Both the position numbers and the translations under genes were made by a program. This document shows, piece by piece, positions 1 to 64,000 of a DNA stretch of 64,000 nt. A model generated the notes under the pieces. That model searched no databases and had not been told where the DNA came from. It saw only the letters and a list, made by a program, of their open reading frames with translations. Position 1 is the stretch's first letter, and the number at the start of each line of letters is the position of its first letter. The DNA is from an uncultured bacterium (GTDB lineage Bacteria > Patescibacteriota > Microgenomatia > UBA1400 > UBA12108), in contig CAXCDZ010000001.1 of assembly GCA_963981525.1 (NCBI GenBank), positions 11,217-75,216 of the forward strand, written 5' to 3'.

Positions 1-132
1 GTAAGTGAAGTGGAATGGGGAGTCAAGGGTAAGGAGAGCGCGGGCCAATTCTTCTGTGTAGCGGGCTACTCCGTGGCCAGAATAAACCATCTGTGAGACG
101 TCGAGGGCTACTTTGTGTTTATTATTTTTCAT
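1..132 (-). CDS. Glycosyltransferase family 4 (GT1-like), N-terminal fragment; 3' end lies beyond the window
   Basis: Reverse-complement of 1..132 translates to MKNNKHKVALDVSQMVYSGHGVARYTEELARALL..., a typical GT4 N-terminus (KIALD...GGxxRY..EL..AL). ATG at 130-132. Overlaps the stop of the upstream gene by ~10 bp. Confidence 0.5.
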   Translation of the reverse strand, partial: MKNNKHKVALDVSQMVYSGHGVARYTEELARALLTLDSPFHFTY

Positions 133-1438
133 AGATAGAGAGAGCAAGTCCAGAATAGGTCTGCTCTGAAACTAGATTATAGCCTTGTTCAGCCAGATTC
201 GCACGACCCTGGAGAGATGTGTCAAAGATATCCTCGACATATTTGATGTAAAAAACCCGATCAGTAGTAAGAAGTTCTTGGTTTTTGAGCTCAGTGAGGG
301 GGAGATGAAGGTTGTAATATCTTAGCGGGGCGTTTTGAGCCAGACTGGGGAGAGCGACGATCCCATCTTGACTGTTGAGATAGCTAGTGAGTGAGCGCCA
401 GTCTTCGTGATGAAAAGCAGGACTCAGATAAAAAATTCCGACAAAGACTAGGTTAAGGACGACCATAAGAACAGTCACGGTGCGAGGTAGCTTGGAGAGC
501 CCGAGCGCAAGAAGTGTGAGAAGGAGTGGAACTAAGAACAAGAGGCGAAAGTATGAATAGATTGGGACAACAAGAGAGATAAGTGAGGCGAATAGGACAG
601 TACCGATAATGCTTACGGTGAGGAGAGTATACTTACCCTTAACTCTAGTGAGAATGTGAGAGTGCAAGGCAGCAATGAGTGCAATAATGCCTGCGTAGAG
701 ATATTTGTTAGTGAATGAGATTCTCCCTATTACTGCCTTAACCCAAGTGAGAGCAATTGCCTTGCCACTAATCCCACCGACTACCCTACCCCACTCTGGA
801 GAGTGGCTCATGGTGGAGAGCCCGATTCCGATCGAGTCAATTAAAGAGGGAAGCCAAGGAATAAGGGATAAAAAGGTCAGGAAGGCGAGGCGGGTGAGCT
901 GCCATTTTTTTTGAGATACCACGTATGCTAACTGGAAAAAGATGATGATCCAAGCGAGATAGGAACTCCACAACGCAAACATTGTGGAGAGCATATAGCA
1001 TATTGCTAATAGCTTATGGCGTTTTTGAGATACAAGAAGGGAAAGTAAGTAATAGAAACTGGCCGTGACAAAAAATGTGGTCATCATGTAAGTGCGTCCT
1101 TCGGCAGAGTAGTAGATCAAGAGTGGATTGGTTGCTAGTAGTAAGCCTGCGATAGTACCAGCTTTCTTATTTAGAGCTGAAGCCAGTTTTCTACCAAAGT
1201 AAACTGTACCAAGACCTGCTAAGAGAGATGGTGTGCGGAGGGCAAACTCAGAGAATCCTACCAGAGAGGTCCAGGCCGAGAGAATGAGGTGATAAATGGG
1301 AGGCTGGAAGTCAGAGAGGGCGTAGGTGAGAAGCGGACCCATCTTACCCATCAGAGCGAGGGCTTGGATACTCTCGTCGAGCCAGAGTGAGCTAGTCATA
1401 ATGGGAAGGCGGAGAATGAGGGCTAAAAGATAAATCAT
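122..1438 (-). CDS. GT-C fold glycosyltransferase, ArnT/PMT_2 family (GT39/GT83-like) polytopic membrane protein
   Basis: ORF track 122..1510. Contains the 'WLDESIQALAL...FQPPIYHLIL' DE-loop motif characteristic of ArnT/PMT_2. Many TM helices. Start likely at internal Met (MIYLLALIL, ~1438) to avoid a 65-bp overlap with the upstream methyltransferase. Confidence 0.7.
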   Translation of the reverse strand: MIYLLALILRLPIMTSSLWLDESIQALALMGKMGPLLTYALSDFQPPIYHLILSAWTSLVGFSEFALRTPSLLAGLGTVYFGRKLASALNKKAGTIAGLLLATNPLLIYYSAEGRTYMMTTFFVTASFYYLLSLLVSQKRHKLLAICYMLSTMFALWSSYLAWIIIFFQLAYVVSQKKWQLTRLAFLTFLSLIPWLPSLIDSIGIGLSTMSHSPEWGRVVGGISGKAIALTWVKAVIGRISFTNKYLYAGIIALIAALHSHILTRVKGKYTLLTVSIIGTVLFASLISLVVPIYSYFRLLFLVPLLLTLLALGLSKLPRTVTVLMVVLNLVFVGIFYLSPAFHHEDWRSLTSYLNSQDGIVALPSLAQNAPLRYYNLHLPLTELKNQELLTTDRVFYIKYVEDIFDTSLQGRANLAEQGYNLVSEQTYSGLALSIYEK

Positions 1439-1445
1439 ATTGTTT

Positions 1446-2231
1446 CTACAAACCTGAATCAAACCTGGAAGATGATTTTGGTTTTGCCCGAGTATTCTCG
1501 AAGACCCCAAAAATATGAGCTGAGAAAACTATCGGAGAGAAAGTGATGAATGGGATAGAGAAGAGTGCGAAGAGATCAAAAACTATCTTCTTGAGTCCAG
1601 TCCTAAAAGCATAGTTATCGAGCCTACCACCCTTGAGCTCGACTACTTTGTAGTGAAGGATGTTGGCGATCTTGCGTGCCTGGTGGAAAGTAAATTGATA
1701 AGTATGCCCCCAGGGCCCAAAAGCAGTAGAGACAAATAATTTTGAGGGAAAAAAGGTCAAGAGAATACCATTGAGGAACCAACCGGCGTTAGGAAAAGAA
1801 AAAATAATCTTGCCCTTGGGAGATAATAATGGTTTGAGATCATATAGAAGAGTCTGAGGAGAAAAAAGATGTTCGAGGACATCCGAGAGAACGATGATGT
1901 CAAATTTGTTATCAAAAGGAATGGGCTCTCTCTCCACATCGCAAGCCTGGTACTGGATCTTGCTGCCAACAAAAGATTGCTTGGATCTCTCCTGGATGTC
2001 AAGTCCATAGAGATTGTGATACCCTTCTTCCTCTAGCTGAAAAAGGATCTTGCCGTCTGAACAACCGATATCAAGAATAGTGGAGTCAGGTTGGGCATGT
2101 TCTCTAATCATATCTAAAACGATGCGGTGTTTGTTGATCATGCCGAGTCCATCTGTATCGTTATCTGAAAAAGCAGAGACTTGATTATCAATAAACTGTT
2201 TTTTGATGCTGGGAGAGGACTTATGACTCAT
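1446..2231 (-). CDS. Class I SAM-dependent methyltransferase
   Basis: Motif I 'ILDIGCSDGKILFQLEE' (DxGxGxG). Post-I acidic residue 'LYGLDIQE'. 'IIVLSDVLEHL' motif II. Confidence 0.75.
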   Translation of the reverse strand: MSHKSSPSIKKQFIDNQVSAFSDNDTDGLGMINKHRIVLDMIREHAQPDSTILDIGCSDGKILFQLEEEGYHNLYGLDIQERSKQSFVGSKIQYQACDVEREPIPFDNKFDIIVLSDVLEHLFSPQTLLYDLKPLLSPKGKIIFSFPNAGWFLNGILLTFFPSKLFVSTAFGPWGHTYQFTFHQARKIANILHYKVVELKGGRLDNYAFRTGLKKIVFDLFALFSIPFITFSPIVFSAHIFGVFENTRAKPKSSSRFDSGL

Positions 2232-3082
2232 TTGCTAAGTTTACCACTTATTAACATTTCCAAGATCCCGAAAACACGACCATAGTCATAGATTATTTTG
2301 AACGCGAGATACTGGGGGTTGAGGCGAGTAATGGACCTAAACATACCCACCATAATCGAGATGGGGAGAGTGGAGCGCAGGACTGCGTAGAGCGCGCCAA
2401 ATAGACCTAGTTTGTAAGGACGTTTGGCTGCCCATTTGGCCTGATAGTAAATCTTTTTGTAAGAATCGGGATTGTGGTGATAACAGAGTGCGTGAGTCGC
2501 AAGAGGCCTCTTGCCGAGCTTGTGGAAAAGACTCCAGGTATCGGTGTAGCCAATGTTGTCAAAACCCCCCACCCCCTCAAACTCGCTCCGGAGAATAGCC
2601 CGGTAATCGGTGCCCCATTTTGGTGGGTTCTTGGGGAATCTAGACTGATCCTCCCACCCTTCCTCGATATTCCAGCAACGTGCAAGAGGATTATCCCAGT
2701 TGGCAACTTGCTCGAGAGTAGTGTAGGTGCCGATTGCATCTCCTTTCTTGATAGGAGTAATGAGATCGCGAACATAGTCGGGACCGAACTCCATATCAGC
2801 ATCAACGAAGAGAAGAATATCAGAACTCGCGTACTCGGCGCCGAGGTTGCGGGCGATGGCTGGACCCTGATGATCTTGCTTAAGCAGCATGATCTTGTCG
2901 GAGTAGTTAGTAAGAAGATCTAGGGAGTTATCGGTAGAGCCGTCGTCAACCACGATCAGTTGGATTGGAAGGCTTTGGGTGAGAAGTGAGTCGAGCGCGG
3001 CGGGCAAAGTATGTGCGCTGTTGTAGGTCGCAAGAACTAAGGAAGCGACTGGCTTAGATGAGGGCATGGAGCTCCTTCTCAA
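2228..3082 (-). CDS. Glycosyltransferase family 2 (GT-A)
   Basis: 'ASLVLATYNSAHTLPAALDSLLTQS...LIVVDDGSTDNS' and a 'VDAD' DxD-region. Typical GT2 N-terminal domain. Confidence 0.8.
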   Translation of the reverse strand: MRRSSMPSSKPVASLVLATYNSAHTLPAALDSLLTQSLPIQLIVVDDGSTDNSLDLLTNYSDKIMLLKQDHQGPAIARNLGAEYASSDILLFVDADMEFGPDYVRDLITPIKKGDAIGTYTTLEQVANWDNPLARCWNIEEGWEDQSRFPKNPPKWGTDYRAILRSEFEGVGGFDNIGYTDTWSLFHKLGKRPLATHALCYHHNPDSYKKIYYQAKWAAKRPYKLGLFGALYAVLRSTLPISIMVGMFRSITRLNPQYLAFKIIYDYGRVFGILEMLISGKLSK

Positions 3083-4121
3083 TACTATTTACGACTGTAG
3101 CTAGATTGTATGGTTTGAGATCCTCGGTATAGTCAATCTTCCTTTTGCCTTTTACGGCACGCTCGATCCCACGAGCAATATCGACTGAATCGTGTGGGTC
3201 CACAAAATAACCTGAGTTGCCAATAATCTTGCGTCTGATCGGGTCATCTGAGGCGACAATGGGTAGTCCTGCTGCCATTGCTTCTAGATAGACCCTGCCA
3301 AATGCTTCTTGTGGGTCTGGAGTGAAACAAAAAATGTGAGACGCTCGGTAGTATGCTGGGAGCTTGCTGGGCTCCAGGTGCTTGATCCAGGAGAACTCAT
3401 TGTCTAGCTGTGAGAGATCTTGGGTAATCTCGTCTTCTAGCTCACCACTACCGATCAGAAGGAGGGAGGATTTGAGATAGGAAACTGCCTTGATAACACT
3501 CGGAATGTTTTTATAACTAGTGAGAGCGCCAACTGTGAAAATGATGGGTCTGACAAGATCAATCTCTGCTGGTTTGGCTGACTGGAAAGGCTTGATATTA
3601 ATTGGGTTGGGAATATGAATAGTCTTGGTGTTTGAGTGAGCGTGTTTAACCGCCCATGTGAGAGCTTGTGGGGTAAGGGCAATAAAAAGATCGGGTCGAG
3701 CGTGGAGGCTAGCGAGATCATCATGTCCTATCCCAGCTCTCCCAAAAACTACTGTCTTGACCTTAGGGAATTCACGTCGAATTAGCTTAAGTTGAGAGGA
3801 TCCGTTAACTGCAATGATGACCTCGGGGTTGAATTTCTTGATTGCTGAGAGAGAGTTGTTGGTAAACATCACCACCTCCCGGCTGGCTTGATTGAGTCCG
3901 AGACGAAAAAGAATTTTCTGGAAAAAGTTGTCTGGGGCAGGAGGAGGAGGTATATCTGGACCTGAGACTTGCTGATGTTGATACTTTTTCTGAGAAAGTT
4001 TGCCGGCACTAAGAACCAAAATATCGTGCTTATCGGAAAGTTTGGTTGCAATAAGGTCCGTTGAGATCTCACTCCCCCTGTCTACTAACCCAAGAGTCAT
4101 GTGGAGAAAGAGCAACTTCAC
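3054..4121 (-). CDS. Glycosyltransferase family 4
   Basis: C-terminal 'FGRVYLEAMAAGLPIVASD' (GT4 EX7E-region). Rossmann-like GT-B layout. Confidence 0.75.
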   Translation of the reverse strand: MKLLFLHMTLGLVDRGSEISTDLIATKLSDKHDILVLSAGKLSQKKYQHQQVSGPDIPPPPAPDNFFQKILFRLGLNQASREVVMFTNNSLSAIKKFNPEVIIAVNGSSQLKLIRREFPKVKTVVFGRAGIGHDDLASLHARPDLFIALTPQALTWAVKHAHSNTKTIHIPNPINIKPFQSAKPAEIDLVRPIIFTVGALTSYKNIPSVIKAVSYLKSSLLLIGSGELEDEITQDLSQLDNEFSWIKHLEPSKLPAYYRASHIFCFTPDPQEAFGRVYLEAMAAGLPIVASDDPIRRKIIGNSGYFVDPHDSVDIARGIERAVKGKRKIDYTEDLKPYNLATVVNSIEKELHALI

Positions 4122-4921
4122 AAGAACTTTCTTTTTAAGTGTTTTACCGGAGTAATGAGAGAGGCCAAGAGCTCATAAGTGAAGGAGCGTTTGATAGATG
4201 GGTCAGGGATAATATTGGGCCGAGGGAGGGAGAAAATCTCGGGGAGAGGTGTGGTAATCGGGAGCCCTTTCTCGACTTTGTATTTGTGACGGTGAAGCAC
4301 ACTCTTAAGATTGGCACCAGCACTAGAACGCTTGAGATACATGGCGTGGTGAAGATAGTTGTTGGTAATATACCAATTCTGAGGAGCGCGCTCACGCGTA
4401 CTAACACCATCTTGGTCAAAAAACCCTTCGAGTGGATAATCACCTTGGTAGTGGAGACCCTGGATCTTATCCCTGTTAACTAGGCGAGTCACGAGATGCC
4501 CATGCTGCCCGAACAGACTATACTCGCCAATAGAATCTTGCTGATGATGATAAATGTCACCAAGGAGGTCGTAGCGCCTGACTACTATTCCCTCGAATTT
4601 ATCAGAATTGACTTGCCCAACAATCTCTTTGGCTAGGTGAGTGGAGTAGATCTCGTCACCATCGATTAGCCAAATCCAGGGGTTCTTGGACTCCTGAATC
4701 TGAGCTTGCCTAACTGCAGTGAGCTCCTTGGGAGTAGAGATCTTGATGGTAGTCAGGTTAATCTTGGGATCCTTAATGCTCCTGATAATCTCAAGTGTGT
4801 GGTCGGTGCTGCCAGTATCCGTAATTAGCAATGTATCAACGTAGGGCAAAATAGAGTTAATAGCAAACCAGATCCACTGATCCTCATTTTTGACCACCAT
4901 GTGGGCGGCAATAGAGGTCAC
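4118..4921 (-). CDS. Glycosyltransferase family 2-like protein
   Basis: 'IAAHMVVKNEDQWIWFAINSILPYVDTLLITDTGSTDHT' and 'LIDGDE'. GT2-like N-terminal fold. Confidence 0.6.
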   Translation of the reverse strand: MTSIAAHMVVKNEDQWIWFAINSILPYVDTLLITDTGSTDHTLEIIRSIKDPKINLTTIKISTPKELTAVRQAQIQESKNPWIWLIDGDEIYSTHLAKEIVGQVNSDKFEGIVVRRYDLLGDIYHHQQDSIGEYSLFGQHGHLVTRLVNRDKIQGLHYQGDYPLEGFFDQDGVSTRERAPQNWYITNNYLHHAMYLKRSSAGANLKSVLHRHKYKVEKGLPITTPLPEIFSLPRPNIIPDPSIKRSFTYELLASLITPVKHLKRKFL

Positions 4922-5598
4922 TTCTTGGTTGCCTCGACAATCATAATCATGCCAAAGAGTGCTGGAGCAAGCTTGAGAAAAGGAATATCAAGGCGTCGTC
5001 TAGAAACTGGCAGGAATGATGTTTCTGTGAATCCTGTGGCATCTAGGAGTTGCTTGAGAATGTGGCGGTTAAAGAAACGAATGTGCGTCCACTCCCATGG
5101 CTTGTTATCCTCACCCTCTGTTTTTGGGAGCGATCCTGTGAGAAGAGTGTATAGACGATACCTCCAGTATCCTTGGTTGGGAGTAGAGATAATAACTCTC
5201 CCGCTTGGCTTAAGAACTCGGTATATCTCATGGAGAATATCGGCGGGAGTAAAGACATGCTCAATATTATCTCCCCAGAAGACAGTGTCAAAAGATTTAT
5301 CCTTAAAAGGCAATTTCTTCTCTACAGAACCAACGACTCCTTTGACTCCACGCTTTTTGGCATTTGCAATCGCAGTTTCGGAGATGTCCAGCGCTGTAAC
5401 CTGGCATTGATAATTATCTTGGAGGTAGCTCCCGACGATAGAGTTGCCGCTTGCAAGATCTAGAACCTTTTCTTTTCTCCTGAATAATTTGGGTAGTACC
5501 CAATTTCGTTCATACTGATCAAAAAGTTCGCCACCTGCACGAAGAGTTCGCTTAACCCACTGCTTTTCATATTTTTCGGAAATTTGGTTTTTTGTCAT
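4918..5598 (-). CDS. Class I SAM-dependent methyltransferase
   Basis: 'KVLDLASGNSIVGSYL' motif I. 'VFWGDNIEHV' and 'LKPSGRVIIS' (methyltransf_11/23-like). Confidence 0.7.
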   Translation of the reverse strand: MTKNQISEKYEKQWVKRTLRAGGELFDQYERNWVLPKLFRRKEKVLDLASGNSIVGSYLQDNYQCQVTALDISETAIANAKKRGVKGVVGSVEKKLPFKDKSFDTVFWGDNIEHVFTPADILHEIYRVLKPSGRVIISTPNQGYWRYRLYTLLTGSLPKTEGEDNKPWEWTHIRFFNRHILKQLLDATGFTETSFLPVSRRRLDIPFLKLAPALFGMIMIVEATKK

Positions 5599-5611
5599 AG
5601 GCTCATTATAT

Positions 5612-6943
5612 TCAATTATCGTGAGATTTTCTGTAGAGAAAAGTTTGTGAGTCTATCTCCTCGTGGAGGACGTAGTAGTTATCTATGTAGTTAAGAATAA
5701 GTTGGGGAGCTGAGTTGCTACCTAAAAGAATATATACTGGCTGAGAATCAAGTAGCTTGGAGACTGTTAACTCCTGCACCCCGGGATAGTCATAATAGAG
5801 AGGAGTGCTGGGATAGATAAAGTCTATATTGGGATACTTGTTGATCAGGTAGTACCAATGATCCCAGGAGTTGGTGGTAAAAATCGTCTCATCTCCTACA
5901 ATGTTTGTAATGTGCTGTGACTCAGAAATAATTGTCTGCTCGATGAATCTAGGAGGAAGGGCGCGGTAGTCATGATAATATTCCAAAAACACTAGTAGGC
6001 TAGTTATGGAGAGAATGGTAATAATTAGGCGCCTGCAAGTGATGATCTTGATATTAGTTAGTAGTAAAAATAACAGGAGTAAAAGGAAGTTGAGCGATGG
6101 CAAGACATGAAAAAGCTCGAACCTAGGCCAGATTCCAATTAGAGAAAATAGATACCACACCATTAACTCTCGATGCTGACGTGGGATCTTGGAAGATTTT
6201 TGCCTCTGGGCAAAGAATGAGACTGCTAACATAACGATGGGAAGCAGAAAGAGAATAAGTTGGTTGAGCTGGGGTAGTTGTCTCTGGCCAGAATGACTAG
6301 CCATATGCTGAATTGGAAATAATAGGTTTTGCTGGACTGCAGTTAACCAACTCTCTGTTGGGATCATTAGTAGGTATCCAGCAATAGCCAAGAAACCACT
6401 AAGGAGTATAAATCGAAGAAATTGTCTTGAGCTATTTAGTGAGTACATTATGGGAATTAGCATAACTACTGCAGTTTGTTTGGTAAGAATCGCGAAAGAG
6501 AAGAAGATTGAGGCAAGTAGTAGTCGACCACGATAGATCATACTGTAGGTAATAAACAACAAGGGTGTTAAGAGGTGGTCAAACCACAAGCCATTTGCTT
6601 CGTACCTAATCTGCCAGATGATGAGAAGAAAGGAGACAAATATAAGCAACTTGAGTGAAGAGTGCCTTTTGCGAAGCTCTGTGACGAATAGTGACAAATT
6701 GAACAGTAGCACTGCTGTTGTAATTAACTGAAGCATAGTCACGTCCCAATGATTTGAGGAAACTAAAGAAAGAATTGAAAGCAAGAGAGGTGGGTAGACA
6801 ACAAAGATGTTGGAATAGTATGCAAATCCACCTTGGTGCAGATATGGCCAAACTAACATCTCTGGCCAAGCCGTAAATTGAGTGCTATATAGCAAAACCG
6901 TGAAGATGGCCGACAATAATATTAGGGGCTTGTGCCTTGTCAT
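5612..6943 (-). CDS. Uncharacterised polytopic membrane protein (possible GT-C-like transferase or polymerase)
   Basis: ~10 predicted hydrophobic helices and a C-terminal soluble domain. No recognisable catalytic motif. Confidence 0.4.
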   Translation of the reverse strand: MTRHKPLILLSAIFTVLLYSTQFTAWPEMLVWPYLHQGGFAYYSNIFVVYPPLLLSILSLVSSNHWDVTMLQLITTAVLLFNLSLFVTELRKRHSSLKLLIFVSFLLIIWQIRYEANGLWFDHLLTPLLFITYSMIYRGRLLLASIFFSFAILTKQTAVVMLIPIMYSLNSSRQFLRFILLSGFLAIAGYLLMIPTESWLTAVQQNLLFPIQHMASHSGQRQLPQLNQLILFLLPIVMLAVSFFAQRQKSSKIPRQHRELMVWYLFSLIGIWPRFELFHVLPSLNFLLLLLFLLLTNIKIITCRRLIITILSITSLLVFLEYYHDYRALPPRFIEQTIISESQHITNIVGDETIFTTNSWDHWYYLINKYPNIDFIYPSTPLYYDYPGVQELTVSKLLDSQPVYILLGSNSAPQLILNYIDNYYVLHEEIDSQTFLYRKSHDN

Positions 6944-8229
6944 TAACTTTTTGATGGAGAAAAGTGTTCTTGATATGATTTCTTCGCAAAGAGAAGGGTG
7001 AAGATGAGAATGGCTAGTCTAGTGATAATCCTGGCATAACCTGCCCCAATAAGACCAAATGGTGGGATCAAAACTACATCAGAAATAAGGAGGACTATGG
7101 TACTCAAGATACCCGAGATTGCAAAATAGGTTGGCTTGTTGAATAGGTAAAACAATGCAACAAAAGGAGAAGTTGCAGTAAGAAGAGCGGTCGAAATGAA
7201 AAGTAGGTTCAGAGGGGCAACGGCATCAAGATATTCTAGTCCGACAGTGTAATAGATGGCGGGGTAGCTCAATAAGGTCAGGAGCATAATTCCAACCAGA
7301 GAAATTACCCCAATAAGGTAAGCTTTTTTTAGATATGCTTGTAAGTGATGCTTACTTTTGTAGGAGGCAACTCGCACGTTGAGAACTGAACCGAGAGACC
7401 AACCAATTAGGCTAGCGACTGTAGCGATCCTCACGGCAGCTGACCAGAGACCTGTTTCATGACTTGAAAGATAGTTCTGCACTATGATGACGTCGATATT
7501 GTCGGCAATGGTAGCTGAGATAATTGCGATGCTGGTCCATTTGGCAACGGAGATAATTTTTTGCGCTCTATTCTTATCTAGAACGGGTTTGAAATATGTT
7601 AGTGGTAACTTGACAAACCCGGCAATTCCTCCTGCAAGTGGCATCAAGAGATAGACGAGAGTTAGAGGGCCTAGAGCTATGCCAACTGACATAAAAATAA
7701 CTGCATAAAGAAACTTGCCAATTGATTGGATAAAATTGGTCAGGACTGAGTAAGTGAAAAGCCCTCTTCCCTGCAGGATCACGTTAATATATTCGTAAAA
7801 TATCACTGCACCTGAGAGCAAAAATACCCACCTTACCAGATAGTAGTACTGTTCAAGCTGAAGAACTCTGATACCTATCCATTTGCTGGCAATTATCCCA
7901 AATACCATAAGTGCCACAGTCAAAGCTAGTTTGAGGACAAGGCCTGTTTGAATCGTTTCTTTGACAAAGGTGGGATTATCTTTGTGTTGAGATATTTCTC
8001 TCTGAACAGCGATGTTAACTCCAAAGTCACCAACTTTTGAGAGAATAAGTAATAAAGAGAATAGAACTGAGAATATTCCGAACATTTCTGGCCCGAGGGA
8101 GCGAGAGAAGATAATCATTGCGACCGCAGAAATAGCAGTGGCGGTTATGTTACCTGCCATCATCATCGTGGCTGAGCGAACCCCTTCAGATCTAATAGTT
8201 TGGAGTGCAAGTTTTCGGATTCTATCCAT
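6943..8229 (-). CDS. Wzx-like oligo/polysaccharide flippase (MOP superfamily)
   Basis: N-terminus 'LALQTIRSEGVRSATMMMAGNITATAISAVAMIIFSRSLGPEMFGIFSV' is typical of polysaccharide biosynthesis protein (Wzx). 12-14 TM. Confidence 0.75.
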   Translation of the reverse strand: MDRIRKLALQTIRSEGVRSATMMMAGNITATAISAVAMIIFSRSLGPEMFGIFSVLFSLLLILSKVGDFGVNIAVQREISQHKDNPTFVKETIQTGLVLKLALTVALMVFGIIASKWIGIRVLQLEQYYYLVRWVFLLSGAVIFYEYINVILQGRGLFTYSVLTNFIQSIGKFLYAVIFMSVGIALGPLTLVYLLMPLAGGIAGFVKLPLTYFKPVLDKNRAQKIISVAKWTSIAIISATIADNIDVIIVQNYLSSHETGLWSAAVRIATVASLIGWSLGSVLNVRVASYKSKHHLQAYLKKAYLIGVISLVGIMLLTLLSYPAIYYTVGLEYLDAVAPLNLLFISTALLTATSPFVALFYLFNKPTYFAISGILSTIVLLISDVVLIPPFGLIGAGYARIITRLAILIFTLLFAKKSYQEHFSPSKS

Positions 8230-8250
8230 GGACTCATTATAGACCAGTTA

Positions 8251-8868
8251 TTACTTGAACTGGGTCAAGAATCCCCAGATCCTCTCCCACATAGAAGGTT
8301 CGGCGCTGGCTGGGACAGAGCTCGGGGTAACGTCGAGCGGGTTGTAGGCCAGAACATCCTCGACAGAGAGAGTGTTGTTAAGATTGTGATAGATCCCGAT
8401 CACGACAACTGGCTTCTCGACCAGGCGATGAGATGAGTCAAAATCAGTGTCATACTCCAACATATAGACGTCACTGGTGGGGAGAACAAGAATGTCATGA
8501 GATTCGCTAGCAACTCTTACTTCGTGGATCATGCCGAGCTTGCTCATGGGCTGGTTGACTCCCCTGCCCTGCCAGAGTCTGTATCCTAGATAGATCACGA
8601 GCGGGAGAACTAGGAGAGGAATCGTGAACTTGATATTGATGACAGTGTTTTGGCTTTTCCAGATCCTCTTGAGTGCGAGCCACAGACGACCAATGGGATT
8701 ATTGATCCGCAGGTTTACGTCCAGTAAGGGATCTTCTAGGTTCTCAGATTTGGTGACGTCAACGTCGATTGCGTGTACTCCATTGATTGAGACAGATCTC
8801 CCCACCTTCTTCTTACTCTCGCTTGCGCGCTCTGCAATATCAACAATGTCTTTTGCCATTACTATCAA
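8251..8868 (-). CDS. Hypothetical protein with a single TM segment
   Basis: ORF only. One hydrophobic segment (IPLLVLPLVIYLGY). No motif recognised. Confidence 0.35.
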   Translation of the reverse strand: MIVMAKDIVDIAERASESKKKVGRSVSINGVHAIDVDVTKSENLEDPLLDVNLRINNPIGRLWLALKRIWKSQNTVINIKFTIPLLVLPLVIYLGYRLWQGRGVNQPMSKLGMIHEVRVASESHDILVLPTSDVYMLEYDTDFDSSHRLVEKPVVVIGIYHNLNNTLSVEDVLAYNPLDVTPSSVPASAEPSMWERIWGFLTQFK

Positions 8869-8877
8869 TGTACCAAA

Positions 8878-9828
8878 TTAGCGGGAATTGTCTAGTTGTG
8901 TCATTCTAGTTTGACGAGGAGGATTTGATGAGTCCCTCAATGATTGGATGTAGTGCAGTGAAGCTGTAACAATGCTCATGTATTGAATATGCCTTTTGTC
9001 ATCCATAGCTGGATTATCTACCTCATTATCTGTTTGAATGCCGGGATGTCGATAGGGAATGGTAACGCTGCCGACTTTTTTGCCTTCATGGAGTGCACGA
9101 ATAATAGGGAAGAAGGTTGCACTATTGTATGCGCCAGTATTTACATGCGAATGAAAATCCGCAGCCGCACCAGAGCTTGCCTCAAACTGATATCGACCCA
9201 TAAAGTATGGCAGAAATTCCTTGCGAAAGATTCGTGGTCCAAACCAAGCATCAAGATCCGGGTCGTTAGGAGGGAGAAGATCACTTATTCTCAAAAGATG
9301 ATTAAAGCGAGTATTGGCTCTCGTTTCGTAAGCAACCTGAGCAGCCGGATATGTAGAAAAACTCTCTTCATCTCTGGCGGGGACAACCAGATCACAACCC
9401 TCCTTGAGCATGGCCTGCGTAGCTTGCCAAAGACAGGTTGGAGTGAGAAAACTAATCTTCTCTGGCTCAGACCAAGCGATGATCTTAACCTGATCTAATT
9501 CTGCTGCAGCTTGGAAAGCCTCTTGACGAGCAGGGTCCATTCCTCTTTCTTTTTGAGTAAGAACTTGGACATCCAGCTCATTAAGAGCGGATCGAAAATC
9601 ACTACCCTCGTCCCCACCATCAACAACTAGTGTTGAGTGTCCCAGCTCTTGAGATTGAGTGAGTAACTGTAGAGCTAGATCACCACGGATTTTGTCTGTG
9701 TGATCTGGACTGTTGAGATCACCTGAATACCAATCTGGATAAAAGGTGGTTGTGACTACTGCCAAAGATTCTGGGTGTCGTGCGAGCTCACAATTTGCCA
9801 AATCTGGGTGTAACTCTTGTTTAGTCAT
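8878..9828 (-). CDS. Hypothetical protein, possibly nucleotide-diphospho-sugar-transferase-like; visibly higher GC than neighbours
   Basis: 316-aa ORF. 'LVVDGGDEGSD' acidic cluster. Composition differs from flanking genes. Confidence 0.35.
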   Translation of the reverse strand: MTKQELHPDLANCELARHPESLAVVTTTFYPDWYSGDLNSPDHTDKIRGDLALQLLTQSQELGHSTLVVDGGDEGSDFRSALNELDVQVLTQKERGMDPARQEAFQAAAELDQVKIIAWSEPEKISFLTPTCLWQATQAMLKEGCDLVVPARDEESFSTYPAAQVAYETRANTRFNHLLRISDLLPPNDPDLDAWFGPRIFRKEFLPYFMGRYQFEASSGAAADFHSHVNTGAYNSATFFPIIRALHEGKKVGSVTIPYRHPGIQTDNEVDNPAMDDKRHIQYMSIVTASLHYIQSLRDSSNPPRQTRMTQLDNSR

Positions 9829-10094
9829 GTGAGTATATTATTAACTTCCAGCTCTTCTGCGTCGAACACACGTCCTTGTTCGATTTTTTCTAACGCACCT
9901 ATTGCGAATATGGCGATAAGCATAAGAGGTGTTAAATACTTTGCTTCTGTACCTGGGTCGACAACATCAAAAAGAGGCAATAATAATATTCCTGCTATAT
10001 ATGCACCCGTAAATTCACTCATGCGAGTTCCTACCCATGAACGTATTTCAAGCCGTTTTTTATGCTCTTCTAAACTATTCTCTTTGGTAAACAT
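9825..10094 (-). CDS. Small membrane protein (2 TM)
   Basis: 89-aa ORF with two hydrophobic helices. Start overlaps the stop of the upstream gene by 4 bp. Confidence 0.35.
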   Translation of the reverse strand: MFTKENSLEEHKKRLEIRSWVGTRMSEFTGAYIAGILLLPLFDVVDPGTEAKYLTPLMLIAIFAIGALEKIEQGRVFDAEELEVNNILT

Positions 10095-10131
10095 ATGGGT
10101 ATTATATAGTGAGGCCTATAGTAATTCAAGG

Positions 10132-10425
10132 CTAAACAAATCTGATCTGGAGAGTCTTACCTAATGCCCTGGCGATGCGATCAACGAGCTGGATTGAAGG
10201 ACTAACACTCATAGATTCGATCCGGGAGATCACGGCCTGAGTAGTACCTGCAAGCTTTGCTAATTCCTGTTGTGTTAGATTGTTAGCAATACGCGCGCTA
10301 ATAAGCTGTCTTCCCACTTGATATTCAGTCTCACTGTTTTGCCACTCCTCTTCAAATTTGGGAGATTTGCGTAGCCTAGCAATTGTGCGATCTAGATCGT
10401 CCTGTTTTTTATTCATAATTTGCAT
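10132..10425 (-). CDS. higA: XRE-family helix-turn-helix antitoxin (HigA-like)
   Basis: 'ISARIANNLTQQELAKLAGTTQAVISRIE' is a canonical HTH_XRE. Lies immediately downstream of a Gp49/HigB-like toxin gene. Confidence 0.7.
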   Translation of the reverse strand: MQIMNKKQDDLDRTIARLRKSPKFEEEWQNSETEYQVGRQLISARIANNLTQQELAKLAGTTQAVISRIESMSVSPSIQLVDRIARALGKTLQIRFV

Positions 10426-10447
10426 TATATCTGATTAGATATAAATG

Positions 10448-10768
10448 TCAAGTGATCTTTGTTAACTGCTTTTGCCCAAACACTAGATCTTTTCTGCTAG
10501 TTGATCTGCTAGTTTTGCGAAAAATATGCAAGATATAAACTATACTTTTCTTTTGATAAACAAAAATCCTGGTATTATGCTTACCAAGAATACGCACTTC
10601 CCAATAATCATATCCACGCATTTTTTTAAGATCACGAATAGCTGGACTAACTCCATACTCTTGCAAGTATTGGAGTTTGCGAGCTATCTTACGTTGCTCT
10701 GCCACAGAAACCTTGTCCAAATACCCATCTAGATCAATTAGATAATCTATCTGATAACTCATGCTCAA
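10448..10768 (-). CDS. higB: Type II toxin, RelE/HigB (phage Gp49-like, DUF891) family
   Basis: 'WEVRILGKHNTRIFVYQKKSIVYILHIFRKTSRSTSRKDLVFGQKQL' matches the Gp49-like killer-protein signature. Toxin-upstream/XRE-antitoxin-downstream order is typical of HigBA. Confidence 0.65.
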   Translation of the reverse strand: MSMSYQIDYLIDLDGYLDKVSVAEQRKIARKLQYLQEYGVSPAIRDLKKMRGYDYWEVRILGKHNTRIFVYQKKSIVYILHIFRKTSRSTSRKDLVFGQKQLTKIT

Positions 10769-10822
10769 TCCTTTCTCACTAATCCATTACTAACTCCAGT
10801 ATTACCCATATACTACCCGAAG

Positions 10823-11953
10823 TCAAGTATTGCAAGAAAACTTAGAAATCACATATGACATGATGATGTACATGCTTGGCAAGATTGGCATGAGGTAACG
10901 AGGGAAGACGAGACGGAGAGAGATAAATGTGAGATAAACGATGATCCAGGTGAAGTGAAGGAGAATTGTTCTGTTGGCTCGAAGACGTTTCTGAAAGAGT
11001 GAGGTGAAAGTTGCAAGAAGTGAGAGAGGCCAGAGCAGGCTCCAGCCGGGAGCTGGAATAAGTCCGTGATCTCCATACCACTCACGCCACTGACCAGTTA
11101 GGACTATGCGAAAGATCTCTCCTTTGGGATATTCTGGTACGTATGAGTGGTAGAGCCTGAGAATACTAACGTGAAGCTCCACAAAGTCGACTATGCTATG
11201 ACCACGAACAAAAAACATGATGTAACCAGCTAGATAAGTTAGCAGACTGATATATGAGAGTTTGATGAATCTGATAATCTTCTGTCTATCTGAAACATAG
11301 AGATAGATAAGGGAAGAGATTGCTAGAACTAGAGCAACAGAGAATGACTTGGAGAGTGCGATGAGTGCCAGAATGACCATACTGAGCCTGGGCCGAGTGG
11401 AAAAAATGTAGAGATAAAGAGCGATGAGAGTAGTCTGGATGAGGTCGAGGTAGGGACGCACAAGCTGCTCCCGAACGAGTTGATCAGATACTAAGAGTAG
11501 TGGGGAAGCGAGAGACCACCACCTACTCATGAGGCGGCGAGAAGTAAGATATGTAAGAAGAAGGAGAGAGGCAAATGATAGGTACTGAACTAGCATGGGA
11601 CTGCCAAACAATAGTGTGGAGAGACCAAAAAGATATTTCCCGAGTGGTTGAGTCTCTGGATTGATGCTTGTTGGGTCTGAGCCTTGGATGTATTCGTACC
11701 CGGCGAGAGTATAGAGATCGGAATCGCTAATATTCCCATCGAATATACCTTCCTGATTGCAATACGTCCGATATGTGGAAATCATCTTATCCCAGCCATG
11801 TTGAGCTCGATAGTCTGGCAGGCAATATTGAGAAAATGAATATTTCTCTTGAAGATGAGAGACGTTGAGTTTGTTTAGATAATAAGATGCGCCAAGCATG
11901 AACGTGAGAGTAAGAAAGGCGGCAAATATTACCTTGAGTTTGCTATTAGACAT
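10823..11953 (-). CDS. Polytopic membrane protein, probable GT-C (PMT_2-like, degenerate DE loop)
   Basis: 'NPETQPLGKYLFGLS' resembles the PMT/ArnT 'KPPLGYWL' loop. Multi-TM. Confidence 0.45.
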   Translation of the reverse strand: MSNSKLKVIFAAFLTLTFMLGASYYLNKLNVSHLQEKYSFSQYCLPDYRAQHGWDKMISTYRTYCNQEGIFDGNISDSDLYTLAGYEYIQGSDPTSINPETQPLGKYLFGLSTLLFGSPMLVQYLSFASLLLLTYLTSRRLMSRWWSLASPLLLVSDQLVREQLVRPYLDLIQTTLIALYLYIFSTRPRLSMVILALIALSKSFSVALVLAISSLIYLYVSDRQKIIRFIKLSYISLLTYLAGYIMFFVRGHSIVDFVELHVSILRLYHSYVPEYPKGEIFRIVLTGQWREWYGDHGLIPAPGWSLLWPLSLLATFTSLFQKRLRANRTILLHFTWIIVYLTFISLRLVFPRYLMPILPSMYIIMSYVISKFSCNT

Positions 11954-13479
11954 TGAGTTGCATCCATTGAGTTCATGTTTTGTAAAACAAATATTTTGGG
12001 GATATCAGATGATTGCTGGTAACAATTATCGAGGACTTTTGACCAATTAAAGACAGTTTTTTCAAATTGTGGAACGTCCATATCGGTAAGGAAGGTGTTG
12101 TAGATAACAATTTGCGGGGGGTTGTTAATTACCTGAGTGTAATACTCAAGCCTTTGCCATTTTGCAAGAGTGATGTTGGCGAGGAAATGCCTGGTGCAGG
12201 TCCTGCGTTGTGTGTGTACCGGAGCCTCAGCTGCCCCCCAGCCGTAAACAGAGACAATACAGTCACTACTTGTAGTGTTCTCTAAGATGAACTCCTCTTC
12301 TGGCTTGAGCTTGACTTGCCAAACTATACTTGTCGGGAATTGTGTCGGAATATAAGCAAGAGCGAGTTTTTGATTTGGCAAAACGACGATAATAAATGTA
12401 AGTAGGAAGAGTGTGCTGACAACAAACTTTGAAAAGCGACCCTTTAGGACAGAGGTTGTGAGGGATGATGCCCAGTCAGTAATTATTGCGATAGTAAGTA
12501 TTAGGGGAGGTATAATCTGCACCAGGTAGTGTGAGCTAATGCTCCGTCCTGCTGCAAAACCTATAAAAGAACCAATTGAGTAAAATATAACCACAAGCTG
12601 AGGAAGATTGACGCGGTTAATGAAGGTGAGCTTGATAAGTGAGATGAGTGCGCCAAAAGATAGGAGCAAAATAATAGCAGGAGCGTAATTTAATTCTGTG
12701 ATGAGCTTGGAGATAATGGTGATAGTTTCTGGGGTGTGAATAATTAACTGTCTAATATTTAGGAATCCAGATTTGTATCTAAGCACCTCTAGATATGATG
12801 GGAGAGCGCTACTTGAAAGTAGATATGCTGTAATAACTGCGAGGCTTGAGATAAATCCCATTACAAACTTAAGTGTCTGAATAATTACTGTTTTGTACTT
12901 AGCTTGTTGGAATGCAAAAAGCATAAAAGGAATGATGGCAAAAACAGTGAATCCAAAAGGGTCTTTCATTTGGCTTGCCGTGGCAAAAGCAAAACCTGAC
13001 CAAAAAAGACTAGGCTTGTCCTGAATAAGCAGTTTTAAGCCAAGGAGGGAAAGTAACAAGCCAAACATCTCAGAGCCAATTAGAAGTGACTCTATCAGGG
13101 GAGAAAATAGAATTATTGAGATAATGACTGTTGATAGGAGAGAGTACTCTCTTGAGAGAATCTTGGTAGTAATCTTGTAAAGTAGTAGTGATATCAAGAA
13201 GTTGAGAAGTAGGTGGAGAAACTTGAATGATCCCAAGCTTTGGCCAAAAATACTTGCCCAAGAACTAACTACGAGCATAATTCCTGGCGGCTTGTATTCC
13301 CAGTAATCTAGATAGGGAACTCCGTTATTATTAAGCGGAGAAAGCGCAGGTAGAAGAAGCGAAGCTGTGTCGCCTGAGAATTTGTTATCAGGAAATCTGT
13401 TAACAATATTTAGCACCGGAAGAATGGCGAGAAGAAGAATAAATATTATTTTTTGAAGTTTTTTTGACTTTAGCTGCAT
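11929..13479 (-). CDS. GT-C fold glycosyltransferase, ArnT/PMT_2-like
   Basis: 'FPDNKFSGDTASLL...YWEYKPPGIMLVV' (EKPPG loop as in ArnT). ~12 TM. Confidence 0.55.
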   Translation of the reverse strand: MQLKSKKLQKIIFILLLAILPVLNIVNRFPDNKFSGDTASLLLPALSPLNNNGVPYLDYWEYKPPGIMLVVSSWASIFGQSLGSFKFLHLLLNFLISLLLYKITTKILSREYSLLSTVIISIILFSPLIESLLIGSEMFGLLLSLLGLKLLIQDKPSLFWSGFAFATASQMKDPFGFTVFAIIPFMLFAFQQAKYKTVIIQTLKFVMGFISSLAVITAYLLSSSALPSYLEVLRYKSGFLNIRQLIIHTPETITIISKLITELNYAPAIILLLSFGALISLIKLTFINRVNLPQLVVIFYSIGSFIGFAAGRSISSHYLVQIIPPLILTIAIITDWASSLTTSVLKGRFSKFVVSTLFLLTFIIVVLPNQKLALAYIPTQFPTSIVWQVKLKPEEEFILENTTSSDCIVSVYGWGAAEAPVHTQRRTCTRHFLANITLAKWQRLEYYTQVINNPPQIVIYNTFLTDMDVPQFEKTVFNWSKVLDNCYQQSSDIPKIFVLQNMNSMDATQCLIANSR

Positions 13480-13488
13480 GATTGCTAT

Positions 13489-15060
13489 TTATGATTGCGA
13501 TTTATTTTTGGAGAATAGTGATTTTGCCAGGATAATAACTGAGGCGAAATAGGTGCTTATCCATAGATACCACCATGATCCTTTGACCAGAAGTGGCTTG
13601 TATTGACTCAACTGAGTAAGCAGTGTGGGAATGGAGGTTAGATCGTAGTAGCTATTAACTAAGGTGTGCATACCTCCAAGCTGGAGCCAAACAAATATGA
13701 GACCTATGAGAATAGCGAGAATATTTTTGATCACGCGATTATCTGTAAAACTCGTGATGCCAAGTATGACTAGTGCCAGTTGAGAGACTATTAGGGGATA
13801 ATAATATCTAGCCTGAACACCCAATGAATATCCGAGTACGCGTGCAAATTGGTAGTCGTAAAGGAATATCCCCATTACATAAACAATGAGAGAGAGAATG
13901 AGGAAGGTGGGAATTGTTAACTCTGAGAATCTCTTATGCTTGATTTTTTTGAGATAAATTACACTAATGCCAATGATTGATACTAGGACTAGTCGATTGG
14001 ATAGCTGCCAGTAAATACTAGGCAGTACAATGCCAAGCCACTTAAACACACCCCAATACCAGACAATGTTTTGTGAGTTTAGTTTGTGAAAAGAAAATTT
14101 AGCGAAAGCTATTAATGTTGGGGGGTTAGAGGTTGTGGTGGTTATTAACTCGGCCCCAGGCAGCGTACCACTACTTAGGAGTGAAAAAATCTTAGGGAAT
14201 TCTTGCCATCCAGCAACAAGAGCGATAATAACTATCACTCTCATGAGAGCAGAAAAATGAGATCTAATATTCTTGTCCATTCTCAGACGGAGTACTAAGG
14301 CAATCAGGAGAATGGGAACAAATAAGTATCCCTGGGTTTTTGTAAGGAAGGTGAGGCCAGCGACAATTCCGATGGTGTTGGCTAACCTTGCACTCCACCC
14401 GGCGTTAATCACTCTGAGAGATAAATATATAAGCATGGTAAACAAGAGATTAAATAAATTGTCACTGTTTACACCTGAGCCTACAAAGGTAAGCATGGGA
14501 TGGAGAGAGGTTGTAATCGCAAGAACTGTGGGCAAATTGCTTTTTTTGGGAAAAACTTCTTTCCCAATAAGATATGCAAAATATATGAGAGTAGTTGATA
14601 AGAATATGCTCCCGACCCTAACTAGGAATAAGCGAGAGATGATATCCCTGTTTTTTGCGATCCGATAGAAGATTGAGCTATATGCGTAGTAGAGGGGTGG
14701 GTATCGCGCAGCTTCTCTCCAAACGTATGAAGAGGAGTTGGAGTCACTATTTAACTCACTGATAGCAAGTTCGTTTATTCCGAAGAGAGAGTCTGAGTAT
14801 TCTGGATGATACTCGCTATGGTAGGTATATTTATTGTTCCCGAGTTCATCCCGATATGTCCCTAGCAAATTTTCAGTTTGTAATAGCTCCTCAGACAAAT
14901 CATCTCCACTCCCTGTTGGCATCTTATCTTCGCTAGTGAAGTACTGTACTGAAGCAAGGTGAGCTTGCTCATCCGGAAACTCTAAGGGGAGAACTACCAA
15001 ACTCCAGGTGAGTTGGATAAAAAAAGAAGATAATATGATTAAGAAGATTTTTTTATTCAT
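13489..15060 (-). CDS. GT-C fold glycosyltransferase, ArnT/PMT_2-like
   Basis: 'LEFPDEQAHLASVQYF' DE motif and '...ARYPPLYYAY'. Polytopic. Confidence 0.65.
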   Translation of the reverse strand: MNKKIFLIILSSFFIQLTWSLVVLPLEFPDEQAHLASVQYFTSEDKMPTGSGDDLSEELLQTENLLGTYRDELGNNKYTYHSEYHPEYSDSLFGINELAISELNSDSNSSSYVWREAARYPPLYYAYSSIFYRIAKNRDIISRLFLVRVGSIFLSTTLIYFAYLIGKEVFPKKSNLPTVLAITTSLHPMLTFVGSGVNSDNLFNLLFTMLIYLSLRVINAGWSARLANTIGIVAGLTFLTKTQGYLFVPILLIALVLRLRMDKNIRSHFSALMRVIVIIALVAGWQEFPKIFSLLSSGTLPGAELITTTTSNPPTLIAFAKFSFHKLNSQNIVWYWGVFKWLGIVLPSIYWQLSNRLVLVSIIGISVIYLKKIKHKRFSELTIPTFLILSLIVYVMGIFLYDYQFARVLGYSLGVQARYYYPLIVSQLALVILGITSFTDNRVIKNILAILIGLIFVWLQLGGMHTLVNSYYDLTSIPTLLTQLSQYKPLLVKGSWWYLWISTYFASVIILAKSLFSKNKSQS

Positions 15061-16040
15061 GATTGTTTGGAATACCAGGCCCAGGAATCTATAATTGCAT
15101 CATGAATATCCAGATGTATTGGCTTCCATGATGAGATACGCTGGAATTTGCTTGAATCTGCGATCACCCTGGGTGAGTCACCCGACCTTGCGCTAGCGAG
15201 TTTGGTCACGATTTTTTGACCAGTAACTTCCTCCACAGCCTGAATAATCTCCATGACACTATATCCCCTACCCGTGCCTAGATTGAATAAGTCTGAGGAG
15301 TTGCCGCCCCTAAGATAGGCCAAGGCCGCAATGTGGGCATTTGCCAGGTCATCGATGTGAATATAGTCTCTGACACAAGTTCCGTCTGGGGTAGAGTAAC
15401 CAGTCCCGAATATCTCTAGAGCCCCTTCCCTGTCTGAGACTACCCGAAAACAGTTGGAGATAAGGTGGTGAGAGTGTTCTGGATTTTGGCCAAGGTGACC
15501 TGCTGGGTCAGCTCCTGCAACATTAAAGTATCGAAGGATTGCATAGTTGGAGTTGCTAGTCTTGGCCGAGTTAATGAGGGAGCACTCTGCCTCAAGTTTG
15601 GTGGCTCCATATGGATTAATTGGGTTTGGAATGCAGTCCTCAGTTATTGACTCAGACGAGACCTCCCCGTATACGGCAGCAGTACTAGAGTAAATGATGT
15701 GAGGGACTTGCTTGTTAACAATATAGCTCCATAGTTTTGCAGATTTCTCACTGTTGTTGAGCTGATATTTTTCTGGGTACTTGATGGACTCTGGCACGCT
15801 AATAGAGGCTGCAAAATGAATGACAGCATTAATCTGATTACGCGCAAACACTCGATCAAGAATAGTGGGGTCTGCAAAGTCACCCACAACTAACTCAGCT
15901 TGCTTGGGGAGGACATCTCGCGATCCAGTTGAGAGATTATCAATGACGATTACTTGCTCTCCCATCGCTATGAGCTTCTTGACAGTGTGGGAGCCTATAT
16001 ACCCACAACCACCTGTTATAAGTATTTTGGTTTTGTGCAT
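15057..16040 (-). CDS. galE: UDP-glucose 4-epimerase
   Basis: 'ILITGGCGYIGSHT', 'YSSTAAVYGE', 'YGATKLEAE' (YxxxK), 'LRYFNVAGA', 'GTGYSTPDGTCVRDYIHIDDLANAH'. Full-length GalE signature set. Confidence 0.85.
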   Translation of the reverse strand: MHKTKILITGGCGYIGSHTVKKLIAMGEQVIVIDNLSTGSRDVLPKQAELVVGDFADPTILDRVFARNQINAVIHFAASISVPESIKYPEKYQLNNSEKSAKLWSYIVNKQVPHIIYSSTAAVYGEVSSESITEDCIPNPINPYGATKLEAECSLINSAKTSNSNYAILRYFNVAGADPAGHLGQNPEHSHHLISNCFRVVSDREGALEIFGTGYSTPDGTCVRDYIHIDDLANAHIAALAYLRGGNSSDLFNLGTGRGYSVMEIIQAVEEVTGQKIVTKLASARSGDSPRVIADSSKFQRISSWKPIHLDIHDAIIDSWAWYSKQS

Positions 16041-16121
16041 GGATCGTTACCTGTATATTCTTGAGCTAATAATCTATAATTAGAAATCATTATAGTATAG
16101 GATCTCTATGAAAGGGCGTAC

Positions 16122-17042
16122 ATGAAGAGTTTAGTGTCTTTGGTGATACCAACATATAACGAAGTGGGTAATCTCGAAAAGCTATATGAGGAGATTGTTA
16201 GAAATCTAAGTAGTAAATACAGTTATGAAATAATTTTTGTCGATGATGGTAGCACCGACGAATCTCTAAAAATCATCAAAAAAATAAAAAAGAATGATAA
16301 GAGAATCAAGTTTATTTCTTTTACAAGAAATTTTGGCCACCAATACGCGCTAAAGGCAGGTCTAGATAACGCGAAGGGAGACTGCGTAATTTCTCTGGAC
16401 GCGGATCTTCAGCACCCACCATCCATGATTTCAGAAATGTTAAAAGAGTGGAAAAAAGGATTTAAGATTGTGTATACAAAGAGAGTCAGGGAAGACAATA
16501 CTTCTTACTACAAACTGATAACCTCCAAGCTTTTCTATTATATTATTAATAAGCTATCTCAAGTCCGGATAGAGTATGGAATGGCTGATTTTCGCTTACT
16601 GGATAGAAAAGTCGTTGAGATCATCAAAAATACAAGTGAGTCGGCTTTTTTCTTGCGCGGATTAGTTGCATGGACTGGCTTTCCAAGTAAGTCAATTACC
16701 TACACGCCAGATGAGCGATATTCAGGGCAAACCAAGTATTCTCTCCACAAAATGATGAATATGGCGATTGATGCGGTCACGTCGTTTAGCATTGTACCTT
16801 TACGATTAGCTACTATTCTTGGATTTTTTATCTCACTAGTGAGTGGGATATATGCCTTGTACGCAGTGATTGTGTGGATTACTGACAGCAAGGTGATTAC
16901 TGGCTGGCCATCAGTAATAGTGAGCGTTTTGTTTATTGGTGGAATGCAGCTAATGATGTTGGGAATAGTGGGTGAGTATGTTGGGAAAGTGTTTTTGGAA
17001 TCAAAAAAACGACCTCTATACATTATCGGGGAGATGGAGTGA
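16122..17042 (+). CDS. Polyprenol-phosphate glycosyltransferase, GtrB/ArnC/DPM1-like GT2 with C-terminal TM helices
   Basis: '[22 protein letters not shown]...EIIFVDDGSTDES...FTRNFGHQYALKAGLDNAKGDCVISLDADLQHPP' plus two C-terminal hydrophobic helices. Classic bactoprenol-P sugar synthase architecture. Confidence 0.85.
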   Translation: MKSLVSLVIPTYNEVGNLEKLYEEIVRNLSSKYSYEIIFVDDGSTDESLKIIKKIKKNDKRIKFISFTRNFGHQYALKAGLDNAKGDCVISLDADLQHPPSMISEMLKEWKKGFKIVYTKRVREDNTSYYKLITSKLFYYIINKLSQVRIEYGMADFRLLDRKVVEIIKNTSESAFFLRGLVAWTGFPSKSITYTPDERYSGQTKYSLHKMMNMAIDAVTSFSIVPLRLATILGFFISLVSGIYALYAVIVWITDSKVITGWPSVIVSVLFIGGMQLMMLGIVGEYVGKVFLESKKRPLYIIGEME

Positions 17043-18586
17043 CGAAGAGGATAATTTTTCTTGCTTTTAGCATTGTGGTAGGAATGTTCTTGGCTGGGAA
17101 TAATCTAAAAGCCGAGTTTGGGCCAATTGATGATCATGAAGTTGTTAACTGGCTAGGGGCAGATAGAAAGATACTGTTAAGTGAAATTCCCCAAATGCTC
17201 AAGGAGACTGAGCTTGGTAGATTTGGCAAATATGCCAGGTACAGACCCAGCTACTACACACTCCGGATCGGAGAGAGCTATCTGTGGGGAGGCAATGCTA
17301 GCCTGTGGTACATGGCAAGAATTGTGATGTTTGTGGTGGCTATCTATCTCACATTACTAATATTATCGAGTTATGTCTGGTGGCCAGTTGCCCTATTTGG
17401 TGTCTTACACATACTTGAGCAAAATTATTGGGGAGATATCTTATCTAGACTCGGACCATCAGAGATTTACTCAGTTCTAGGCCTACCTATGTATATATAT
17501 GGACTAATTCGGATATGGAACCCTAAGAGCACTAATAATAGAGCCATGTTCATCATGTACTTTGTGGGGTTTGTGATTTGTGTCGGGGCAAAAGAGAATT
17601 TTTCTTTTCTGTTGATACCAACCCTACTCTTATCTGGCAGGCTTATCAAAGAAAAGCGAATGAGCGGCTGGAGACTAGCAGGATCGATTGCAATGATTGG
17701 TTATGTGACAACTATATTTGCCTCGATTGCGATTAACACCCTCAAGACAAGCAGTGATATCTACGGAGCGGATGTCTCAATTGCGTCGCGGCTGATAGCA
17801 TATATTGATAGCGTTAAGAATATAATCGACGGATTTGTGACAAAACCCATGTTCTTTTCGGCAATTGCAGCCATGCTACTAATACTTGCATATATCCCAA
17901 GAGAGCGAATATACAAGTTGTTTATGACTAGCATCCGCTATGCTGCGGTGGCGGCAGCGTTTTTGCTAGTTGGAGCTTCGCAGCATGTTTATTACGGGGC
18001 AATATTCCCCACCAATATCCGATACGATTTCCCAATCTTAGTCATCCCAACCATACTAATTATTATATTGACTAAGTATTTGGTAGCGGCTACGAGTGAT
18101 CTTGGCTTAAAAATTGCTCGACCCGCAATATATCTAGGGACATTGATTGCAATAGCTCTTCTTATACAACCGACCCACTACCTAGAAACCAGGACTAAGT
18201 CTATCCAGAACGTCGAGATGACAACTAGTTTTATGGGTAAGTTGAGAGCTGATGCGAGACGGATAAGTGAGAATCCGTCATCCCCTCTAATTATCAACAG
18301 TGAAAGACCAATTGATTATGAAATGATCTCCTCCTTACAACGATTCTTAGTATACTCCGGAGTTAATAGCCCAGTCTATCTTAGATATATATCTAACCCA
18401 GACTTACGAGATTCGACCTTAGGACAACTGCTGGACGATCGATTAAGGGTAGTGGCTGATCAGGGAAGTTCTGAGTATATTCGTGGGTTTACTGCGTATA
18501 ATGATCAGCTAATAATGGGTGACTGTTACAGTATCCTGGTAGGTGAAGTCGAAAGTGAGAGTTGTGTGAACCTAAGTCGTTACTGA
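17039..18586 (+). CDS. Polytopic membrane protein, GtrC-like candidate GT-C transferase paired with upstream GtrB-like gene
   Basis: 515 aa, many TM. 'GPIDDHEVVNWLG' acidic first loop. Start overlaps the stop of the GtrB-like gene (ATGA). Confidence 0.45.
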   Translation: MTKRIIFLAFSIVVGMFLAGNNLKAEFGPIDDHEVVNWLGADRKILLSEIPQMLKETELGRFGKYARYRPSYYTLRIGESYLWGGNASLWYMARIVMFVVAIYLTLLILSSYVWWPVALFGVLHILEQNYWGDILSRLGPSEIYSVLGLPMYIYGLIRIWNPKSTNNRAMFIMYFVGFVICVGAKENFSFLLIPTLLLSGRLIKEKRMSGWRLAGSIAMIGYVTTIFASIAINTLKTSSDIYGADVSIASRLIAYIDSVKNIIDGFVTKPMFFSAIAAMLLILAYIPRERIYKLFMTSIRYAAVAAAFLLVGASQHVYYGAIFPTNIRYDFPILVIPTILIIILTKYLVAATSDLGLKIARPAIYLGTLIAIALLIQPTHYLETRTKSIQNVEMTTSFMGKLRADARRISENPSSPLIINSERPIDYEMISSLQRFLVYSGVNSPVYLRYISNPDLRDSTLGQLLDDRLRVVADQGSSEYIRGFTAYNDQLIMGDCYSILVGEVESESCVNLSRY

Positions 18587-19764
18587 GTAAAGATAGAGAT
18601 AATCTCTGCTATCTCTTGTTGAGTGAGTTCTGGATTGTTACCGAAATAGAGGCCATTCTGATGGATCAGACTGGCGTTTGGACTGACAATGTTCTTAAGA
18701 TTGGGTGTTAAGTATTTTTTGAAAAATGGCTGGTCGGCCATATTGCCACCCACAACTGGTCGAATTTCGATCTTATCTGCACATTTCCTGACTAGCTCAT
18801 CCCTTATTTCTTGAGTTTTGCAGATTACAGGAATAGCAAAATTGGAGAGAAAATCCATATGCTCATATTTAATTGAATAAAAGCGATCAGTCTGAGAGTA
18901 GATCTCGGGAGCAATTGCTAAGAAGTTTTCGTTTCTTTTTTTGGTGATCTCGTCAATGTGCTTGAGCTGATTATGACCAAGGAAACCGTTAATTTCTGTG
19001 GGGCGCAGATTGTAACCAAGATCGTAGAAGGTGTAGCGAGAGTAAAAAGTTGAGTTTACGTCGTGCTTGTTGCGCATCTCCTCTTGTTTAGTAAGAGATA
19101 AGTTTCTGTCCCAACCGTGGGCACGAACTAACCTAAGCATAGTAGAAAGTTCTTCGTCGTCAGTCAGGATAGCGCCGCCTTCGATGGTAGACATGTGGTG
19201 GCCGACATAGAATGAGAAGGTGCTAGCAAGACCAAAGTTACCCAACTTCTTACCCTTGTAAACTGATCCCATGGACTCGCAATTATCCTCGATAAGGATA
19301 ATGTTTTTTTCACTGCATAGGCTACTGATCTGATCAAGGTCATCTGAGAAGCCGAGCAAGTTGGTGATGAATAGCATCTTAATGTCACCATGAAGCTCTA
19401 ACGCTTGAGAGAAGGTGCGGCTTGAGACATTGAGAGTGTCTAGTTCTACGTCTACTGGAATAGCTTCTAGGCCAAGTTGGATGATGGGCATGGCGTTGGT
19501 TGACCAGGTAAGTGATGAGAAGGCAACCTTGTCACCTTTTTTAAGCCTACCGAGATTGAGAAGTGACTGGATGATGGCTAGATTGGCGGAGCTACCGCTG
19601 TTAACGAATATTGCATGCTCCCTACCCTGGTATATTCCTAGCTCATTTTCAAATTTTTCACACTGCTTGCCAAATGATAATTGTTTGGCGGATGACAAAA
19701 ACTCGATAAGATCACTGGTAGTTTGTTTTTCGTTGTAGTAGGTAGACTTGATGAGCTTAATCAT
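18580..19764 (-). CDS. DegT/DnrJ/EryC1/StrS (ArnB-type) PLP-dependent sugar aminotransferase
   Basis: 'SGSSANLAIIQSLL', 'HHMSTIEGGAILTDDEEL', 'YNLRPTEINGFLGHNQL' are DegT-family hallmarks. Confidence 0.8.
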   Translation of the reverse strand: MIKLIKSTYYNEKQTTSDLIEFLSSAKQLSFGKQCEKFENELGIYQGREHAIFVNSGSSANLAIIQSLLNLGRLKKGDKVAFSSLTWSTNAMPIIQLGLEAIPVDVELDTLNVSSRTFSQALELHGDIKMLFITNLLGFSDDLDQISSLCSEKNIILIEDNCESMGSVYKGKKLGNFGLASTFSFYVGHHMSTIEGGAILTDDEELSTMLRLVRAHGWDRNLSLTKQEEMRNKHDVNSTFYSRYTFYDLGYNLRPTEINGFLGHNQLKHIDEITKKRNENFLAIAPEIYSQTDRFYSIKYEHMDFLSNFAIPVICKTQEIRDELVRKCADKIEIRPVVGGNMADQPFFKKYLTPNLKNIVSPNASLIHQNGLYFGNNPELTQQEIAEIISIFTQ

Positions 19765-19766
19765 AA

Positions 19767-20993
19767 CTATTTATTATAAAACAAATCTTGAATAGATTCT
19801 GCAGTATTTTTCCAGCTAAACTTGTTGACGATCGATTTCCTGGCTTTACGGGAAGCCTGCTGATATTTATTGGTATCCATCTTCATGACTTTTACGATGG
19901 CCTTGACCATCTTACCTGTGTCACGAGGGTCGACTAGATGGCCTGTAACGCCATCAACTACGTCTTCGTTCTTGACTGGATATCTAACGGCGAGAGTGCC
20001 GCAGGAGAGCGCCTCTTTTACCGGGAGAGCCATCGAGGTGGTACCAGACCGCTCAGAGTATGAGCATTGGACGAGAACCTTGGCCAGAGAGTATAGCTGG
20101 GGGAGGATGTGATAATCAACAAAACCTAGGAACTCAACAGAACTCTCTAGCTTGAGTTCGCTTGCCAGATTACGAAGTTTTTGCTCGGCCTTAGGATTCT
20201 TGATGGTTGAGGTGATTATCAGATGAGCTGATGGCACCTTTTTTTTGACTAGTGCGAATATTTTGATCATTTTGTCGGTACCTTTGACGGGAGAGTAATC
20301 AGTGCTGTGCACGACAACTTGCTTTCCTTTGTACTTTTTCTTGAGAGCACTGCTGGCAAATGGCTTGAAATGATCGGTGTTAATGCCTGCGTAGGAAATT
20401 GCGGGATTGACTCCAAAAATTTCTCTTATGTACTTTGCTGTCGTTTGATTGAGGGTAATTGTAGAGGTAGTTTTTTTAGTTGCTTTAATATCCATTTTTT
20501 TATAGGTAAGTGAGAGTGATCTGATTAAGAATCGCTTAAAAATTGGGAAATTGCTGATAAAGTCTTGATCGTGAAAAAAAGCAAATGGCTCAAAAATGTA
20601 CTGGATATGGCGAGATTGTGTTTTTGCCGCTAGATAATTGCCAACTACGTTCATGGGAAACATGTTTGAAACTATGATTGGTTTTTCACCCAACTCAAGA
20701 CTACTATTGGCTAGTCTTAAAATTGCAATGTTTTCCCACACAATTTGTATTGGGAGAGTTAGCCAGTAAATGAGAGAAGTTGAGGTTAGCTTATTAAGAG
20801 AAAGGAGTTGAACATCAAGCTTGGAGTAGTTATCCATCGCCTCAATAGAGGTGTTTTCGACGATAATAGTGATGCGAAATTTTTTACTAAGGATCTTTAT
20901 AACCTCGTAGATGAATTTGGTCCCTCCCATCCAGTAGAGGAAATGAGTATGAAGCCAAAATATATGAAGTTGTTTTTTCTTATTTTTTTTCAT
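19767..20993 (-). CDS. Glycosyltransferase family 4
   Basis: GT-B layout with C-terminal 'SYSERSGTTSMALPVKEALSCGTLAV' (E..E region). Confidence 0.65.
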   Translation of the reverse strand: MKKNKKKQLHIFWLHTHFLYWMGGTKFIYEVIKILSKKFRITIIVENTSIEAMDNYSKLDVQLLSLNKLTSTSLIYWLTLPIQIVWENIAILRLANSSLELGEKPIIVSNMFPMNVVGNYLAAKTQSRHIQYIFEPFAFFHDQDFISNFPIFKRFLIRSLSLTYKKMDIKATKKTTSTITLNQTTAKYIREIFGVNPAISYAGINTDHFKPFASSALKKKYKGKQVVVHSTDYSPVKGTDKMIKIFALVKKKVPSAHLIITSTIKNPKAEQKLRNLASELKLESSVEFLGFVDYHILPQLYSLAKVLVQCSYSERSGTTSMALPVKEALSCGTLAVRYPVKNEDVVDGVTGHLVDPRDTGKMVKAIVKVMKMDTNKYQQASRKARKSIVNKFSWKNTAESIQDLFYNK

Positions 20994-22317
20994 TTAAATA
21001 GTCTGCTAGATGGGTAAAGGCAAAATACATTAGTAGTGGTGTAAATGATAGCATCATTCTGGCAGCTGAGGGGCCAATAGAGGACCAAACGGTGTATTTT
21101 TGGGCAAAAATGTAGCCTCCGCCCAAGAGAATCGCTGTGCCTAGAGTAAAAATAATTAGCCATGCTGGGCGAATGCGCTTTCTTTCTCTAATCGTGAGGA
21201 ATGCTGCAAGAGCGGCAAGTAAGGTTGGGATCTTGATGTATGTAAGATAGTTTTTGACCAAGAAGAGCTCGATCTGGAATAGTTCTTTAAGGTTAAAATT
21301 AGCGAGAATTGATCCTAAGGAGATGCTAACCAGTCGTTTATTCGTGAGGTCAACAACAGCATAGGATGTCCAGAGATATCTGGAGAGAAAAAATAAGGCG
21401 ATTAGGACAGATGATTTAATAACTGATTTTCTTTTGACCATTTGGTAGAGCATGACTGAGATAGTAATAAGCCAGAAGGGCTCTAGAGATCTTGTGAAAA
21501 AAGAGGATAGGAGCATAAGAGTCGAGATCGTGGGTGAGTAGTTTTTTTTGTCGATGAGAAAATATATCGAGAAAAAGAAGAATATGGTGTACGGGAGATT
21601 GGTGTAGGCGATGGTTGAGTGCGAAAATAGTTCGGGAGATGCAGCAAGAATGAGAGGAAATAGGTGAGTTAGTTTGGGCTTGCCTGATCGTATCCCCCAT
21701 TTTTCATAGAAAAGTAGCACGAGACTAAGATAGAAGCCAAAGTACACTATCATCGGCGTTGAGGCACCCAAGATATAGCTCCAGGCATGCAAACTAGATG
21801 TCATAAATGGATAGCTATAGTAGTAGTCAAAATTGCTATAGGTATCGTGAATGTCGTTCCTAAAATCTTCGATCCGGATGTTTTCTGAGAAGACTCTGCC
21901 CCGGAAATCATAGAGAGTGAGAGCGTCCCAGTCTGTGACTGGCCAAGAGAGATTGTGGAGCAGAATGGTAGAAATAAATGCAATTAGGAGAAGGTTGAGA
22001 GGAAGCTTGAGGGTAGACATATATTTTGTAAGACTTATTCTCTTCCATACCCCACTACGCACGACTCGGAAGATGAAGTAAGCAAGAGAGATAATAGCTG
22101 CAGAGAAAACTAGCTGATGCGAAATGTTAGCTCCCGATATCATAATTGCGGTAAAGACAATGTTAATAAGGGTCGCCCCCAAGAGGAATGAGATCGAGAG
22201 AGTGAGGAGTGAGGATAACTTGTGAGCGAAGCGATTCCTGAATAGATCAAGACATGTCCACCCGAGAAGAGTAATTGTGAGGTATCCAGCAAATAGATTG
22301 ATAAGTGAAATAATCAT
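20980..22317 (-). CDS. Uncharacterised polytopic membrane protein, family 'A' (paralog of 25695..27014)
   Basis: 'WPVTDWDALTLYDFRGRVF', 'YSYPFMTSSLHAWSY', 'AYTNLPYTIFF' are shared with 25695..27014. Confidence 0.5.
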   Translation of the reverse strand: MIISLINLFAGYLTITLLGWTCLDLFRNRFAHKLSSLLTLSISFLLGATLINIVFTAIMISGANISHQLVFSAAIISLAYFIFRVVRSGVWKRISLTKYMSTLKLPLNLLLIAFISTILLHNLSWPVTDWDALTLYDFRGRVFSENIRIEDFRNDIHDTYSNFDYYYSYPFMTSSLHAWSYILGASTPMIVYFGFYLSLVLLFYEKWGIRSGKPKLTHLFPLILAASPELFSHSTIAYTNLPYTIFFFFSIYFLIDKKNYSPTISTLMLLSSFFTRSLEPFWLITISVMLYQMVKRKSVIKSSVLIALFFLSRYLWTSYAVVDLTNKRLVSISLGSILANFNLKELFQIELFLVKNYLTYIKIPTLLAALAAFLTIRERKRIRPAWLIIFTLGTAILLGGGYIFAQKYTVWSSIGPSAARMMLSFTPLLMYFAFTHLADYLNEKK

Positions 22318-22319
22318 AA

Positions 22320-23894
22320 CTATTTTATCCTCATTTCCCTAAGGAGATCTTCTCCTAGATTTGGACTCTCGTGTGTTAGCAGACTTGAGAGAATTGAGGC
22401 ATATCTTCTTGCCTCTTTTTGATTATTCTCTTGCATATTGAGATAGTATAGTCCGACTAGAGACTCTAGATTACTACTCTTGAGTAACAAGGCTTGCTCA
22501 TAGAGCTCCCTGGCCTGGTCAAAGTCTCCCATTGTGTAGTGATAGGCACCAAGATTAGATAGTTGCTCTGAGGTCATGAGGTCATCGTTATGATCTAGCT
22601 TTCCCACCTTGGCAATGGCTTCACCGTAAAGGTATGGGAGAGGAGCGCGATTAGTGTACTTGAGGTATATCCCTAAGATAGATTGAGCGTCAGATAACCC
22701 TGCTTGGACGTCAGAGATATTTAGTTGAATAGTGGTGAGTTGATTCTTGATTGTGTTGGGATTGCCCTCATATTCAAAGTCGCCTTTTTCGTGATCATCT
22801 ACGTAAGCAACGACGCTTACTGAGTATGATAGATTTGAGTTTAGTTCGACTTTGACTAAATTTGCTGTCGCTAAGTCTTCTATTACAACCTCTTGATAGA
22901 TGTCGTCTAACTCGTTATCACCACCATCTTCTCCCAATGAGACTTCTTCTAGCAAGCTTAAAATAGATTCGCTACCATCAAGTCTTTCTATAATAATGTT
23001 GTTGATAGAGGCATCCAAGGTCCTTGGTAGTAGTGTTTGTACCTCAGCAATGGGAACAGGTAGGATCGGCCAGCCGTAAAATGATTCTGAGGATGGGTAA
23101 AGGATGGTATTGCCGGCGGTAATCATAATCCAGTCTGCAGAGTTGAGTGAGGAATAAAAATCCTCATTTGTTGCGGAGTAGAGTTGTCGTGGATAGAGAA
23201 AATAGCGAAGAAGTAGCTGATTACCCTCCATTTGCCAGGGGTTTTCCTGAGGTGGATGGGCAACTGAGGAGTCTTCTGGGACTACATCCTGATACAGAAC
23301 AACATGATCATAGTAGTCTCCCCAAACCGTCTTCATTCTTTGACGATAAGTTGCCGTATCCTCCCCTACTAGACGGTGGATTAGGCTTGGGAAGTAAGCT
23401 AATGAAAAATAGACAGTGCTGATAAATGAGTAAACTATGATTACTGCGGTGATAATGGGGACAGGCGATAGTTTTTTGGGTTTGGGAATTATTGAGGAAA
23501 GATACATTCCAGCAGAGAAAGTCAAAGTGAGGAAGGTTATCTCTGGATGAATGTGAACGTGGGAGAATACATATCCGGTTCCATTTCTTATCTCTACAAG
23601 AATTAGCAATAAATATATGGTGCTCGCAAGTGGTAGTAACACTATTCGATTAAACCTTGAGATAAATATGTCATCTTCTGACTTAGTCTTATGCAGCCAG
23701 TTAAGGAAAATGGTCATGACAATTAGAATCTTGATATCTATTCCAATAAAGTTGGAAACGAATCCATCGTATAAATATGCTTCTGTGAGAGAAAGCAATA
23801 TTACCAATAAGAATATATGTCTATTCATGCGTATAGGTATAGACATACTTTTGCTAAGTAATCTTCTAAATGATTTTGAGTAATGCTTATCCAT
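22320..23894 (-). CDS. Membrane protein family 'B' with C-terminal TPR repeats (paralog of 27016..28008)
   Basis: N-terminal 5 TM. 'LLRYFLYPRQL' is shared with 27016..28008. C-terminal 'AYHYTMGDFDQARELYEQALLLKSSNLESLVGLYYLNMQENNQKEARRY' is a TPR-like repeat. Confidence 0.5.
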   Translation of the reverse strand: MDKHYSKSFRRLLSKSMSIPIRMNRHIFLLVILLSLTEAYLYDGFVSNFIGIDIKILIVMTIFLNWLHKTKSEDDIFISRFNRIVLLPLASTIYLLLILVEIRNGTGYVFSHVHIHPEITFLTLTFSAGMYLSSIIPKPKKLSPVPIITAVIIVYSFISTVYFSLAYFPSLIHRLVGEDTATYRQRMKTVWGDYYDHVVLYQDVVPEDSSVAHPPQENPWQMEGNQLLLRYFLYPRQLYSATNEDFYSSLNSADWIMITAGNTILYPSSESFYGWPILPVPIAEVQTLLPRTLDASINNIIIERLDGSESILSLLEEVSLGEDGGDNELDDIYQEVVIEDLATANLVKVELNSNLSYSVSVVAYVDDHEKGDFEYEGNPNTIKNQLTTIQLNISDVQAGLSDAQSILGIYLKYTNRAPLPYLYGEAIAKVGKLDHNDDLMTSEQLSNLGAYHYTMGDFDQARELYEQALLLKSSNLESLVGLYYLNMQENNQKEARRYASILSSLLTHESPNLGEDLLREMRIK

Positions 23895-23910
23895 ATATAT
23901 TCATTCTAAA

Positions 23911-24759
23911 TTACTTCGGTAAAATAGCTACAATGTTAAGTATTCGACTGTTAATGTCTCCAAGTGGAATTTTGGACAGCTTACCCCCCTCTTTGAGGAT
24001 GTAGGTTTTATATCCACAGCTATTCAATAGATCCAGTGTCTTCGTGTTCGAATGACCATAATTACGCGAGTTTTTGTTTAACTCTACAATAATAACTGCT
24101 ATTTTTTTACCAAGGAGTGCTTTTTTTGCACCGAGTAGGACATCATATTCTGCTCCCTCAACGTCGATTTTGAGTATTTTAATTTGGCTTATCTTTTCCT
24201 TACGTATTACATGATCTAATGTAGTAACTCTAACCTCAATATTGCCTTGTTCGTTATTGATTGTATGTGAAATATGATTCGTTTCAGATATTTTAGTTGT
24301 TCTGAAGGTTGATTTTCCCTTTTTACTAGATAGTGCTTGATCAAATATGCGAACAGTATTTACGAGATTATTTAGTAACACATTTTCATATAATCTCTCC
24401 CTTGATTGTTGTGTTGGTTCAAATGCAAATATTCTACCCTTGGTAATCTTAGAAGCTGCAATAAGTGACATCTCGCCTATTCCTGACCCAACATCAACAA
24501 ACACATCGTCACTCCCTAGATTGTGATAGATGTATTCCATTTCTGCATACTCTGGCCATCCTTCATACACGATCAGGCTTCCAAATGAACTATCAGGGTA
24601 ACAGATACATTTTGTTTCTGGAGTTAATTGTATCAAGGCTGGAATCTTAAATGTTACTTGATTAATTCTCCACCAAATGACTCTAAGCAGGGCAATGTAC
24701 TTATGATTAGTGTTATTGGGATGGATTGTTATTCTGTATAGAGCTTTAATAATACTCAT
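23911..24759 (-). CDS. FkbM-family methyltransferase
   Basis: 'FVDVGSGIGEMSLIAASK...RIFAFEPTQQSRERLYENV' is the FkbM signature. Strongly AT-rich gene. Confidence 0.7.
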   Translation of the reverse strand: MSIIKALYRITIHPNNTNHKYIALLRVIWWRINQVTFKIPALIQLTPETKCICYPDSSFGSLIVYEGWPEYAEMEYIYHNLGSDDVFVDVGSGIGEMSLIAASKITKGRIFAFEPTQQSRERLYENVLLNNLVNTVRIFDQALSSKKGKSTFRTTKISETNHISHTINNEQGNIEVRVTTLDHVIRKEKISQIKILKIDVEGAEYDVLLGAKKALLGKKIAVIIVELNKNSRNYGHSNTKTLDLLNSCGYKTYILKEGGKLSKIPLGDINSRILNIVAILPK

Positions 24760-24762
24760 GTT

Positions 24763-25716
24763 TTAATTATGATTAATTGCTACATATATTTGGATAATAA
24801 TATTTCTTGCTATTGTAAATAAATTTTTATTTGATAACTGCTTTTCTAATGCAGTGTCATATTCTGTATTTACTTCGATTTTTGATGGATGAATATACGG
24901 AGTGTGTAGTTTCCTGGTGGGTAAGTTAGCTATACTATGAATATCAAACTTGGTATGTGTTGCATTTTTACCAAACCCGATATTTGATACTAAATTTTTA
25001 CTTGGAACAATGGTAAGCAAATTATTTTTTAATTGACAGAAAAAAAACTGGTAATCCCAAGTGTCAATCTTTCCTTCGAAGCACTTTTGGAAAAGGTTTT
25101 TCCAGTATGTATAAGCCCTTTCAGAGTAGAATTTTGTGCAAAATTCTCCCGAATCTTTAACGTTTTTCCAGTCTTTCATATTAACGTCATATAAATCCCA
25201 AACTCGCTTCCAGGTTGCCCAGCCCCATATCTGACTATGTGATGAAAATAGATAACTATCATGGATATTAATGCCACCTTCGTATGGATTACTACCAGAT
25301 ATGCTTGATATTCTTGTATTATGCTTATATTTATCTAGTAGCTTATCGCAATACTCAAAGAAGTATATGTTTGGCAAACAATCGTCTTCCAATATAATTC
25401 CTTCACTCTCATTTTGAAAAAACCAAGTAATTGCTTGTGTAACTCCTAACTTACATCCCAAATTTTGCTCTCTAAACAATGTTTTCACCGAGCACTTCCA
25501 ATTTATTTTTTTAACAATTGATCTTGTTTGGCTAATTTTTTCTAATTCACTCTTCGTTGCGTTCTGAGATGGCCCATCCGCTGCAATATATATTTTTTTT
25601 GGCTTAACTTTTTGTATTATTTTAAATACTTTTTCTGTTTCTTCTGGCTTGTTGTAAATAATGAACAGTAGTGGCTTGCTGACTTGATACTTTTTCACGA
25701 TTTTTGCCCTTTCCAT
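24763..25716 (-). CDS. HlpA-like nucleotide-diphospho-sugar-transferase-like protein (hypothetical)
   Basis: 'LLFIIYNKPEETEKVFKII...IYIAADGP', 'ILEDDCLP', 'QIWGWATWKRVW'. AT-rich like its neighbour. Confidence 0.45.
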   Translation of the reverse strand: MERAKIVKKYQVSKPLLFIIYNKPEETEKVFKIIQKVKPKKIYIAADGPSQNATKSELEKISQTRSIVKKINWKCSVKTLFREQNLGCKLGVTQAITWFFQNESEGIILEDDCLPNIYFFEYCDKLLDKYKHNTRISSISGSNPYEGGINIHDSYLFSSHSQIWGWATWKRVWDLYDVNMKDWKNVKDSGEFCTKFYSERAYTYWKNLFQKCFEGKIDTWDYQFFFCQLKNNLLTIVPSKNLVSNIGFGKNATHTKFDIHSIANLPTRKLHTPYIHPSKIEVNTEYDTALEKQLSNKNLFTIARNIIIQIYVAINHN

Positions 25717-27014
25717 CTAAAAAATATAGATTGACTAATTAAATATATAGATAGAGGTATTATAAATATTGCCATACGCTGAGCAGAATTTCCTATTTGA
25801 TCCCATGTTTCATAGCGAATGCTAAAAATATAAGTCCCGATGAAAAACATTGCGAGAGAGGTAACTATAGTTAGCATAACAACCTTAATGCTAGTTGAGA
25901 AGCTACGATAATTATATATGAACAATAATGCTGTAACACCGATCGCGTAGTAGAGATAAGCGTCCGGTCTAAGAATATTAGCCCATATATACTCTAGAAC
26001 TACCCTAATTTGTGAGACTTCTAGGTTGGCAACTAAGATACGGAGATCGCTAATAATTCCAGAGGAAGAAGGGGTCGCGTAAGTATTGTTTAGTGATTTA
26101 AACCTTTGCCATGGTATTTGAACTATCTTTACCATAATCAGATAGGTCAATGTACTTATACCTTTGTTTCGAAATCCCTTGGTGAGCAAAAGCATGGCAG
26201 GAATCACAGCTAGCCAAAATGGCTCTATTCTAATCCAGGTGCTGAGCGCAATCAGAAGCATGCCTAGATATAGCCTCCCCCTCTTGCCGTTAATGCCTTC
26301 GGCTAGGTATATGTACCCAAGCGCGAGGAAGGTAGCGTATGGGAGATTGGAATAAGTCATGTGCGCTTGTTCATAGATCGCAGTAACAAATCCCAAGCAG
26401 ACTGTCCAGAACAATGCATAGGAAGGAGAGGTTTTCCTGGCGATTAATGAGTAGAAGATTGTTAGGAGGGAAATGTATATAAGTGAGTAGATGATGGTCG
26501 GTGAGTAGAAGCTCATTGAGTATACCCAGGTGTTACTAAGAGAGGTAAATAATGGATAGCTAAAATCATATCCCGTTCTAAATCCCTCATCCATAAAACC
26601 AGTGTTGATAAATGAGATTGCTCGATAGTCATAGAGGGCAAGAGAGTCCCAGTCTTTGGCTGGCCAGTATAAGCCGTACAGCAAAACTGGAACCAGAAAG
26701 AAAATGCCAAAGAGGATTGTAATGATTGTGGTTATTTTGCCAGACCTCTTAACCAATGGAGTGGGTCTAGTATTCCTTGCTAGATATGCTGAGATAATAA
26801 AAAGAACGACAAGGAGAGAGTTTGACTCAAGAGCAGCATATTTTAGCCCGGCAAGATTAGTAAGAAATAGAGCTAAGGTAAATAGTCCAAGTCCGATTAG
26901 ATAGCCTAGGGCAAGTGATTCGACTCTAGCTGCATCAGGATAGATGAGTCTGACAATGTTTCTCCCAAAAAGGGTAACTAGGATAAGTCCGATAAATAGT
27001 AATAGTAATCCCAT
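25695..27014 (-). CDS. Uncharacterised polytopic membrane protein, family 'A' (paralog of 20980..22317)
   Basis: 'WPAKDWDSLALYDYRAISF', 'FSYPLFTSLSNTWVY', 'TYSNLPYATFL'. ORF track gives 25695..27083; start likely at internal Met (MGLLLLF) to abut the upstream gene. Confidence 0.5.
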   Translation of the reverse strand: MGLLLLFIGLILVTLFGRNIVRLIYPDAARVESLALGYLIGLGLFTLALFLTNLAGLKYAALESNSLLVVLFIISAYLARNTRPTPLVKRSGKITTIITILFGIFFLVPVLLYGLYWPAKDWDSLALYDYRAISFINTGFMDEGFRTGYDFSYPLFTSLSNTWVYSMSFYSPTIIYSLIYISLLTIFYSLIARKTSPSYALFWTVCLGFVTAIYEQAHMTYSNLPYATFLALGYIYLAEGINGKRGRLYLGMLLIALSTWIRIEPFWLAVIPAMLLLTKGFRNKGISTLTYLIMVKIVQIPWQRFKSLNNTYATPSSSGIISDLRILVANLEVSQIRVVLEYIWANILRPDAYLYYAIGVTALLFIYNYRSFSTSIKVVMLTIVTSLAMFFIGTYIFSIRYETWDQIGNSAQRMAIFIIPLSIYLISQSIFFRWKGQKS

Positions 27015-27015
27015 A

Positions 27016-28943
<1,928 letters not shown>

Positions 28944-29717
28944 TTACTTAAGAAGATCGTAGACAAAACGAACTAGGCCAGAGTGAATCTTGTGAAGGGA
29001 GAGGTGGATGGGGGTAGCACCGTTTCTTGCCAGGGCAATATCTCCCTCATCCATGAGTTTGCGTCTGCCTGTTTGTGATTTGCTATTTTGCTGATCTCGA
29101 AAGCCGGAGAGGGCCACCTTGAGATCATGTGGCTTGTAGTGCTTGCTCATCCTTAGCCAGTAATCGTAGTCCATCACGTAGTGGTACTTATCATTAAACT
29201 CACCTATCTTCTCGTAAACTCGTCGAGACCAGAAAGTAGAAGGCTGCGGTAACATCGAGTCGGCAACCATGAGAGTAGTTCTGGAATATATGGCCATAAG
29301 AAAGCGTTTGTAGCCAGAAATTATCCAGTTGTTTTTGCTAACCTCACCCTTCTCGTTAATAACCAAGCAATCCCCCGTAATCCAGTCAGCACCTGTGCGG
29401 GCGTAATACTCCCCCACTCTCTTGAGGGTGCCGGTGAGATAGATGTCATCAGAATTAAGATATGCTAAGACATCACCTGACGTGAGCTTGAGACCTTTGT
29501 TAATAGCATCAGTCTGTCCCTGATCTTTTTCACTAACCCACTTGAGCTTGTTTCCGTAACTTTTGAGGATCTTAACAGTGTCGTCAGTGCTGCCTCCATC
29601 GATTACGAAGTATTCTAGGTTCTTGTAGCCTTGTGAGAGGACGCTATCGATCGTATCTTTGATGTACTGACCCTGGTTGTAGGAAGGGGTGATAATACTG
29701 ATCTTGGGAAGCTTCAT
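28944..29717 (-). CDS. Glycosyltransferase family 2
   Basis: 'PKISIITPSYNQGQYIKDTIDSVLSQGYKNLEYFVIDGGSTDDT' and 'LNSDD'. Confidence 0.8.
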   Translation of the reverse strand: MKLPKISIITPSYNQGQYIKDTIDSVLSQGYKNLEYFVIDGGSTDDTVKILKSYGNKLKWVSEKDQGQTDAINKGLKLTSGDVLAYLNSDDIYLTGTLKRVGEYYARTGADWITGDCLVINEKGEVSKNNWIISGYKRFLMAIYSRTTLMVADSMLPQPSTFWSRRVYEKIGEFNDKYHYVMDYDYWLRMSKHYKPHDLKVALSGFRDQQNSKSQTGRRKLMDEGDIALARNGATPIHLSLHKIHSGLVRFVYDLLK

Positions 29718-30046
29718 TTGGAGTCTGCTTGCTTAATTGCCTTGTCTCTCACTACCTTCTCAAGCTTTTGTCTGAGCTTATTGATTTGGATGCGATTCTC
29801 AATTAGAAGTGCATAGGATCCCATAAAGGCAAATATTACAATCACGTCTGTGAGGCGATTAACCTCGAATATCCTTCTGAGAAAGTTAGCTGATGACTCG
29901 ACAGCTACAATGATGCCCAGGGCAAATAGGCTTAACAACCATGACATTGCCTCTACTTTTGGGAGTTCACCTTTTTTGTAGTGAATCCTCACGACATACA
30001 TCATAAACAAGATGAATAGGACCGACAAGATTTGGATTCCTAGCAT
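29714..30046 (-). CDS. Small membrane protein, DUF2304-like (GT2-associated)
   Basis: 110 aa, 3-4 TM, followed by a charged coiled tail. Sandwiched between two GT2 genes as in DUF2304 contexts. Confidence 0.45.
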   Translation of the reverse strand: MLGIQILSVLFILFMMYVVRIHYKKGELPKVEAMSWLLSLFALGIIVAVESSANFLRRIFEVNRLTDVIVIFAFMGSYALLIENRIQINKLRQKLEKVVRDKAIKQADSK

Positions 30047-30047
30047 T

Positions 30048-30710
30048 TTACCTCCATAGCCAATATGGCAATTTAATTAGTATTCTAACAGCGTCTAGCA
30101 TATTAAAGCCATACTCCTTACCATGATAAACTGTACTGATAGGGATCTCAGTGAAGTTAAGGTTGCCTTTGGCAATCCTGACAGCGATCTCTGTCTCTAC
30201 CTCATAACCTGCTGAATGCCAGATAATTTTGCGATAAGCTGAGCGAGTCATAGCCTTGAAACCAGAGGGGATATCGGCAATGTAATGGCGAAAAAGAAGA
30301 TTGATGAGAATGGAGATACTTTTGTTACCAAGAACTCTCATTAATGGCATCTTGGCATCTAGCTGACGAACACCTAAAACTATGTCCGCTCCTTTATTAA
30401 GTGCTTGCTTGAAATGCTTGAGATCTCCCACCTCATGCTGATCATCACCGTCCATAAAAATGACTGCATCGGCACCCATTTTTTTGAAAGCATATTGGCA
30501 GCCTGTTTTCATTGCAGCCCCCTTGCCTAGGTTTACCATGTGAGAGAGGCACTTGACGCCGCGCTCCCTGACTATCTTCCTGGTGTTGTCCAAGCTACCA
30601 TCGTTGACTACGATGATGTTTTTTTTGCCAACCCCAGCTTCGAGCTTAGTTAGAAACCTCCCAATATACTTGGCCTCGTTATAGGCGGTAATAATGACGG
30701 CAATCTTCAC
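30048..30710 (-). CDS. GT2, DPM1/polyprenol-phosphate glycosyltransferase-like (short, no TM)
   Basis: 'IAVIITAYNEAKYIGRFLTKLEAG...IIVVNDGSLDNT...VIFMDGDDQHEVGDL'. Confidence 0.7.
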   Translation of the reverse strand: MKIAVIITAYNEAKYIGRFLTKLEAGVGKKNIIVVNDGSLDNTRKIVRERGVKCLSHMVNLGKGAAMKTGCQYAFKKMGADAVIFMDGDDQHEVGDLKHFKQALNKGADIVLGVRQLDAKMPLMRVLGNKSISILINLLFRHYIADIPSGFKAMTRSAYRKIIWHSAGYEVETEIAVRIAKGNLNFTEIPISTVYHGKEYGFNMLDAVRILIKLPYWLWR

Positions 30711-32347
30711 TGGTTCTCCAGATTATCGGCTTGCATGTGGACGGTGGGGAAACCAAATGTGCGAAAGATCACCCGTCCATCATCCCGAGCAATAATATCT
30801 TGCTCTCCGTACTCAAATAATGGCTGAACTATTAGAAGAGTGTTGTCAGGTAGATCCATCTGCTCTATAGGACCCTGAGGTCTGATATCGCCGAAATAGT
30901 ACTTACCCAACTTGATCATAGGAACACCGTCAATCATCAATCGATTATCTTTGGCCTTGCGATAATCGCGCGGATCAACCTGGTTGTAGTAGGCAAAATA
31001 CATGGAGGTCTCACCGTAGCTCTGAGTAATAATAAAGTGGTCATATTGATCTTCCCTCTCTCGCGCGTATTCAATAGCCTCAAACATTGTGGAGTCATAC
31101 CAGTACCTGCCATAGCTGGGATACTGATAGACATATCTGAGAGTCCAGTTGGCAAAAGATAATGAGTAGGCAAGAAGGAGTGCCGTAAACAATAGCTTAC
31201 GAAAACCGGATGTTTTGGACCAGAGAAAAATTTGGACAAGAGCATATCCTGCAAAAATCTGAGGAACTGGAAGCATCGCTAGACTGCGCAAACCATAGGC
31301 AGGGCCAACGAGCGCGGTTGGGATAGGGGCAAGGAGTAGCCAGGCGATCAGGAGTCGCCAAGCTTTTTGTTTTTTCTTATACAACAAGAATATACCCAGG
31401 AGAATGAGAGGGGCGTCGATGAGATATAACATGCCATGGTTGGCGAGACCGTAGCGGAGATTGCTATCTCCTCCCACAAAGAGGAATTGACCAGAGAAGT
31501 TGTCAAAATAGTAGGTTACAAAATCCTGGAGATGATACGTCGCGCGATTCTCAGTTAGCTTGGCCAGGGTACTCTTGGGGTTATCAAAGAAATTGCGACC
31601 GCGCTCTACCCGAGGAATAATTGTCTTGTCAACGAAAATGTTGATATTCTGGAACCTGACTTGCCCACCAGCAAAGAAGGCTAGATAGAGAGCGGGGAGA
31701 GCAAAAACTAGAGCGACCGACCAGTAGCGGACAAATGGCTTGACCCACACCTTAACCTGCTGACCCCAATGAGACCAAAGCCAAACTAACATGAGAAGAA
31801 GGGGGGTAAACATCTTGGAGGTGTAGTAAGTATATGCGGCTAGTGCGAGATAGAGGGCGGAACGTGTGAAACGACTCTTGAGAAGGTAGTAGACACTAGC
31901 CAGGCCAAGAGTGAGGGCTAGATTGGCTTCGTAGCCACCGCGACTGAGATGAATGTGCCACGGAGTGAGAGTGAGTAAAAGGGAGGCAATGAGAGCTGTC
32001 CCCTCCCCCAGTTTGAGAATGAGGACAAGGCGATAGGTCAGATAAACTGCAATGATCCCAGCGATGGCTGAAGGGATCCTAACTGAGGCGGGAGTAGGAC
32101 CAGTAATAAGCTGAACGAGTGCCACGGCGTAGATGTAAACTGGGTTTTTTTGGTCACCCCATGACTCAAACTGGAGAGGCATAAACTTGCCAAACTCGTC
32201 TCGACCAGTCTTGACGATCGAGAGGGCGTTGTAACCGATTGCGATCTCATCTCCGTAGAGCGAGGGCATGTGGGTATTGAGATAAGGGAGTCTCAAAGCA
32301 GCGGCGAGCAAGATAATGATGGTGATCAGGCGAGTGCGATGTTTCAT
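30707..32347 (-). CDS. GT-C fold glycosyltransferase, ArnT/PMT_2 family
   Basis: 'MPSLYGDEIAIGYNALSIVKTGRDEFGKFMPLQF...KNPVYIY' DE loop. Polytopic. Confidence 0.7.
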   Translation of the reverse strand: MKHRTRLITIIILLAAALRLPYLNTHMPSLYGDEIAIGYNALSIVKTGRDEFGKFMPLQFESWGDQKNPVYIYAVALVQLITGPTPASVRIPSAIAGIIAVYLTYRLVLILKLGEGTALIASLLLTLTPWHIHLSRGGYEANLALTLGLASVYYLLKSRFTRSALYLALAAYTYYTSKMFTPLLLMLVWLWSHWGQQVKVWVKPFVRYWSVALVFALPALYLAFFAGGQVRFQNINIFVDKTIIPRVERGRNFFDNPKSTLAKLTENRATYHLQDFVTYYFDNFSGQFLFVGGDSNLRYGLANHGMLYLIDAPLILLGIFLLYKKKQKAWRLLIAWLLLAPIPTALVGPAYGLRSLAMLPVPQIFAGYALVQIFLWSKTSGFRKLLFTALLLAYSLSFANWTLRYVYQYPSYGRYWYDSTMFEAIEYAREREDQYDHFIITQSYGETSMYFAYYNQVDPRDYRKAKDNRLMIDGVPMIKLGKYYFGDIRPQGPIEQMDLPDNTLLIVQPLFEYGEQDIIARDDGRVIFRTFGFPTVHMQADNLENQ

Positions 32348-32349
32348 GA

Positions 32350-34194
32350 TTATTCTGGGCTACAACTATTTCTAAATGAAGGATTGTTTTCTAGTTCATG
32401 AGTAACAACATCGTCCAAATCATGCACTTCGTGGAGAAGAAGAGCTTGACTCCAAGACTTGCCAGCGAATTTACGAATTGAGGCAAGATCATTTATTGGA
32501 GTAGAAATAGTCAGGATTTTTCTAGCATCTTGTGTGCGGTATTTCTCACAAGCCAGATCTTTGATGTTGGCGTGTCTTAACTCGTATTTACCTGCCTGGA
32601 CTAGATGAGAGAAACCAAAATCATCGGGGGCATTGCGGATGCCGCTCTGAACTTCGCTTGTAGTAAGGTCGCCATAAAAATATGGGGCAAGTGGCCCATG
32701 AAGTTCAGTGTCAATAATGTAGTCATAATCAGATGAGACGCTCTTGACGTAGCCAAAAACGTCACGTGCGTCACTGGTCCACATGAGATCATTGCTATGA
32801 GTAAAGACAAGGAAGTAGTGACTGAGTGACTGAGCGACAAAAAACAAGATAATCAAGAGATAGCCAAATAAGAGGGGGATAGCATAGCGCTTGAGATATT
32901 TCCCAGCCCAAGTGAACAACCCCTTGATGCCGATGCCAATAATGAGGGAGATAATATATAGGGCGATAAGAGCCATTCGCATGTTGATATTGTTAGCTAG
33001 AGCGGCGGGAATGAGAGAGATTAAGATTGTAACTGCATAGAAAAAATAGAGGGAATCCTGAGGATTTAGCTTATTTAACTTGTTTCTAACAAGTGACTCA
33101 AGGAATCTTTTGCATGCGTATCCAATCGAAAACAAGCCAACTAAAAAGAGTGGGAGTATTGGGTAGAGGAAGGCGCCGTAACTCGCGTCAAAGCCATACT
33201 CACTCTCAGCCTGCAAAAATAGATAATCAGATCCGAGATAACGGTAATAGGTTTTGCCAATGTTAGTTAGTTTCTCAACTGGTTTGTTCCAGAGTCCGTA
33301 GCAAAACTGGGACTTATCAGCGTTTCGCATAAAAGAGAGATAACAGTATTGCCTCTTCTCGTCGATCTCTAGAGTTGCACCTTCTGCGGACTTATTATTG
33401 TAGTACTCGAGTCGGTTGAGGCCCTTGCTAGACGTCAGATCACCTATCCAGCCGAGGCCAATGAAAAGGAGGGCGAGAATAAGCAGGAGGGATTTTTTGA
33501 GTTTGCTAATAAGTGGCCATGACTGGACCAGAGTTGCTATGATAATTGTGAGGATTGCAATGTAGCGAATAGAGGCATACCAATATCCAGCAAGACCAAG
33601 CATGACAGCTGCGAGAATCCATAGTCGGGAATCCTTGGCTCTAGTGAGAGTTGCACGCGTAATGAGCCAGATCCCAACTGCAAAAAATGCCATCGCACTA
33701 AATGCCTCGTAGAAGATCCGAGACATATCAAAGTGCCAAGGACTAAAAGCAAGAACAAAAACAGCAAATAAGAGACCCCATTTACTTCTCTTACCCCAGA
33801 GTTCTTTGAGCGTGAGATAGAGCATGAGGAGACTCACTACACCTGCGACTGCAGAAGGAAGATGAGTAACTAGGTTATCCATACGGCCGAGGACCTTGCT
33901 CCAAAATGCCATGGAATAGACCAATCCAGGCGCCTTCCACTCCCCGAATGCCTCAAAAACTAGTGGCCAGGGCTTGTTCCAGGTATCTCTACCGGTCTCG
34001 GCAATTGCCTTTGCGTCGGCGGCAAAACCCACCTCGTCGATGTGGAGGCCGGGGGGAGTACTACCGAGCTGGTAAAAGCGAGAAAATAGGATGGCAAAGA
34101 GAACAAGGATAACGAGGAAATATTTGGAGAGGGAGGAGAGTTTTTGCATATAGATCATTATACCTAGTTTTGGACGACGACCCATTTCTGGCAA
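32350..34194 (-). CDS. GT-C fold glycosyltransferase, ArnT/PMT_2 family
   Basis: 'GLHIDEVGFAADAKAIAETGRDTWNKPWPLVF...KAPGLVYSMAF'. Start may be the internal Met (~34158) to avoid a 31-bp overlap. Confidence 0.7.
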   Translation of the reverse strand: MPEMGRRPKLGIMIYMQKLSSLSKYFLVILVLFAILFSRFYQLGSTPPGLHIDEVGFAADAKAIAETGRDTWNKPWPLVFEAFGEWKAPGLVYSMAFWSKVLGRMDNLVTHLPSAVAGVVSLLMLYLTLKELWGKRSKWGLLFAVFVLAFSPWHFDMSRIFYEAFSAMAFFAVGIWLITRATLTRAKDSRLWILAAVMLGLAGYWYASIRYIAILTIIIATLVQSWPLISKLKKSLLLILALLFIGLGWIGDLTSSKGLNRLEYYNNKSAEGATLEIDEKRQYCYLSFMRNADKSQFCYGLWNKPVEKLTNIGKTYYRYLGSDYLFLQAESEYGFDASYGAFLYPILPLFLVGLFSIGYACKRFLESLVRNKLNKLNPQDSLYFFYAVTILISLIPAALANNINMRMALIALYIISLIIGIGIKGLFTWAGKYLKRYAIPLLFGYLLIILFFVAQSLSHYFLVFTHSNDLMWTSDARDVFGYVKSVSSDYDYIIDTELHGPLAPYFYGDLTTSEVQSGIRNAPDDFGFSHLVQAGKYELRHANIKDLACEKYRTQDARKILTISTPINDLASIRKFAGKSWSQALLLHEVHDLDDVVTHELENNPSFRNSCSPE

Positions 34195-35942
34195 AACTCA
34201 GCTCGATTCATGGTCTCTAGATCAAAGTCTGAGTGAGTGGTGGGGTGAACATAATTATTTAGCTCATCACTGTCACAGAGCTGATCACCAATGATACGAC
34301 GCAGTTCACCACTATCTAAGGAAGATACGAGAGAGCGAGGAGAATTAGTTGAAGATATCAGTGATACAGATGGACAAGCAAGAGAGCGCTCAATGGAATC
34401 AAAGCGAATAATAGCTGTGTCATAATCCTCAAGATCTTCTGGACATCGATTGGTTATCGTGAGGTTCTGATACTGATAGTTGTCGTCGTCAGATGGGCTG
34501 TAGCCATTATTAAAGCTAGTGATCAGCTCACTAGTGATATCCTGATTGACTAGGACGATGTTGCTATAAACATACCTCGGCTGATTATCGATAATAAGAA
34601 TCTTGACGTTAGGAGATAATCTGACATAGTTGGCAAGCAAGCGCTCATCAAAAAAGTGAGCTTGCGCATTCTCAATCGGAGCAGTGAACAGATAGTGATA
34701 GGCAAAGTTGAGAGTAGAAACACCAAATAACACAGCAAAAACGTAAGGATATATCTTGAATATGATCTTAGATTTCTGCTTGAGATAAATGTAGATGCCA
34801 TAGATGCCGTAGGCCAGAACAATATTGAGGATTACTAGATATATTGCTGAGCGAAAGGCCATAGAGTCGTTGAGATGTATCACAGTCGCTGTGGGGGAGA
34901 GGATGAGCAAGAGCAGAATAAGGAGGTGGGGACGAGAGTGACGGACTAGAAGATGTCCTATGCCATAGAGCATGAATGGGAGTGTAAAGGGATAAAAATA
35001 ACCCATCCCAGCTGAGAACACCCCCATGGTTTCGCCGTGAATAAACAATAATTGAGGAGAGATAAGAGTAAGATATTTGTCTCTGATAAGCATCAATAAG
35101 CTGAGATATTTGTTGCTGAATATCTGTTTGGCAAATTCGGGAGCTAGGGAGAGTGTACGCTCAGCATTGACTCCACCACCCAATCTATCGATGTTGGTGA
35201 AGATGAGCTCACTGCTCCGCCCTCCATAACTGTCGTAGTTAGTGATGGTGCGGATGAAGAGAAATGCGATCCAGGAGATGGCAGGTAGATAGTCTGTCCA
35301 ACGACGCTTGGACTCTGCAAAGAAAGCAAGATAAATCAGATAAACTCCAGTTAACATGGGGAGAGCGAATTTGTATCCATGATAAGTAAAAAATCCGATA
35401 GCAAAGGTCATAAAAAAGCCTATGAGGGAGAGTGGGGATAGTTTGCGTTGAGAAAATAGAGCCAGACATACCCATGAGGCTAGATACCAAAAGAGTGAGG
35501 TAGGTTGCTCGAGAGCGGTACGAGAGAAGATCACATGCCATGGGGAAAGATACAGAAGAATAGCAGTAATAATAGCGATAGGTCGCTTAACTCTGATAAG
35601 TAGTAGCCAAATAAGGACTAGCAGAGGAGTAAGAGAGCTATAGATAACGGTCATAAGGCGAGAACTTGCGGGAGACTGGGGTAAGAAGCTTAGAGTGGGA
35701 GTGTTGATGAGTGGGCCAAGCTCAGACATGGTCCCGGTGTTGGGCAAGAAAGAGAGTGGATGCCAAGAACCCTCGATGTCACGCCCAATTTCTATCACAG
35801 CGTGGGCCTGGATGACGTTGTCGATCTCATCATGAGACAAAGAAACTGGGACTGTGTTGAGATAGCTAAGGCGAAGGAGTAACCCTATGATAACCGAGAT
35901 GACAAGTATTATGAGAGGCTTCCTGTATTTCATAAGTGACAT
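34164..35942 (-). CDS. GT-C fold glycosyltransferase, ArnT/PMT_2 family
   Basis: ORF track extends to 36251, but that overlaps the upstream gene by 300 bp. Start re-set to 'MSLMKYRKPL' (ATG at 35940-35942). 'LSHDEIDNVIQAHAVIEIGRDIEGSWHPLSF' DE loop. Confidence 0.65.
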   Translation of the reverse strand: MSLMKYRKPLIILVISVIIGLLLRLSYLNTVPVSLSHDEIDNVIQAHAVIEIGRDIEGSWHPLSFLPNTGTMSELGPLINTPTLSFLPQSPASSRLMTVIYSSLTPLLVLIWLLLIRVKRPIAIITAILLYLSPWHVIFSRTALEQPTSLFWYLASWVCLALFSQRKLSPLSLIGFFMTFAIGFFTYHGYKFALPMLTGVYLIYLAFFAESKRRWTDYLPAISWIAFLFIRTITNYDSYGGRSSELIFTNIDRLGGGVNAERTLSLAPEFAKQIFSNKYLSLLMLIRDKYLTLISPQLLFIHGETMGVFSAGMGYFYPFTLPFMLYGIGHLLVRHSRPHLLILLLLILSPTATVIHLNDSMAFRSAIYLVILNIVLAYGIYGIYIYLKQKSKIIFKIYPYVFAVLFGVSTLNFAYHYLFTAPIENAQAHFFDERLLANYVRLSPNVKILIIDNQPRYVYSNIVLVNQDITSELITSFNNGYSPSDDDNYQYQNLTITNRCPEDLEDYDTAIIRFDSIERSLACPSVSLISSTNSPRSLVSSLDSGELRRIIGDQLCDSDELNNYVHPTTHSDFDLETMNRAEFCQKWVVVQN

Positions 35943-35950
35943 TATATAGA

Positions 35951-37075
35951 TTAAGCGACAAAACGACCTATGGCAAATAGTGAAAACAAAGATATTAGTC
36001 CCAAAAGAGAAATAAGCTGCATAAGGAATAAATTTCTCTTGCTTAGTTTGCGCGCGAGAATGTAATAGACCGGAAAGATCACAAGAACATATCGGGGGAG
36101 TGAGGTGAGTGATCCTGTCAAAGTCGGAATTAGGAGGGCGCCGAGCGCGAATATTAGCTGAGAGAAAGGAATGAGTTTGTAGCCAATTGCTAGAATACTG
36201 CCAAAGGCTGCCAGAGAAAATAACTCCAGGAGCGAACGGAAATAAACCCAACTGGCTGGCTCGACAGTGAGGAGGATCTTGAGATATCGATAAATAACCT
36301 GAGGGAGAGTGATCAATCTACTATCGTACCTATCAACTCCAAACATGGGTAGTACGCGCATAAACATCAAGGGATCAGCGAAGTCCCGGTAGAGATATCC
36401 CATGTAGAGCATCAAGCCGCTGAGCGAGATGGCGAGTAGTCCGAAGATTCTAAAAATCTTGATCTTATGACCCGACTCTTTTGCATGCAAAATCATCTCT
36501 ACGAGCAAACTAAGTGAGAGCAAGCAACCAATAACTCTAGTGCCAGAGGCAATCCCTGCAAGAATTGCTGCTGCTAACCAATGCTTCTTCTTGACCATAT
36601 AGAAAAACCAAATGGAGAGAGCGAGAAAGAGCGACTCGCTATAGACGCCAAGAAAATAAAAACTAGTTGGGAAAAATAGCATACAGCCAATGGCTAACAG
36701 CTTATGGTGGGGAAATAAGCGGTAGATACCAAATATAGCAAATATGAGAGTAATGATACTAATCATGACCCCGGCAAATAATGGTGAAGGGGTGATGGGG
36801 GTGAGAGCTCTAATCATGAGTGGGTAGACTGGGAAAAAGGCTTGAGTGCCGGTATCTTGATAGCCGTAACGCGCAATGCGCAAGTAATGAATGCCATCAA
36901 AGTGTGCAAAAACTGAGGAGGCTCGAGAGTAGTGAGAAGTGAGTTCTGCTTGATAATAGGGGAACTCAATATTGAGATCCCTTTTGAGGGAATAGTTGAG
37001 AGTAAGGGAGATTATCCCTAGCCAAACTATAACAATGAGACCTAATCTAGTTAGTGTTGGTAAGTACTTTTCCAT
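35951..37075 (-). CDS. PIG-V/Gpi18-like (GT76-like) mannosyltransferase-family membrane protein
   Basis: 'FDGIHYLRIARYGYQDTGTQAFFPVYPLMIRAL' matches the PIG-V 'D..HY..IA..GY....AFFPLYPL' signature. ORF track start 37246 trimmed to 'MEKYLPTL' (~37075). Confidence 0.55.
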   Translation of the reverse strand: MEKYLPTLTRLGLIVIVWLGIISLTLNYSLKRDLNIEFPYYQAELTSHYSRASSVFAHFDGIHYLRIARYGYQDTGTQAFFPVYPLMIRALTPITPSPLFAGVMISIITLIFAIFGIYRLFPHHKLLAIGCMLFFPTSFYFLGVYSESLFLALSIWFFYMVKKKHWLAAAILAGIASGTRVIGCLLSLSLLVEMILHAKESGHKIKIFRIFGLLAISLSGLMLYMGYLYRDFADPLMFMRVLPMFGVDRYDSRLITLPQVIYRYLKILLTVEPASWVYFRSLLELFSLAAFGSILAIGYKLIPFSQLIFALGALLIPTLTGSLTSLPRYVLVIFPVYYILARKLSKRNLFLMQLISLLGLISLFSLFAIGRFVA

Positions 37076-38090
37076 AAACTTCGTATGTAGCTCTAGCTGT
37101 TTTTTCCCAACTAAAATTCCTGGCGCGAGCTTGCCCTTGTGAACTGAGTTTTTTTCTTGCCCGACTATCCCGAAGAAGCATCTTGAGAGAATCGAGTAAT
37201 TCCTTTTTGCTGTGAGGATCAAAATATGCGACTGACTTACCGCCAACCTCAGGCAGACTGCCCTGATTGCTTGTGAGGACGGGGCAGCCCTGATTCATGG
37301 CTTCGAGGATGGGGAGTCCGAACCCCTCGTACCATGAAGGCTGAACATACAGGGTGGCATGCGCGTAGATATATGGCATGTGGTGAGTGGGGATGTAGCC
37401 GAGCATCTTGATCCGATTTTTGGCAGGAGAGGCGGCAATGAGTGACTCGATCTCCCGATACTCTGGGATATCGGGCTTGTCAGAGAATACTTTGCCGACA
37501 ATGACGAGGTGGAGGTTGGGTTTGTTGAGTTGGGAGAAGGCATTGATAAGTCCTTTGACATTTTTGTTCCAATTGATGTCCCCTACGTACAGTAAATAAC
37601 GTGGAGGGAGGCTGTATTTTTTGATAATTGGCGAGTTGAGAGTGGCTGTTTTTCTGATTATGATAGGGGCTAGGGGAACGACAGTGATCTTGCTCTCTGG
37701 CACATTCATGATCTCCTGGATATCCCGGCTCGAAGACTCAGAATCAGTAATGATGTGGTTGACCCCTCTAAGGGAGCGTTTTTGAAGATTGTATTTGAGG
37801 CGGCCACGCAGTCCAGGAGGGAAATGAGAGGCAAATTTGAGTGGAATGAGATCATGAATTGTGACAATCGTGGGTAGAGGTTTTCTGTGAGGTAGGGTTA
37901 AGAAGTGTGGGTCAAAAAATGGAAAGTGAACTAGATCAACTGAATCATGGTAGCAATTACCATCTTTTGCCAGAAACGTTGAGTCAGGAAAATTCTGCTG
38001 GAGAGCCCTGAGTAGCTCTCTAGTATAGACCCCTACCCCCCTAGTTTGTGAGGCTGAGGAAAGCGGCGCAAGACTGATTGCGACTTTCAT
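37047..38090 (-). CDS. Glycosyltransferase family 4
   Basis: 'YVQPSWYEGFGLPILEAMNQGCPVLTSNQGSLPEV' is the canonical GT4 EX7E motif. Confidence 0.85.
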   Translation of the reverse strand: MKVAISLAPLSSASQTRGVGVYTRELLRALQQNFPDSTFLAKDGNCYHDSVDLVHFPFFDPHFLTLPHRKPLPTIVTIHDLIPLKFASHFPPGLRGRLKYNLQKRSLRGVNHIITDSESSSRDIQEIMNVPESKITVVPLAPIIIRKTATLNSPIIKKYSLPPRYLLYVGDINWNKNVKGLINAFSQLNKPNLHLVIVGKVFSDKPDIPEYREIESLIAASPAKNRIKMLGYIPTHHMPYIYAHATLYVQPSWYEGFGLPILEAMNQGCPVLTSNQGSLPEVGGKSVAYFDPHSKKELLDSLKMLLRDSRARKKLSSQGQARARNFSWEKTARATYEVYGKVLTNTN

Positions 38091-39697
38091 TTCTTCCTAT
38101 CCCTTGTGAGAACATATAGAACTGAGATAATCGAGCCCAAGCTAATAATGTTAGCTATGCTCTCAATATTGGAAGATCCAACGTAAACTCGATAATCATG
38201 AGTTCCTGGATTGAGCATGAGACTGATAGTGCCATCGTCTCTTGGTGAAAGAAGATCGTCAGAGTTATCTCCCTCAACTTGAACGTGCCAGGAAGGGAAA
38301 TAGTTTCTGAGGATCGTTAACTCCCCGATCTCTTCTTTGTTGTTGGCGGTAAAAGTGATGTTGGTGGGAGTCGCAACGACACCCTCCAGAATAATGTTGC
38401 CTGAGCTAACAAGAACATCGTCTGATTTGTAACGAACATCCTGAGGTGACCACATCGGGAGAATCTCGGTGCGGAATGTTGTGGCAGTTTTGGTCAAGTA
38501 CAATGTGTAGAGAGAGCCAAACTCTTCTTCGTTTAGAAATTGGATTGGCCTCCTGTAATTGCGCACATTAAAAAGAGCAAGGCCTAGAAAGATTGTAATC
38601 AAGATGATCTGGAGTTTTTTGGACTTGAAACTAGAGAGAAACACGAAGGCAATGAGAGGGGCAAGAAGCGTAGTGAGGAATAAAAATCTCCAGGGAAATT
38701 GGACAGTTTGTAGGAGAGTAAGAGAATCCCAGATATAGAATGAACGAGAACTCATCATAAAAACTGTAAAGAAAAATGCGAAGACTAGAAAAATATTTTT
38801 TCTTGTCCTCTTCTTTAGAGCAACAAAGATTGTGGTGAGGGCAACTACAATAATTTGAGCCAGACCCAGTTGGAACGAGACCCCATCACCTGGTCCCGGC
38901 AATGAATACCAGTAGTCCCATTTACCATACAAAAACTGCTTTAGGTAAACGAAGTGTTGATCGAACCGGAAAGTAAAGTCTTGGTTGTGAAAAGAGTACA
39001 ACATAGTTCTCTCAACAATCATGGGAAGGAGAAAGAATGCGGCAAGACCCAGGCTGAGCGCGAACGAAAGCAATGCTCTTTTGGAAAATAGCTTGGCAAA
39101 AAACAAATAGGCAATAAGAAAAGCCATGAAAAGGAGGCCGAGGAAATTGTGGGCAATCAAGAGAAGGGCAAGTGGGAGAGAGTGATACCATCTGAGAGCT
39201 TTTTGGTGGCTAAGATCATGAAAACTTACTAAAACCCAGGGAATAATTCCCATTGCAACGACTTCGCCTAGAGCGCCGCGAACAAAAATATTAAGAAATT
39301 GATATGGAGTTGCTAGATAGAGAGCTGCTGAGAAGAAAGCGAGCATCTTGTTCTCTCTGGCAAATAGCTGGTAGATACCGAGTCCGCCGATGAGATAACT
39401 AACAAGAAGAATTAGTTTTACTGCCAAAACGGAGCTCATACCCGACAAGATCAGGGCTGTGGAGAGATAGTAAGGAAGTGGATAAATAAAGTTAAAAAGA
39501 GGAATGCCATAACCTTCATCAAAATTGCCAGCCCATCTGAGAGGGAACTGTCCTGACTTGAGCATTTTGACAGCTTCGTCTGCTCGTAGGATATGAAAAA
39601 CTCCATCGTGAGAGGCGAACCAACCAGGATTAAAAAGTGAAGAAGCAAGGATTAAACCTAGAATAATCAGAATTACTGGGAAGAGATACTTCTTCAT
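38087..39697 (-). CDS. Polytopic membrane protein, GT-C-like (paralog of 50982..52514)
   Basis: 'SHDGVFHILRADEAVKMLKSGQFPLRWAGNFDEGYGIPLFNFIYPLPYYL' is shared with 50982..52514. DE present in first loop. Confidence 0.5.
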   Translation of the reverse strand: MKKYLFPVILIILGLILASSLFNPGWFASHDGVFHILRADEAVKMLKSGQFPLRWAGNFDEGYGIPLFNFIYPLPYYLSTALILSGMSSVLAVKLILLVSYLIGGLGIYQLFARENKMLAFFSAALYLATPYQFLNIFVRGALGEVVAMGIIPWVLVSFHDLSHQKALRWYHSLPLALLLIAHNFLGLLFMAFLIAYLFFAKLFSKRALLSFALSLGLAAFFLLPMIVERTMLYSFHNQDFTFRFDQHFVYLKQFLYGKWDYWYSLPGPGDGVSFQLGLAQIIVVALTTIFVALKKRTRKNIFLVFAFFFTVFMMSSRSFYIWDSLTLLQTVQFPWRFLFLTTLLAPLIAFVFLSSFKSKKLQIILITIFLGLALFNVRNYRRPIQFLNEEEFGSLYTLYLTKTATTFRTEILPMWSPQDVRYKSDDVLVSSGNIILEGVVATPTNITFTANNKEEIGELTILRNYFPSWHVQVEGDNSDDLLSPRDDGTISLMLNPGTHDYRVYVGSSNIESIANIISLGSIISVLYVLTRDRKK

Positions 39698-40515
39698 TAG
39701 TTCCAGTCTTTTGCGATGCTTGGTTTGGTCGCAGTTTTTGAGAATTCCCAGTACTTAATGTAGGAAGATCTCAAATGAAGTCCAGAATAATAGGCAAAAA
39801 CAAAACCAGGAAAACCATCCTGAAAACCTTTGTGGCGAAGATAGATCTCGAGGAATCTAACAATAGGCTTAACCAGCATGTAGTTAAGAATAGTTGGTGT
39901 GTCGAGTTGCAACTTGCCTTGTTTGAGCCATTCCTCAGCTTGGAGAGTAGTGTAACGATTGCTGCGCAAGAGATAGCGAGAGAAGTTGGGGTCGGCAATG
40001 TGAAGGAGATCTTCTACCAACTGCCCGGTCATGCCATCTACCTCCATGAGTTCGTGAACATTCTTCTGTGGGAGCTTAGCCTTACCCTTCTGAAAGAGTC
40101 TGATGACCGGATCGGGATACATGCCACCCTTGTTCATCCAGCGACCGAGGAAATAGTTGCGACGATTGAGTTGGAAGGCGGCAGGTTGGGTGGTGGGATC
40201 TAGAGAGATCACTCTCGAGATCTCTTTGGCGAGCATGGAGCTCACTCTCTCGTCAGCATCTAACTGAAGAATCCAGGGGTTAACACAAGCGTCAATTGCG
40301 ATCTGCTTGTTGATGTGAAAGTTGGTGCGGTTGGGTTCGGTAATAACTCGCGCTCCATACTCGGCAGCTATCTTGACGGTATTATCAGATGAGGAGCCGT
40401 CTACGATAATAATCTCATTGGCAATCTCCCTGATACTTACAAGACAATCCCCGAGAGTACCCTCTTCGTTATAGACTGCGAGGGCAATTGAGAGAGCTGG
40501 TTTGGTTGGTTGCAT
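39697..40515 (-). CDS. Glycosyltransferase family 2
   Basis: 'LSIALAVYNEEGTLGDCLVSIREIANEIIIVDGSSSDNT' and 'QLDADE'. Confidence 0.8.
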   Translation of the reverse strand: MQPTKPALSIALAVYNEEGTLGDCLVSIREIANEIIIVDGSSSDNTVKIAAEYGARVITEPNRTNFHINKQIAIDACVNPWILQLDADERVSSMLAKEISRVISLDPTTQPAAFQLNRRNYFLGRWMNKGGMYPDPVIRLFQKGKAKLPQKNVHELMEVDGMTGQLVEDLLHIADPNFSRYLLRSNRYTTLQAEEWLKQGKLQLDTPTILNYMLVKPIVRFLEIYLRHKGFQDGFPGFVFAYYSGLHLRSSYIKYWEFSKTATKPSIAKDWN

Positions 40516-40555
40516 GTGATAAGTATATCCTACGCCCTAAATTATGGGAAATTAA

Positions 40556-42172
40556 CTATCTACCGCTAGTAATCGTGAAGGCGTTGGTGCCGTTTGGGAA
40601 ATCAATCTTATCGAGAATCGGAGTATCAGCCCAAAAATCGTCACCTTTGCCGACGTAGAGAGTGCGAGACCCATCACTCCCTCCATCCCACTCCATTTGC
40701 TTGAAGGTGTATTTACCAATTGAGTATTCCTCAAGCTGATCAACCCAAGGGAGACCAAGCAGCTGATAATCAAGGAGTTTTTTGCTATCTTCCTGAAAAA
40801 TTCGTGGATCAAGCTGAGAATAAAAAGCAACAAAGACGTGTGGCTCGCCGTAGGCTTTGGTGAATATTATCTGATCATATGAGTCCTGGTGAGCGTCTAC
40901 GTACTCAACTGCTTGGCTGTATCCTACTTGCCAGTCTCTCGCAAAAGCGCGAGGGTACCAGGCATAATAAAGGAAGAAAAAACTAAAAACTTCGATAGCG
41001 GCGAGAGCATAAAGCAGGTTGAGATATTTGAATTTGATTTTGATTAAGTGGGTCAGACCAAGCGCGGCAAGGATTTGCCAGGCTGGAAGAGTAAGGATGC
41101 TTCTGAGAACGTGATAGGGATCTTTGGTGAGCGCGGCTGGCACAAAGCCAAATACGATAAGCGCTATGGGGAGAGTGCGGGCAAGTCCTCTGTATTTCCC
41201 TAGCTGAGTGAGACCTACTATGAGAAGGAAGAACTCAAATAAGTAGATAACTCCCCTATATGGGAGACTATGTTGGGGGCGGATGCTACTGGAACCTAGT
41301 AGAAAGTGGGGGGATAGATAAGAGGTCCAGTTGGAGAAGGACTTGGTTACCATGAAAGTATATTTGTTAAATACAACCTTATTAAGAGTGTCGGGGAGAG
41401 GGAAAGTATCCCGATAGTGATAAAACTCAGTAACTGCTTCGGCATCAGTTGTAATACCAACCTGCCCATACCTAGCACGTCCATTACCTGTGGCAAAATC
41501 AATGATCATGGGAGTAGCCATTAGAGCAAGGGTTAGAAGAAAAATGAATATTTTGCGAGGTTTGACCTTCTTGTAGGAATATGTGAGAAGTACGCCAACT
41601 ATAAGCGGTACCAGGAGCTTGGCACTATTGTAGGTGTACGGGGCAAGGCCAAAAAAGAGGGCTGAGCCCATGAGATGTTTCCACCTACTACTATCGAGAG
41701 ACAATAGATAGAGATAGATGCCTAATAGGAAGAATAGCAAAGAGACACCTGCCTCAAACCCAGGTCTCGAGAGCATAAGATGCCAGGGGGAAATAGTCAA
41801 TAAAAAGGCTGCGATCAGACCTACCTTCTCATTGTATAAGTGCTTGGCCAACAGATAAGTGAGATAAATTACTCCAATTCCGGCAAGAGCGGCAGGGAGT
41901 CTAACTCCCCAAGCGTTGAGACCAAAGAGCTTGATAAAGGGAACTAGGAGATAGATATAGACCGGAGATTTCCATTCACCATACGAGCGAAAGAAAAGGG
42001 GTAGGGAGTCTCCCCACTCATCCATTCCAGTTTCCATAATTGAGTAGGCGGAGTATCCCATCGAGACCTCATCCCAATTAAGAGCTGGTGGGACAGAGGA
42101 CAAAAGAAACACGCGAGTCACAAAAGCCAACAGTAAAATCCAAAATAGTTTTGGTGGAATTATCTTGCCCAT
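40556..42172 (-). CDS. GT-C fold glycosyltransferase, ArnT/PMT_2 family
   Basis: 'ALNWDEVSMGYSAYSIMETGMDEWGDSLPLFF...KSPVYIY'. Confidence 0.7.
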   Translation of the reverse strand: MGKIIPPKLFWILLLAFVTRVFLLSSVPPALNWDEVSMGYSAYSIMETGMDEWGDSLPLFFRSYGEWKSPVYIYLLVPFIKLFGLNAWGVRLPAALAGIGVIYLTYLLAKHLYNEKVGLIAAFLLTISPWHLMLSRPGFEAGVSLLFFLLGIYLYLLSLDSSRWKHLMGSALFFGLAPYTYNSAKLLVPLIVGVLLTYSYKKVKPRKIFIFLLTLALMATPMIIDFATGNGRARYGQVGITTDAEAVTEFYHYRDTFPLPDTLNKVVFNKYTFMVTKSFSNWTSYLSPHFLLGSSSIRPQHSLPYRGVIYLFEFFLLIVGLTQLGKYRGLARTLPIALIVFGFVPAALTKDPYHVLRSILTLPAWQILAALGLTHLIKIKFKYLNLLYALAAIEVFSFFFLYYAWYPRAFARDWQVGYSQAVEYVDAHQDSYDQIIFTKAYGEPHVFVAFYSQLDPRIFQEDSKKLLDYQLLGLPWVDQLEEYSIGKYTFKQMEWDGGSDGSRTLYVGKGDDFWADTPILDKIDFPNGTNAFTITSGR

Positions 42173-43092
42173 ACCTCTAGGATATCACGATCAGAGACAA
42201 TGGAGTTAGCTTGCTGTATGCGGCGCTTGCTGAGCGCTTCTGGCAACTTGAATAGTGCCTTGAGTAGTGGAAGAGGATACCTGTATAGATAGTATGGGAG
42301 ATAAAGGAGATGCTCTAAGAGCATTTTTTTGTCGGAGATGTTTTTCCAGATAAAGAGGAATTGATTGCGCTGCGCTGTGTCCATCACAAACTTCTTGGTG
42401 AAGTTGCTTGCGATCACACTCTTTTGGTGATCGTGCACACAATGACACTCAGGTGCCCAGAGAACTTTCCACCCTCTCTTCCATGCAGAGTAGCCTAGAT
42501 CCGTGTCTTCCCAGTAAAAAGGCTTATAAAGAGTGTTCATGCCACCTAATTGATTCCATTTCTTTTTGTCAAAAGCTGCCTGACCACCTGAGGCCCACAA
42601 GCTAGAATTGACAGAGTGAGAGTTGGCTTTGGTAGGCTTGACCTTGAAGTGATGGAAGAGACCCTTGTTCCATTCCCCTCCCATCCAGGCTTCGCCTGAG
42701 TTAAAACCAACTGAAAAAACATCCTTGTCATCAAAAATATCTAGGCATTTCTCAAAGCAGTCCACGCTGGGTCTGACATCTGTATTAAGGAGCATGATGA
42801 GATCTCCCTTGGCAAGGTTAACCCCTTTGTTAACGTTGGCGGAGAAACCGAGATTCTTGTTGTGGTTGTAGGCTCTGATCTTCCCTCGCTTTTGCTCTGA
42901 CTGCATAAACCCCCATGAGTCGTCGTGTTGACTATTGTCGTCAACTATGACGATCTCGGCTCCTACACGGGCAGCGGCTTTGTAGACATACGGCAGATTT
43001 TGCTTCATCTGAGTCTCGCTGTTCCAACTGGGGATCACGACGCTGACTTTGACTTTGCTTTTGTTTATCTTCATCTGCTTATTGTATACCAA
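42160..43092 (-). CDS. Glycosyltransferase family 2
   Basis: 'VSVVIPSWNSETQMKQNLPYVYKAAARVGAEIVIVDDNSQHDDS' and 'YWEDTDLGY'. Confidence 0.75.
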   Translation of the reverse strand: MVYNKQMKINKSKVKVSVVIPSWNSETQMKQNLPYVYKAAARVGAEIVIVDDNSQHDDSWGFMQSEQKRGKIRAYNHNKNLGFSANVNKGVNLAKGDLIMLLNTDVRPSVDCFEKCLDIFDDKDVFSVGFNSGEAWMGGEWNKGLFHHFKVKPTKANSHSVNSSLWASGGQAAFDKKKWNQLGGMNTLYKPFYWEDTDLGYSAWKRGWKVLWAPECHCVHDHQKSVIASNFTKKFVMDTAQRNQFLFIWKNISDKKMLLEHLLYLPYYLYRYPLPLLKALFKLPEALSKRRIQQANSIVSDRDILEVWAR

Positions 43093-44437
43093 AAATAGTT
43101 ACTCTTAGGCCACCAAAAACTTGCTCTCCAAGCTTGTCAGTACGATCAAGAAGAACTGCTATCTTATCTGACTCGGTTACTACCACGATCACTGGCGCCT
43201 CGTCTTGCATGCTGACTCCATGTGTTTTGAGAAGATAACCAATGCCATCACGCCTTCCTGGAGGTGCTTCTAATCTGAGGTTGATGATATCACCGTATCC
43301 AACTATGTAACTAGCAATATCCTGTTTGACTCGCAAGCTAAATGGTTCTGTAATGATAGCTCGCTCATTGAGATTGCTAACTATGATGAAGGCGATCAGG
43401 AGTGATATAAATATTTTTTTGGGTATAGTCTGCGCGCTCAACCTGGTAACCAAGAGCAATATTAGCGGGATGAACATGGGAAGGAAATAGTATTCGGCAA
43501 AACCTAGATCTCGATAGATGATAAGCATAAAAGGAACAAAGACAAGGATAGATGCACATAGCTTGGTTAGTGAAGATGCTTTTGTTACTAAAAGTGAAGA
43601 AAGTGCAATTACCAAGGATGCGATTCCTAGATAATTAACTCTAGAGCCAACTAGTAACTCTGAGAGAGTGTAGTCAAGTTTTGTAAGAAGAGTGGTTACA
43701 AAAATTAGGAGCTCGGCATGACCTGTACCACCACTAAGAAAGCTTATTAATAAGTGAGTATTGAGAAAACCATGCCTGAGATCAAATAGAAGAAGGGGTG
43801 TAAGGGGGAGAAAGAGGAAAAAGAGGGATAGTAATTTTTGTTTGTTTGTAAGGCTAAAGAAATATTTCGCCCTAGAGAGAACTAATAATCCTGCAACTCC
43901 AACGATAGAGAGATGAATGTGAGTTGAGAATCCCGCCACAAGGAAGAAAAGATATTTGTACCAAGACTTGTGATCTATATTATCCCAAAGAATAATCATG
44001 GTAATCATCCAAAGACTGAGAAGAGATACGTTCCATGGGACATGTGCGAGCTTGATGAGATAGGGAGAGATCATCCAGATTGTGCTACCAAGAATACCCT
44101 GCAATCTACTGCGTTTGGCAAGATATAAGTAGGTGATGAGACCAACGGAAACGTCAAGAATTAGTGATAAGATCGCAAGTCCAAGAGGATTACCGCTACC
44201 AAGAGCTAAGGCTACTGATCCAAGATAATAATAGAGTGGCCCTAGGAAAAAACTACCCTCCCCTCTCACAACTGGACCAATGAGAGTTGGTTTGCCACCT
44301 ATAATGTCAGACATGACTCCGACGTCGCGTGCTTGATCCCACTCAAAAGTGGTAAGACCTGATAGATTGCTGCTGCGTAAATAGATGCCCAGAACAGCGA
44401 GGAGGATTATTGAGAGATACTTAATAATATTTTTCAT
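43079..44437 (-). CDS. GT-C-like polytopic membrane protein (paralog of 55911..57419; D-Q variant of DE loop)
   Basis: 'TFEWDQARDVGVMSDIIGGKPTLIGPV...FLGPLYYYLGS' versus 55911 'FQGDEARDVLIAKRMIDNKTPILLGPE...YLGPLYYYLIT'. Confidence 0.55.
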   Translation of the reverse strand: MKNIIKYLSIILLAVLGIYLRSSNLSGLTTFEWDQARDVGVMSDIIGGKPTLIGPVVRGEGSFFLGPLYYYLGSVALALGSGNPLGLAILSLILDVSVGLITYLYLAKRSRLQGILGSTIWMISPYLIKLAHVPWNVSLLSLWMITMIILWDNIDHKSWYKYLFFLVAGFSTHIHLSIVGVAGLLVLSRAKYFFSLTNKQKLLSLFFLFLPLTPLLLFDLRHGFLNTHLLISFLSGGTGHAELLIFVTTLLTKLDYTLSELLVGSRVNYLGIASLVIALSSLLVTKASSLTKLCASILVFVPFMLIIYRDLGFAEYYFLPMFIPLILLLVTRLSAQTIPKKIFISLLIAFIIVSNLNERAIITEPFSLRVKQDIASYIVGYGDIINLRLEAPPGRRDGIGYLLKTHGVSMQDEAPVIVVVTESDKIAVLLDRTDKLGEQVFGGLRVTIFGIQ

Positions 44438-45477
44438 GATATGAGTTCTATTAGATTTTTTCCAAAATGTTTCTTGCTAAACCTCTTGACATCCATCTGG
44501 GAGGCAATGTTCTGATAACTCAAGAGACTAGCCACAACCTTAGTTGTTAGCTCCACTAGATTATCTAAACTATACCAGTGCAAACCCTGGTCACTAACCA
44601 CCTCATTCTGACCCCCTTTGGGGATTACTAGAGGAACGCAGCCGGCAGTGATTGCCTCGGCTGTGGTGATCCCAAAATGTTCGACTAGGTCTGGATTCTT
44701 GTTTTGATCAACTTGGTAACCTGCCCCGTGCCAGAATATACTTGCCTTACCATACAACTCAGACAAGTCAGAGTAGGATAGGTTGGGATAAAAATCTATG
44801 GGCAAGTCCCCGGCACTCTCTTGGAGCTTTGCGAGCCAAGTATCATCACTTGATCCTCCAGCGAGTGCAAGTCGCCAGCCATCTAGCAGAGGACTGAGCT
44901 TGGCAAAGGCTTGAATCAGGATATCCTGCTTCTTAATGTTAACCGTTGGTTCGAATCTACCAACTGAGAGAATGAGTTTTTCTTTTGCCCTAGTCTTAAT
45001 TGGTGTGACTGGAGGATAGATAACAAGTGAGTTGGTACGATATTCCTGGTCGATCACTGACTTGGTAAAGTTGGAGTTGACGATGATTCTGTTAACTCGC
45101 TTGAGCTTGAGTTGGGTTGCAAACTTACCTCCCCCGACATTATGGAAAGGTACCTGCATGTGAATGATGTTTGCCTTGGCTCCCAAAAGTGGGATGCTCC
45201 CATCGGAAAGATAGAGTACGAGATCATATTCGCGGGTTGCCTTGAACATTGCAAGAGGGCTGCCTTGTGAATAAAGTGGCATGATACTAGTATCTAATTG
45301 AGGGTTCTTGAGCTTGATATCCAGCAAGTTAGTGAGTTTGCTAATCTGCTCAAGATTGTCCCATGCGAAATGTAGTTCGTAGCCTGCGCTTTCGATGACT
45401 GAAGCGGCTTCGAGCATATATCTCTCCCCTCCCCCGAGATGATCTAGGTACGGGGTGACGATGAGAGCTCGCTTCAC
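44434..45477 (-). CDS. Glycosyltransferase family 4-like
   Basis: N-terminal 'MKRALIVTPYLDHLGGGERYMLEAA' and C-terminal 'EHFGITTAEAITAGCVPLV'. Confidence 0.65.
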   Translation of the reverse strand: MKRALIVTPYLDHLGGGERYMLEAASVIESAGYELHFAWDNLEQISKLTNLLDIKLKNPQLDTSIMPLYSQGSPLAMFKATREYDLVLYLSDGSIPLLGAKANIIHMQVPFHNVGGGKFATQLKLKRVNRIIVNSNFTKSVIDQEYRTNSLVIYPPVTPIKTRAKEKLILSVGRFEPTVNIKKQDILIQAFAKLSPLLDGWRLALAGGSSDDTWLAKLQESAGDLPIDFYPNLSYSDLSELYGKASIFWHGAGYQVDQNKNPDLVEHFGITTAEAITAGCVPLVIPKGGQNEVVSDQGLHWYSLDNLVELTTKVVASLLSYQNIASQMDVKRFSKKHFGKNLIELIS

Positions 45478-46295
45478 CTTTGTCCTTGCTGTTTCTCAAA
45501 TAATCCTTCGGCATGCTCTGGATTTTCGGGATGCTGTTGCATCTCGAATAACTTTGCGTAGCTCATAAAGACCGAGAAACCCTGGTAAATACTCTGGATC
45601 AGGCCGATCTTGCCGTCAAGTAGTCCTGCTTTGAATATGCCTCGCCTCACCATCTCCATCTTGAGTTTGCGCAGAAGAGTGAGTGAAGTAACTGGTGCCA
45701 TTTCTCCGTCATAATACTGCTCTGCTTCTTTGTCGGTATACCTGTCAGTTTTGTTGACGATGTACTCCAATGATTGATCCTTGTGATGCTCCATATGATT
45801 CCTGAGTTGACCTAACTCACCTCGGAATGTTGGGGTAGAGTGGATGTCGGTGGGCCAATCCAAGAAATCGGCCTTGCGAAATAACCTAACCACGTAGTCA
45901 GTGCCCCATCCCCCATATTTAAGTGGGTATCCAAGAGAGAAGTTGAGACGAGGAAGCTTGTAAGCTGGTGAAGGAGAAGGTGACTTGATAATTGCGACAA
46001 TCTCACCCTGCAGTTGAGGAGTAATAACTTCGTCAAAATCCATAATGAGAACCCAGTCGCCCTTGGCATCACGTACCTGCTGGGCACGAATCTCTTCGAC
46101 AACGCGAGAGGCTGGACGAGCGATAAAGATTAGATTGAGATTGTAGTTTTTTGCAAGCTGAAGCAGACCTCTATCCTCTTTCATCTCCATCGCATAAACA
46201 GTGATGTTGTCGGCAAAAGAAATGCTCTTAAGCAGATTCTCAAAGGTATCTAGATTATCTTCTGGGGCAATCTGAGTAATGGCTGAGAGTGTCAT
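45474..46295 (-). CDS. GT2-like (GT-A) glycosyltransferase
   Basis: 'GDWVLIMDFDEV' DxD region. GT-A-like N-terminal half. Confidence 0.5.
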   Translation of the reverse strand: MTLSAITQIAPEDNLDTFENLLKSISFADNITVYAMEMKEDRGLLQLAKNYNLNLIFIARPASRVVEEIRAQQVRDAKGDWVLIMDFDEVITPQLQGEIVAIIKSPSPSPAYKLPRLNFSLGYPLKYGGWGTDYVVRLFRKADFLDWPTDIHSTPTFRGELGQLRNHMEHHKDQSLEYIVNKTDRYTDKEAEQYYDGEMAPVTSLTLLRKLKMEMVRRGIFKAGLLDGKIGLIQSIYQGFSVFMSYAKLFEMQQHPENPEHAEGLFEKQQGQR

Positions 46296-47743
46296 TTTGC
46301 CTCTTTCTTGACCCCGAGATAATCACCTGACTCAGATACAATCTGATACTCAGGATCTAATAATGAGAGATCATCGCGAACTAGCATGATGACACCATCT
46401 GGATGATCATTGAGATAAGCTTGGAAGTAATCGGTGTTGTAGAAGAAGATGACCTGATTCTGATAGTAATAGAGCGTAGAGGGCGAACCTCCATAGCGAA
46501 AGCTCGAGCTTATTCTCTGAGATTCGGGCAAGATGGCCTCGGCAACGCGCTCCGAAGGAGAGACCAAGACAACGAGTGGGTCACTACTTATTGTGGAGAG
46601 AGCCCGGACTACTGTCAGTTGATTGGTGGTGGTGGGGGTAGAGCGAGGATAATCAACATATCGATAAGCAGAGAGAAGGGACTGGGCGAAAATACCGATT
46701 GCTAGAATAGCTATAACTTTTCTCGCTTGTTTTGAGTTGGCAAAATAGGTAATAGCATATCCACAGAGCAAGCTGACCGCTGGATAGACTGGAAGAATAT
46801 ACCAGAACAATCTCGTGCGTGCGAGCGTAAAAACAAGGATGGGAATGATCAGCCACCAGAGAACTAGGAGATCCTGAGCACTGCGTGAGCGAAGATATTG
46901 GCATAAGACAAAATATCCCCCCAGAATGGCAACTAGGATAACTCCTATCCCAAGATTCTCGTAGAGAAAATTGAGATAGTAATACCTACTCTCGAGATGA
47001 AACTCGATTGGATTGGTAACGCGTGCCACAACCTGTTCCAGGAAGTACGGGGAGATAAAGTCGTTTCGATATTTGAGATAGGAGTAGAGATGCCATGGAA
47101 TCAAGAGGAGAGAAGTCAGAATAGCCGAGCTTGTGAGATATTTTTTACCTTTTGTTAGGAGAAGTGGCAAAGAAATAAGGACTGCGAGCAAACCAGCAAC
47201 CCCCTTGAACCAAATGCTAAATGAAATAGTGAGAGCAAGAAAAATTGGTGAAAGATCAAAAAGGAGCACTACGCAAGTAGAGACAATACCCAAGAGAAGC
47301 GGCATATCGGTATTGAGTGCGCGAGATCGATCCAGAAACAAACCAAGTGTCCCCAAGATGCCAGCTGAGATCAAACCCATAATCCAAGAAGAGAGTTTTT
47401 TGCCTATCAAGTAAATGCCATAGAGAGTGAGGGCGGCAAAAATAGGCATGGCGAATCTAGCGCCAAACTCCCCTCCAAAAAATGTCAGGCCGAGACCGGC
47501 TACCCAGGAAATACCGGGGGGCTTTTCGAACCAAAGGTTACTATTGTAGGAATTGGTCCAGATATTACCATAATCTATTAGCTCTCTCCCGAGTTGACCA
47601 TAGATTGCTTCGTCCCAGTCATAGAGAGGATCTCTCCCTAAGCGCAAAAACAGAAGCAAACCAAAGAGAACAAAGAGTAGTGGTAGGATTTTATTTAGCC
47701 ATTTTGGCTGAGATTGCAAAGATTTTGTCATTCTTGTTCCCAA
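46292..47743 (-). CDS. GT-C fold glycosyltransferase, ArnT/PMT_2 family
   Basis: 'RDPLYDWDEAIYGQLGRELIDYGNIWT...FEKPPGISWVAGL' is ArnT-like. 40-53 bp overlap with the upstream gene; start uncertain (possibly non-ATG). Confidence 0.7.
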   Translation of the reverse strand: MGTRMTKSLQSQPKWLNKILPLLFVLFGLLLFLRLGRDPLYDWDEAIYGQLGRELIDYGNIWTNSYNSNLWFEKPPGISWVAGLGLTFFGGEFGARFAMPIFAALTLYGIYLIGKKLSSWIMGLISAGILGTLGLFLDRSRALNTDMPLLLGIVSTCVVLLFDLSPIFLALTISFSIWFKGVAGLLAVLISLPLLLTKGKKYLTSSAILTSLLLIPWHLYSYLKYRNDFISPYFLEQVVARVTNPIEFHLESRYYYLNFLYENLGIGVILVAILGGYFVLCQYLRSRSAQDLLVLWWLIIPILVFTLARTRLFWYILPVYPAVSLLCGYAITYFANSKQARKVIAILAIGIFAQSLLSAYRYVDYPRSTPTTTNQLTVVRALSTISSDPLVVLVSPSERVAEAILPESQRISSSFRYGGSPSTLYYYQNQVIFFYNTDYFQAYLNDHPDGVIMLVRDDLSLLDPEYQIVSESGDYLGVKKEAK

Positions 47744-48623
47744 AGTTGTTTGTTAAGAAATCTAAAAATGCAGCGCGTCTGATTGGACTACTCCAGTTGC
47801 GGAAAATAGCTTCTCGAAATAGAGCGAACTGGAGCCTAAGAGAGCCATATCGTTTGCCTATCATGAAGCGATTGCGAGTGATGTAGTAATCAACTAGTGG
47901 ACTACCAGAAACAGTGGTTGAAGAGTTTCGGTGGTAAACCATGAGCTTGGGGTTGTATTTAACTTCAATCCCGGCCTTAGCTGCTTTGAGACAGTAATCT
48001 GAGTCCTCAAGATATAGAAAGAAAGGCTCGTCCAACATGCCAATCTTCTTAAACACTTTCCTGGGAACTGCAATGTAGCATCCAGTAATGAACTCAACAT
48101 CCAGCTCTTTGTCATGTTGACCTTTGTCTACCTCATCGACTCCGAAGTGGCGGGCTATAGCCATGCCCCAGTCCATGTAACCACCGGCATACCAGATGAC
48201 GTCTCCCCTACCTTTTTGTTTATCATGATACTCATACCCCTTGGCGTAGTAGATCTTGGCACCTGCGATGCGATTTTTGCCATCCACGTACCTGAAAGCT
48301 CGGTAGAATAGATTGGGGTCAACCTCGGTGTCATTATTGAGAATGTGCACTACCTTGGCACCCATTCTCAAGGCCTTCTTGATTCCGATATTGTTACCAA
48401 CTGAGAAGCCCACATTGCCACCTGCATCAATTAGATCGAGGTCGGGGAACCTTTTTTTGAGCTGGGGAATCGAGTCGTTGCCAGAACCGTTATCGACGAC
48501 AATGATGTGAGGCTTGTCCTTAGAATTGTTGATTGAGTTGATGGCGACTTCTGTGTCTTCCCACTTCTTGTAGTTGATCATCACAACTGCGTGTTTGATC
48601 TTGCTTCTCTTCTTTTTTTTCAT
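47691..48623 (-). CDS. Glycosyltransferase family 2
   Basis: 'HAVVMINYKKWEDTEVAINSINNS...HIIVVDNGSGNDS' and 'LYLEDSDYC'. Confidence 0.8.
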   Translation of the reverse strand: MKKKKRSKIKHAVVMINYKKWEDTEVAINSINNSKDKPHIIVVDNGSGNDSIPQLKKRFPDLDLIDAGGNVGFSVGNNIGIKKALRMGAKVVHILNNDTEVDPNLFYRAFRYVDGKNRIAGAKIYYAKGYEYHDKQKGRGDVIWYAGGYMDWGMAIARHFGVDEVDKGQHDKELDVEFITGCYIAVPRKVFKKIGMLDEPFFLYLEDSDYCLKAAKAGIEVKYNPKLMVYHRNSSTTVSGSPLVDYYITRNRFMIGKRYGSLRLQFALFREAIFRNWSSPIRRAAFLDFLTNNFGNKNDKIFAISAKMAK

Positions 48624-49513
48624 ATTACCTTTCTGATTATTTTGTCTTTGAGACTCGACTTACCTATCTTACTTGTCCAGTGAAGAGACTCTTTGTAGCC
48701 ATGACGGAAAAACTCCTTAGGATGACTGACTAACTCATTCTCACTTGCGAGACTCTTGTACTGATTCTTTTCCCAGTAGAAGAAGAGAACAAGATAATAA
48801 TAGATTAACTGTAAAAATGCCAAGACAAATCCATGCATCCCATCCTTGTATCCCTGGTCAAAAAAGAAACGAGAGACGAACTCAGAAACTGATCTTTTCA
48901 TTGTATGCTGGAGAGTGATTGGTTTGCCCTGGGTTATGGCATCACTGGCTTCTGACTCTGCGTAACGAAAACTCCTATTGAGATAGTCTGAAATGCTGGT
49001 GTAGTTCTCGTGGATGAGGGCGTACTTCTCTTTTGGCTCGAGTTCTAGAATATCCCCTTTGACATCTGGTTTGGCGTGGATGTATTTGGGCCAACTGACT
49101 TTGCTTTTTTGGACAAACCGGATCTGATGATCTGGCCACCAACGACTATGTTTGATCCATTTGCCAAAAACAAAGTTCTTGCGAGGGATCTCAACTCCTG
49201 CATACTCACCATCTTTGGCAACTTGCTGGAGAATGGTTTGGAGAGACTGGGTGAGTTGCTCATCAGGGTCAATCACGAGAACATAGTCGTGCGCGGCGTA
49301 CTTGAGTGAAGATTGCCTAATCTCTTCGACTATCTCTACCCTCTTATGAGAGATGAGGTTGGCCTTGTGCTTTTTTATCACATCCTTTGTCTGATCATTA
49401 CTCTCCAGATCCACTACTGTAATATCATCTGAGAATCCCTTGAGGGAAGTTAGGCAGCGATCTAGACTCTCCGCTTCATTATGGGTGACGATAATTACTG
49501 AGATATTAGACAT
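48620..49513 (-). CDS. Glycosyltransferase family 2
   Basis: 'ISVIIVTHNEAESLDRCLTSLKGFSDDITVVDLESNDQT' and 'VIDPDE'. Confidence 0.75.
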   Translation of the reverse strand: MSNISVIIVTHNEAESLDRCLTSLKGFSDDITVVDLESNDQTKDVIKKHKANLISHKRVEIVEEIRQSSLKYAAHDYVLVIDPDEQLTQSLQTILQQVAKDGEYAGVEIPRKNFVFGKWIKHSRWWPDHQIRFVQKSKVSWPKYIHAKPDVKGDILELEPKEKYALIHENYTSISDYLNRSFRYAESEASDAITQGKPITLQHTMKRSVSEFVSRFFFDQGYKDGMHGFVLAFLQLIYYYLVLFFYWEKNQYKSLASENELVSHPKEFFRHGYKESLHWTSKIGKSSLKDKIIRKVI

Positions 49514-49534
49514 CGTGTAGTTATTCTACCAGAG

Positions 49535-50998
49535 TTATGACTTTTTGAAGGAATTGGCGAGAATATTCTTGACTTCGGCCTTGAGGAATTTGCCATCTAG
49601 TGTGTAGATGAGAATGGAGTAAACAATGATGCCAAGGATGATAGCTAGAATAAGTGTAAATAAGCTCGTGACAAAGAACTTATTAAAGAGAAAAATGGTA
49701 GATGCCATGACAAGTGAAGCCAAGAGAGGAATGCGGATGGAGTTAAGAGTATTGACTTTAACCACCTTGTTCATCTCGCGAATAACGAGCGGGAAGGTGA
49801 GGTAGGTAATAATGAAGATAGTAATTGTAATACCGACAAAACCAACATACTTGATCATCGGCAAACCGATCCCCCATGTCATAAGAGTGTACAAGACCAT
49901 AAGTTTGAGGACTACTTTTGGCTTGCCAAGTGCGTAGAGTGCGTTGGTGTAAGTCGTAGTCACGATGACTGGGAGAGCGGCGGCAAGCAACCACAGGAGT
50001 GCCGGAAGAGCTGGGAGCCATTTGTCACTTTTGTCAGCGTAGAGATACTGAAGAAGGCTAGTGGAGGTGACCATAAGCCCAGTCACGGCTGGAAAATACA
50101 GAATACTCATGAGATGAGTTGACTTCTCTAGCCAGCGACGGAGGCGCGCCTTGTCATGTTGAATGCGAGAGTAGGTGGGGAAGGTGATTCTGGAGACAAT
50201 CGTGATGATCTCCATTGGACGACTACTGATATTCTGTGCCAGGTTAAGAAATCCGACGGCGACTGGACCATAGAAAAAGGCAATCACAGTTGGGGTGATA
50301 TTATCCTTGAGGAGTGCAAGGAGAGAGTTGAGTTGATAAGGTACGCCAAAACTAAGAAGCCCTTTGATCGACTTTTTGTCAAACCCCCACCCCATTTTCC
50401 AAGGAGCAATAATATTAAGAGAGACTGCCCCGAGAAATGTTCTTGCTAATACTGCAACTGCTAGACTCCAGACACCATATCCCTTGAACGCCATAAAGAC
50501 TGCTATTCCATTGTAGGCAACAGTCTCTAGGATCTCTGGGATAATCAGAATATCAAAGCGAAGTTTGCGTTCAAGAAGAATCGAGGGGATAGTTTTGAAT
50601 GAAGTAAGGAAGATGCTAAAGCTGAGCGCTCTAATTAGCCACATTCCCTGTGAACCCAAGTCGTAGATGTTGGAAACATACGGCGAGACTACCCAGGCAA
50701 TAAGCATGAGGAAAGTTACCAATAATTGCTGAATGGTGAAGGTGGTTCTGATGTCCTTGAGATCAAGCTCTTCCTTTTTTTGGATCAAGGCAGCGCCAAG
50801 ACCAACATCAGAGAAAAAAGCGAGGAAAGTAAAAACGATAAAAGTAACAATCGCAAAGATTCCAAAAGTTTCTTGGGGAAGGGTTCGCGCGAGAAAAATG
50901 ACTCCAAAAGTATCAATTACCTTGAGAATGATACGTCTAAAAGAAAGTGTGAACACCCCCTTAAAAGCACGTTGTTTGAGATTATCTAGATTTGACAT
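49535..50998 (-). CDS. Wzx-like oligo/polysaccharide flippase (MOP superfamily)
   Basis: 'LKQRAFKGVFTLSFRRIILKVIDTFGVIFLARTLPQETFGIFAIVTF' N-terminus. ~14 TM. Confidence 0.7.
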   Translation of the reverse strand: MSNLDNLKQRAFKGVFTLSFRRIILKVIDTFGVIFLARTLPQETFGIFAIVTFIVFTFLAFFSDVGLGAALIQKKEELDLKDIRTTFTIQQLLVTFLMLIAWVVSPYVSNIYDLGSQGMWLIRALSFSIFLTSFKTIPSILLERKLRFDILIIPEILETVAYNGIAVFMAFKGYGVWSLAVAVLARTFLGAVSLNIIAPWKMGWGFDKKSIKGLLSFGVPYQLNSLLALLKDNITPTVIAFFYGPVAVGFLNLAQNISSRPMEIITIVSRITFPTYSRIQHDKARLRRWLEKSTHLMSILYFPAVTGLMVTSTSLLQYLYADKSDKWLPALPALLWLLAAALPVIVTTTYTNALYALGKPKVVLKLMVLYTLMTWGIGLPMIKYVGFVGITITIFIITYLTFPLVIREMNKVVKVNTLNSIRIPLLASLVMASTIFLFNKFFVTSLFTLILAIILGIIVYSILIYTLDGKFLKAEVKNILANSFKKS

Positions 50999-52514
50999 AT
51001 AGGTATCCTACTACAAAGAGAGTAATAAGCGAGATGAATGAAGCAATGCTCTCTAGAAGAGTGTGTGACTGAGTAATAACTATCTCGTGAGAATCGTCAA
51101 GAAGATCAAACTCAATAAGCCCATCTTGACTTGGACGTAAGGCTAGTGGCATACCATTATCAGTAGCTACCCAAGTTGGGTAGTAGGTACGAGGGAGAAC
51201 AAAGGTGCCGGGACCTTCTTGGCTTGTTGGGAGAGATGGAGCTTGAGACTCGGGAAATGAGGACACCCAGACAGGCAAGAATTCTGGGACTTTGGCTGCT
51301 AACTCATTTTGCAAAAAAGTTGTGTTGGTAAATTCCTGATCACTGTATGGTTTTTGAGCTTGAGGTGAGAAATACTTGAGATTAAAAAACAGTAATAACG
51401 AGATTGTAAGGATGGTGTAGAGGGTGCGCAACTGAGTGGACTTGAATAGTGTGACTGAGAGACCCGCCAAGACCGAGACTGCAAGAGAGATGAGAGCCAA
51501 AAATCGCCAAGGAAACTGAATGACCTGCAATACAAAAATATTATCCCAAAGGATTCTCGAGAATGAGGTAGTCATGATGACAGAGAACAAGAGAGTCACA
51601 CCGGCAAATAGAGCGAGAGTTTGAGCTTTTTTGTGACGGAGACCCACAATGACACCGAGGCCGGCGAGTATTAGGTGAAGTTTGCCAATCTTAAAAGAAA
51701 TCCCATCCTCCAAACCAGGGGCAGATCCTCCAAACCCCCAGACAGAATCCCATAATTGAGAGGGAGAGACGAAGTGGAGTGAGTAGTTGGTGAGGCGAGA
51801 GAGAGCGTCGACCTGGACGAAGTCTCTTTCAAAAATCAGCGGTAAGAGATAAAAACTTGCCAGCAACAATGAGAGCATGGCTGTGATTACTACCCTCCTG
51901 AGATGCTTGCCTTGATATAGCAAAGTCCAGACCATGAGAAAAGGAGCAACGAGAAGTGGAATCAGGTTGTGAGAGAGAAGAAATAATGCCGTGATTACAC
52001 TAGTTACTCCGACTCGTCGAGGGTTGAGAGAGCGCCATGCCCAGAACAGCCATGGCAATAACATGATCGCAAAAAGCTCAGCATAAGAACCTCTGACAAA
52101 TAGTCCGATTGCACGATACGGCACTAACAAAAAACTAACAGCTGAAAGAAGACCAACCAGATGACCATACCTCTTCATCAAGTAGTACATGCCAATCCCT
52201 CCCGACAAACTGATGAGGATCAGGCTCAGTTTGAGAGCGGTGAGGAGAGTTGGGGTAAAAATGCCAATAAAAGCAACTAAGTAATAGAAGGCAGGAGCAT
52301 AAAAATGAAAGAGAGGATAACCATAACCAAGGTTGGCTGTGTTGGCCCAGACTGCAGGAATCTGACCATCCATCAGAGTCTCTCTGAGTAGATAGACTCT
52401 TCCCAAGTGAGTTGGATCATGCACATCGAAGAAGCCAAACTTGAGTAATGGAAGGCAGGTTAGAAGGAGAACTCCTAGGATAATTAACCAGATGAGAGTA
52501 GATTTTTTTGGCAT
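50982..52514 (-). CDS. Polytopic membrane protein, GT-C-like (paralog of 38087..39697)
   Basis: 'FFDVHDPTHLGRVYLLRETLMDGQIPAVWANTANLGYGYPLFHFYAPAFYYL'. Confidence 0.5.
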   Translation of the reverse strand: MPKKSTLIWLIILGVLLLTCLPLLKFGFFDVHDPTHLGRVYLLRETLMDGQIPAVWANTANLGYGYPLFHFYAPAFYYLVAFIGIFTPTLLTALKLSLILISLSGGIGMYYLMKRYGHLVGLLSAVSFLLVPYRAIGLFVRGSYAELFAIMLLPWLFWAWRSLNPRRVGVTSVITALFLLSHNLIPLLVAPFLMVWTLLYQGKHLRRVVITAMLSLLLASFYLLPLIFERDFVQVDALSRLTNYSLHFVSPSQLWDSVWGFGGSAPGLEDGISFKIGKLHLILAGLGVIVGLRHKKAQTLALFAGVTLLFSVIMTTSFSRILWDNIFVLQVIQFPWRFLALISLAVSVLAGLSVTLFKSTQLRTLYTILTISLLLFFNLKYFSPQAQKPYSDQEFTNTTFLQNELAAKVPEFLPVWVSSFPESQAPSLPTSQEGPGTFVLPRTYYPTWVATDNGMPLALRPSQDGLIEFDLLDDSHEIVITQSHTLLESIASFISLITLFVVGYLYVKSR

Positions 52515-52517
52515 ATC

Positions 52518-54005
52518 CTATGGGATGAGACGATACAACCTAATCCAGCTGTCATCGTGTTTTTTGTATGCGAGAATCTCTTCTAAGCCAGGAGGGGTTG
52601 AGTCAATCTGAGTATTGTTGAGAACAAAGTAAATAGTGTTTTCATCTGATTCTCTGGCACGAAGGTCTTGGGGGGGTATTTCGTTAAGAGGCCAATAACC
52701 AGTGATTGTGAGATTGTTGAGACCATATGTATAGAGCTCGAGACCGTGGGGAAGGAGACCAAAGGTTCCTTCGGTGCCAACAATAATCTGTTGTCCACCG
52801 GCACTACGAGCCTCATCTGTGAGGTACTGGCTAATCTCCTTGACCCCATTTCCAGAGGCCCAGCCATCTGTGTAATCAGCATCATCTGAGAGGAGTGGGG
52901 TCTCTAGCGGGGAGGTGATCGCGAGAATAATAAAAAACATTGGCATAATGCTCAAACCAAGACTGATGAGAAATGAGCGCTTGAGCTCAAGGCGCGAGAC
53001 AAAATAAGCTACGAATAATAAGAAATATGGGACGACAAATAGAATGTAGCGTGAGCGATATAAACTAGCGATTGCAATCTCTGCTGCAAGAGGAACAAGA
53101 AACCAGACAGAGAGATGGAGAGTTTGCTTGAGATTCTTTTTGCCCAGTTGATAGGCACCAAATAATCCAGTGAAGGCAACAGGCCAAGTAAGATAATGGA
53201 GAAGCCACCTGGTGGAGTTAACGATGTTTTTGCCGAGACGAATTGGATCTTGAAGTATTTCGGCGATTGGTACTGCGAAGTCATTGTTTTTTTGGATGAT
53301 AATGTGCATCCACGGAGAGAGACGCTGGATATTGTAGATCATTTGTGCGAGAACAAAGATCAGGAGATATTGACCAAGATATTGCAACAGGGAACTACGC
53401 TTCTGAAGTGAGGTGTGATTGGTGATCAATCCGGCTGGGAACAAATATAAGTAGATGACTGCGGGTGATTTGACTAGCATCGCTAGGCCAATCGTGATAC
53501 CGATAATCAGAGCTAGATCTAGGCGAGGTTTGTTGTGATAGATCAAACTCAAGCAAAAAATCAGAACACCAAAAAATGTCAGCATGCTCCCGACTACTGC
53601 AAAACGATTGTAAAAGAAAAGGAATGGAGTAATCGTCCCAAAAAAAGCAGCCCAGTATGCTGTACGCTTGCCCCCCGTAAGAAAGCCTGCATACCACATC
53701 GCAATAATCGTACCAAGACCAGATAGGACTGAAACTAGACGGATTGCGAATAAGGGGTTGTTAATAATCTTGAGAAACGGCATTGCGATCCACATAAATA
53801 ATGGCTGCTTACCGTCAGTCAGAGAGATGAATCTCCACGAAGCATCGTATAGTGAGATCTGAGACCAGCGACCGTAGATTGCCTCATCGACAAAGATCGG
53901 AAGGCCTGTGAGGTTGGGGAGGGTAATAACAAAGTAGAAGATGAATATAAGAGCAATGAGCAGGTAGTCGCTTCGAGTAAGAGTGGGGAACAATTGCATT
54001 GTCAT
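52518..54005 (-). CDS. GT-C fold glycosyltransferase, ArnT/PMT_2 family
   Basis: 'LPIFVDEAIYGRWSQISLYDASWRFISLTDGKQPLFMW'. Confidence 0.7.
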   Translation of the reverse strand: MTMQLFPTLTRSDYLLIALIFIFYFVITLPNLTGLPIFVDEAIYGRWSQISLYDASWRFISLTDGKQPLFMWIAMPFLKIINNPLFAIRLVSVLSGLGTIIAMWYAGFLTGGKRTAYWAAFFGTITPFLFFYNRFAVVGSMLTFFGVLIFCLSLIYHNKPRLDLALIIGITIGLAMLVKSPAVIYLYLFPAGLITNHTSLQKRSSLLQYLGQYLLIFVLAQMIYNIQRLSPWMHIIIQKNNDFAVPIAEILQDPIRLGKNIVNSTRWLLHYLTWPVAFTGLFGAYQLGKKNLKQTLHLSVWFLVPLAAEIAIASLYRSRYILFVVPYFLLFVAYFVSRLELKRSFLISLGLSIMPMFFIILAITSPLETPLLSDDADYTDGWASGNGVKEISQYLTDEARSAGGQQIIVGTEGTFGLLPHGLELYTYGLNNLTITGYWPLNEIPPQDLRARESDENTIYFVLNNTQIDSTPPGLEEILAYKKHDDSWIRLYRLIP

Positions 54006-54023
54006 AGCTAGATTATAACAAGG

Positions 54024-55148
54024 TTAACTTCTTCTATGTTTGGCAAAGATTTTTGAGAAAAATAGATAGATTAGGGGTGCGGCAAAAGTGAGTAGGAAAT
54101 TGAACTCCCTGGTGTAAGTCCAGAATCCAGTTGAAACATAGGGGAAATAGTAATAGAGAGCAAGAATCGTCATAAGAGAGGAAAAGATAATGGTAATGCG
54201 TGAATTAGTGAGAAGTGAGGCTGTGAAGAACCAGATCAGATACCATGGCTGGAAACGATCAATCCAGATTAGGAGAGGAAGATATAGTAGCCAGGCTGAG
54301 AAAAATATAATCTGATCTTTGCTCAGGTACCTCTGGAGAAAATATGCAGGAACCATAACTATGGCCATCAGTTTGATCGAAATTCCATAGAAAAGCGAGA
54401 TAAATGATTGCTTGTACTTGTTCTTGAGAAACAAAAGGATTGCCAGGAGATAAAAAGCCATCATGATCCCATCATTGTGACTGTTAACGAGCGTCTCGAA
54501 CAAGATCAGAGGATTGAGTGCGTAGGTGAGCTGAAGGAGGGGAATGTTTTTGACTGATTTTAGCTTGTGTGCGATCTCCCCTATCAGCTTGATACTCCAG
54601 AGATAGAAGCCATATGGAATCAGCTTGGCGATAAGGAGAGAGAGCGTGAACTTGCCAAGACCAAGAAGGTAAACTGGAGAATAGAGAAGGGTATGACCAT
54701 ATCCGTAAGCTGCGGGAGTGTGGACCCAGCGCATAAATCGAAGCCATGGATCTCCCTCAAAATGGAGAGGCGGGTATATATGAGGGTTGGCATGATAGTG
54801 CCAAATGATCTTGGAATGGAACATGTAGTTATAGACGTCATAAGAGAACATGGGATAGCAAAGAGTTAAGATGAGCGAAAGAATAATAATCTTAGGCCAA
54901 GGGAACTTGGTGAGTTTTTTGCCAGACTTAAGAGTCCACAAATAGAGGAGGGCAAAACCGAGGGTAAATAATAAATAGATATTGCCAGATAGAGGACGAT
55001 CAAAATAAACCAAGTGCTGCAACTTGGAGATGAGTGAGAGAATGCTGGGGTTACTGGTTAGAGTGAGATTGAGATCAACAAAACCATATGAATATGCAAA
55101 AAAACCTAGTGTTAACAAGAGATAACTAACAAGAATTACAAAGCTCAT
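54024..55148 (-). CDS. Uncharacterised polytopic membrane protein (possible DUF2029/GT87-like GT-C)
   Basis: ~10 TM. 'YDVYNYMFHSKIIWHYHANPHIYPP'. Immediately downstream of a DPM1-like GT2. Confidence 0.4.
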   Translation of the reverse strand: MSFVILVSYLLLTLGFFAYSYGFVDLNLTLTSNPSILSLISKLQHLVYFDRPLSGNIYLLFTLGFALLYLWTLKSGKKLTKFPWPKIIILSLILTLCYPMFSYDVYNYMFHSKIIWHYHANPHIYPPLHFEGDPWLRFMRWVHTPAAYGYGHTLLYSPVYLLGLGKFTLSLLIAKLIPYGFYLWSIKLIGEIAHKLKSVKNIPLLQLTYALNPLILFETLVNSHNDGIMMAFYLLAILLFLKNKYKQSFISLFYGISIKLMAIVMVPAYFLQRYLSKDQIIFFSAWLLYLPLLIWIDRFQPWYLIWFFTASLLTNSRITIIFSSLMTILALYYYFPYVSTGFWTYTREFNFLLTFAAPLIYLFFSKIFAKHRRS

Positions 55149-55909
55149 AAATCGTATTTATGGAGAGTGTCGTTAACCCTGACGCGCATAATCTCAAAAA
55201 GCATCTCCAGAGATTCTTTGACAAAATTGCGAGACTTGCCGAGAGTGGTATCCTCGTTTTTCCAGATTACCCGCACTTCTTTGATACTTGCTCCGAGTTT
55301 TTTGGCGATGTGCAACAACTCAACGTCGTAGGCGGTGACTTTCCAGCCAGAAGCATTGTTAGCTCTCCCAAAAAGACGCATGTGTGAGAATATATCTCTT
55401 GCAAGACTAGTCTTGATTAACTTGAAGCCACACTGGGTATCTTTGATCTCGGGTAGCAATATCAAGCGACGAACAAGAAGGAAGACTATTGAGGCAAGCT
55501 GGCGAATAGGAGTGGTGTCAGTACGCTTGACTCCCCGAGAACCTATGACAACATCGTACCCTTCTGTAGTATGTGGAAGTAACTTGCTGAGCTCTTTGAT
55601 AGGAGTCGACTGGTCCATGTCAGTGAGGAGTACGTGCTCCCCCTTGGCCTTATTGATACCAGATCTCAGGGCATATGGCTTGCCTGCATGTTGGTTGTAC
55701 AGCAACTTGATCTCAGGGTTATTGGCAATGAAATCTTTGATTGCAAGAAGACTAGAGTCAGTTGAGCCGTCGTCAGAGATGATGACTTCGAATGTAAATT
55801 TTTGTTTTTTGAGATAATCCAAGATGTCTTGGAGTACTCCACGCTTGATGTTCTCTATTTCGTTGTAGTTGGGGATGAGGATGGTAACCTTTGGGGATTT
55901 GGTTTTCAT
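55145..55909 (-). CDS. GT2, DPM1/polyprenol-phosphate glycosyltransferase-like
   Basis: 'VTILIPNYNEIENIKRGVLQDILDYLKK...EVIISDDGSTDSS...YALRSGINKAKGEHVLLTDMDQSTP...VVIGSRGVKR'. Confidence 0.75.
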   Translation of the reverse strand: MKTKSPKVTILIPNYNEIENIKRGVLQDILDYLKKQKFTFEVIISDDGSTDSSLLAIKDFIANNPEIKLLYNQHAGKPYALRSGINKAKGEHVLLTDMDQSTPIKELSKLLPHTTEGYDVVIGSRGVKRTDTTPIRQLASIVFLLVRRLILLPEIKDTQCGFKLIKTSLARDIFSHMRLFGRANNASGWKVTAYDVELLHIAKKLGASIKEVRVIWKNEDTTLGKSRNFVKESLEMLFEIMRVRVNDTLHKYDL

Positions 55910-55910
55910 A

Positions 55911-57419
55911 TTATTCTTTCTCGATATTTATTGTTCCCACATATGTATCATAGGAGATTCTTTCGTTTTGTACCATAACCCTTTTTTGACTAAACTCATT
56001 TATCTGAGGGTGTCCCAGATATTCAGCAATTGAGGGATGGGTGGGACCAGTCAGGAAAAGTAGGGTGGTAGTCTCCTCGTCGCTCGAGCAGGGACCCCTC
56101 TCACAGATGACATATACAAGATCCTGGAGATCATTTTTGGGAGGGTTATCAGAGAGGGAGAGGTAGTACTGGATTGTTGTTATTGATGAACCTTGAGCAT
56201 TGACTGTGTTGTAGGGACGATTGTTGGCTTGAGAAAGTATATAGTCTGAGATCTCAACTGCCCTCTCTACCTGGATAGATGATTTACTGCGCAGATTGTA
56301 GATCAGAGTAGGATAGCTCCAGATAAGTAATCCCGCGAGGAAGATGACGCTAATCGCTCTAACCACTGGTCTGGCTCTAGTAGCAAGCGCTCCAAACATA
56401 AGTGCAATAGTGGGAAAAAGATGTGAGACATAGTGTACGTTTATGTTTTCTCGAAGAAAAGAAATAGTGATTATTGTGCCTATCAAGAAAAACCAAAGCT
56501 GCTTGAGATCTTTGGAATGCTTGTTTCGTCGCTTGAACAAGGCAGGAAAGAGGAGAAGGAGAAAGCTCGCTGAGTTTACTAAGCTAGATGGGACTTCTTT
56601 GAGCGCGATTGATTGGCTTCCAACAATACCTTTGGATACCATCACAATATTATTCTTGACCCTTTCAAGATAACCTGGCCCCACACTGTTTTCTGCTTTT
56701 TTGGAGACTAGATACTTAAAGAAAGCTTGAGTATTCACAAAATCATGTCGAAGCTCAAAAGCCCAGAATGGAGCTGTGACAATAACAAACCCAGATACGA
56801 TAAGTAAAATGCGTTTGATTAATTCTTTTTTTGGAATTATTTTTATATCTTGCTTGAGTAGAGCGAGAGCAGTCAAGACTACCATGATGAGAGCGACATA
56901 ATGGAGCTGAAAGAGAGCGCCGGCATAGAGTCCCAAAATAAACCACTTCCACCGCCCAACATAATCAAAAACAAAGAGAAGAAGGACTGAGAAAAAAGGC
57001 ACTAAATTGGGATTCCAGGAAGATCTAGAGTAATGGAGCATGACTGGGGACAACGCGTACATAAACCCTGCAACTAAGCCACCCCAAAACCCGAATTTCT
57101 TTTTTCCCCAAGAAAAAATAAGAAAGGTGGTTGCAACTCCGAACAGACCTACCATAATTGCTGGACCAGCTGGATGCATCTGAGAGATGAGAAGAGCAGG
57201 TGTAATAAGGTAGTAATAGAGAGGGCCCAAGTACATATTGCCCACAGAAGTCTCTGGACCCAGGAGGATTGGGGTCTTGTTGTCTATCATGCGTTTGGCG
57301 ATCAAGACATCCCTGGCCTCATCACCCTGAAAGATAAATGTCTGGTCTATCCTGTATAGATGTGTAAAAGAAGAAACTAGGAGAAGAATGATCGTCAGAA
57401 TGGTAAAAAGTTTTTTCAT
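55911..57419 (-). CDS. GT-C fold glycosyltransferase, ArnT/PMT_2 family
   Basis: 'HLYRIDQTFIFQGDEARDVLIAKRMIDNKTPILLGPETSVGNMYLGPLYYY'. Confidence 0.7.
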   Translation of the reverse strand: MKKLFTILTIILLLVSSFTHLYRIDQTFIFQGDEARDVLIAKRMIDNKTPILLGPETSVGNMYLGPLYYYLITPALLISQMHPAGPAIMVGLFGVATTFLIFSWGKKKFGFWGGLVAGFMYALSPVMLHYSRSSWNPNLVPFFSVLLLFVFDYVGRWKWFILGLYAGALFQLHYVALIMVVLTALALLKQDIKIIPKKELIKRILLIVSGFVIVTAPFWAFELRHDFVNTQAFFKYLVSKKAENSVGPGYLERVKNNIVMVSKGIVGSQSIALKEVPSSLVNSASFLLLLFPALFKRRNKHSKDLKQLWFFLIGTIITISFLRENINVHYVSHLFPTIALMFGALATRARPVVRAISVIFLAGLLIWSYPTLIYNLRSKSSIQVERAVEISDYILSQANNRPYNTVNAQGSSITTIQYYLSLSDNPPKNDLQDLVYVICERGPCSSDEETTTLLFLTGPTHPSIAEYLGHPQINEFSQKRVMVQNERISYDTYVGTINIEKE

Positions 57420-58123
57420 GAGTTGAGTCTTTTCCAGAGAACAAAACTCTCCCTAAGGGCACGAAGAATTACTCTGGGATTACTGCCAGTCTGGATGCCC
57501 ATCTTACGCTCATAATGGTTGATTGGTGTCTGATGGATGGTGGCCCCATTTCTAATAAGTTTCGTCATGAGCTCAGTGATGGTGATAGCGCTGCTGGTCT
57601 CAAGAGTGATGTTGTCTAGCAGGTTCTTGGGGATTAGTTTGTATGCACAGTCCACATCCTTGAGGCGGAGACCAAACAGAAGCAGGTTCCAGTATTTGAG
57701 TAAAACTTGAGCAAGGATAAGGCGCAATAAAGGATCTCTTCTCTTGTGGCGATAGCCAATAACTACGTCTGCTTGATCGCGCAGTGAGATGAAGTGGGGG
57801 AGTTCGTCAAACTGAAATTGTCCGTCAGAGTCAGTAAAAAAGACCCAGTCATACTGAGCTTCTTTGAGGCCGGTCTTAATAGAAGCTCCGTAGCCAAGAT
57901 TCTTGGGATGGGAAACCAATTTCACGAATGAGTGCTTCTTGGCATACTCTGCAACCAGTAGAGAGGTGTCGTCGCTGGAGCCATCATCAACTACAATGAT
58001 CTCGTATTTGTCTGATACTTTTTGGATATATTTGGCGGCGTCGGCGAGAGTTTTTTTGATATTCCCGGCCTCGTTGTAGGCAGGAAAGAAGACTGTGAGT
58101 TCTTTTAGCTTATCTCTAATCAT
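57416..58123 (-). CDS. GT2, DPM1/polyprenol-phosphate glycosyltransferase-like
   Basis: 'LTVFFPAYNEAGNIKKTLADAAKYIQKVSDKYEIIVVDDGSSDDT...GYGASIKTGLKEAQYDWVFFTDSDGQF...VVIGYRHKRRD'. Confidence 0.8.
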   Translation of the reverse strand: MIRDKLKELTVFFPAYNEAGNIKKTLADAAKYIQKVSDKYEIIVVDDGSSDDTSLLVAEYAKKHSFVKLVSHPKNLGYGASIKTGLKEAQYDWVFFTDSDGQFQFDELPHFISLRDQADVVIGYRHKRRDPLLRLILAQVLLKYWNLLLFGLRLKDVDCAYKLIPKNLLDNITLETSSAITITELMTKLIRNGATIHQTPINHYERKMGIQTGSNPRVILRALRESFVLWKRLNS

Positions 58124-58156
58124 CTAACAATTGTAACATTACTTGATTGGAATGGG

Positions 58157-59827
58157 TTATTGTTTTCTCATGTAGAGACTGATTGTTGTGGAGTCATAGA
58201 TGAGCTCAAACTGCACCGGAGAAGAGAGTGCGCGAACTGCATCTTCTGTGCCCCATTCTGTTTTGTAGATGTAGTAATAATCGGCGGGCACTGAAGTTAT
58301 ACTACCACCTTTGTACTTGTTGACTACATCTAGGCGAGGTTGATAACTAGAGTTGAGAACCATCAGTTGATCTGTGTCTAGATAATAAGTGTATTTCTCG
58401 GCAAGGGCAGGAATAACTGCGTTTCTGTGAACAGGGTTATTAACATAAACTATTCCCGGAGGAGCTTCCTTGAGCACACTGAGAGCTTCTAGCTCTTCGT
58501 TACCAATAATTTCTTGATCTGCCGTAAGAAAGCGGAGTTGCTCGAGATTGTTGGGAATCGTAAAGATAATAATCAAAAAAATGATTAACCAACTGCCTCG
58601 CCATTTTGAGTGAGCTAGATCAGACAACCACTCTACCAAAAGTATCCCTGAAAGCCAGGCTCCGTAATAAAGAAACTGCATGGTGTTGTACCAGCCGCCA
58701 TTTTGCACAAACAAGATCGGTGCCAGAACGGTCAATAAAATTGTAAATGAGATTGCTTGATAAAATGGAGACAATTTCTTCTTGAAGATTGAGGAGGCCA
58801 CATATATCCCCGCCAGAATGCGAGTCCCAAAATTGATAAGGAGAAATAGTCCGAGAGAGTATGCTTCGATTGCCCATAATCTGGGGGAGAAGCTAGTCGC
58901 ATTCTCATAGAGATGGTACCTGGCGAGCGTCAAGCTATGGTTGTAAAAGAGGAGGGAGTCGTCTATCAATAAGTGAGTCAGTGCAAGTGGTGCCCAACTA
59001 AATGGAATGCTAGAACCTGAGGAAACTCCATAAAAAACGAGCAGACCTAGAAAACTACCAGTGATTATCAATAATGCTTGAGTAAGAAAATCTCTCAATG
59101 CAAGCCTTTTCCCAACAAACTCTAGCAATTTGAAAATAGAAGTAAATAGGAGAGCTACAACTCCGCCATAGAACTTGAGACCAAAAAGAACGAAAAACAG
59201 AATTCCGAGGATGATGGATTGTCTTTTTTGATCCTTGCGGTTAATAAGCATGATGATCCAAAGGATGACTGAGAGCGAGAAGGCAAACTGAAGATTGAGA
59301 AACATAGTGGCAGGCTGAATGGAGGTTACAACTGGGAAGCCACGCAGAGACGAGTAGAAAAAAGTGCGATCCTGATAGAGGGTTGCGAGATAACTAAAGG
59401 AACTACCAAAATATAAGAAAAAGGCAAGAAGATTGGCTTTGAGAAGGTTGGATGTTCTAGTTTTAATAAAACGAAGAACGCTCCATATATATAAGAGTGC
59501 AGCAATAATTGGAAGAAGTTGGAAAAAGCTAAAGAAAGGTGAGATTCCTAGCCTGCTCAAAAGATGAAGGATATAATCCAAGAGAAAGTTGTAACTGGAG
59601 AGTGATTCGCCCGCCATAAGAGGATTCTGGAGCGGCCAACTCCCAAAACCAAGTTTTGCGAGACTGATATGCCAGAGAGAGTCATGCAGATGCCACTGAC
59701 CAATCTGAAGATTGCAGATCCCCGTTGTGCAATGCATAAAACCATTTGGAAGAATAAATGATAGAGAGAGAAACGCAAAGAAAAACGACTGAATAACTAA
59801 CCACTTATTGAGTCTAAGTTTCTTCAT
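58157..59827 (-). CDS. Uncharacterised polytopic membrane protein, 'C..C / HxHD-WH' family (paralog of 61025..62680)
   Basis: 'HCTTGICNLQIGQWHLHDSLWHISLA...GESLSSYNFLLDYIL', 'QNGGWYNTMQFLYYG'. ORF track start 60028 trimmed to 'MKKLRLNKWL' (ATG 59825-59827) so that it does not run through the divergent gene. Confidence 0.5.
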   Translation of the reverse strand: MKKLRLNKWLVIQSFFFAFLSLSFILPNGFMHCTTGICNLQIGQWHLHDSLWHISLAKLGFGSWPLQNPLMAGESLSSYNFLLDYILHLLSRLGISPFFSFFQLLPIIAALLYIWSVLRFIKTRTSNLLKANLLAFFLYFGSSFSYLATLYQDRTFFYSSLRGFPVVTSIQPATMFLNLQFAFSLSVILWIIMLINRKDQKRQSIILGILFFVLFGLKFYGGVVALLFTSIFKLLEFVGKRLALRDFLTQALLIITGSFLGLLVFYGVSSGSSIPFSWAPLALTHLLIDDSLLFYNHSLTLARYHLYENATSFSPRLWAIEAYSLGLFLLINFGTRILAGIYVASSIFKKKLSPFYQAISFTILLTVLAPILFVQNGGWYNTMQFLYYGAWLSGILLVEWLSDLAHSKWRGSWLIIFLIIIFTIPNNLEQLRFLTADQEIIGNEELEALSVLKEAPPGIVYVNNPVHRNAVIPALAEKYTYYLDTDQLMVLNSSYQPRLDVVNKYKGGSITSVPADYYYIYKTEWGTEDAVRALSSPVQFELIYDSTTISLYMRKQ

Positions 59828-59858
59828 AACGATATTAGTATAGCAGTCGATCGAGCAT

Positions 59859-61028
59859 ATGCAGTATGATATGGGTATGAGGAAAAATATTCTTGTAGCA
59901 ATTGCAATTGCTATCGTATCTCTAGTAGTGTTCTGGTCACCATTTCTTCTCAAGGCTGACAAACTCTGGGGAATTGAGTTAAAAGACCACTCGATGCAGA
60001 CGATTGTCGCTAATTTTGATGGAATCAACTTCTTGATAGTGGCAAAATCTCTCTACAATCAAGGAATCATTGAGACTGATTATCCGAGTATTTTGTCAGG
60101 GAGAGTGAACCTCTATTTCTCTGCCCATTACCCAGGATTCCCACTCATGATTAGAGCTTTTGATATCTTTCTCTCTGGACCAAATGCCCTTCTGGCTGCA
60201 ATCGCACTGAGCAATATCCTCCTTTCTGTTGCGCTCTATTACCTATATCAAAAGATTACCCCGAAAGGTAAGGGAGCGTTGTATCTGACAGCTTTGGCGT
60301 TATTTATCCCAGCTAGGATGCTCTCGATGCGGACAGTGGGTTCCAACGAAAGCCTATTCATCTTCTTTGTTCTAACTTCACTCTTGTTGTCATCTAACAA
60401 AAAATATTGGTTGTCGGGAATCGCTGGAGCTGGAGCCGTACTAACCAGAAGCCCAGGGATCTTACTTATGTTTGCTTATGCTGTTCCCCTATTAGCTAAT
60501 CTTAAGAAAAAAAATAAAATTGATTGGAAAAGCTACCTCCCATATTTATTGATCCCTCTTGCCCTAGTATCTCTATGGATTTTCTACGGACTCAGGTTCG
60601 GAGATTTCTTGGCTTACTTTAAAGTTGGTGGAAATATCAACCTCTATTTCCCCCCATTTATGACATTTGGCTCTAACTTTGACTGGATCTCTGGGATGTG
60701 GCTAGAGGATATTATCTATACATACCTATTTTACGGCGTGGGAATACTGCTTTTTTTTCAGCACCAGATAAAGAAGAATAAAAGCCTAGCAGTACTTGGA
60801 TATTTTGCGCTTATATACTACACGATGACCTTGTTTATAGTGCATCGCGATATTGCGCGCTACTCTCTACCAATTGCTCCTATTGTAATTGCGGGGTATG
60901 CTCCATTTATTCAGTCCAAGTATCTTAAGTACGCCTTAGTTGCTCTGATCGTCCCAATCTATCTTTATGCCTGGAACTTCATACTCAATAATGTGCAACC
61001 GGTTATGGACTGGTCAGCTTTCTTATGA
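59859..61028 (+). CDS. PIG-V/Gpi18-like (GT76-like) mannosyltransferase-family membrane protein (paralog of 35951..37075)
   Basis: 'AKSLYNQGIIETDYPSILSGRVNLYFSAHYPGFPLMIRAF' versus 'IARYGYQDTGTQAFFPVYPLMIRAL'. Multi-TM. Confidence 0.5.
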   Translation: MQYDMGMRKNILVAIAIAIVSLVVFWSPFLLKADKLWGIELKDHSMQTIVANFDGINFLIVAKSLYNQGIIETDYPSILSGRVNLYFSAHYPGFPLMIRAFDIFLSGPNALLAAIALSNILLSVALYYLYQKITPKGKGALYLTALALFIPARMLSMRTVGSNESLFIFFVLTSLLLSSNKKYWLSGIAGAGAVLTRSPGILLMFAYAVPLLANLKKKNKIDWKSYLPYLLIPLALVSLWIFYGLRFGDFLAYFKVGGNINLYFPPFMTFGSNFDWISGMWLEDIIYTYLFYGVGILLFFQHQIKKNKSLAVLGYFALIYYTMTLFIVHRDIARYSLPIAPIVIAGYAPFIQSKYLKYALVALIVPIYLYAWNFILNNVQPVMDWSAFL

Positions 61029-62680
61029 AGAGCAAAGTCCTGACAACTATATTAGTTGTAGCAGGACTGGTTGCGAGCTTGCTAGTCATATTCCCAAGTG
61101 GGAGAGAGTATTGTTATCAGGACCAGTGCGGAGTAATGTTCTGGGGAGCTCATGAGCATGATGCTATATGGCATCTAGCCGTATCTAACACCCTATTCTC
61201 TAATTTCCCATTCGAGATGCCAAATATGTCAGAGAGTATGATGAGTGGATACAATTATCTCTTAGATATTGTGATTGCGACTACCTCATTTGTTACCCGT
61301 ATCCCTGCCTCAAATTTATATTTCCAGATCATCCCGATATTATGGTTTGGTCTGTTTGTATGGTTAAGTAGCAAATTTGCCAAGCAATATCATAAGAGCA
61401 AATACTATCTACCCGCATTGCTATTTTTTAGTTTTTTTGGGAGCTCACTCGGCTATTTGATCACTCTCAAGAATGCTGGCTCTTTCTGGGGCTCAAGCTC
61501 TATCCTCTCTATGCAACCATTGCAGAACCTGCTTAACTTACAGTTTTCCCTATCCCTTTTACCATTCCTGGCAATCTTGATCGGACTGGTGAATAAGAGG
61601 AGGAGCGTCAAGGACTATGTTCTTTATGGAATATATGCATTCATAGCAATAGGACTAAAGCTCTATACGGGGGTTGGAATAGTGATGCTACTCATTGTGG
61701 ACTGGGTAATAAGAGCGATCCGCAGGAAAGACCCAATACTACTATCAACTCCTAAGCTGCTGATTACCGGACTATTCTCGATACTTGCTGTGATAATCTT
61801 TTATGCGCCATTTTCGCAATCAACTGGAGCTCCATTCTTACTTGATCCCATGGCTACAGTTAACCCCATCGTAGAGGACTCTAGCCTACTATATCTACCC
61901 AAGACTGCTGAGAGACTCTACTCTCTTAGAGGAGTCAAACTAGTAGTAATTGAGCTTTTTGTGCTCGGACTATTCCTAGTATTTAATTTTGGCTCCAGAA
62001 TATTTGCAGCGTTTGGGCTAGCAGGTAAACAAGAACCAAATGAGATCAGGGAAATAGTTGGCTTAACTGCTATTATCATGCTGATATTGTCTATACTCCT
62101 AACCCAGAGGGGGGTATGGTGGAACACCGTCCAGTTCTTGTATGTCTCCCTTTTCCTTTTTAATATTCTGGCAGCAGAGGGTCTGGTGAAAATATTTCAA
62201 TTACCAAAATTTGGAATAGTGCTAGGTGTCACCATCGTTCTTATTACTATCCCCACAAACATTGATGTTATGAGGTCGTTTTCTAACTTCCCAGGAAATA
62301 GCTATATCTCTAGTAATGAACTCTCGGCGCTAGAGTTTTTGAAAAAGCAAGATCCTGGGATAGTACTAACAGGCGGACTCCAATTACGCGGCTCAAAGAT
62401 AGCTTTACCCCCGCTTGAGGCAACCTACGACACAACATATGTCTCAGCCTACTCTCACAAACAAAGCTATCTCTCAGATCTTATCCAACTCCGACTAACA
62501 AATATTGATTATCATGAGAGACTAGAGATGGTAAGTAGATATGATTGCGAAGTCCTTGAAGATGTTAAGTATTTGTATGAGGTAAATGAAAGTCTATACG
62601 TATCAAATTACCAAGATTGTGGGAGAGGATTGGAAACAATCTATAGCAACGATACTGCATCAGTCTATCTTGTGAGATAA
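61025..62680 (+). CDS. Uncharacterised polytopic membrane protein, 'C..C / HxHD-WH' family (paralog of 58157..59827)
   Basis: 'YCYQDQCGVMFWGAHEHDAIWHLAVS...SESMMSGYNYLLDIVI', 'QRGVWWNTVQFLYVS'. Start overlaps the upstream stop (ATGA). Confidence 0.5.
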   Translation: MKSKVLTTILVVAGLVASLLVIFPSGREYCYQDQCGVMFWGAHEHDAIWHLAVSNTLFSNFPFEMPNMSESMMSGYNYLLDIVIATTSFVTRIPASNLYFQIIPILWFGLFVWLSSKFAKQYHKSKYYLPALLFFSFFGSSLGYLITLKNAGSFWGSSSILSMQPLQNLLNLQFSLSLLPFLAILIGLVNKRRSVKDYVLYGIYAFIAIGLKLYTGVGIVMLLIVDWVIRAIRRKDPILLSTPKLLITGLFSILAVIIFYAPFSQSTGAPFLLDPMATVNPIVEDSSLLYLPKTAERLYSLRGVKLVVIELFVLGLFLVFNFGSRIFAAFGLAGKQEPNEIREIVGLTAIIMLILSILLTQRGVWWNTVQFLYVSLFLFNILAAEGLVKIFQLPKFGIVLGVTIVLITIPTNIDVMRSFSNFPGNSYISSNELSALEFLKKQDPGIVLTGGLQLRGSKIALPPLEATYDTTYVSAYSHKQSYLSDLIQLRLTNIDYHERLEMVSRYDCEVLEDVKYLYEVNESLYVSNYQDCGRGLETIYSNDTASVYLVR

Positions 62681-62681
62681 A

Positions 62682-63857
62682 CTATTTTTTCTTCCAGATA
62701 ATCTTAGAGTAAGCAAAGAAGTTCCAGAACATGCCGACCAGAATACCGGTGACGGCAAACATCGTTCCGGTGTCAACTGCGAACTTGATAATCGGGAGAG
62801 TAAAGAGATTGTAGAAGCCGATATATCTCTCACCTAGAATAGCAATCACTTGCTGGATCAAGATCGAACCACCTGAGGCGAGGTTGAAGGCCACGAATTT
62901 TGCTGGTACTTGCTTAGCCTTGAGCTTGCGATCAGCGAAGGTCCAGAGATTGCTAAAAATAAAGTTACTGATAATGGCAGTCTCGATAGCGAGGAAGAAG
63001 GCCACCTGGAATGGCATTAGAGAGCGATAGATCTGCAAGAAGGCGATCTGGATGAGCGCACCGATACCTCCTGTGACTGCAAACTTAAAGATGCGATGGT
63101 TAAGTATTTTTTCGAGTCTGTTTTTCATGATGTACCTTAATGTATTAAATATATATTCTGAACCTAATTTGGAGTGACCGTGGGTACGATCAATAAAAAG
63201 AAATGGTACCTCGCCAATAGTGGCACCTACTTCGAGAGATTTTACTAAGAAGCCGATCTGCCAAGTGTACCCATCGAAGGCGCTGTGTGAGAGCGAGGGG
63301 AGAATGTGCTTAACGAGACTTGTTCTAATTGCGCGGTAGCCTGTTGTCCAGTCAGTGACCTTAAAGTTGAGCATTGTGGTACGAATAAATAGATTGCCAG
63401 CAAGTGACAGGAACTTGCGGTGTGGGGGCCAGTCCGCAGGTATTGCTCCACCTGGGATGTAGCGAGAACCAAGGACTAGGTCAGAACCAGACTCGATTAG
63501 TGCTAGCATTGGGACGGCCTTTGCCGGATTATGAGAGAGGTCTGCATCCATCTGGATGATAATCTCTGCACCCAACTTGTCGATTGCGTAGCGCATTCCT
63601 TTTTTATAGGCATGGCCGAGACCAGCTTTTTTGCGATTCTTGAGGAGCTTGATATAAGTCCTAGTCTTTGCGAGCTCTGTGATTGCCTTGCCAGTGCCGT
63701 CAGGACTCTGATCATCTACGAAAAGGATCTGGAGCTGATAATTGGTGAGGGATTTTTTGACTTTTGCTATAGCCTTTACCAAGGTTTTAATATTTCCCAC
63801 TTCGTTATAGGTGGGAATGATGATGACTACTTTTTGCTTAGATTTGTTTTTTTCCAT
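62682..63857 (-). CDS. GT2 polyprenol-phosphate glycosyltransferase (DPM1/ArnC/GtrB-like) fused to a C-terminal GtrA-like membrane domain
   Basis: '[25 protein letters not shown]...[12 protein letters not shown]...[16 protein letters not shown]...[13 protein letters not shown]', then the GtrA-like '[20 protein letters not shown]...' 4-TM tail. Confidence 0.8.
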
Positions 63858-64000
63858 ACGAGTTGATCATTAATTTTAGACCATCTCTAAGTGAGATAGC
63901 TGGTTTCCAGTTTAGCAGATCATTGGCTTTGGTGATATCGGGACGGCGGCGTGTAGGGTCATCAGCGAGTGCTTCGATTACCTCAACATTTAGCTTGTTG
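63838..64000 (-). CDS. NAD-dependent sugar-nucleotide decarboxylase/epimerase C-terminus (UDP-glucuronate decarboxylase UXS / ArnA-C-like); partial, N-terminus beyond window
   Basis: Minus-strand translation '...[53 protein letters not shown]' matches the UXS-family C-terminal 'DDPxxRxPDIxxAxxLLxWxPxxxLxxGL'. Stop overlaps the start of the GT2-GtrA gene by ~17 bp. Confidence 0.55.

What the first reader, a model, noticed from the sequence alone, without database searches (positions are those of the whole stretch)
35951..37075. Two bacterial PIG-V/Gpi18-like (GT76-type) membrane proteins
35951..37075 and 59859..61028 carry the 'HY..IA..GY....AFFPVYPL(M)IRA' signature of eukaryotic GPI mannosyltransferase II. 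That enzyme is a dolichol-P-mannose-dependent GT-C. Its presence beside DPM1-like synthases supports mannose-type transfer from polyprenol-P-mannose and is unusual for bacteria.
Basis: partly seen in the sequence, partly recalled or inferred. Interest (0 to 1): 0.5.

Follow-up and report, generated by a model that had tools for sequence, protein, structure and literature searches.

The report
Two PIG-V-like bacterial membrane glycosyltransferases
Two genes in a very large cell-surface sugar gene cluster of an uncultured Patescibacteria bacterium encode small membrane enzymes that probably add sugars outside the cell from lipid-linked donors; one is a real but distant relative of the eukaryotic GPI-anchor enzyme PIG-V, and because such relatives are common in bacteria the finding is correct but ordinary.

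Summary
Both ORFs exist. A is 35951-37075 on the minus strand (374 aa). B is 59859/59871-61028 on the plus strand (389/385 aa). A carries the full motif FDGIHYLRIARYGY-x6-AFFPVYPLMIRA. B carries only FDG...AHYPGFPLMIRA, with a 16-residue insertion.

Neither protein hits Pfam directly. Half of A's relatives pass the PF04188 threshold. A's family profile matches real vertebrate PIG-V (hhalign 98.4%, E 5e-15; up to 81 bits), but only over the N-terminal ~190 residues. The C-terminal halves show no similarity. B is a sister family of A (hhalign 99.5%), and its own link to PIG-V is weak.

A sits in a cassette conserved across Microgenomates: GT2, membrane protein, GT4, A, PpgS-like GT2, DUF2304, GT2. 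B sits next to a near full-length homologue of archaeal dolichol-phosphate-mannose synthase.

The family is large: about 20,000 clusters at 50% identity and at least 571 GTDB species. IMG already names relatives "Gpi18-like mannosyltransferase", so "unusual for bacteria" is wrong. Mannose is plausible for B but unproven. The acceptor is unknown, and nothing points to GPI.

Verdict: new members of a known kind, of low to moderate interest.

The parts
35951..37075 (-). Protein A, 374 aa: small GT-C-fold glycosyltransferase, distant PIG-V/Gpi18 relative (COG5542-type 'Gpi18-like'). Invariant D60 lies in the first outside loop, within FDGxHY.
59871..61028 (+). Protein B, 385 aa (389 aa from the alternative ATG at 59859): small GT-C-fold glycosyltransferase, sister family of A. 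Invariant D50 lies within NFDG.
37047..38090 (-). GT4 (GT-B fold, cytoplasmic, nucleotide-sugar dependent) glycosyltransferase. Its stop overlaps the start of A by 29 nt. It is the conserved upstream partner of A.
   Evidence: Pfam Glycos_transf_1 3.6e-33. A homologue is present in 70 of 78 related loci and lies immediately upstream on the same strand in at least 44. Same arrangement in L007 and L008.
38087..39697 (-). PTPS_related (PF10131) polytopic membrane protein, a frequent member of the A cassette.
   Evidence: Pfam 2.5e-11. Homologue in 36 of 78 loci, either before the GT4 or between GT4 and A.
39697..40515 (-). GT2 glycosyltransferase (272 aa), first gene of the conserved A cassette.
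   Evidence: Pfam Glycos_transf_2 2.1e-17. Homologue in 55 of 78 loci.
34164..35942 (-). 592-aa polytopic membrane protein starting 8 nt after the stop of A. It has no family hit and is probably one of three extra GT-C-like genes inserted here between A and the synthase trio.
   Evidence: ORF and start. No Pfam or NCBIfam hit. Homologues in 17 of 78 loci.
30048..30710 (-). Short GT2 (220 aa) of the polyprenyl-phosphate-sugar synthase type (AglJ/PpgS/DPMS-like). Candidate maker of A's lipid-linked donor.
   Evidence: NCBIfam AglJ 1.9e-29 and PpgS 9.7e-28, both below cut-off. PDB: 5mlz DPMS 4e-10, ArnC 3e-8. Homologue downstream of A in 46 of 78 loci.
29714..30046 (-). 110-aa small membrane protein of the DUF2304 type, partner of the short GT2 (as Rv3632 is to PpgS).
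   Evidence: phmmer hits in 28 of 78 loci. The matching genes in L007 and L008 carry PF10066 DUF2304. Analogy from PMC3485146.
28944..29717 (-). GT2 (257 aa), last gene of the conserved trio.
   Evidence: Pfam 4.4e-28. Homologue in 35 of 78 loci.
62682..63857 (-). GT2 catalytic domain fused to a GtrA/DPMS 4-helix membrane domain: Dol-P-Man-synthase-type polyprenyl-phosphate-hexose synthase, convergent with the B operon. Candidate maker of B's donor.
   Evidence: Pfam PF00535 + PF04138. PDB 5mlz P. furiosus DPMS E 4.3e-41, residues 8-346 vs 23-349. Conserved next to B in L001-L006.
61025..62680 (+). 551-aa polytopic membrane protein, translationally coupled to B (ATGA overlap). Function unknown.
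   Evidence: ORF. Overlap. No family hit. Conserved after B in L001-L005 but not in L006.
58157..59827 (-). 556-aa paralogue of the 551-aa protein, divergently transcribed from B.
   Evidence: BLASTP 30% identity, E 1e-60. Gene call of 556 aa in L001.
57416..58123 (-). Short GT2 (235 aa) of the ArnC/GtrB/DPMS type, paired with the PMT_2-like GT-C at 55911..57419.
   Evidence: Pfam 6.7e-28. PDB ArnC 4e-15, DPMS 6e-10, GtrB 2e-8.

Best explanation
A and B are two paralogous small (about 10-11 helix) GT-C(A)-fold glycosyltransferases. They belong to a Patescibacteria (Microgenomates/Woesebacteria-like) bacterium and sit in a 64-kb cluster devoted to cell-surface glycan synthesis.

Each most likely works at the outer face of the cytoplasmic membrane. 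It would take one sugar from a polyprenyl-phosphate-sugar and transfer it, with inversion, to a growing lipid-linked or wall/S-layer-linked glycan. The invariant Asp of the first outside loop (D60 in A, D50 in B) would act as catalytic base.

The donor would be made on the cytoplasmic side by a neighbouring DPM1/GtrB-type GT2: the PpgS/AglJ-like GT2 with its DUF2304 partner for A, and the DPMS-like GT2-GtrA fusion for B. It would then be flipped across the membrane. For A, the translationally coupled GT4 probably builds the cytoplasmic part of the acceptor.

Shown:
- the fold;
- homology of A's N-terminal half to PIG-V;
- the A-B relationship;
- the invariant Asp;
- the conserved gene neighbourhoods.

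Inferred:
- catalysis and topology;
- which synthase serves which GT-C;
- the sugar (mannose about 0.35-0.45 for B, less for A);
- the acceptor (unknown; no evidence for GPI).
For: Fold:
- AF2 models have pLDDT 94.7 and 93.2, pTM 0.93.

Homology:
- A1 vs vertebrate PIG-V: 98.4%, E 5.3e-15 over 192 columns. D60 aligns with D67, AFFPvYPL with AFFPgFPL, YtESLF with YSEsLF, and TRvvG with VRSNG.
- HMM scores reach 80.9 bits.
- PF04188 is passed by 34 of 68 relatives, best 1.7e-13.
- A vs B: 99.5%, E 3.5e-23 over 276 columns.
- Only A and B among all window ORFs match either profile.

Catalytic Asp:
- F59-D60-G61 is invariant in 68 sequences and D50-G51 in 52 sequences.
- It lies in the 63-66-residue loop after TM1.
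- This is the same place as D58 of PimE, the catalytic base at the tip of JM1, with Y at +4 as in A (PMC12041525).

Context:
- GT4 directly upstream of A in at least 44 of 78 loci and present in 70.
- The short GT2 is present in 46, DUF2304 in 28 and GT2_257 in 35.
- The B block is conserved at 66% and 49% identity.
- 62682..63857 matches DPMS 5mlz at E 4e-41.
- The logic of three-component GT2 + flippase + GT-C systems is established (PMC11127046; PMC3485146).
Against: - No direct Pfam hit for either protein.
- No solved relative by sequence.
- No member of either family has, to my knowledge, been characterised experimentally. A literature search for PF04188, 'Gpi18-like' and COG5542 found nothing on bacterial members.
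- The second acidic residue of the PIG-V 'D/ExE' motif is absent in both: I62 in A, I52 in B.
- Assigning a particular synthase to a particular GT-C rests on proximity only. The window holds at least 13 GT-C-type genes and at least 5 short GT2 synthase-like genes, so the pairings are ambiguous.
- The sugar is not identifiable from sequence.
Confidence: 0.75

Rival explanations
1. A and/or B are true functional equivalents of GPI mannosyltransferase II. They would add an alpha-1,6-mannose from polyprenyl-phosphate-mannose to a Man-GlcN-phosphatidylinositol-type glycolipid, as part of a GPI- or PIM-like anchor pathway in this bacterium.
For: - The N-terminal half of A is homologous to PIG-V, including the catalytic-loop motif.
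- A is translationally coupled to a GT4. From general knowledge, GT4 is the family that holds PIG-A and PimA/PimB. The pair GT4 then GT-C therefore mirrors GPI and PIM synthesis.
- A DPMS-like synthase is in the window.
Against: - The C-terminal halves of A and B show no similarity to PIG-V (E 0.34 and 0.075).
- A and B are 100-120 residues shorter than PIG-V.
- The second acid of the D/ExE motif is missing (PMC6056205).
- The GT4's best solved relatives are Tll1590, MshA-type and maltose-1-phosphate synthase enzymes, with no PimA or PIG-A signal.
- No inositol-lipid or other GPI-pathway gene was seen in the window.
- The donor synthase conserved next to A is PpgS/AglJ-like rather than clearly a mannose synthase.
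Confidence: 0.04
2. They are GT-C enzymes as in the best explanation, but the sugar moved is not mannose. It could be GalNAc/GlcNAc, glucose, a uronic-acid-derived pentose or a deoxyhexose. In that case 'mannosyltransferase' is only an inherited name.
For: - The short GT2s score comparably on ArnC (Ara4FN), PpgS (GalNAc), AglJ/hexose and PgfS models, all far below cut-offs.
- 57416..58123 is closest to ArnC in the PDB.
- The A cassette carries the PpgS + DUF2304 signature of the mycobacterial GalNAc system.
- The B block is followed by three epimerase/dehydratase genes and a UDP-glucose 6-dehydrogenase.
- A GDP-fucose-synthase-like gene and GalE are in the window.
Against: - The synthase next to B matches a proven Dol-P-Man synthase over nearly its full length, about 34 orders of magnitude better than it matches ArnC.
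- The nearest characterised sequence relative of A, PIG-V, is a mannosyltransferase.
Confidence: 0.5
3. One or both proteins are catalytically inactive GT-C-fold proteins that bind or present a lipid-linked glycan (like PIG-U in the GPI transamidase), or they act as a polymerase or ligase rather than a single-sugar transferase.
For: - There is no large periplasmic domain.
- Function is untested.
Against: - The first-loop Asp that PIG-U lacks is invariant in both families, together with the surrounding motif (PMC6056205).
- Lipid-phosphate-sugar synthase genes are close by.
Confidence: 0.07
4. The PIG-V resemblance is a chance match of hydrophobic, compositionally biased membrane sequence.
For: - No direct Pfam hit.
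- Identity to PIG-V is only 18-25%.
Against: - E 5.3e-15 profile-profile.
- 80.9 bits HMM-to-sequence.
- The reciprocal PIG-V HMM ranks A first of 74 window ORFs.
- 34 of 68 relatives pass the curated PF04188 threshold.
- The aligned columns are the polar loop motifs, not only the helices.
- The fold is confirmed independently.
Confidence: 0.01

Closest known systems
PIG-V / Gpi18, GPI mannosyltransferase II (CAZy GT76, Pfam PF04188 Mannosyl_trans2)
   Same: - GT-C fold with about 10 helices.
- Homologous N-terminal about 190 residues.
- The first-loop motif (W/F)D-x3-(F/Y)L-x-IA-x2-GY...AFFPxxPL is shared, as are YSE(S/A)LF and (T/V)R-x2-G.
- Half of A's relatives pass the PF04188 threshold.
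- A lipid-phosphate-sugar donor is expected.
   Different: - The window proteins themselves do not hit PF04188.
- No similarity in the C-terminal half.
- 374-385 aa against about 430-490 aa.
- The second acid of D/ExE is absent.
- The host is a bacterium with no known GPI.
- B reaches PIG-V only weakly.
Bacterial 'Gpi18-like mannosyltransferase' proteins as named by IMG/JGI (COG5542 from memory), uncharacterised
   Same: Relatives at 50% (P0003) and 70% (P0122) identity carry exactly this name. They have the same size and motifs. This is the group the two proteins belong to.
   Different: Nothing substantive. The group has no experimentally defined member that I could find, so the name says nothing tested about sugar or acceptor.
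PimE (GT87), mycobacterial polyprenyl-phosphate-mannose-dependent alpha-1,2-mannosyltransferase of PIM synthesis
   Same: - A small bacterial GT-C(A) enzyme of similar size (383-residue chain).
- Catalytic Asp at the tip of the first juxtamembrane helix, with a Tyr four residues later (D58/Y62 in PimE, D60/Y64 in A).
- Acts after cytoplasmic GT4 enzymes.
- Some relatives give weak PF09594 hits.
   Different: - No sequence-level match of A or B to PimE in the PDB search.
- The GT87 Pfam hits are at threshold and occur in a minority: 9 of 68 and 7 of 52.
Three-component extracytoplasmic glycosylation systems (GtrA/GtrB/Gtr*, ArnC/ArnT, PpgS-Rv3632-Rv3779)
   Same: - The same logic and parts: a DPM1-type GT2 makes the polyprenyl-phosphate-sugar, a small membrane partner or GtrA domain follows, and a GT-C transfers the sugar outside.
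- The window has the GT2 + DUF2304 pair and a GT2-GtrA fusion.
   Different: - The GT-C components belong to other sequence families.
- Here many GT-C genes and several synthases are pooled in one 64-kb cluster rather than one tidy triplet.
- The pairings are inferred.
NCBIfam NF046093, AZOBR_p60025 family cell surface glycopolymer formation protein
   Same: It matches the N-terminal about 200 residues of B (E 6e-12) and weakly of A (E 0.003).
   Different: The scores of 45 and 17 bits are far below the cut-off of 150, so neither is a member.

Membership tests
GT76 / PF04188 (PIG-V, Gpi18) | Protein scores above the Pfam gathering threshold (22.4 bits) on PF04188 | tested here: not met
   hmmscan of A and B gives no family at E <= 1. 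Among relatives, 34 of 68 of A's family pass (best 1.7e-13, up to 43 bits) and 0 of 52 of B's family pass. As a control, a human PIG-V sequence recalled from memory scores 710 bits.
GT76 / PF04188 (PIG-V, Gpi18) | Homology to bona fide PIG-V demonstrable at profile level | tested here: met
   For A: hhalign 98.4%, E 5.3e-15; HMM up to 80.9 bits; BLASTP 3e-6; the PIG-V HMM ranks A first among window ORFs. For B the link is marginal: 92.6%, E 4.6e-7, and third rank at E 0.058.
GT76 / PF04188 (PIG-V, Gpi18) | Collinear similarity over the whole protein, including the C-terminal half | tested here: not met
   hhalign of the C-terminal halves gives A vs PIG-V E 0.34 (probability 0.2%) and B vs PIG-V E 0.075. 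The full-length alignments stop at column 198-203.
GT76 / PF04188 (PIG-V, Gpi18) | Acidic 'D/ExE' motif between TM1 and TM2 (PMC6056205) | tested here: inconclusive
   The first acid is invariant and aligned (D60 of A and D50 of B with D67 of PIG-V). The second (E69 of PIG-V) is I62 in A and I52 in B, and it is variable in both families.
GT76 / PF04188 (PIG-V, Gpi18) | Dol-P-Man : Man-GlcN-(acyl)PI alpha-1,6-mannosyltransferase activity on a GPI intermediate | not testable with these tools
   This needs enzymology or complementation. No other GPI-pathway gene was seen in the window.
GT-C(A) fold glycosyltransferases (Pfam clan CL0111) | Polytopic fold with the conserved N-terminal helix module and juxtamembrane helices in the first outside loop | tested here: met
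GT-C(A) fold glycosyltransferases (Pfam clan CL0111) | Conserved catalytic Asp/Glu in the first extracytoplasmic loop | tested here: inconclusive
   An invariant Asp is present in a 63-66-residue loop after TM1. Equivalence to PimE D58 and others is inferred from position and motif only. No structural superposition was possible.
GT-C(A) fold glycosyltransferases (Pfam clan CL0111) | Use of a lipid-phosphate-linked sugar donor | not testable with these tools
   The only support is circumstantial: DPMS-, PpgS- and ArnC-like GT2 genes beside both.
IMG 'Gpi18-like mannosyltransferase' group of bacterial proteins | Close full-length homology to proteins so named | tested here: met
   P0003 has 50% identity and 100% coverage to A. 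P0122 has 70% identity and 98% coverage to B. Both are named 'Gpi18-like mannosyltransferase' by JGI.
GT87 / PF09594 (PimE, MptA-type) | Match to PF09594 above threshold | tested here: not met
   A and B give no hit. Only 9 of 68 and 7 of 52 relatives hit, at threshold level with best E 1.8e-5 and 5.2e-5. The PDB profile search does not find PimE.
NCBIfam NF046093 (AZOBR_p60025 family) | Score at or above the curated cut-off of 150 bits | tested here: not met
   A scores 17 bits and B scores 45.2 bits.

The most novel reading that the evidence does not exclude
The conserved Microgenomates cassette is GT2, PTPS-related membrane protein, GT4, PIG-V-like GT-C, PpgS-like GT2, DUF2304, GT2. It could build a membrane-anchored lipoglycan in the manner of mycobacterial PIM/LM or eukaryotic GPI: a cytoplasmic GT4 step, then flipping, then extracytoplasmic GT-C steps. 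The PIG-V-like family that is so abundant in Patescibacteria would then represent the prokaryotic stock from which eukaryotic GPI-MT-II was recruited.
Probability: 0.1. Interest if true: 0.55.

Novelty: new member of a known kind. Interest (0 to 1): 0.25.

Why it matters
In itself it matters little. Small PIG-V-related GT-C proteins are abundant in bacterial genomes and metagenomes and are already labelled as such by one major annotation pipeline.

The useful residue is threefold:

1. Neither Pfam nor NCBIfam names these two proteins, and B's whole family has no PF04188 coverage. Model coverage of this branch of the GT-C clan is therefore incomplete.

2. A belongs to a gene cassette that recurs across Woese-, Davies-, Chisholm-, Gottesman-, Levy- and Pacebacteria. 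That points to a conserved, uncharacterised envelope glycoconjugate in ultra-small, host-dependent bacteria whose surface chemistry is essentially unknown.

3. The N-terminal-only homology to PIG-V is a clean example of the GT-C rule: a shared donor and catalytic module joined to a variable acceptor module. It warns against transferring 'mannosyltransferase' or 'GPI' annotations to such proteins.

Tried and rejected
- Direct Pfam scan of A and B: no hit. NCBIfam gave only sub-threshold NF046093.
- Foldseek against afdb50 would have shown directly whether eukaryotic PIG-V models are the nearest annotated folds. The library was not available.
- The original PIG-V paper (PMID 15623507) is not held. 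The motif definition was taken from PMC6056205 instead.
- Literature searches for COG5542, 'Gpi18-like', PF04188, and for GT-C in Patescibacteria found no study of bacterial members.
- I looked for similarity between the C-terminal halves of A or B and PIG-V, prompted by short collinear BLAST fragments such as QVIYRYL/QVLTRFL. It is not significant.
- I tested whether other window ORFs belong to the same family: none do.
- I tested whether the coupled GT4 looks like PimA or PIG-A: there is no such signal in the PDB hits.
- I considered that the 431-aa and 695-aa TTG ORFs overlapping A are real. I rejected this because public gene calls and the coupled ATG starts give 374 aa and 592 aa.
- The human PIG-V sequence used as bait was recalled from memory. 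It served only to fetch real database sequences, after Pfam validated it.
Full report
**What is there**

The window is an almost unidirectional 64-kb array of glycan-synthesis genes with no tRNA.

At the stated coordinates there are two real genes.
- Gene A is 35951..37075 on the minus strand, 374 aa. The mechanical ORF list extends it to a TTG at 37246. However, an identical 374-aa product is called in a public assembly (P0001), and the ATG at 37075 overlaps the stop of the upstream gene by 29 nt.
- Gene B is 59859..61028 on the plus strand, 389 aa. Public calls use the ATG at 59871 and give 385 aa (P0121, found on at least 23 contigs).

A contains FDGIHYLRIARYGY-QDTGTQ-AFFPVYPLMIRA. B contains NFDGINFLIVAKSLY-(16-residue insertion)-SAHYPGFPLMIRA. 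The quoted signature is therefore fully present in A, with six rather than four spacer residues, and only partly present in B.

hmmscan of both proteins against Pfam returns nothing at E <= 1. NCBIfam returns only NF046093 ('AZOBR_p60025 family cell surface glycopolymer formation protein'), far below its cut-off: 17 bits for A and 45 bits for B, against 150. Taken literally, the refutation condition is met. Family-level evidence changes the picture.

**Family-level homology**

A has hundreds of relatives at 35-54% identity. Many carry a precomputed PF04188 hit, and some are named 'Gpi18-like mannosyltransferase' by JGI. B has relatives at 46-70% identity. None has a Pfam hit, yet several carry the same JGI name.

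I aligned 68 sequences of A's family (A1) and 52 of B's family (A2).
- Of the A1 members, 34 of 68 hit PF04188 (best 1.7e-13). Fewer hit PMT_2 (10) or GT87 (9).
- Of the A2 members, none hits PF04188. Seven hit GT87 and two hit PMT_2 weakly.
- Where PF04188 is hit, it is profile positions about 52-250 of 443, that is the N-terminal half.
- A1 and A2 are clearly homologous to each other: hhalign 99.5%, E 3.5e-23 over 276 columns.
- Among all window ORFs of at least 100 aa, only A and B match either profile.

**Direct comparison with real PIG-V**

I wrote down human PIG-V from memory and checked it against Pfam (710 bits, full-length PF04188). I used it only as bait to fetch genuine database sequences named 'GPI mannosyltransferase 2'; the best is 97% identical. 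I then aligned 18 vertebrate sequences (A3).

Results for A:
- A1 vs A3 gives hhalign 98.4%, E 5.3e-15 over 192 columns. D60 of A falls on D67 of PIG-V, AFFPvYPL on AFFPgFPL, YtESLF on YSEsLF, and TRvvG on VRSNG.
- The A1 HMM scores up to 80.9 bits on PIG-V sequences.
- BLASTP of A against the primate protein gives E 3e-6.
- A PIG-V HMM ranks A first among the 74 window ORFs.

Results for B:
- The link is marginal: hhalign 92.6%, E 4.6e-7, and 26.9 bits at best.
- B ranks third with the PIG-V HMM, behind an ordinary PMT_2-type gene.

The C-terminal halves of A and B show no similarity to PIG-V (E 0.34 and 0.075). The second acid of the PIG-V 'D/ExE' loop motif (PMC6056205) is not conserved in either family.

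**Fold**

AlphaFold2 models built with these alignments are confident: A has pLDDT 94.7, B has 93.2, and both have pTM 0.93.

Both models begin with a transmembrane helix, followed by a 63-66-residue loop with short helices that carries the invariant Asp. In PimE the catalytic base D58 sits at the tip of the first juxtamembrane helix and is held by Y62 (PMC12041525). A has D60 and a nearly invariant Y64 with the same spacing. I could not superpose structures, so this equivalence is an inference.

**Neighbourhood of A**

- Upstream, and overlapping A, is a GT4. Before that come a PTPS_related membrane protein and a GT2.
- Downstream are three large GT-C-like membrane proteins.
- These are followed by a short AglJ/PpgS-like GT2, a 110-aa DUF2304-type protein and another GT2.
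- After that comes a GDP-fucose-synthase-like gene.

In 78 related loci taken from GTDB species genomes:
- a GT4 homologue is present in 70, and lies directly upstream on the same strand in at least 44;
- the first GT2 is present in 55;
- the PTPS_related protein in 36;
- the short GT2 in 46;
- DUF2304 in 28;
- the last GT2 in 35.

The cassette is thus conserved. In this window it has been expanded by extra GT-C genes. The short GT2 + DUF2304 pair recalls M. tuberculosis PpgS (Rv3631) and Rv3632, which make polyprenyl-phosphate-GalNAc for the GT-C enzyme Rv3779 (PMC3485146).

**Neighbourhood of B**

B is translationally coupled to a 551-aa membrane protein. It is divergent from a 556-aa paralogue of that protein (30% identity, E 1e-60). 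It is convergent with a GT2 fused to a GtrA/DPMS membrane domain.

That fusion matches Pyrococcus furiosus dolichol-phosphate-mannose synthase (5mlz) over nearly its whole length at E 4.3e-41, against about 1e-7 for ArnC. The whole block is conserved in relatives at 66% and 49% identity. It includes the two GT2/GT-C pairs upstream and, downstream beyond the window, three epimerase/dehydratase genes and a UDP-glucose dehydrogenase.

**How it most likely works**

These are the GT-C components of extracytoplasmic glycosylation of the three-component kind (PMC11127046).
1. A DPM1-type GT2 loads a sugar onto polyprenyl phosphate in the cytoplasm.
2. The lipid-linked sugar is flipped to the outer face.
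3. The GT-C transfers the sugar to a glycan acceptor outside.

Shown: the fold, the homology, the invariant Asp and the synteny. Inferred: topology, catalysis, the synthase-to-GT-C pairings, and the sugar.

Mannose is reasonable for B because of the DPMS-like neighbour. The other short GT2s cannot be told apart from ArnC, PpgS, AglJ or GtrB types, and the surrounding nucleotide-sugar genes point to UDP- and GDP-derived sugars of several kinds. The acceptor is unknown. Because the acceptor-side half is unrelated to PIG-V, and no GPI or inositol-lipid gene is nearby, nothing supports a GPI-type acceptor.

**How common it is**

The A-family profile finds 19,939 clusters (at 50% identity) with E <= 1e-3, 14,421 with E <= 1e-10 and 5,339 with E <= 1e-30 among 1.84 billion representatives.

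The best 80 include many records titled Patescibacteria or its Microgenomates lineages (Woese-, Davies-, Chisholm-, Gottesman-, Levy-, Pacebacteria). About half carry titles such as 'uncultured Pseudomonadales' or 'uncultured Gammaproteobacteria', which are probably mislabels. The claim that such proteins are unusual in bacteria therefore does not hold. They are common, already named by IMG, and uncharacterised.

**Verdict**

- Right: GT-C fold, PIG-V kinship of A, and DPM1-like neighbours.
- Not right: rarity in bacteria.
- Not established: mannose as the sugar.
- Not supported: any GPI-MT-II equivalence, for which the evidence here points the other way.

These are new members of a known, uncharacterised bacterial branch of the GT-C clan. 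Interest is low to moderate. The most useful by-product is the conserved Microgenomates cassette around A.

Noticed in passing
window 58157-59827 (-) and 61025-62680 (+): Two paralogous ~550-aa polytopic membrane proteins flank gene B (30% identity, E 1e-60). Neither has a Pfam or NCBIfam hit. They share an N-terminal 'H-x-HD-x2-WH ... YN(F/Y)LLD' region. The pair is conserved beside B in related genomes at 66% identity, while at 49% identity only the divergent copy remains.
   Followed up: partly
window 62682-63857 (-): A GT2 fused to a GtrA/DPMS four-helix membrane domain matches Pyrococcus furiosus dolichol-phosphate-mannose synthase (5mlz) over residues 8-346 at E 4e-41. This is an archaeal-type DPMS architecture in a Patescibacteria genome.
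   Followed up: partly
window 28944-30710 (-): A trio of GT2 (257 aa), DUF2304-type small membrane protein (110 aa, 29714-30046) and short AglJ/PpgS-like GT2 (220 aa). It resembles the M. tuberculosis PpgS (Rv3631)/Rv3632 pair and recurs downstream of A-type genes in many Microgenomates genomes.
   Followed up: partly
whole window, e.g. 11929-13479, 13489-15060, 30707-34194, 38087-39697, 40556-42172, 46292-47743, 50982-54005, 54024-55148, 55911-57419: Besides A and B, the window encodes at least eleven further GT-C-type or GT-C-like membrane proteins. Seven hit PMT_2, two hit PTPS_related, one hits DUF2142 and one is MptA_B-like by precomputed Pfam. Several are each preceded by a short DPM1-type GT2. 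The window also holds two Wzx-like flippases (6943-8229, 49535-50998). This is an unusually dense concentration for a small genome.
   Followed up: partly
window 15057-16040, 18580-19764, 23911-24759, 27987-28943: Sugar-modifying genes are scattered through the cluster. There is a bona fide GalE (376 bits, above cut-off), an RfbH-like PLP aminotransferase/dehydratase, an FkbM-type methyltransferase and a GDP-fucose-synthase-like reductase (290 bits, below cut-off). Together they suggest amino, deoxy and methylated sugars in the product.
   Followed up: no
loci L009-L088 (GTDB records): About half of the closest relatives of A (38 of 80 loci) sit in MAGs titled 'uncultured Pseudomonadales' or 'uncultured Gammaproteobacteria'. 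Their gene content and named relatives are Patescibacteria. These are probably record mislabels.
   Followed up: no
locus L002 4286-5957: In one metagenome the 556-aa gene beside B is split into 364-aa and 195-aa pieces. This could be a frameshift or an assembly error in an otherwise identical neighbourhood.
   Followed up: no
loci L011, L012, L031, L057 (downstream of the A-type gene): In some related genomes a B-like paralogue (E 1e-31 to 1e-36 to B) lies close downstream of the A-type gene. It is directly adjacent in L011 and L057, overlaps by longest ORF in L012, and is about 1.7 kb away in L031. The two subfamilies can therefore occur in tandem.
   Followed up: no

Follow-up and report, generated by a model that had tools for sequence, protein, structure and literature searches.

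Four minus-strand genes lie end to end in the 64,000-nucleotide stretch of Microgenomates DNA analysed here (the window), at exactly the coordinates given by the original prediction (Table 1). They are transcribed in the order GT2a, GTCa, GT2b and MptA/B-like gene. An ATGA overlap joins GT2a to GTCa and another joins GT2b to the MptA/B-like gene, with a gap of 1 nt between GTCa and GT2b. GT2a and GT2b both match Pfam Glycos_transf_2 (98 and 87 bits) and carry DXD motifs (D98-S-D100 and D97-M-D99, respectively) that are invariant in the family alignments. No TM segment is predicted in GT2a, and GT2b has a single hydrophobic helix (residues 137-155) without a C-terminal TM anchor.

Table 1. Coordinates and assignments of the four focal genes and of related genes of the window
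Gene	Position	Strand	Length	Assignment and basis
GT2a	57416..58123	-	235 aa	Short GT-A glycosyltransferase, polyprenol-phosphate-sugar synthase clade
GTCa	55911..57419	-	502 aa	GT-C-fold membrane glycosyltransferase, ArnT/PMT/ALG12-like
GT2b	55145..55909	-	254 aa	Short GT-A glycosyltransferase, polyprenol-phosphate-sugar synthase clade
MptA/B-like	54024..55148	-	374 aa	MptA/B-family compact GT-C
PMT-like	52518..54005	-		PMT/PMT_2 (GT39-like) GT-C; Pfam PMT_2 44 bits, PMT 42 bits; hhalign 91.8% to GTCa profile
PTPS_related	50982..52514	-		GT-C-like membrane protein of the conserved block; PF10131 52.7 bits; hhalign 85.5% to GTCa profile; synteny
Wzx-like	49535..50998	-		MOP-superfamily flippase of the conserved block; Pfam Polysacc_synt_3 199 bits; block identity 61-77%
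Upstream polytopic	58157..60028	-		Conserved polytopic membrane protein directly upstream of GT2a; 9 predicted TM segments
GT2-GtrA	62682..63857	-	391 aa	GT2 + GtrA/DPMS_TM protein; Pfam Glycos_transf_2 91 bits, GtrA_DPMS_TM 52 bits
GT2c	30048..30710	-	220 aa	Short synthase-type GT2 without TM helix; NCBIfam, PDB, NJ tree
PMT_2 GT-C	30707..32347	-		Pfam PMT_2 30.2 bits; 34% identity to 40556-42172
GtrB/PgfS-type	16122..17042	+	306 aa	Full-length synthase; NCBIfam, TM prediction, NJ tree
17039-18586	17039..18586	+	515 aa	Polytopic membrane protein, putative GT-C at most; 4-nt overlap with 16122-17042

GTCa matches Pfam PMT_2 below the gathering score only (23.5 vs 26.1); it carries a conserved motif, D33-E34-G-R36-D37, after TM1, and two Cys are conserved in a small beta domain at its C terminus. 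For the MptA/B-like protein the local Pfam copy gave no match, and its precomputed match is PF26314 (MptA_B_family). Acidic residues just past TM1 are invariant in both membrane proteins (Asp25 in the MptA/B-like protein). Both have the GT-C fold. The solved structures closest to them are, without exception, enzymes that take a monosaccharide from a Dol-P or Pren-P donor (Dol-P-Man, Dol-P-Glc, Pren-P-Man or Und-P-Ara4N), which bears out the prediction that the partners in the focal pairs are GT-C transferases. GT-Cs of these structural classes require exactly the product made by the GT2 clade of ArnC, GtrB and DPMS.

In the NJ tree, ArnC, two GtrBs, DPMS and exactly the five window GT2s predicted to be DPM1/GtrB-like (GT2a, GT2b, GT2c, the GtrB/PgfS-type protein and the GT2-GtrA protein) formed one group with 87% bootstrap, whereas the remaining eight window GT2s joined WcaA and WcaE or stood apart. 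NCBIfam and PDB comparisons likewise place these five alone among the window GT2s with the polyprenol-P/dolichol-P sugar synthases. Their top NCBIfam matches were PgfS, ArnC, PpgS, AglJ and Dol-P hexose transferase, and those of five control GT2s from the window were TuaG, EpsE, MftF, a rhamnosyltransferase family or TIGR04283 arsenosugar-type GT2. GT2a itself matched PgfS, ArnC and PpgS best, all far under the equivalog cut-offs; no protein reached such a cut-off, so these matches assign neither sugar nor substrate. The best PDB matches across the five were ArnC, GtrB and DPMS: ArnC 9bhc for GT2a (4e-15, residues 6-217 aligned) and, for the GT2b family profile, DPMS 5mlz (5e-24), followed by GtrB 5ekp (7e-21) and ArnC (6e-18). 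The JGI product name for GT2b is 'dolichyl-phosphate beta-glucosyltransferase'. Among the four focal genes we observed neither clustering with non-lipid-acceptor GT2s nor a non-transferase partner. GT2a and GT2b are most likely enzymes that attach sugars to a lipid carrier in the membrane.

Similar pairs had been predicted elsewhere in the window. GT2c (NCBIfam AglJ 103 bits, PpgS 97 bits over 3-216 of 226 profile positions; PDB matches DPMS and ArnC) and its PMT_2 GT-C both exist, in the reverse of the predicted order: the GT-C is transcribed first, and its stop codon falls in a 4-nt overlap with the GT2c start. The GtrB/PgfS-type synthase matches PgfS over its full length (286 bits) and ArnC (162 bits), has two C-terminal TM segments (219-283) and groups with GtrB (95% bootstrap). 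Its partner, 17039-18586, is present and polytopic, but Pfam, profile and PDB comparisons did not confirm it as a GT-C. It has no Pfam match and a weak WsfD match (E 2.4e-4); its homologues number just 10, all of them lacking Pfam domains, and neither the GTCa profile nor PDB sequences could be linked to it. An I-D-D-H-E motif after TM1 is near-invariant. The predicted GT2-GtrA fusion has the architecture of archaeal DPMS, groups with P. furiosus DPMS (82% bootstrap) and holds the only GtrA-type domain in the window. On the contig, genes for UDP-glucose dehydrogenase and for three SDR epimerases come before it.

The PMT-like gene immediately follows the focal four, and the Wzx-like protein is a candidate exporter of lipid-linked sugars or oligosaccharides; a characterised system has a MATE-family flippase as its third component (PMC11127046). 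The upstream polytopic protein is a paralogue of 61025-62680 (30% identity) with no Pfam or NCBIfam match, and its positional equivalent in locus L008 has weak or faint YfhO/PTPS_related matches only. Metagenome gene callers start this gene later, giving 556 aa.

The focal order is part of a collinear block, GT2a-GTCa-GT2b-MptAB-PMT-PTPSr-Wzx, found in Woesebacteria, Roizmanbacteria and other Microgenomates (35-79% identity) and syntenic over at least 20 kb. GT2a and GT2b are each kept as a separate orthologue group. Of the genes in the block, GT2b is conserved best (61-79% identity across non-Curtissbacteria loci), and it stands directly 5' of the MptA/B gene in every one of the 22 non-Curtissbacteria Microgenomates loci that could be assessed. 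Curtissbacteria often have a further GT-C between GT2b and MptA/B; there GT2a is absent and a GTCa-like gene follows the GT2-GtrA gene. More distant GT2b relatives have a recognisable GT-C directly 3' in 20/35 metagenomic loci (PMT-like, the type of 52518-54005, in 8; MptA/B-like in 9), dropping to 1/16 under 38% identity. Chloroflexota MptA/B homologues have an adjacent GT2 upstream in 0/43 and downstream in two; in two Anaerolineae loci (L055 and L061) a short synthase-type GT2 lies beside an MptA/B homologue, with the gene order reversed.

Within the window, synthase/GT-C adjacency by itself does not exceed chance; of the 53 genes on the gene map, about 14-22 are GT-C-like or polytopic, and 4/8 ordinary GT2s have a GT-C-like neighbour vs 3/5 synthase-type GT2s. 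Overlaps of 4 nt are frequent along the whole cluster and not particular to synthase-type GT2s. The excess over chance lies in the conservation of order among the 22 Microgenomates loci and of a downstream GT-C among distant GT2b relatives.

Sugar loading on a lipid carrier, combined with an outside-facing membrane enzyme, is a familiar route of cell-envelope decoration. The four genes probably form the centre of an envelope-glycan locus that is conserved in Microgenomates (candidate phyla radiation) and uses this known lipid-linked monosaccharide route. At the cytoplasmic face GT2a and GT2b, which are GT-A enzymes that retain their DXD motifs and, like mycobacterial Ppm1 and PpgS, have no TM anchor, would move sugar from nucleotide sugar to polyprenyl phosphate. 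The polyprenyl-P-sugar would be flipped outward, for which the GtrA/DPMS_TM domain of the GT2-GtrA protein and the MOP-family protein are candidates, and at the outer face GTCa and the MptA/B-like protein (PimE/ALG3-like) would attach the sugar to its acceptor, an envelope glycan or a protein. Given gene order and translational coupling, the adjacent GT-C is most likely the first user of its synthase's product. Because GT-Cs outnumber synthases about three to one in the window (at least 14 GT-C-like genes vs only five synthases), other GT-Cs nearby (52518-54005, 50982-52514 and others) probably draw on the same donors. Several observations weigh against this reading: the missing TM anchor of the short GT2s, the absence of a separate GtrA gene from the modules and their borders, NCBIfam scores below every equivalog cut-off, adjacency and overlaps that are not peculiar to synthase-type GT2s, a partner GT-C that changes between lineages, a null mirror-tree result for GT2b/MptA/B, and the Chloroflexota MptA/B homologues, most of which have no GT2 beside them.

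A three-component glycosylation scheme offers a precedent (PMC11127046). In GtrA/GtrB/Gtr* O-antigen glucosylation (Shigella/Salmonella phages; E. coli K-12 CPS-53 yfdG-yfdH-yfdI), a same-clade GT2 makes Und-P-sugar and a GT-C uses the product outside the membrane. The 4-nt gene overlaps of the window modules also occur in K-12, and the window has its own GtrB-grouping synthase with two C-terminal TM helices. Unlike that system, GT2a, GT2b and GT2c are without the TM anchor seen in GtrB and ArnC, no separate GtrA gene lies in or beside the modules, the GT-Cs are of other families (PMT_2-like, MptA/B-like), and several modules and many extra GT-Cs stand in a row. TM-less synthases encoded beside a membrane partner are known from Ms-Ppm1/Ppm2 and PpgS/Rv3632 (PMC3485146), and mycobacterial Ppm1 and PpgS feed GT-Cs such as PimE, MptA/MptB, Pmt and Rv3779. 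In contrast to these, the membrane neighbour of the window synthase is the GT-C itself rather than a Ppm2/Lnt-like or small GtrA-like protein, the PpgS scores in the window are 97 and 62 bits against an equivalog cut-off of 370, and the host belongs to the candidate phyla radiation rather than to the actinobacteria.

The Streptococcus mutans Pgf operon (PgfS, PgfE, PgfM1, PgfM2), in which a GtrB-type synthase, an epimerase and two GT-Cs glycosylate surface proteins, is a precedent for two GT-Cs per single synthase (PMC12041528). The GtrB/PgfS-type synthase likewise adjoins an SDR epimerase; however, its PgfS score lies below the cut-off of 500, and 17039-18586 has no detectable similarity to known GT-Cs. 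Archaeal DPMS is the top PDB match of the GT2b family profile, but GT2b has no TM domain; the likeness of the GT2-GtrA protein to DPMS lies in its architecture and its place in the tree. The ArnC/ArnT lipid A aminoarabinose pathway differs in that ArnC bears two TM helices and the window module has no ArnA, ArnD, ArnE or ArnF equivalents.

The original prediction of one dedicated donor per cognate GT-C would make the locus a set of five private couples, with five distinct polyprenyl-P-sugars each used by the adjoining GT-C alone. Consistent with this, an ATGA overlap joins each GT2 to its GT-C, GT2b-MptA/B adjacency is unbroken in the 22 loci, the five synthases share only 26-34% pairwise identity, which with the separate orthologue groups of GT2a and GT2b fits different specificities, and the mirror-tree partial r for GT2a/GTCa was 0.61. 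For GT2b and the MptA/B-like gene it was only 0.05, however, and because the whole block is syntenic, adjacency is not independent evidence for cognate pairing. The surplus of GT-C-like genes, the Curtissbacteria arrangements and the neighbour GT-C that varies among lineages also argue against exclusive use, and we consider such couples unlikely. The 'separate lipid carriers' would more plausibly be different sugars borne by one kind of polyprenyl phosphate.

It is less probable still that the short TM-less GT2s are ordinary cytoplasmic enzymes, extending a Pren-PP repeat unit or using a soluble or protein acceptor, with the GT-Cs fed only by 16122-17042, 62682-63857 or genes elsewhere in the genome. 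Their scarcity of TM helices (none in GT2a and GT2c, one hydrophobic segment in GT2b) and low NCBIfam scores would fit, chondroitin synthase and PgaC are also among their matches, and GT2a, GT2b and GT2c group together with only 50% bootstrap. Yet all three lie within the 87% clade, the ArnC alignment of GT2a runs past the nucleotide-binding half, GT2c aligns with almost the whole of the TM-less PpgS model, and GT-Cs recurrently flank GT2b relatives; Ppm1 and PpgS are themselves TM-less and proven polyprenyl-P-sugar synthases (PMC3485146). The least credible reading, that the iterated module is an arbitrary parsing of a long dense glycosyltransferase gene string, draws on the chance-level neighbours and commonplace overlaps within the window and on 58157-60028, which permits 'membrane protein then GT2' (cf. 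30707/30048), but is opposed by the GT-Cs downstream of divergent GT2b relatives, by the Anaerolineae pairs and by the donor requirement of these GT-C classes.

Together these data support a model where a known extracytoplasmic glycosylation scheme gains new members in a conserved, GT-C-rich locus, three of whose synthases are short and without TM helices. One uncultured, ultra-small bacterium of the Microgenomates would repeat the lipid-linked sugar scheme unusually many times.

The window is occupied almost entirely by one glycan-biosynthesis cluster, mainly on the minus strand and with a G+C content near 0.43. Based on Pfam and NCBIfam scans of 53 ORFs, it holds 13 GT2-type genes (of which 2228-3082 was assigned from its BLAST similarity to the rest alone), five GT4 genes, two Wzx/MOP flippases, SDR epimerases, methyltransferases and one DegT aminotransferase. 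Polytopic membrane proteins number more than 20, and at least 14 of them are GT-C-like, as judged by a Pfam PMT, PMT_2, PTPS_related or DUF2142 match, a BLAST link or an hhalign alignment to a GT-C profile. The window sequence also lies on a 91.6-kb metagenomic scaffold, where a UDP-glucose dehydrogenase and three SDR epimerases precede the window's right end. Annotated sources of homologues were Woesebacteria, Roizmanbacteria, Curtissbacteria and other Microgenomates, which places the source organism in the candidate phyla radiation (CPR). Several local features were seen along the cluster. One stretch, spanning two ORFs without assignment and a gene for an FkbM methyltransferase, drops to a G+C of 0.33 and may be a laterally acquired insert. 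The cluster's only 1-kb gap holds a toxin-antitoxin-like pair, assigned by eye from translations, whose shorter protein resembles an XRE-type helix-turn-helix protein. A two-gene unit is duplicated, with 28% identity both between the polytopic proteins and between the membrane proteins encoded upstream of them; TPR repeats in 22320-23894 are the sole family matches in these units. Two further ORFs overlap by about 300 nt as listed and both begin with TTG; their upstream start codons are probably over-extended.

Features of the cluster by position in the window
Feature	Position	Strand	Description
GT2a	57416-58123	-	synthase-type GT2
GTCa	55911-57419	-	GT-C
GT2b	55145-55909	-	synthase-type GT2
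MptA/B-like	54024-55148	-	GT-C
PMT	52518-54005		downstream of MptA/B-like
PTPSr	50982-52514		PTPS_related
Wzx	49535-50998		MOP-family flippase
GT2c	30048-30710	-	synthase-type GT2
GT2c neighbour	30707-32347		GT-C
PgfS-like synthase	16122-17042	+	GtrB/PgfS-type GT2
Protein 17039	17039-18586		polytopic membrane protein
GT2-GtrA	62682-63857		GT2-GtrA fusion
Second GT2 family	4118-4921	-
Second GT2 family	39697-40515	-
Second GT2 family	45474-46295	-
Second GT2 family	48620-49513	-
Polytopic proteins	58157-62680		three, between GT2-GtrA and GT2a
Pgf/Arn-like group	15057-19764
Low-G+C stretch	24001-26000
Toxin-antitoxin-like pair	10132-10768	-	106 aa (10448-10768) and 97 aa (10132-10425)
Duplicated unit, copy 1	20980-23894	-	polytopic 20980-22317; membrane protein 22320-23894
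Duplicated unit, copy 2	25695-28008	-	polytopic 25695-27083; membrane protein 27016-28008
Overlapping ORFs	34164-36251, 35951-37246	-

The original prediction described two consecutive pairs, each a DPM1-like GT2 followed by a GT-C or other membrane protein, and saw the same logic at three other sites. All four focal ORFs were found exactly where predicted, on the minus strand: GT2a and GTCa share an ATGA overlap, GTCa and GT2b are separated by 1 nt, and GT2b overlaps the MptA/B-like gene by a second ATGA. The other three sites also exist. At that of GT2c the supposed order, with the GT-C last, was wrong, as the GT-C is transcribed first. Both ORFs of the pair formed by the PgfS-like synthase and protein 17039 are present, but a GT-C identity could not be confirmed for the latter: it had no Pfam match and no PDB sequence match, scored 20 bits against WsfD, aligned to the GTCa profile with an hhalign probability of 6%, and had only 10 homologues, none with a Pfam domain. 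The GT2-GtrA fusion exists as described and has the domain architecture of archaeal DPMS. Recent tandem duplication as the origin of the two focal pairs was rejected, their GT2s being 30% identical and their GT-Cs lacking detectable sequence similarity.

GT2a and GT2b carry a Pfam Glycos_transf_2 GT-A domain with an invariant DXD motif (D98-x-D100 and D97-x-D99, respectively). NCBIfam best matches of the five flagged GT2s (GT2a, GT2b, GT2c, the PgfS-like synthase and GT2-GtrA) were PgfS, ArnC, PpgS, AglJ and a haloarchaeal Dol-P hexose transferase, whereas five control GT2s from the window best matched TuaG, EpsE, MftF, a rhamnosyltransferase family and a TIGR04283 arsenosugar-type GT2. Sequence searches of the PDB with the flagged GT2s gave ArnC, GtrB and DPMS as best matches, and the GT2b family profile matched DPMS (5e-24), GtrB (7e-21) and ArnC (6e-18). 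We further built a neighbour-joining tree, a distance method with 200 bootstraps, on only four references, two of them partial (E. coli ArnC and YfdH/GtrB, and fragments of P. furiosus DPMS and Synechocystis GtrB), and two controls (WcaA and WcaE). In this tree an 87% bootstrap clade joined ArnC, the two GtrBs and DPMS with exactly the five flagged GT2s, and the eight other window GT2s, WcaA and WcaE fell outside. Within the clade the PgfS-like synthase grouped with GtrB (95%) and GT2-GtrA with DPMS (82%), while GT2a and GT2c formed a loose short-form group at 77%, or 50% with GT2b added. Together these data agree that the flagged GT2s cluster with polyprenol- and dolichol-phosphate sugar synthases and not with GT2s using other acceptors. 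None reached the NCBIfam equivalog cut-off for PgfS, ArnC, PpgS or AglJ, the best scores being 286 of 500 (PgfS-like synthase against PgfS), 103 of 325 (GT2c against AglJ) and 67 of 500 (GT2a and GT2b against PgfS), and so no protein can be named as a particular enzyme. The sequence comparisons support membership of the five in the synthase clade, with identity to any named enzyme unsupported.

A second paralogous GT2 family of four members formed a separate clade in the same tree (92% bootstrap), and two of the four (39697, 45474) have a GT-C as direct neighbour. The only member searched against the PDB, 39697-40515, best matched GmaR and SunS, which are GT2 enzymes that glycosylate proteins or peptides. 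On the basis of these matches and the separate clade, the family was rejected as a source of further lipid-sugar synthases.

Three of the synthase-type GT2s, GT2a (235 aa), GT2b (254 aa) and GT2c (220 aa), have no predicted C-terminal TM helices of the kind found in GtrB and ArnC. GT2a and GT2c have no predicted TM segment at all, and GT2b has one internal hydrophobic segment; the GtrB-type anchor of one or two C-terminal TM helices is present only in the PgfS-like synthase, with two predicted segments. Precedents for TM-less synthases are mycobacterial Ppm1 and PpgS, each encoded beside a membrane protein; in the case of Ms-Ppm1, the two partners, Ms-Ppm1 and Ppm2, interact (PMC3485146).

Sequence-profile searches of the PDB with the MptA/B-like, GTCa and 17039 families returned nothing useful, making fold comparison necessary. 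GTCa, its structure predicted from an alignment of database homologues, shows the GT-C fold, and its first extracytoplasmic loop carries a conserved acidic motif; the MptA/B-like protein has the fold of a GT87/GT-C enzyme using polyprenyl-P-mannose-type donors. The structures nearest to both are of enzymes whose donors are monosaccharides carried on Dol-P or Pren-P; fold scores were lower for the oligosaccharyltransferases AglB, STT3 and PglB. Both focal partners are thus GT-C transferases of a type requiring what the neighbouring GT2 clade makes, bearing out their proposed role as transferases. Family matches were as follows. GTCa scored 23.5 bits against the GT39/GT83-like family PMT_2 (PF13231), under the gathering threshold of 26.1, and many of its orthologues at 34-49% identity have a precomputed PF13231 match. 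For the MptA/B-like protein the local Pfam copy gave no family, and a precomputed match to PF26314 (MptA_B_family) exists for the protein itself and all 120 homologues listed.

We evaluated conservation by scanning GTDB genomes with the MptA/B-like profile, calling ORFs locally and comparing them with the window by BLAST. In Microgenomates other than Curtissbacteria the block is collinear with the window at 35-79% identity, running GT2-GtrA, two or three polytopic genes, GT2a-GTCa-GT2b-MptA/B-PMT-PTPSr and then (...)-Wzx-GT2-GT2-PMT_2-GT2-GT4-GT-C. GT2b lies directly upstream of the MptA/B gene at all 22 of these loci with room to judge. The three polytopic proteins between GT2-GtrA and GT2a have no clear family, two being on the opposite strand, and their arrangement is kept across Microgenomates; 58157-60028 and 61025-62680 are 30% identical, and 59859-61028 has a weak match, at 45 bits where the cut-off is 150, to the family 'AZOBR_p60025 cell surface glycopolymer formation'. 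In Curtissbacteria the order is looser: GT2b directly adjoins MptA/B at 3 of 11 loci, a further GT-C often separates the two, GT2a is absent and the GTCa-like gene comes after GT2-GtrA. Among Chloroflexota, none of 43 MptA/B homologues has a synthase-type GT2 upstream, and two Anaerolineae loci have one downstream. Scanning metagenomes with the GT2b profile brought in more distant GT2b relatives. Among the 35 that share at least 38% identity, a recognisable GT-C follows directly in 20 (9 MptA/B-like, 8 like PMT, 3 other) and an unknown polytopic protein in two more; below 38% a GT-C follows in 1 of 16. Our literature search found nothing specific on clusters of GT-C genes in Microgenomates or the CPR at large. 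Two oddities appeared among the homologous loci. On a 964-kb Microgenomates contig, a gene (L006, 7086-7931) with a Bro-N domain, typical of phages, separates the MptA/B-like and PMT genes in an otherwise collinear block. In Chloroflexota, Ktedonobacterales among them, the MptA/B-like homologue is part of very long ORFs (1100-1800 aa; L060, L064, L066, L069, L074-L079, L081, L084, L085), which suggests fusion of this GT-C to large extra domains.

The data uphold the core of the original prediction, that lipid-sugar synthases adjoin GT-Cs that use lipid-linked sugars. Its stricter form, one-to-one pairing delivering five separate sugars, was not demonstrated and is contradicted in part by the comparative data. 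Having a GT-C neighbour does not set synthase-type GT2s apart in the window (3/5, against 4/8 ordinary GT2s), and 4-nt overlaps occur all along the cluster. Nor does conserved adjacency count separately as evidence for pairing, since synteny extends over the entire block. Mirror-tree partial correlations over 13 taxa were 0.61 for GT2a/GTCa, 0.05 for GT2b/MptA/B-like and 0.48 for GT2b/GTCa, a mixed outcome from a test of low power because all genes share one phylogeny. With five synthases for at least 14 GT-Cs, donors must be common to several GT-Cs. Such sharing has precedents in the many mycobacterial GT-Cs fed by one Ppm1 (PMC3485146) and in the two GT-Cs that accompany one PgfS (PMC12041528).

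As in three-component GtrA/GtrB/Gtr* systems, a GT-C-fold transferase is encoded with the synthase; in contrast to them, no dedicated small flippase gene, GtrA or SMR-type, was found in the focal module. The four focal genes leave no room for a GtrA gene between them and the intergenic gaps contain no small GtrA-like ORF, the largest being that of the toxin-antitoxin-like pair. The sole GtrA-type domain in the window is the one fused within GT2-GtrA. A MOP-family flippase, Wzx, lies three genes downstream of the module and is conserved along with the block; in a characterised three-component system, the flipping component is a MATE-family protein (PMC11127046). Elsewhere in the window, an SDR epimerase, the PgfS-like synthase (also ArnC-like), protein 17039 and a DegT/ArnB-like aminotransferase are encoded together, a layout reminiscent of the Pgf and Arn pathways and perhaps a sign of an amino-sugar donor.

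These data allow us to propose a mechanism. GT2a and GT2b would attach sugars to polyprenyl phosphate on the cytoplasmic side of the membrane. The lipid-linked sugar would then be flipped across, the weakest link of the model, with the GtrA-type domain of GT2-GtrA and the conserved Wzx as candidates. The final transfer, onto a glycan or protein of the envelope, would fall to GTCa and the MptA/B-like enzyme, and probably also to the GT-Cs that come next. Donors for GT2-GtrA may be pentoses or derived from uronic acids, as hinted by the genes for UDP-glucose dehydrogenase and SDR proteins that lie upstream of it.

The focal genes are more members of the known lipid-linked-sugar scheme, and the mechanism itself is not new; what stands out is the combination of TM-less synthases with a very high GT-C density in a CPR genome. 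Bacteria of this radiation are uncultured and typically have small genomes, and their envelopes are, to our knowledge, essentially uncharacterised. A further-reaching reading, which we regard as quite unlikely, is that Microgenomates, in spite of such genomes, use a conserved locus spanning 64 kb or more to build a complex envelope glycoconjugate largely outside the membrane. At least 14 GT-Cs would be fed by TM-less synthases docked onto them, with no dedicated GtrA, and a single physical complex would carry out synthesis, flipping and transfer. If true, the lipid-linked sugar route would here have a new organisation, and the CPR would have a lipoglycan strategy like that of mycobacteria. Candidates for biochemical work are the short synthases and the compact, well-modelled GT-C families, such as the 374-aa MptA/B-like enzyme. 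The locus is of value for annotation and for the cell biology of the CPR, not for any new principle. With its conserved core of two predicted TM-less lipid-sugar synthases, at least four GT-Cs and one MOP flippase, it provides a concrete, testable parts list for a major Microgenomates surface glycan.

Follow-up and report, generated by a model that had tools for sequence, protein, structure and literature searches.

The locus raises the question of what two related membrane proteins of no named family do in a gene cluster devoted to glycosylation. Their host is an uncultured CPR (Patescibacteria) bacterium. Members of this group are tiny, mostly uncultured episymbionts, whose surfaces mediate attachment to the host; to our knowledge, the glycans of their envelopes are almost wholly uncharacterized. 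Our analysis of the surrounding 64,000 nucleotides (the whole stretch of DNA studied, referred to as the window) leads to the prediction that the two proteins (A and C) and the product of the gene between them (B) are GT-C-fold glycosyltransferases that would decorate the cell surface with sugars delivered on a lipid carrier. The core of the locus and one related gene are as follows.

58157..59827, minus strand: paralog A, an ORF of 556 aa, unnamed GT-C family; heads a long minus-strand glycosylation operon
59828..59858, no strand: divergent A/B intergenic spacer of 31 bp, read from the sequence
59859..61028, plus strand: gene B, 389 aa, small GT-C-fold membrane protein; alternative start at 59871
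61025..62680, plus strand: paralog C, 551 aa, unnamed GT-C family; 11 TM helices and a C-terminal extracytoplasmic alpha/beta domain
35951..37075, minus strand: located in another part of the cluster and paralogous to gene B (BLASTP and profile)

The original prediction described A and C as paralogs in inverted orientation that share a colinear series of motifs, and this was confirmed. The two ORFs lie at the positions listed above, and their products display 30% identity and 49% positives (BLASTP, E 1e-60). Since this similarity extends over essentially the whole length of the proteins, the shared motifs do not reflect a chance match. Regular-expression searches recovered every motif in both proteins, i.e. 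C-x4-C (at residue 33 of A and 30 of C) and H-x-HD-x2-WH (at residues 46 and 43, respectively), as well as YN-x-LLD, LNLQF, LK-x-Y, G-x-RI and W(Y/W)NT-x-QF. A was also matched by the family profile (E 2e-160). A and C constitute separate orthologous groups, and the positional orthologs of A found in 10 other genomes are closer to A than to C; the duplication appears to be ancient.

The minus-strand ORF of A can be extended up to a TTG codon at 60028, but the ATG at 59827 is preferred as the start, because it agrees with the N-termini of the homologs and avoids an overlap with gene B. Between the start codons of A and B lie 31 bp, as predicted, or 43 bp if B starts at its second ATG (59871), as in some database gene calls. 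A scan of positions 59500..60200 revealed no match to a sigma-70-like promoter or a terminator in the divergent region.

The original prediction assigned the A/C family to no named Pfam, in agreement with the searches. Neither protein has a Pfam or NCBIfam match, and comparison of 40 aligned homologs with Pfam at E<=1 yielded only noise (AzlD, DUF3290, Glyco_transf_7N in 4/40). When all PDB sequences were searched using phmmer and the family profile, zero matches were obtained at E<=10. The family is nevertheless large, comprising 1,634 clusters at 50% identity, and its named matches are Patescibacteria. A search of the literature for GT-C enzymes in combination with CPR or Patescibacteria turned up no relevant publication.

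A confident fold assignment came from the predicted structure of C (pLDDT 93.1, pTM 0.93). In line with the suggested membership of a GT-C clade, Foldseek matched the model with a probability of 1.00 to AglB, STT3, PglB, DPY19, AftD, ArnT and AftA, at TM-scores of about 0.5 and an identity of 13% or less; catalytic GT-Cs scored well above pseudo-enzymes. Secondary structure (DSSP) and the positive-inside rule gave a topology with the N-terminus inside, 11 TM helices and the C-terminus outside. The density of Lys and Arg is 0.18-0.48 in the inner loops and 0.02-0.10 in the outer loops, with the exception of the single-residue K212 turn, and two covarying Cys pairs are both located in predicted outside regions. 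Enzymes of class GT-CA consist of a conserved N-terminal seven-TM module followed by a variable C-terminal module, and their catalytic base is defined as lying within the first LL1 helix (PMC13503287). C shows a similar overall fold and the same arrangement: TM1-7 are contained within residues 2-260 and are followed by TM8-11 and a 130-residue C-terminal domain (helices counted from secondary structure). In the model, external loop 1 (residues 23-94) is composed of a hairpin (E27-31/E34-39) and two helices (41-44/46-59 and 79-91), with the conserved acidic residue Asp46, for which a catalytic role is predicted, at the N-terminal end of the first. The sites considered below are located as follows.

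59669..59692, minus strand: HLHDSLWH of A, residues 46-53 by translation; aligns with the invariant D/W/H columns, Asp49 being the putative catalytic base
61112..61129, plus strand: C30-x4-C35 of C, beta-hairpin in external loop 1; probable disulfide
61151..61174, plus strand: HEHDAIWH of C, residues 43-50; contains the invariant Asp46, with which the first loop 1 helix begins
61658..61666, plus strand: K212-L-Y214 of C, outer turn between TM5 and TM6 (placed by DSSP and the positive-inside rule)
62117..62137, plus strand: WWNTVQF of C, residues 365-371, outer end of TM10; preceded by the invariant Q361
62285..62677, plus strand: residues 421-551 of C, forming its extracytoplasmic alpha/beta domain at the C-terminus; carries the second covarying Cys pair, C508/C532

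The family alignment revealed very strong conservation of the outward-facing residues, namely (i) in loop 1, D46 (195/195), W49 (193/195), H50 (185/195), the likewise invariant Y76, and Asp81 of the second helix (176/196), (ii) in the TM5/TM6 turn, K212 (209/209) and Y214 (206/209), and (iii) near TM10, Q361 (210/210), N367 (208/209), Q370 (209/209) and F371 (207/209). A retains the equivalents of all of the invariant residues D46, Y76, K212, Q361, N367 and Q370. From the topology, D46, K212, Q361 and N367 would be gathered round one pocket, in which Asp46 of C (Asp49 of A) is the putative catalytic base and Lys212 and Tyr214 are candidate donor-phosphate binders. Several observations count against the GT-C reading: no curated GT-C family of Pfam or NCBIfam is matched significantly, the structural identity and TM-scores given above are low, HD-x2-WH is no classical DxD, and the invariant R325, on the predicted cytoplasmic side, has no role in the mechanism proposed below.

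The Cys pair and the His/Asp cluster had been proposed to form one catalytic loop. Only the latter part of this proposal can be retained, as the invariant Asp46 occupies the catalytic position of GT-CA enzymes. Both Cys of C-x4-C are present in 131 sequences and neither in 51, while a single one was found in 0. The two residues thus always occur together or are both missing, and for this reason C-x4-C is probably a disulfide, and its interpretation as a catalytic or metal-binding site was rejected.

Gene B was confirmed as a paralog of 35951..37075 (BLASTP, E 8e-9; E 2e-69 with the profile of alignment A2, which includes 35951..37075). Its proposed PIG-V/GT76-like identity was not upheld, since neither B nor 29 homologs matched Pfam Mannosyl_trans2 (PIG-V/Gpi18, GT76, PF04188) at E<=1; weak GT87 matches were obtained for 6 of the 29 homologs. 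Structure comparison revealed a GT-C fold, and the library results contained no PIG-V structure. Nor is B a shortened version of an A/C-type protein, as profile-profile comparison of B with the A/C family gave no signal (1.5% probability). The stop codon of B overlaps the start codon of C by 4 nt (ATGA, 61025..61028), and B, the smallest of the three GT-Cs, is probably coupled to C in translation and responsible for an adjacent step. The JGI name of B, 'Gpi18-like', is an annotation alone.

The genes flanking A-B-C, together with the flippase and PTPS_related genes of the window, are listed below.

62682..63857, minus strand: fusion of a GT2 and a GtrA/DPMS TM domain, 391 aa, convergent with C; Pfam Glycos_transf_2 1e-25, GtrA_DPMS_TM 9e-14
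57416..58123, minus strand: small GT2, 235 aa, similar to the ArnC catalytic domain, directly downstream of A; Pfam GT2 7e-28
55911..57419, minus strand: GT-C candidate, 502 aa; weak PMT_2 match (7e-5, below cutoff), position conserved in the module
55145..55909, minus strand: GT2, 254 aa, part of the conserved module; Pfam GT2 2e-24
54024..55148, minus strand: MptA/B-like GT-C, 374 aa; ortholog has PF26314 MptA_B_family, NCBIfam TIGR03459 weak
49535..50998 and 6943..8229: Wzx genes
38087..39697 and 50982..52514: genes of PTPS_related proteins

The GT2-GtrA fusion protein matches the Pyrococcus dolichol-P-mannose synthase 5mlz over residues 8-346 (E 4e-41), which makes it a candidate polyprenyl-phosphate sugar synthase, and the small GT2 matches ArnC structures over residues 6-217 (E 4e-15). 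At least 10 further species-representative genomes share the seven-gene module (GT2, GT-C, GT2 and A; B and C; DPMS-like GT2-GtrA), and the DPMS-like GT2-GtrA gene is also conserved beside C-type genes. Sets of a GT-A enzyme, a flippase and a GT-C are an established route to the glycosylation of bacterial surface polymers (PMC8035078, PMC11127046). At this locus all three components are encoded together, i.e. GT2 synthase candidates, a GtrA/Wzx-type flippase and GT-Cs, and their functional coupling is predicted. Another GT-C was detected within 3 kb in 42 of the 45 fully flanked loci of the family. The family domain also occurs in natural fusions with an MptA/B-like GT-C, a Wzx flippase or a soluble domain. 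In the first case (P0079), the GT-C is fused N-terminally to the family domain and matches 54024..55148 (E 3e-28). The A/C family itself shows no profile-profile signal with MptA/B-like GT-Cs (3% probability). The soluble domain, N-terminal in the fused forms, is weakly similar to DUF3863 (1e-3) and 3lm3 (E 0.026), and no copy of it was found in the window.

The explanation that we favor, with a probability of roughly 0.6, is that A and C belong to an unnamed family of GT-C-fold glycosyltransferases of class GT-CA, acting in a multi-component system of extracytoplasmic glycosylation. The cytoplasmic GT2s (the DPMS-like GT2-GtrA protein of 62682..63857 and the ArnC-like protein of 57416..58123) would load a sugar onto polyprenyl phosphate, and a GtrA-type domain or a Wzx-type flippase would flip the lipid-linked sugar across the membrane. 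A and C would then transfer it, on the outer face of the membrane, to an acceptor at the cell surface, which may be a protein, a glycopolymer or a lipid-linked glycan. In this reaction the invariant Asp of HD-x2-WH in external loop 1 would serve as the catalytic base, Lys212/Tyr214 and the Q361/WWNT-QF segment may hold the phosphate and sugar of the donor, and the C-terminal extracytoplasmic domain may contribute to acceptor binding. A and C probably differ in linkage or acceptor, since they have been kept as separate orthologous groups. The adjacent DPMS-like and ArnC-like GT2 genes, together with the Wzx genes and fusions, would fit a polyprenyl-(di)phosphate-linked sugar as the donor. That it is a monophosphate remains an assumption, because a recognisable GT2 of the polyprenyl-P-sugar-synthase type lies within 3 kb of only 13 of the 45 fully flanked loci, and a Wzx flippase of 18.

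In an unlikely alternative, A and C act as enzymes of the OST, polymerase or ligase type and transfer a Wzx-flipped polyprenyl-diphosphate oligosaccharide en bloc, either onto a protein or onto a glycan that is growing or anchored. In CPR bacteria they would then play the part of PglB/AglB, or correspond in function to Wzy/WaaL. As compared with STT3/AglB/PglB (GT66), C displays 10-12% identity, a TM-score of about 0.49 and 11 instead of 13 predicted TM helices. The A/C family lacks the DxD/ExD metal triad and the WWDYG motif (WWNT-QF precedes TM10 in the alignment), and has no sequence or profile match to these enzymes in the PDB. The polymerase/ligase-like affinity put forward in the original prediction was rejected, as no structural similarity was found to WaaL, RodA/FtsW and related chains of the Wzy/WaaL/SEDS type. 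It is quite improbable that the family represents the missing en-bloc transferase of CPR bacteria, built on a GT-C scaffold separately from STT3/PglB; this would be a second independent invention of OST- or Wzy-like chemistry on that scaffold. Wzx-flipped polyprenyl-diphosphate oligosaccharides would then be polymerised, or ligated to an acceptor in the form of a protein or the cell wall, with A and C serving two different glycans or acceptors.

It also seems rather doubtful that A and C polymerize extracytoplasmic glycans in a processive or branching manner, similar to the mycobacterial EmbA-C, AftA-D and MptA/B. Together with about 20 other polytopic proteins of the cluster, they would in this case build a large envelope polysaccharide with polyprenyl-P-sugars as the sole donors. 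Such a role would be a special case of the favored explanation, with a specific acceptor and pathway logic, and our results fit processive and single-addition activity alike. Arabinan- or mannan-type chemistry is not known in these organisms, and relative to AftA (GT85) and AftB/AftD the identity is only 9-10%, with no shared motifs detected and an unrelated phylogenetic group. Finally, a role as non-catalytic GT-C-fold scaffolds, substrate-binding subunits or transporters, as in the case of PIG-U/GAB1 of the GPI transamidase, is highly improbable, given the strict invariance of outward-facing polar residues (D46, Y76, K212, Q361, N367, Q370) in about 200 divergent sequences, the Asp at the canonical catalytic position and the much lower scores of the pseudo-enzymes.

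With the fold assignment, a family of about 1,600 clusters with no representative in Pfam, NCBIfam or the PDB gains a confident fold and a candidate active site (Asp46, Lys212, Gln361, Asn367 and Gln370), while the conserved module and the gene fusions tie it to flippases and other GT-Cs. Hundreds of CPR proteins now labelled 'hypothetical' would be better annotated, and the result could provide the seed for a new CAZy or Pfam family.

Among known systems, CsbB-GtcA-YfhO is responsible for the GlcNAc-ylation of teichoic acid, and YfhO/PTPS_related proteins are, as judged by sequence profiles, the nearest relatives of the A/C family among those tested (hhalign with the PTPS_related/YfhO-like GT-Cs of the window: 87% probability, E 3.6e-6, 366 columns). 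In this alignment an 'HD' just after TM1 corresponds to HD-x2-WH, and a 'QFPWRF' segment to WWNT-QF. Both groups consist of polytopic proteins whose C-terminal part is extracytoplasmic, and in both a gene for a GT2 polyprenyl-P-sugar synthase is adjacent (PMC8035078). In contrast, the A/C family carries the loop 1 Cys-hairpin and the K-F-Y and WWNT-QF signatures, and its members are shorter (about 550 aa, compared with about 620-835 residues for the Pfam models). No match to YfhO or PTPS_related (PF09586/PF10131) was found at E<=1 in A, C or the 40 aligned members, and the two bona fide PTPS_related proteins of the window clearly constitute a separate family. PMT/PMT_2/ArnT enzymes (GT39, GT83) differ in having DE in place of HD-x2-WH in loop 1, and the A/C family has no Pfam PMT or PMT_2 match and no MIR domain. 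Within an enzyme type that is well known, A and C would represent a new family, and not a new kind of biochemical system.

Three genes make up the locus considered here (residues are numbered as in C):

58157..59827, minus strand: A, membrane protein of an unnamed family (the A/C family), 556 aa from ATG
59859..61028, plus strand: B, smaller protein with the fold of polytopic glycosyltransferases (GT-C), 389 aa
61025..62680, plus strand: C, membrane protein of the A/C family, 551 aa

BLASTP aligned A and C end to end (30% identity, 49% positives, E 1e-60), and both carry, in the same order, the motifs C-x4-C, H-x-HD-x2-WH, YN-x-LLD, LNLQF, LK-x-Y, G-x-RI and W(Y/W)NT-x-QF. The original prediction of true paralogs with colinear motifs, inverted around B, was thus confirmed. 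The proposed paralogy of B and the minus-strand ORF 35951..37075 was also recovered, by BLASTP (E 8e-9) and by a profile whose source alignment, A2, itself contains 35951..37075 (E 2e-69). The divergent start codons of A and B, predicted to lie about 31 bp apart, are separated by exactly this distance. A longer, TTG-initiated reading of A reaches 60028, but would overlap B and disagrees with the N-termini of homologs; B is annotated in some databases from a second ATG, four codons downstream. The stop of B and the start of C overlap within ATGA. If each is taken from the earliest TTG at which it could start, the minus-strand ORFs 34164..36251 and 35951..37246 overlap by ~300 nt; the B paralog most likely starts at 37075, and the start codons around 34164..37246 need curation. 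The upstream 695-aa polytopic ORF (34164..36251 region) is related to PMT_2 paralogs (E 2e-15 to 30707..32347) and has no Pfam match.

C was modelled with AlphaFold2 from 40 sequences, with very high confidence (mean pLDDT 93.1, pTM 0.93). In this model, DSSP assigned 11 long helices and, after them, an alpha/beta domain. The known GT-C proteins of the fold comparison are listed below.

Known GT-C proteins in the fold comparison, with the two values recorded for each
Pmt4: 19.4; 327
AftA: 19.1; 424
ALG12: 18.2; 336
STT3B: 17.8; 407
AglB: 17.4; 407
Pmt2: 15.8; 322
ArnT: 15.2; 416
ALG9: 14.6; 355
AftB: 14.5; 373
PglB: 14.5; 412
AftD: 14.0; 403

We are highly confident that the A/C proteins possess the GT-C fold. 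Across the alignment, the density of K+R was 0.18-0.48 in loops assigned as cytoplasmic versus 0.02-0.10 in outer ones (except for a single-residue turn containing the invariant K212), which supports an N-in, C-out topology. Class GT-CA is defined by a conserved seven-TM module, a variable module and two helices in the first luminal loop, with the catalytic base on the first helix (PMC13503287); the A/C family shows each of these structural features, Asp46 being the candidate base.

Conservation was counted in 210 diverse sequences of the family. This analysis revealed the (nearly) invariant residues Asp46 (195/195), Tyr76 (196/196), Lys212 (209/209), Gln361 (210/210), Asn367 (208/209), Gln370 (209/209), Trp49 (193/195) and Arg325 (203/210), all of which are retained in A and, with the exception of Arg325, are predicted to face outwards. 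The likely catalytic base is Asp46, with which the first of the two helices of external loop 1 begins; Lys212/Tyr214 and Gln361/Asn367/Gln370 are likely ligands of the donor or acceptor; the conserved residues may share a single pocket. Cys30 and Cys35, on a beta-hairpin of the same loop, occur together in 131 sequences, are both missing from 51, and never occur singly. Cys508/Cys532 of the C-terminal domain, a pair that A lacks, are both present in 110 sequences and both absent from 84, with one alone in a single case. Since the cysteines of each pair come and go together, they bear the signature of structural, extracytoplasmic disulfides, which corroborates the topology. The metal- or substrate-binding catalytic role originally suggested for the C-x4-C pair and the His/Asp cluster is opposed, as regards the cysteines, by this both-or-neither pattern.

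Neither A nor C matched any Pfam or NCBIfam model, and 40 aligned homologs gave nothing beyond noise in Pfam, even at E<=1; originally, too, the family had been left without a named Pfam. No PDB chain was found at E<=10 with a single sequence or the family profile. A word-indexed search returned 67 relatives, all 'hypothetical', the few named ones being Woesebacteria and Roizmanbacteria. When 1.84 billion cluster representatives were searched exhaustively with a profile, 1,634 proteins were found at E<=1e-3 (907 at E<=1e-30). The 358 loci in GTDB species representatives include records titled Roizman-, Woese-, Shapiro- and Liptonbacteria, Paceibacterota, Microgenomates and 'Patescibacteria group'. 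Many others are titled 'uncultured Gammaproteobacteria/Pseudomonadales'; these are species-representative MAGs (TPA_asm, binchicken/SRP isolates; loci L011, L013-L016, L018, L019, L022-L024 and others). Their taxonomic labels look wrong, because several of these loci share a seven-gene module of the exact Woesebacteria type. The family is sizeable and apparently restricted to Patescibacteria (CPR).

Local profile-profile comparisons with alignments of other GT-C types from the window and related loci gave the highest probability (87%; E 3.6e-6, 366 columns) for PTPS_related/YfhO-like proteins, followed by PMT_2 (73%) and the type of 55911..57419 (57%; E 1e-4, only 81 columns). There was no signal for the MptA/B-like (3.1%) or B family (1.5%) profiles. 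In the PTPS_related alignment, HD-x2-WH is matched to an 'HD' motif just past TM1 and WWNT-QF to a 'QFPWRF' segment, so the A/C family is remotely related to the YfhO-type GT-Cs without being one of them. B had been described as PIG-V/GT76-like: its GT-C character stands, but neither B nor 29 homologs matched PIG-V (PF04188) in Pfam. Weak GT87 matches were found in six of these homologs, some B homologs are named 'Gpi18-like mannosyltransferase' by JGI, and B itself gave a sub-threshold NCBIfam match to AZOBR_p60025 ('cell surface glycopolymer formation').

The gene that converges on C encodes a GT2 fused to a GtrA/DPMS TM domain; residues 8-346 of this protein match Pyrococcus dolichol-P-mannose synthase (5mlz, E 4e-41). 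Downstream of A, beyond a gap of 33 nt, lies a GT2 similar to the catalytic domain of ArnC (E 4e-15); a GT-C, a second GT2 and an MptA/B-like GT-C come next, in adjacent or 4-nt-overlapping frames. Ten or more further species-representative genomes contain the seven-gene module GT2–GT-C–GT2–A(-), B(+)–C(+), GT2-GtrA(-), and in each of them the minus-strand copy is closer to A and the plus-strand copy to C; the duplication thus predates these species, with both copies retained. In Roizmanbacteria and other lineages the duplicates stand in tandem or in other arrangements, with B missing, and two or three copies occur in 29 of 86 loci. Within 45 loci with full 3-kb flanks, another GT-C was found nearby in 42, a Wzx flippase in 18 and a GT2 of the window's types in 13. 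One protein (P0079) is a natural fusion with an MptA/B-like GT-C. In 22 of the 210 sequences examined (P0121, P0133, P0179, P0188 and 18 others) the family domain is fused to an N-terminal soluble domain of ~450-590 aa with a signal sequence and the motifs NPVRG, FLEVTP, KSVGAWW and ADQFSTD, only weakly similar to DUF3863 (1e-3) and PDB 3lm3 (E 0.026). P0188 has an additional N-terminal Wzx flippase. The soluble domain is a separate gene beside the C-type copy in locus L014 (7613..9493) and has no copy within the window.

We consider it reasonably probable (approximately 0.6) that A and C represent a family of GT-CA glycosyltransferases not named before, that both are active, and that they take part in multi-component transmembrane glycosylation of the type reviewed in PMC8035078 and PMC11127046. 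In such a pathway, polyprenyl-P-sugars would come from GT2 enzymes and be flipped by a protein of the GtrA or Wzx type, and A and C would transfer the sugar on the outer side of the membrane, with Asp46 acting as the base and the C-terminal domain likely helping in acceptor binding. Since A and C are kept as two orthogroups and B is coupled to C, we suggest that the three proteins act one after the other, or as alternatives, on the same surface glycan. The earlier proposal of a novel GT-C or polymerase/ligase-like clade was borne out as to the fold. A rival reading makes A and C en-bloc transferases of the oligosaccharyltransferase (OST), polymerase or ligase kind, which would draw on diphosphate-linked donors; in our view it is unlikely. 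In its favour are a ranking in Foldseek that is OST-like, a C-terminal domain similar to that of AglB, and the fusion to and proximity of Wzx; it is weakened by the absence of WWDYG and of a metal triad. That en-bloc transfer of the OST or Wzy type arose independently on the GT-C scaffold seems rather improbable, as does a mycobacterial-style processive or branching polymerase, which would be a special case of the glycosyltransferase reading. A non-catalytic GT-C-fold subunit is very improbable.

The window is nearly one continuous glycan-assembly cluster, almost wholly on the minus strand, in which 28 of 53 ORFs have at least 4 predicted TM segments. According to Pfam it encodes (i) nine PMT_2-type GT-Cs (two below the model cutoff), two PTPS_related, one DUF2142 and one MptA/B-like protein, (ii) two Wzx flippases, (iii) fourteen GT2 (one sub-threshold) and four GT4 genes, and (iv) two methyltransferases; two B-type proteins, the A/C pair and several ORFs without a Pfam match also belong to the polytopic set. 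This density of GT-C paralogs is unusual. The paralogous ORFs 15057..16040 and 27987..28943 look, from their N-termini, like NAD-dependent sugar epimerases/dehydratases. A two-gene module is duplicated (20980..23894 and 25695..28008), its polytopic genes (20980..22317 and 25695..27083) being paralogs (E 2e-22), as are 22320..23894, with a TPR repeat, and 27016..28008 (E 4e-25); none of the four has a Pfam family, and they could include the Wzy- or ligase-type enzymes of the cluster. Between 24001 and 26000, across ORFs 23911..24759 and 24763..25716, G+C falls to 0.33 (0.40-0.47 elsewhere) and GC and AT skew are reversed; this may be a recently acquired insert. Polytopic ORFs 5612..6943, 17039..18586, 43079..44437 and 10823..11953 (4-9 predicted TM) had no Pfam match at E<=0.001 or 0.01. 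The third is paralogous to 55911..57419, the GT-C candidate (E 7e-18), and the first, directly downstream of a Wzx flippase, is a candidate polymerase.

The A/C family is of value chiefly for annotation and as an entry point for experiments on the glycobiology of CPR envelopes. The fold, chemistry and pathway logic of such enzymes are already known; what is new, judged against the Pfam and NCBIfam copies used here, neither of which has a model, is the sequence family itself, with its signature HD-x2-WH, K-F-Y, Q-x3-WWNT-x-QF and two optional disulfides.
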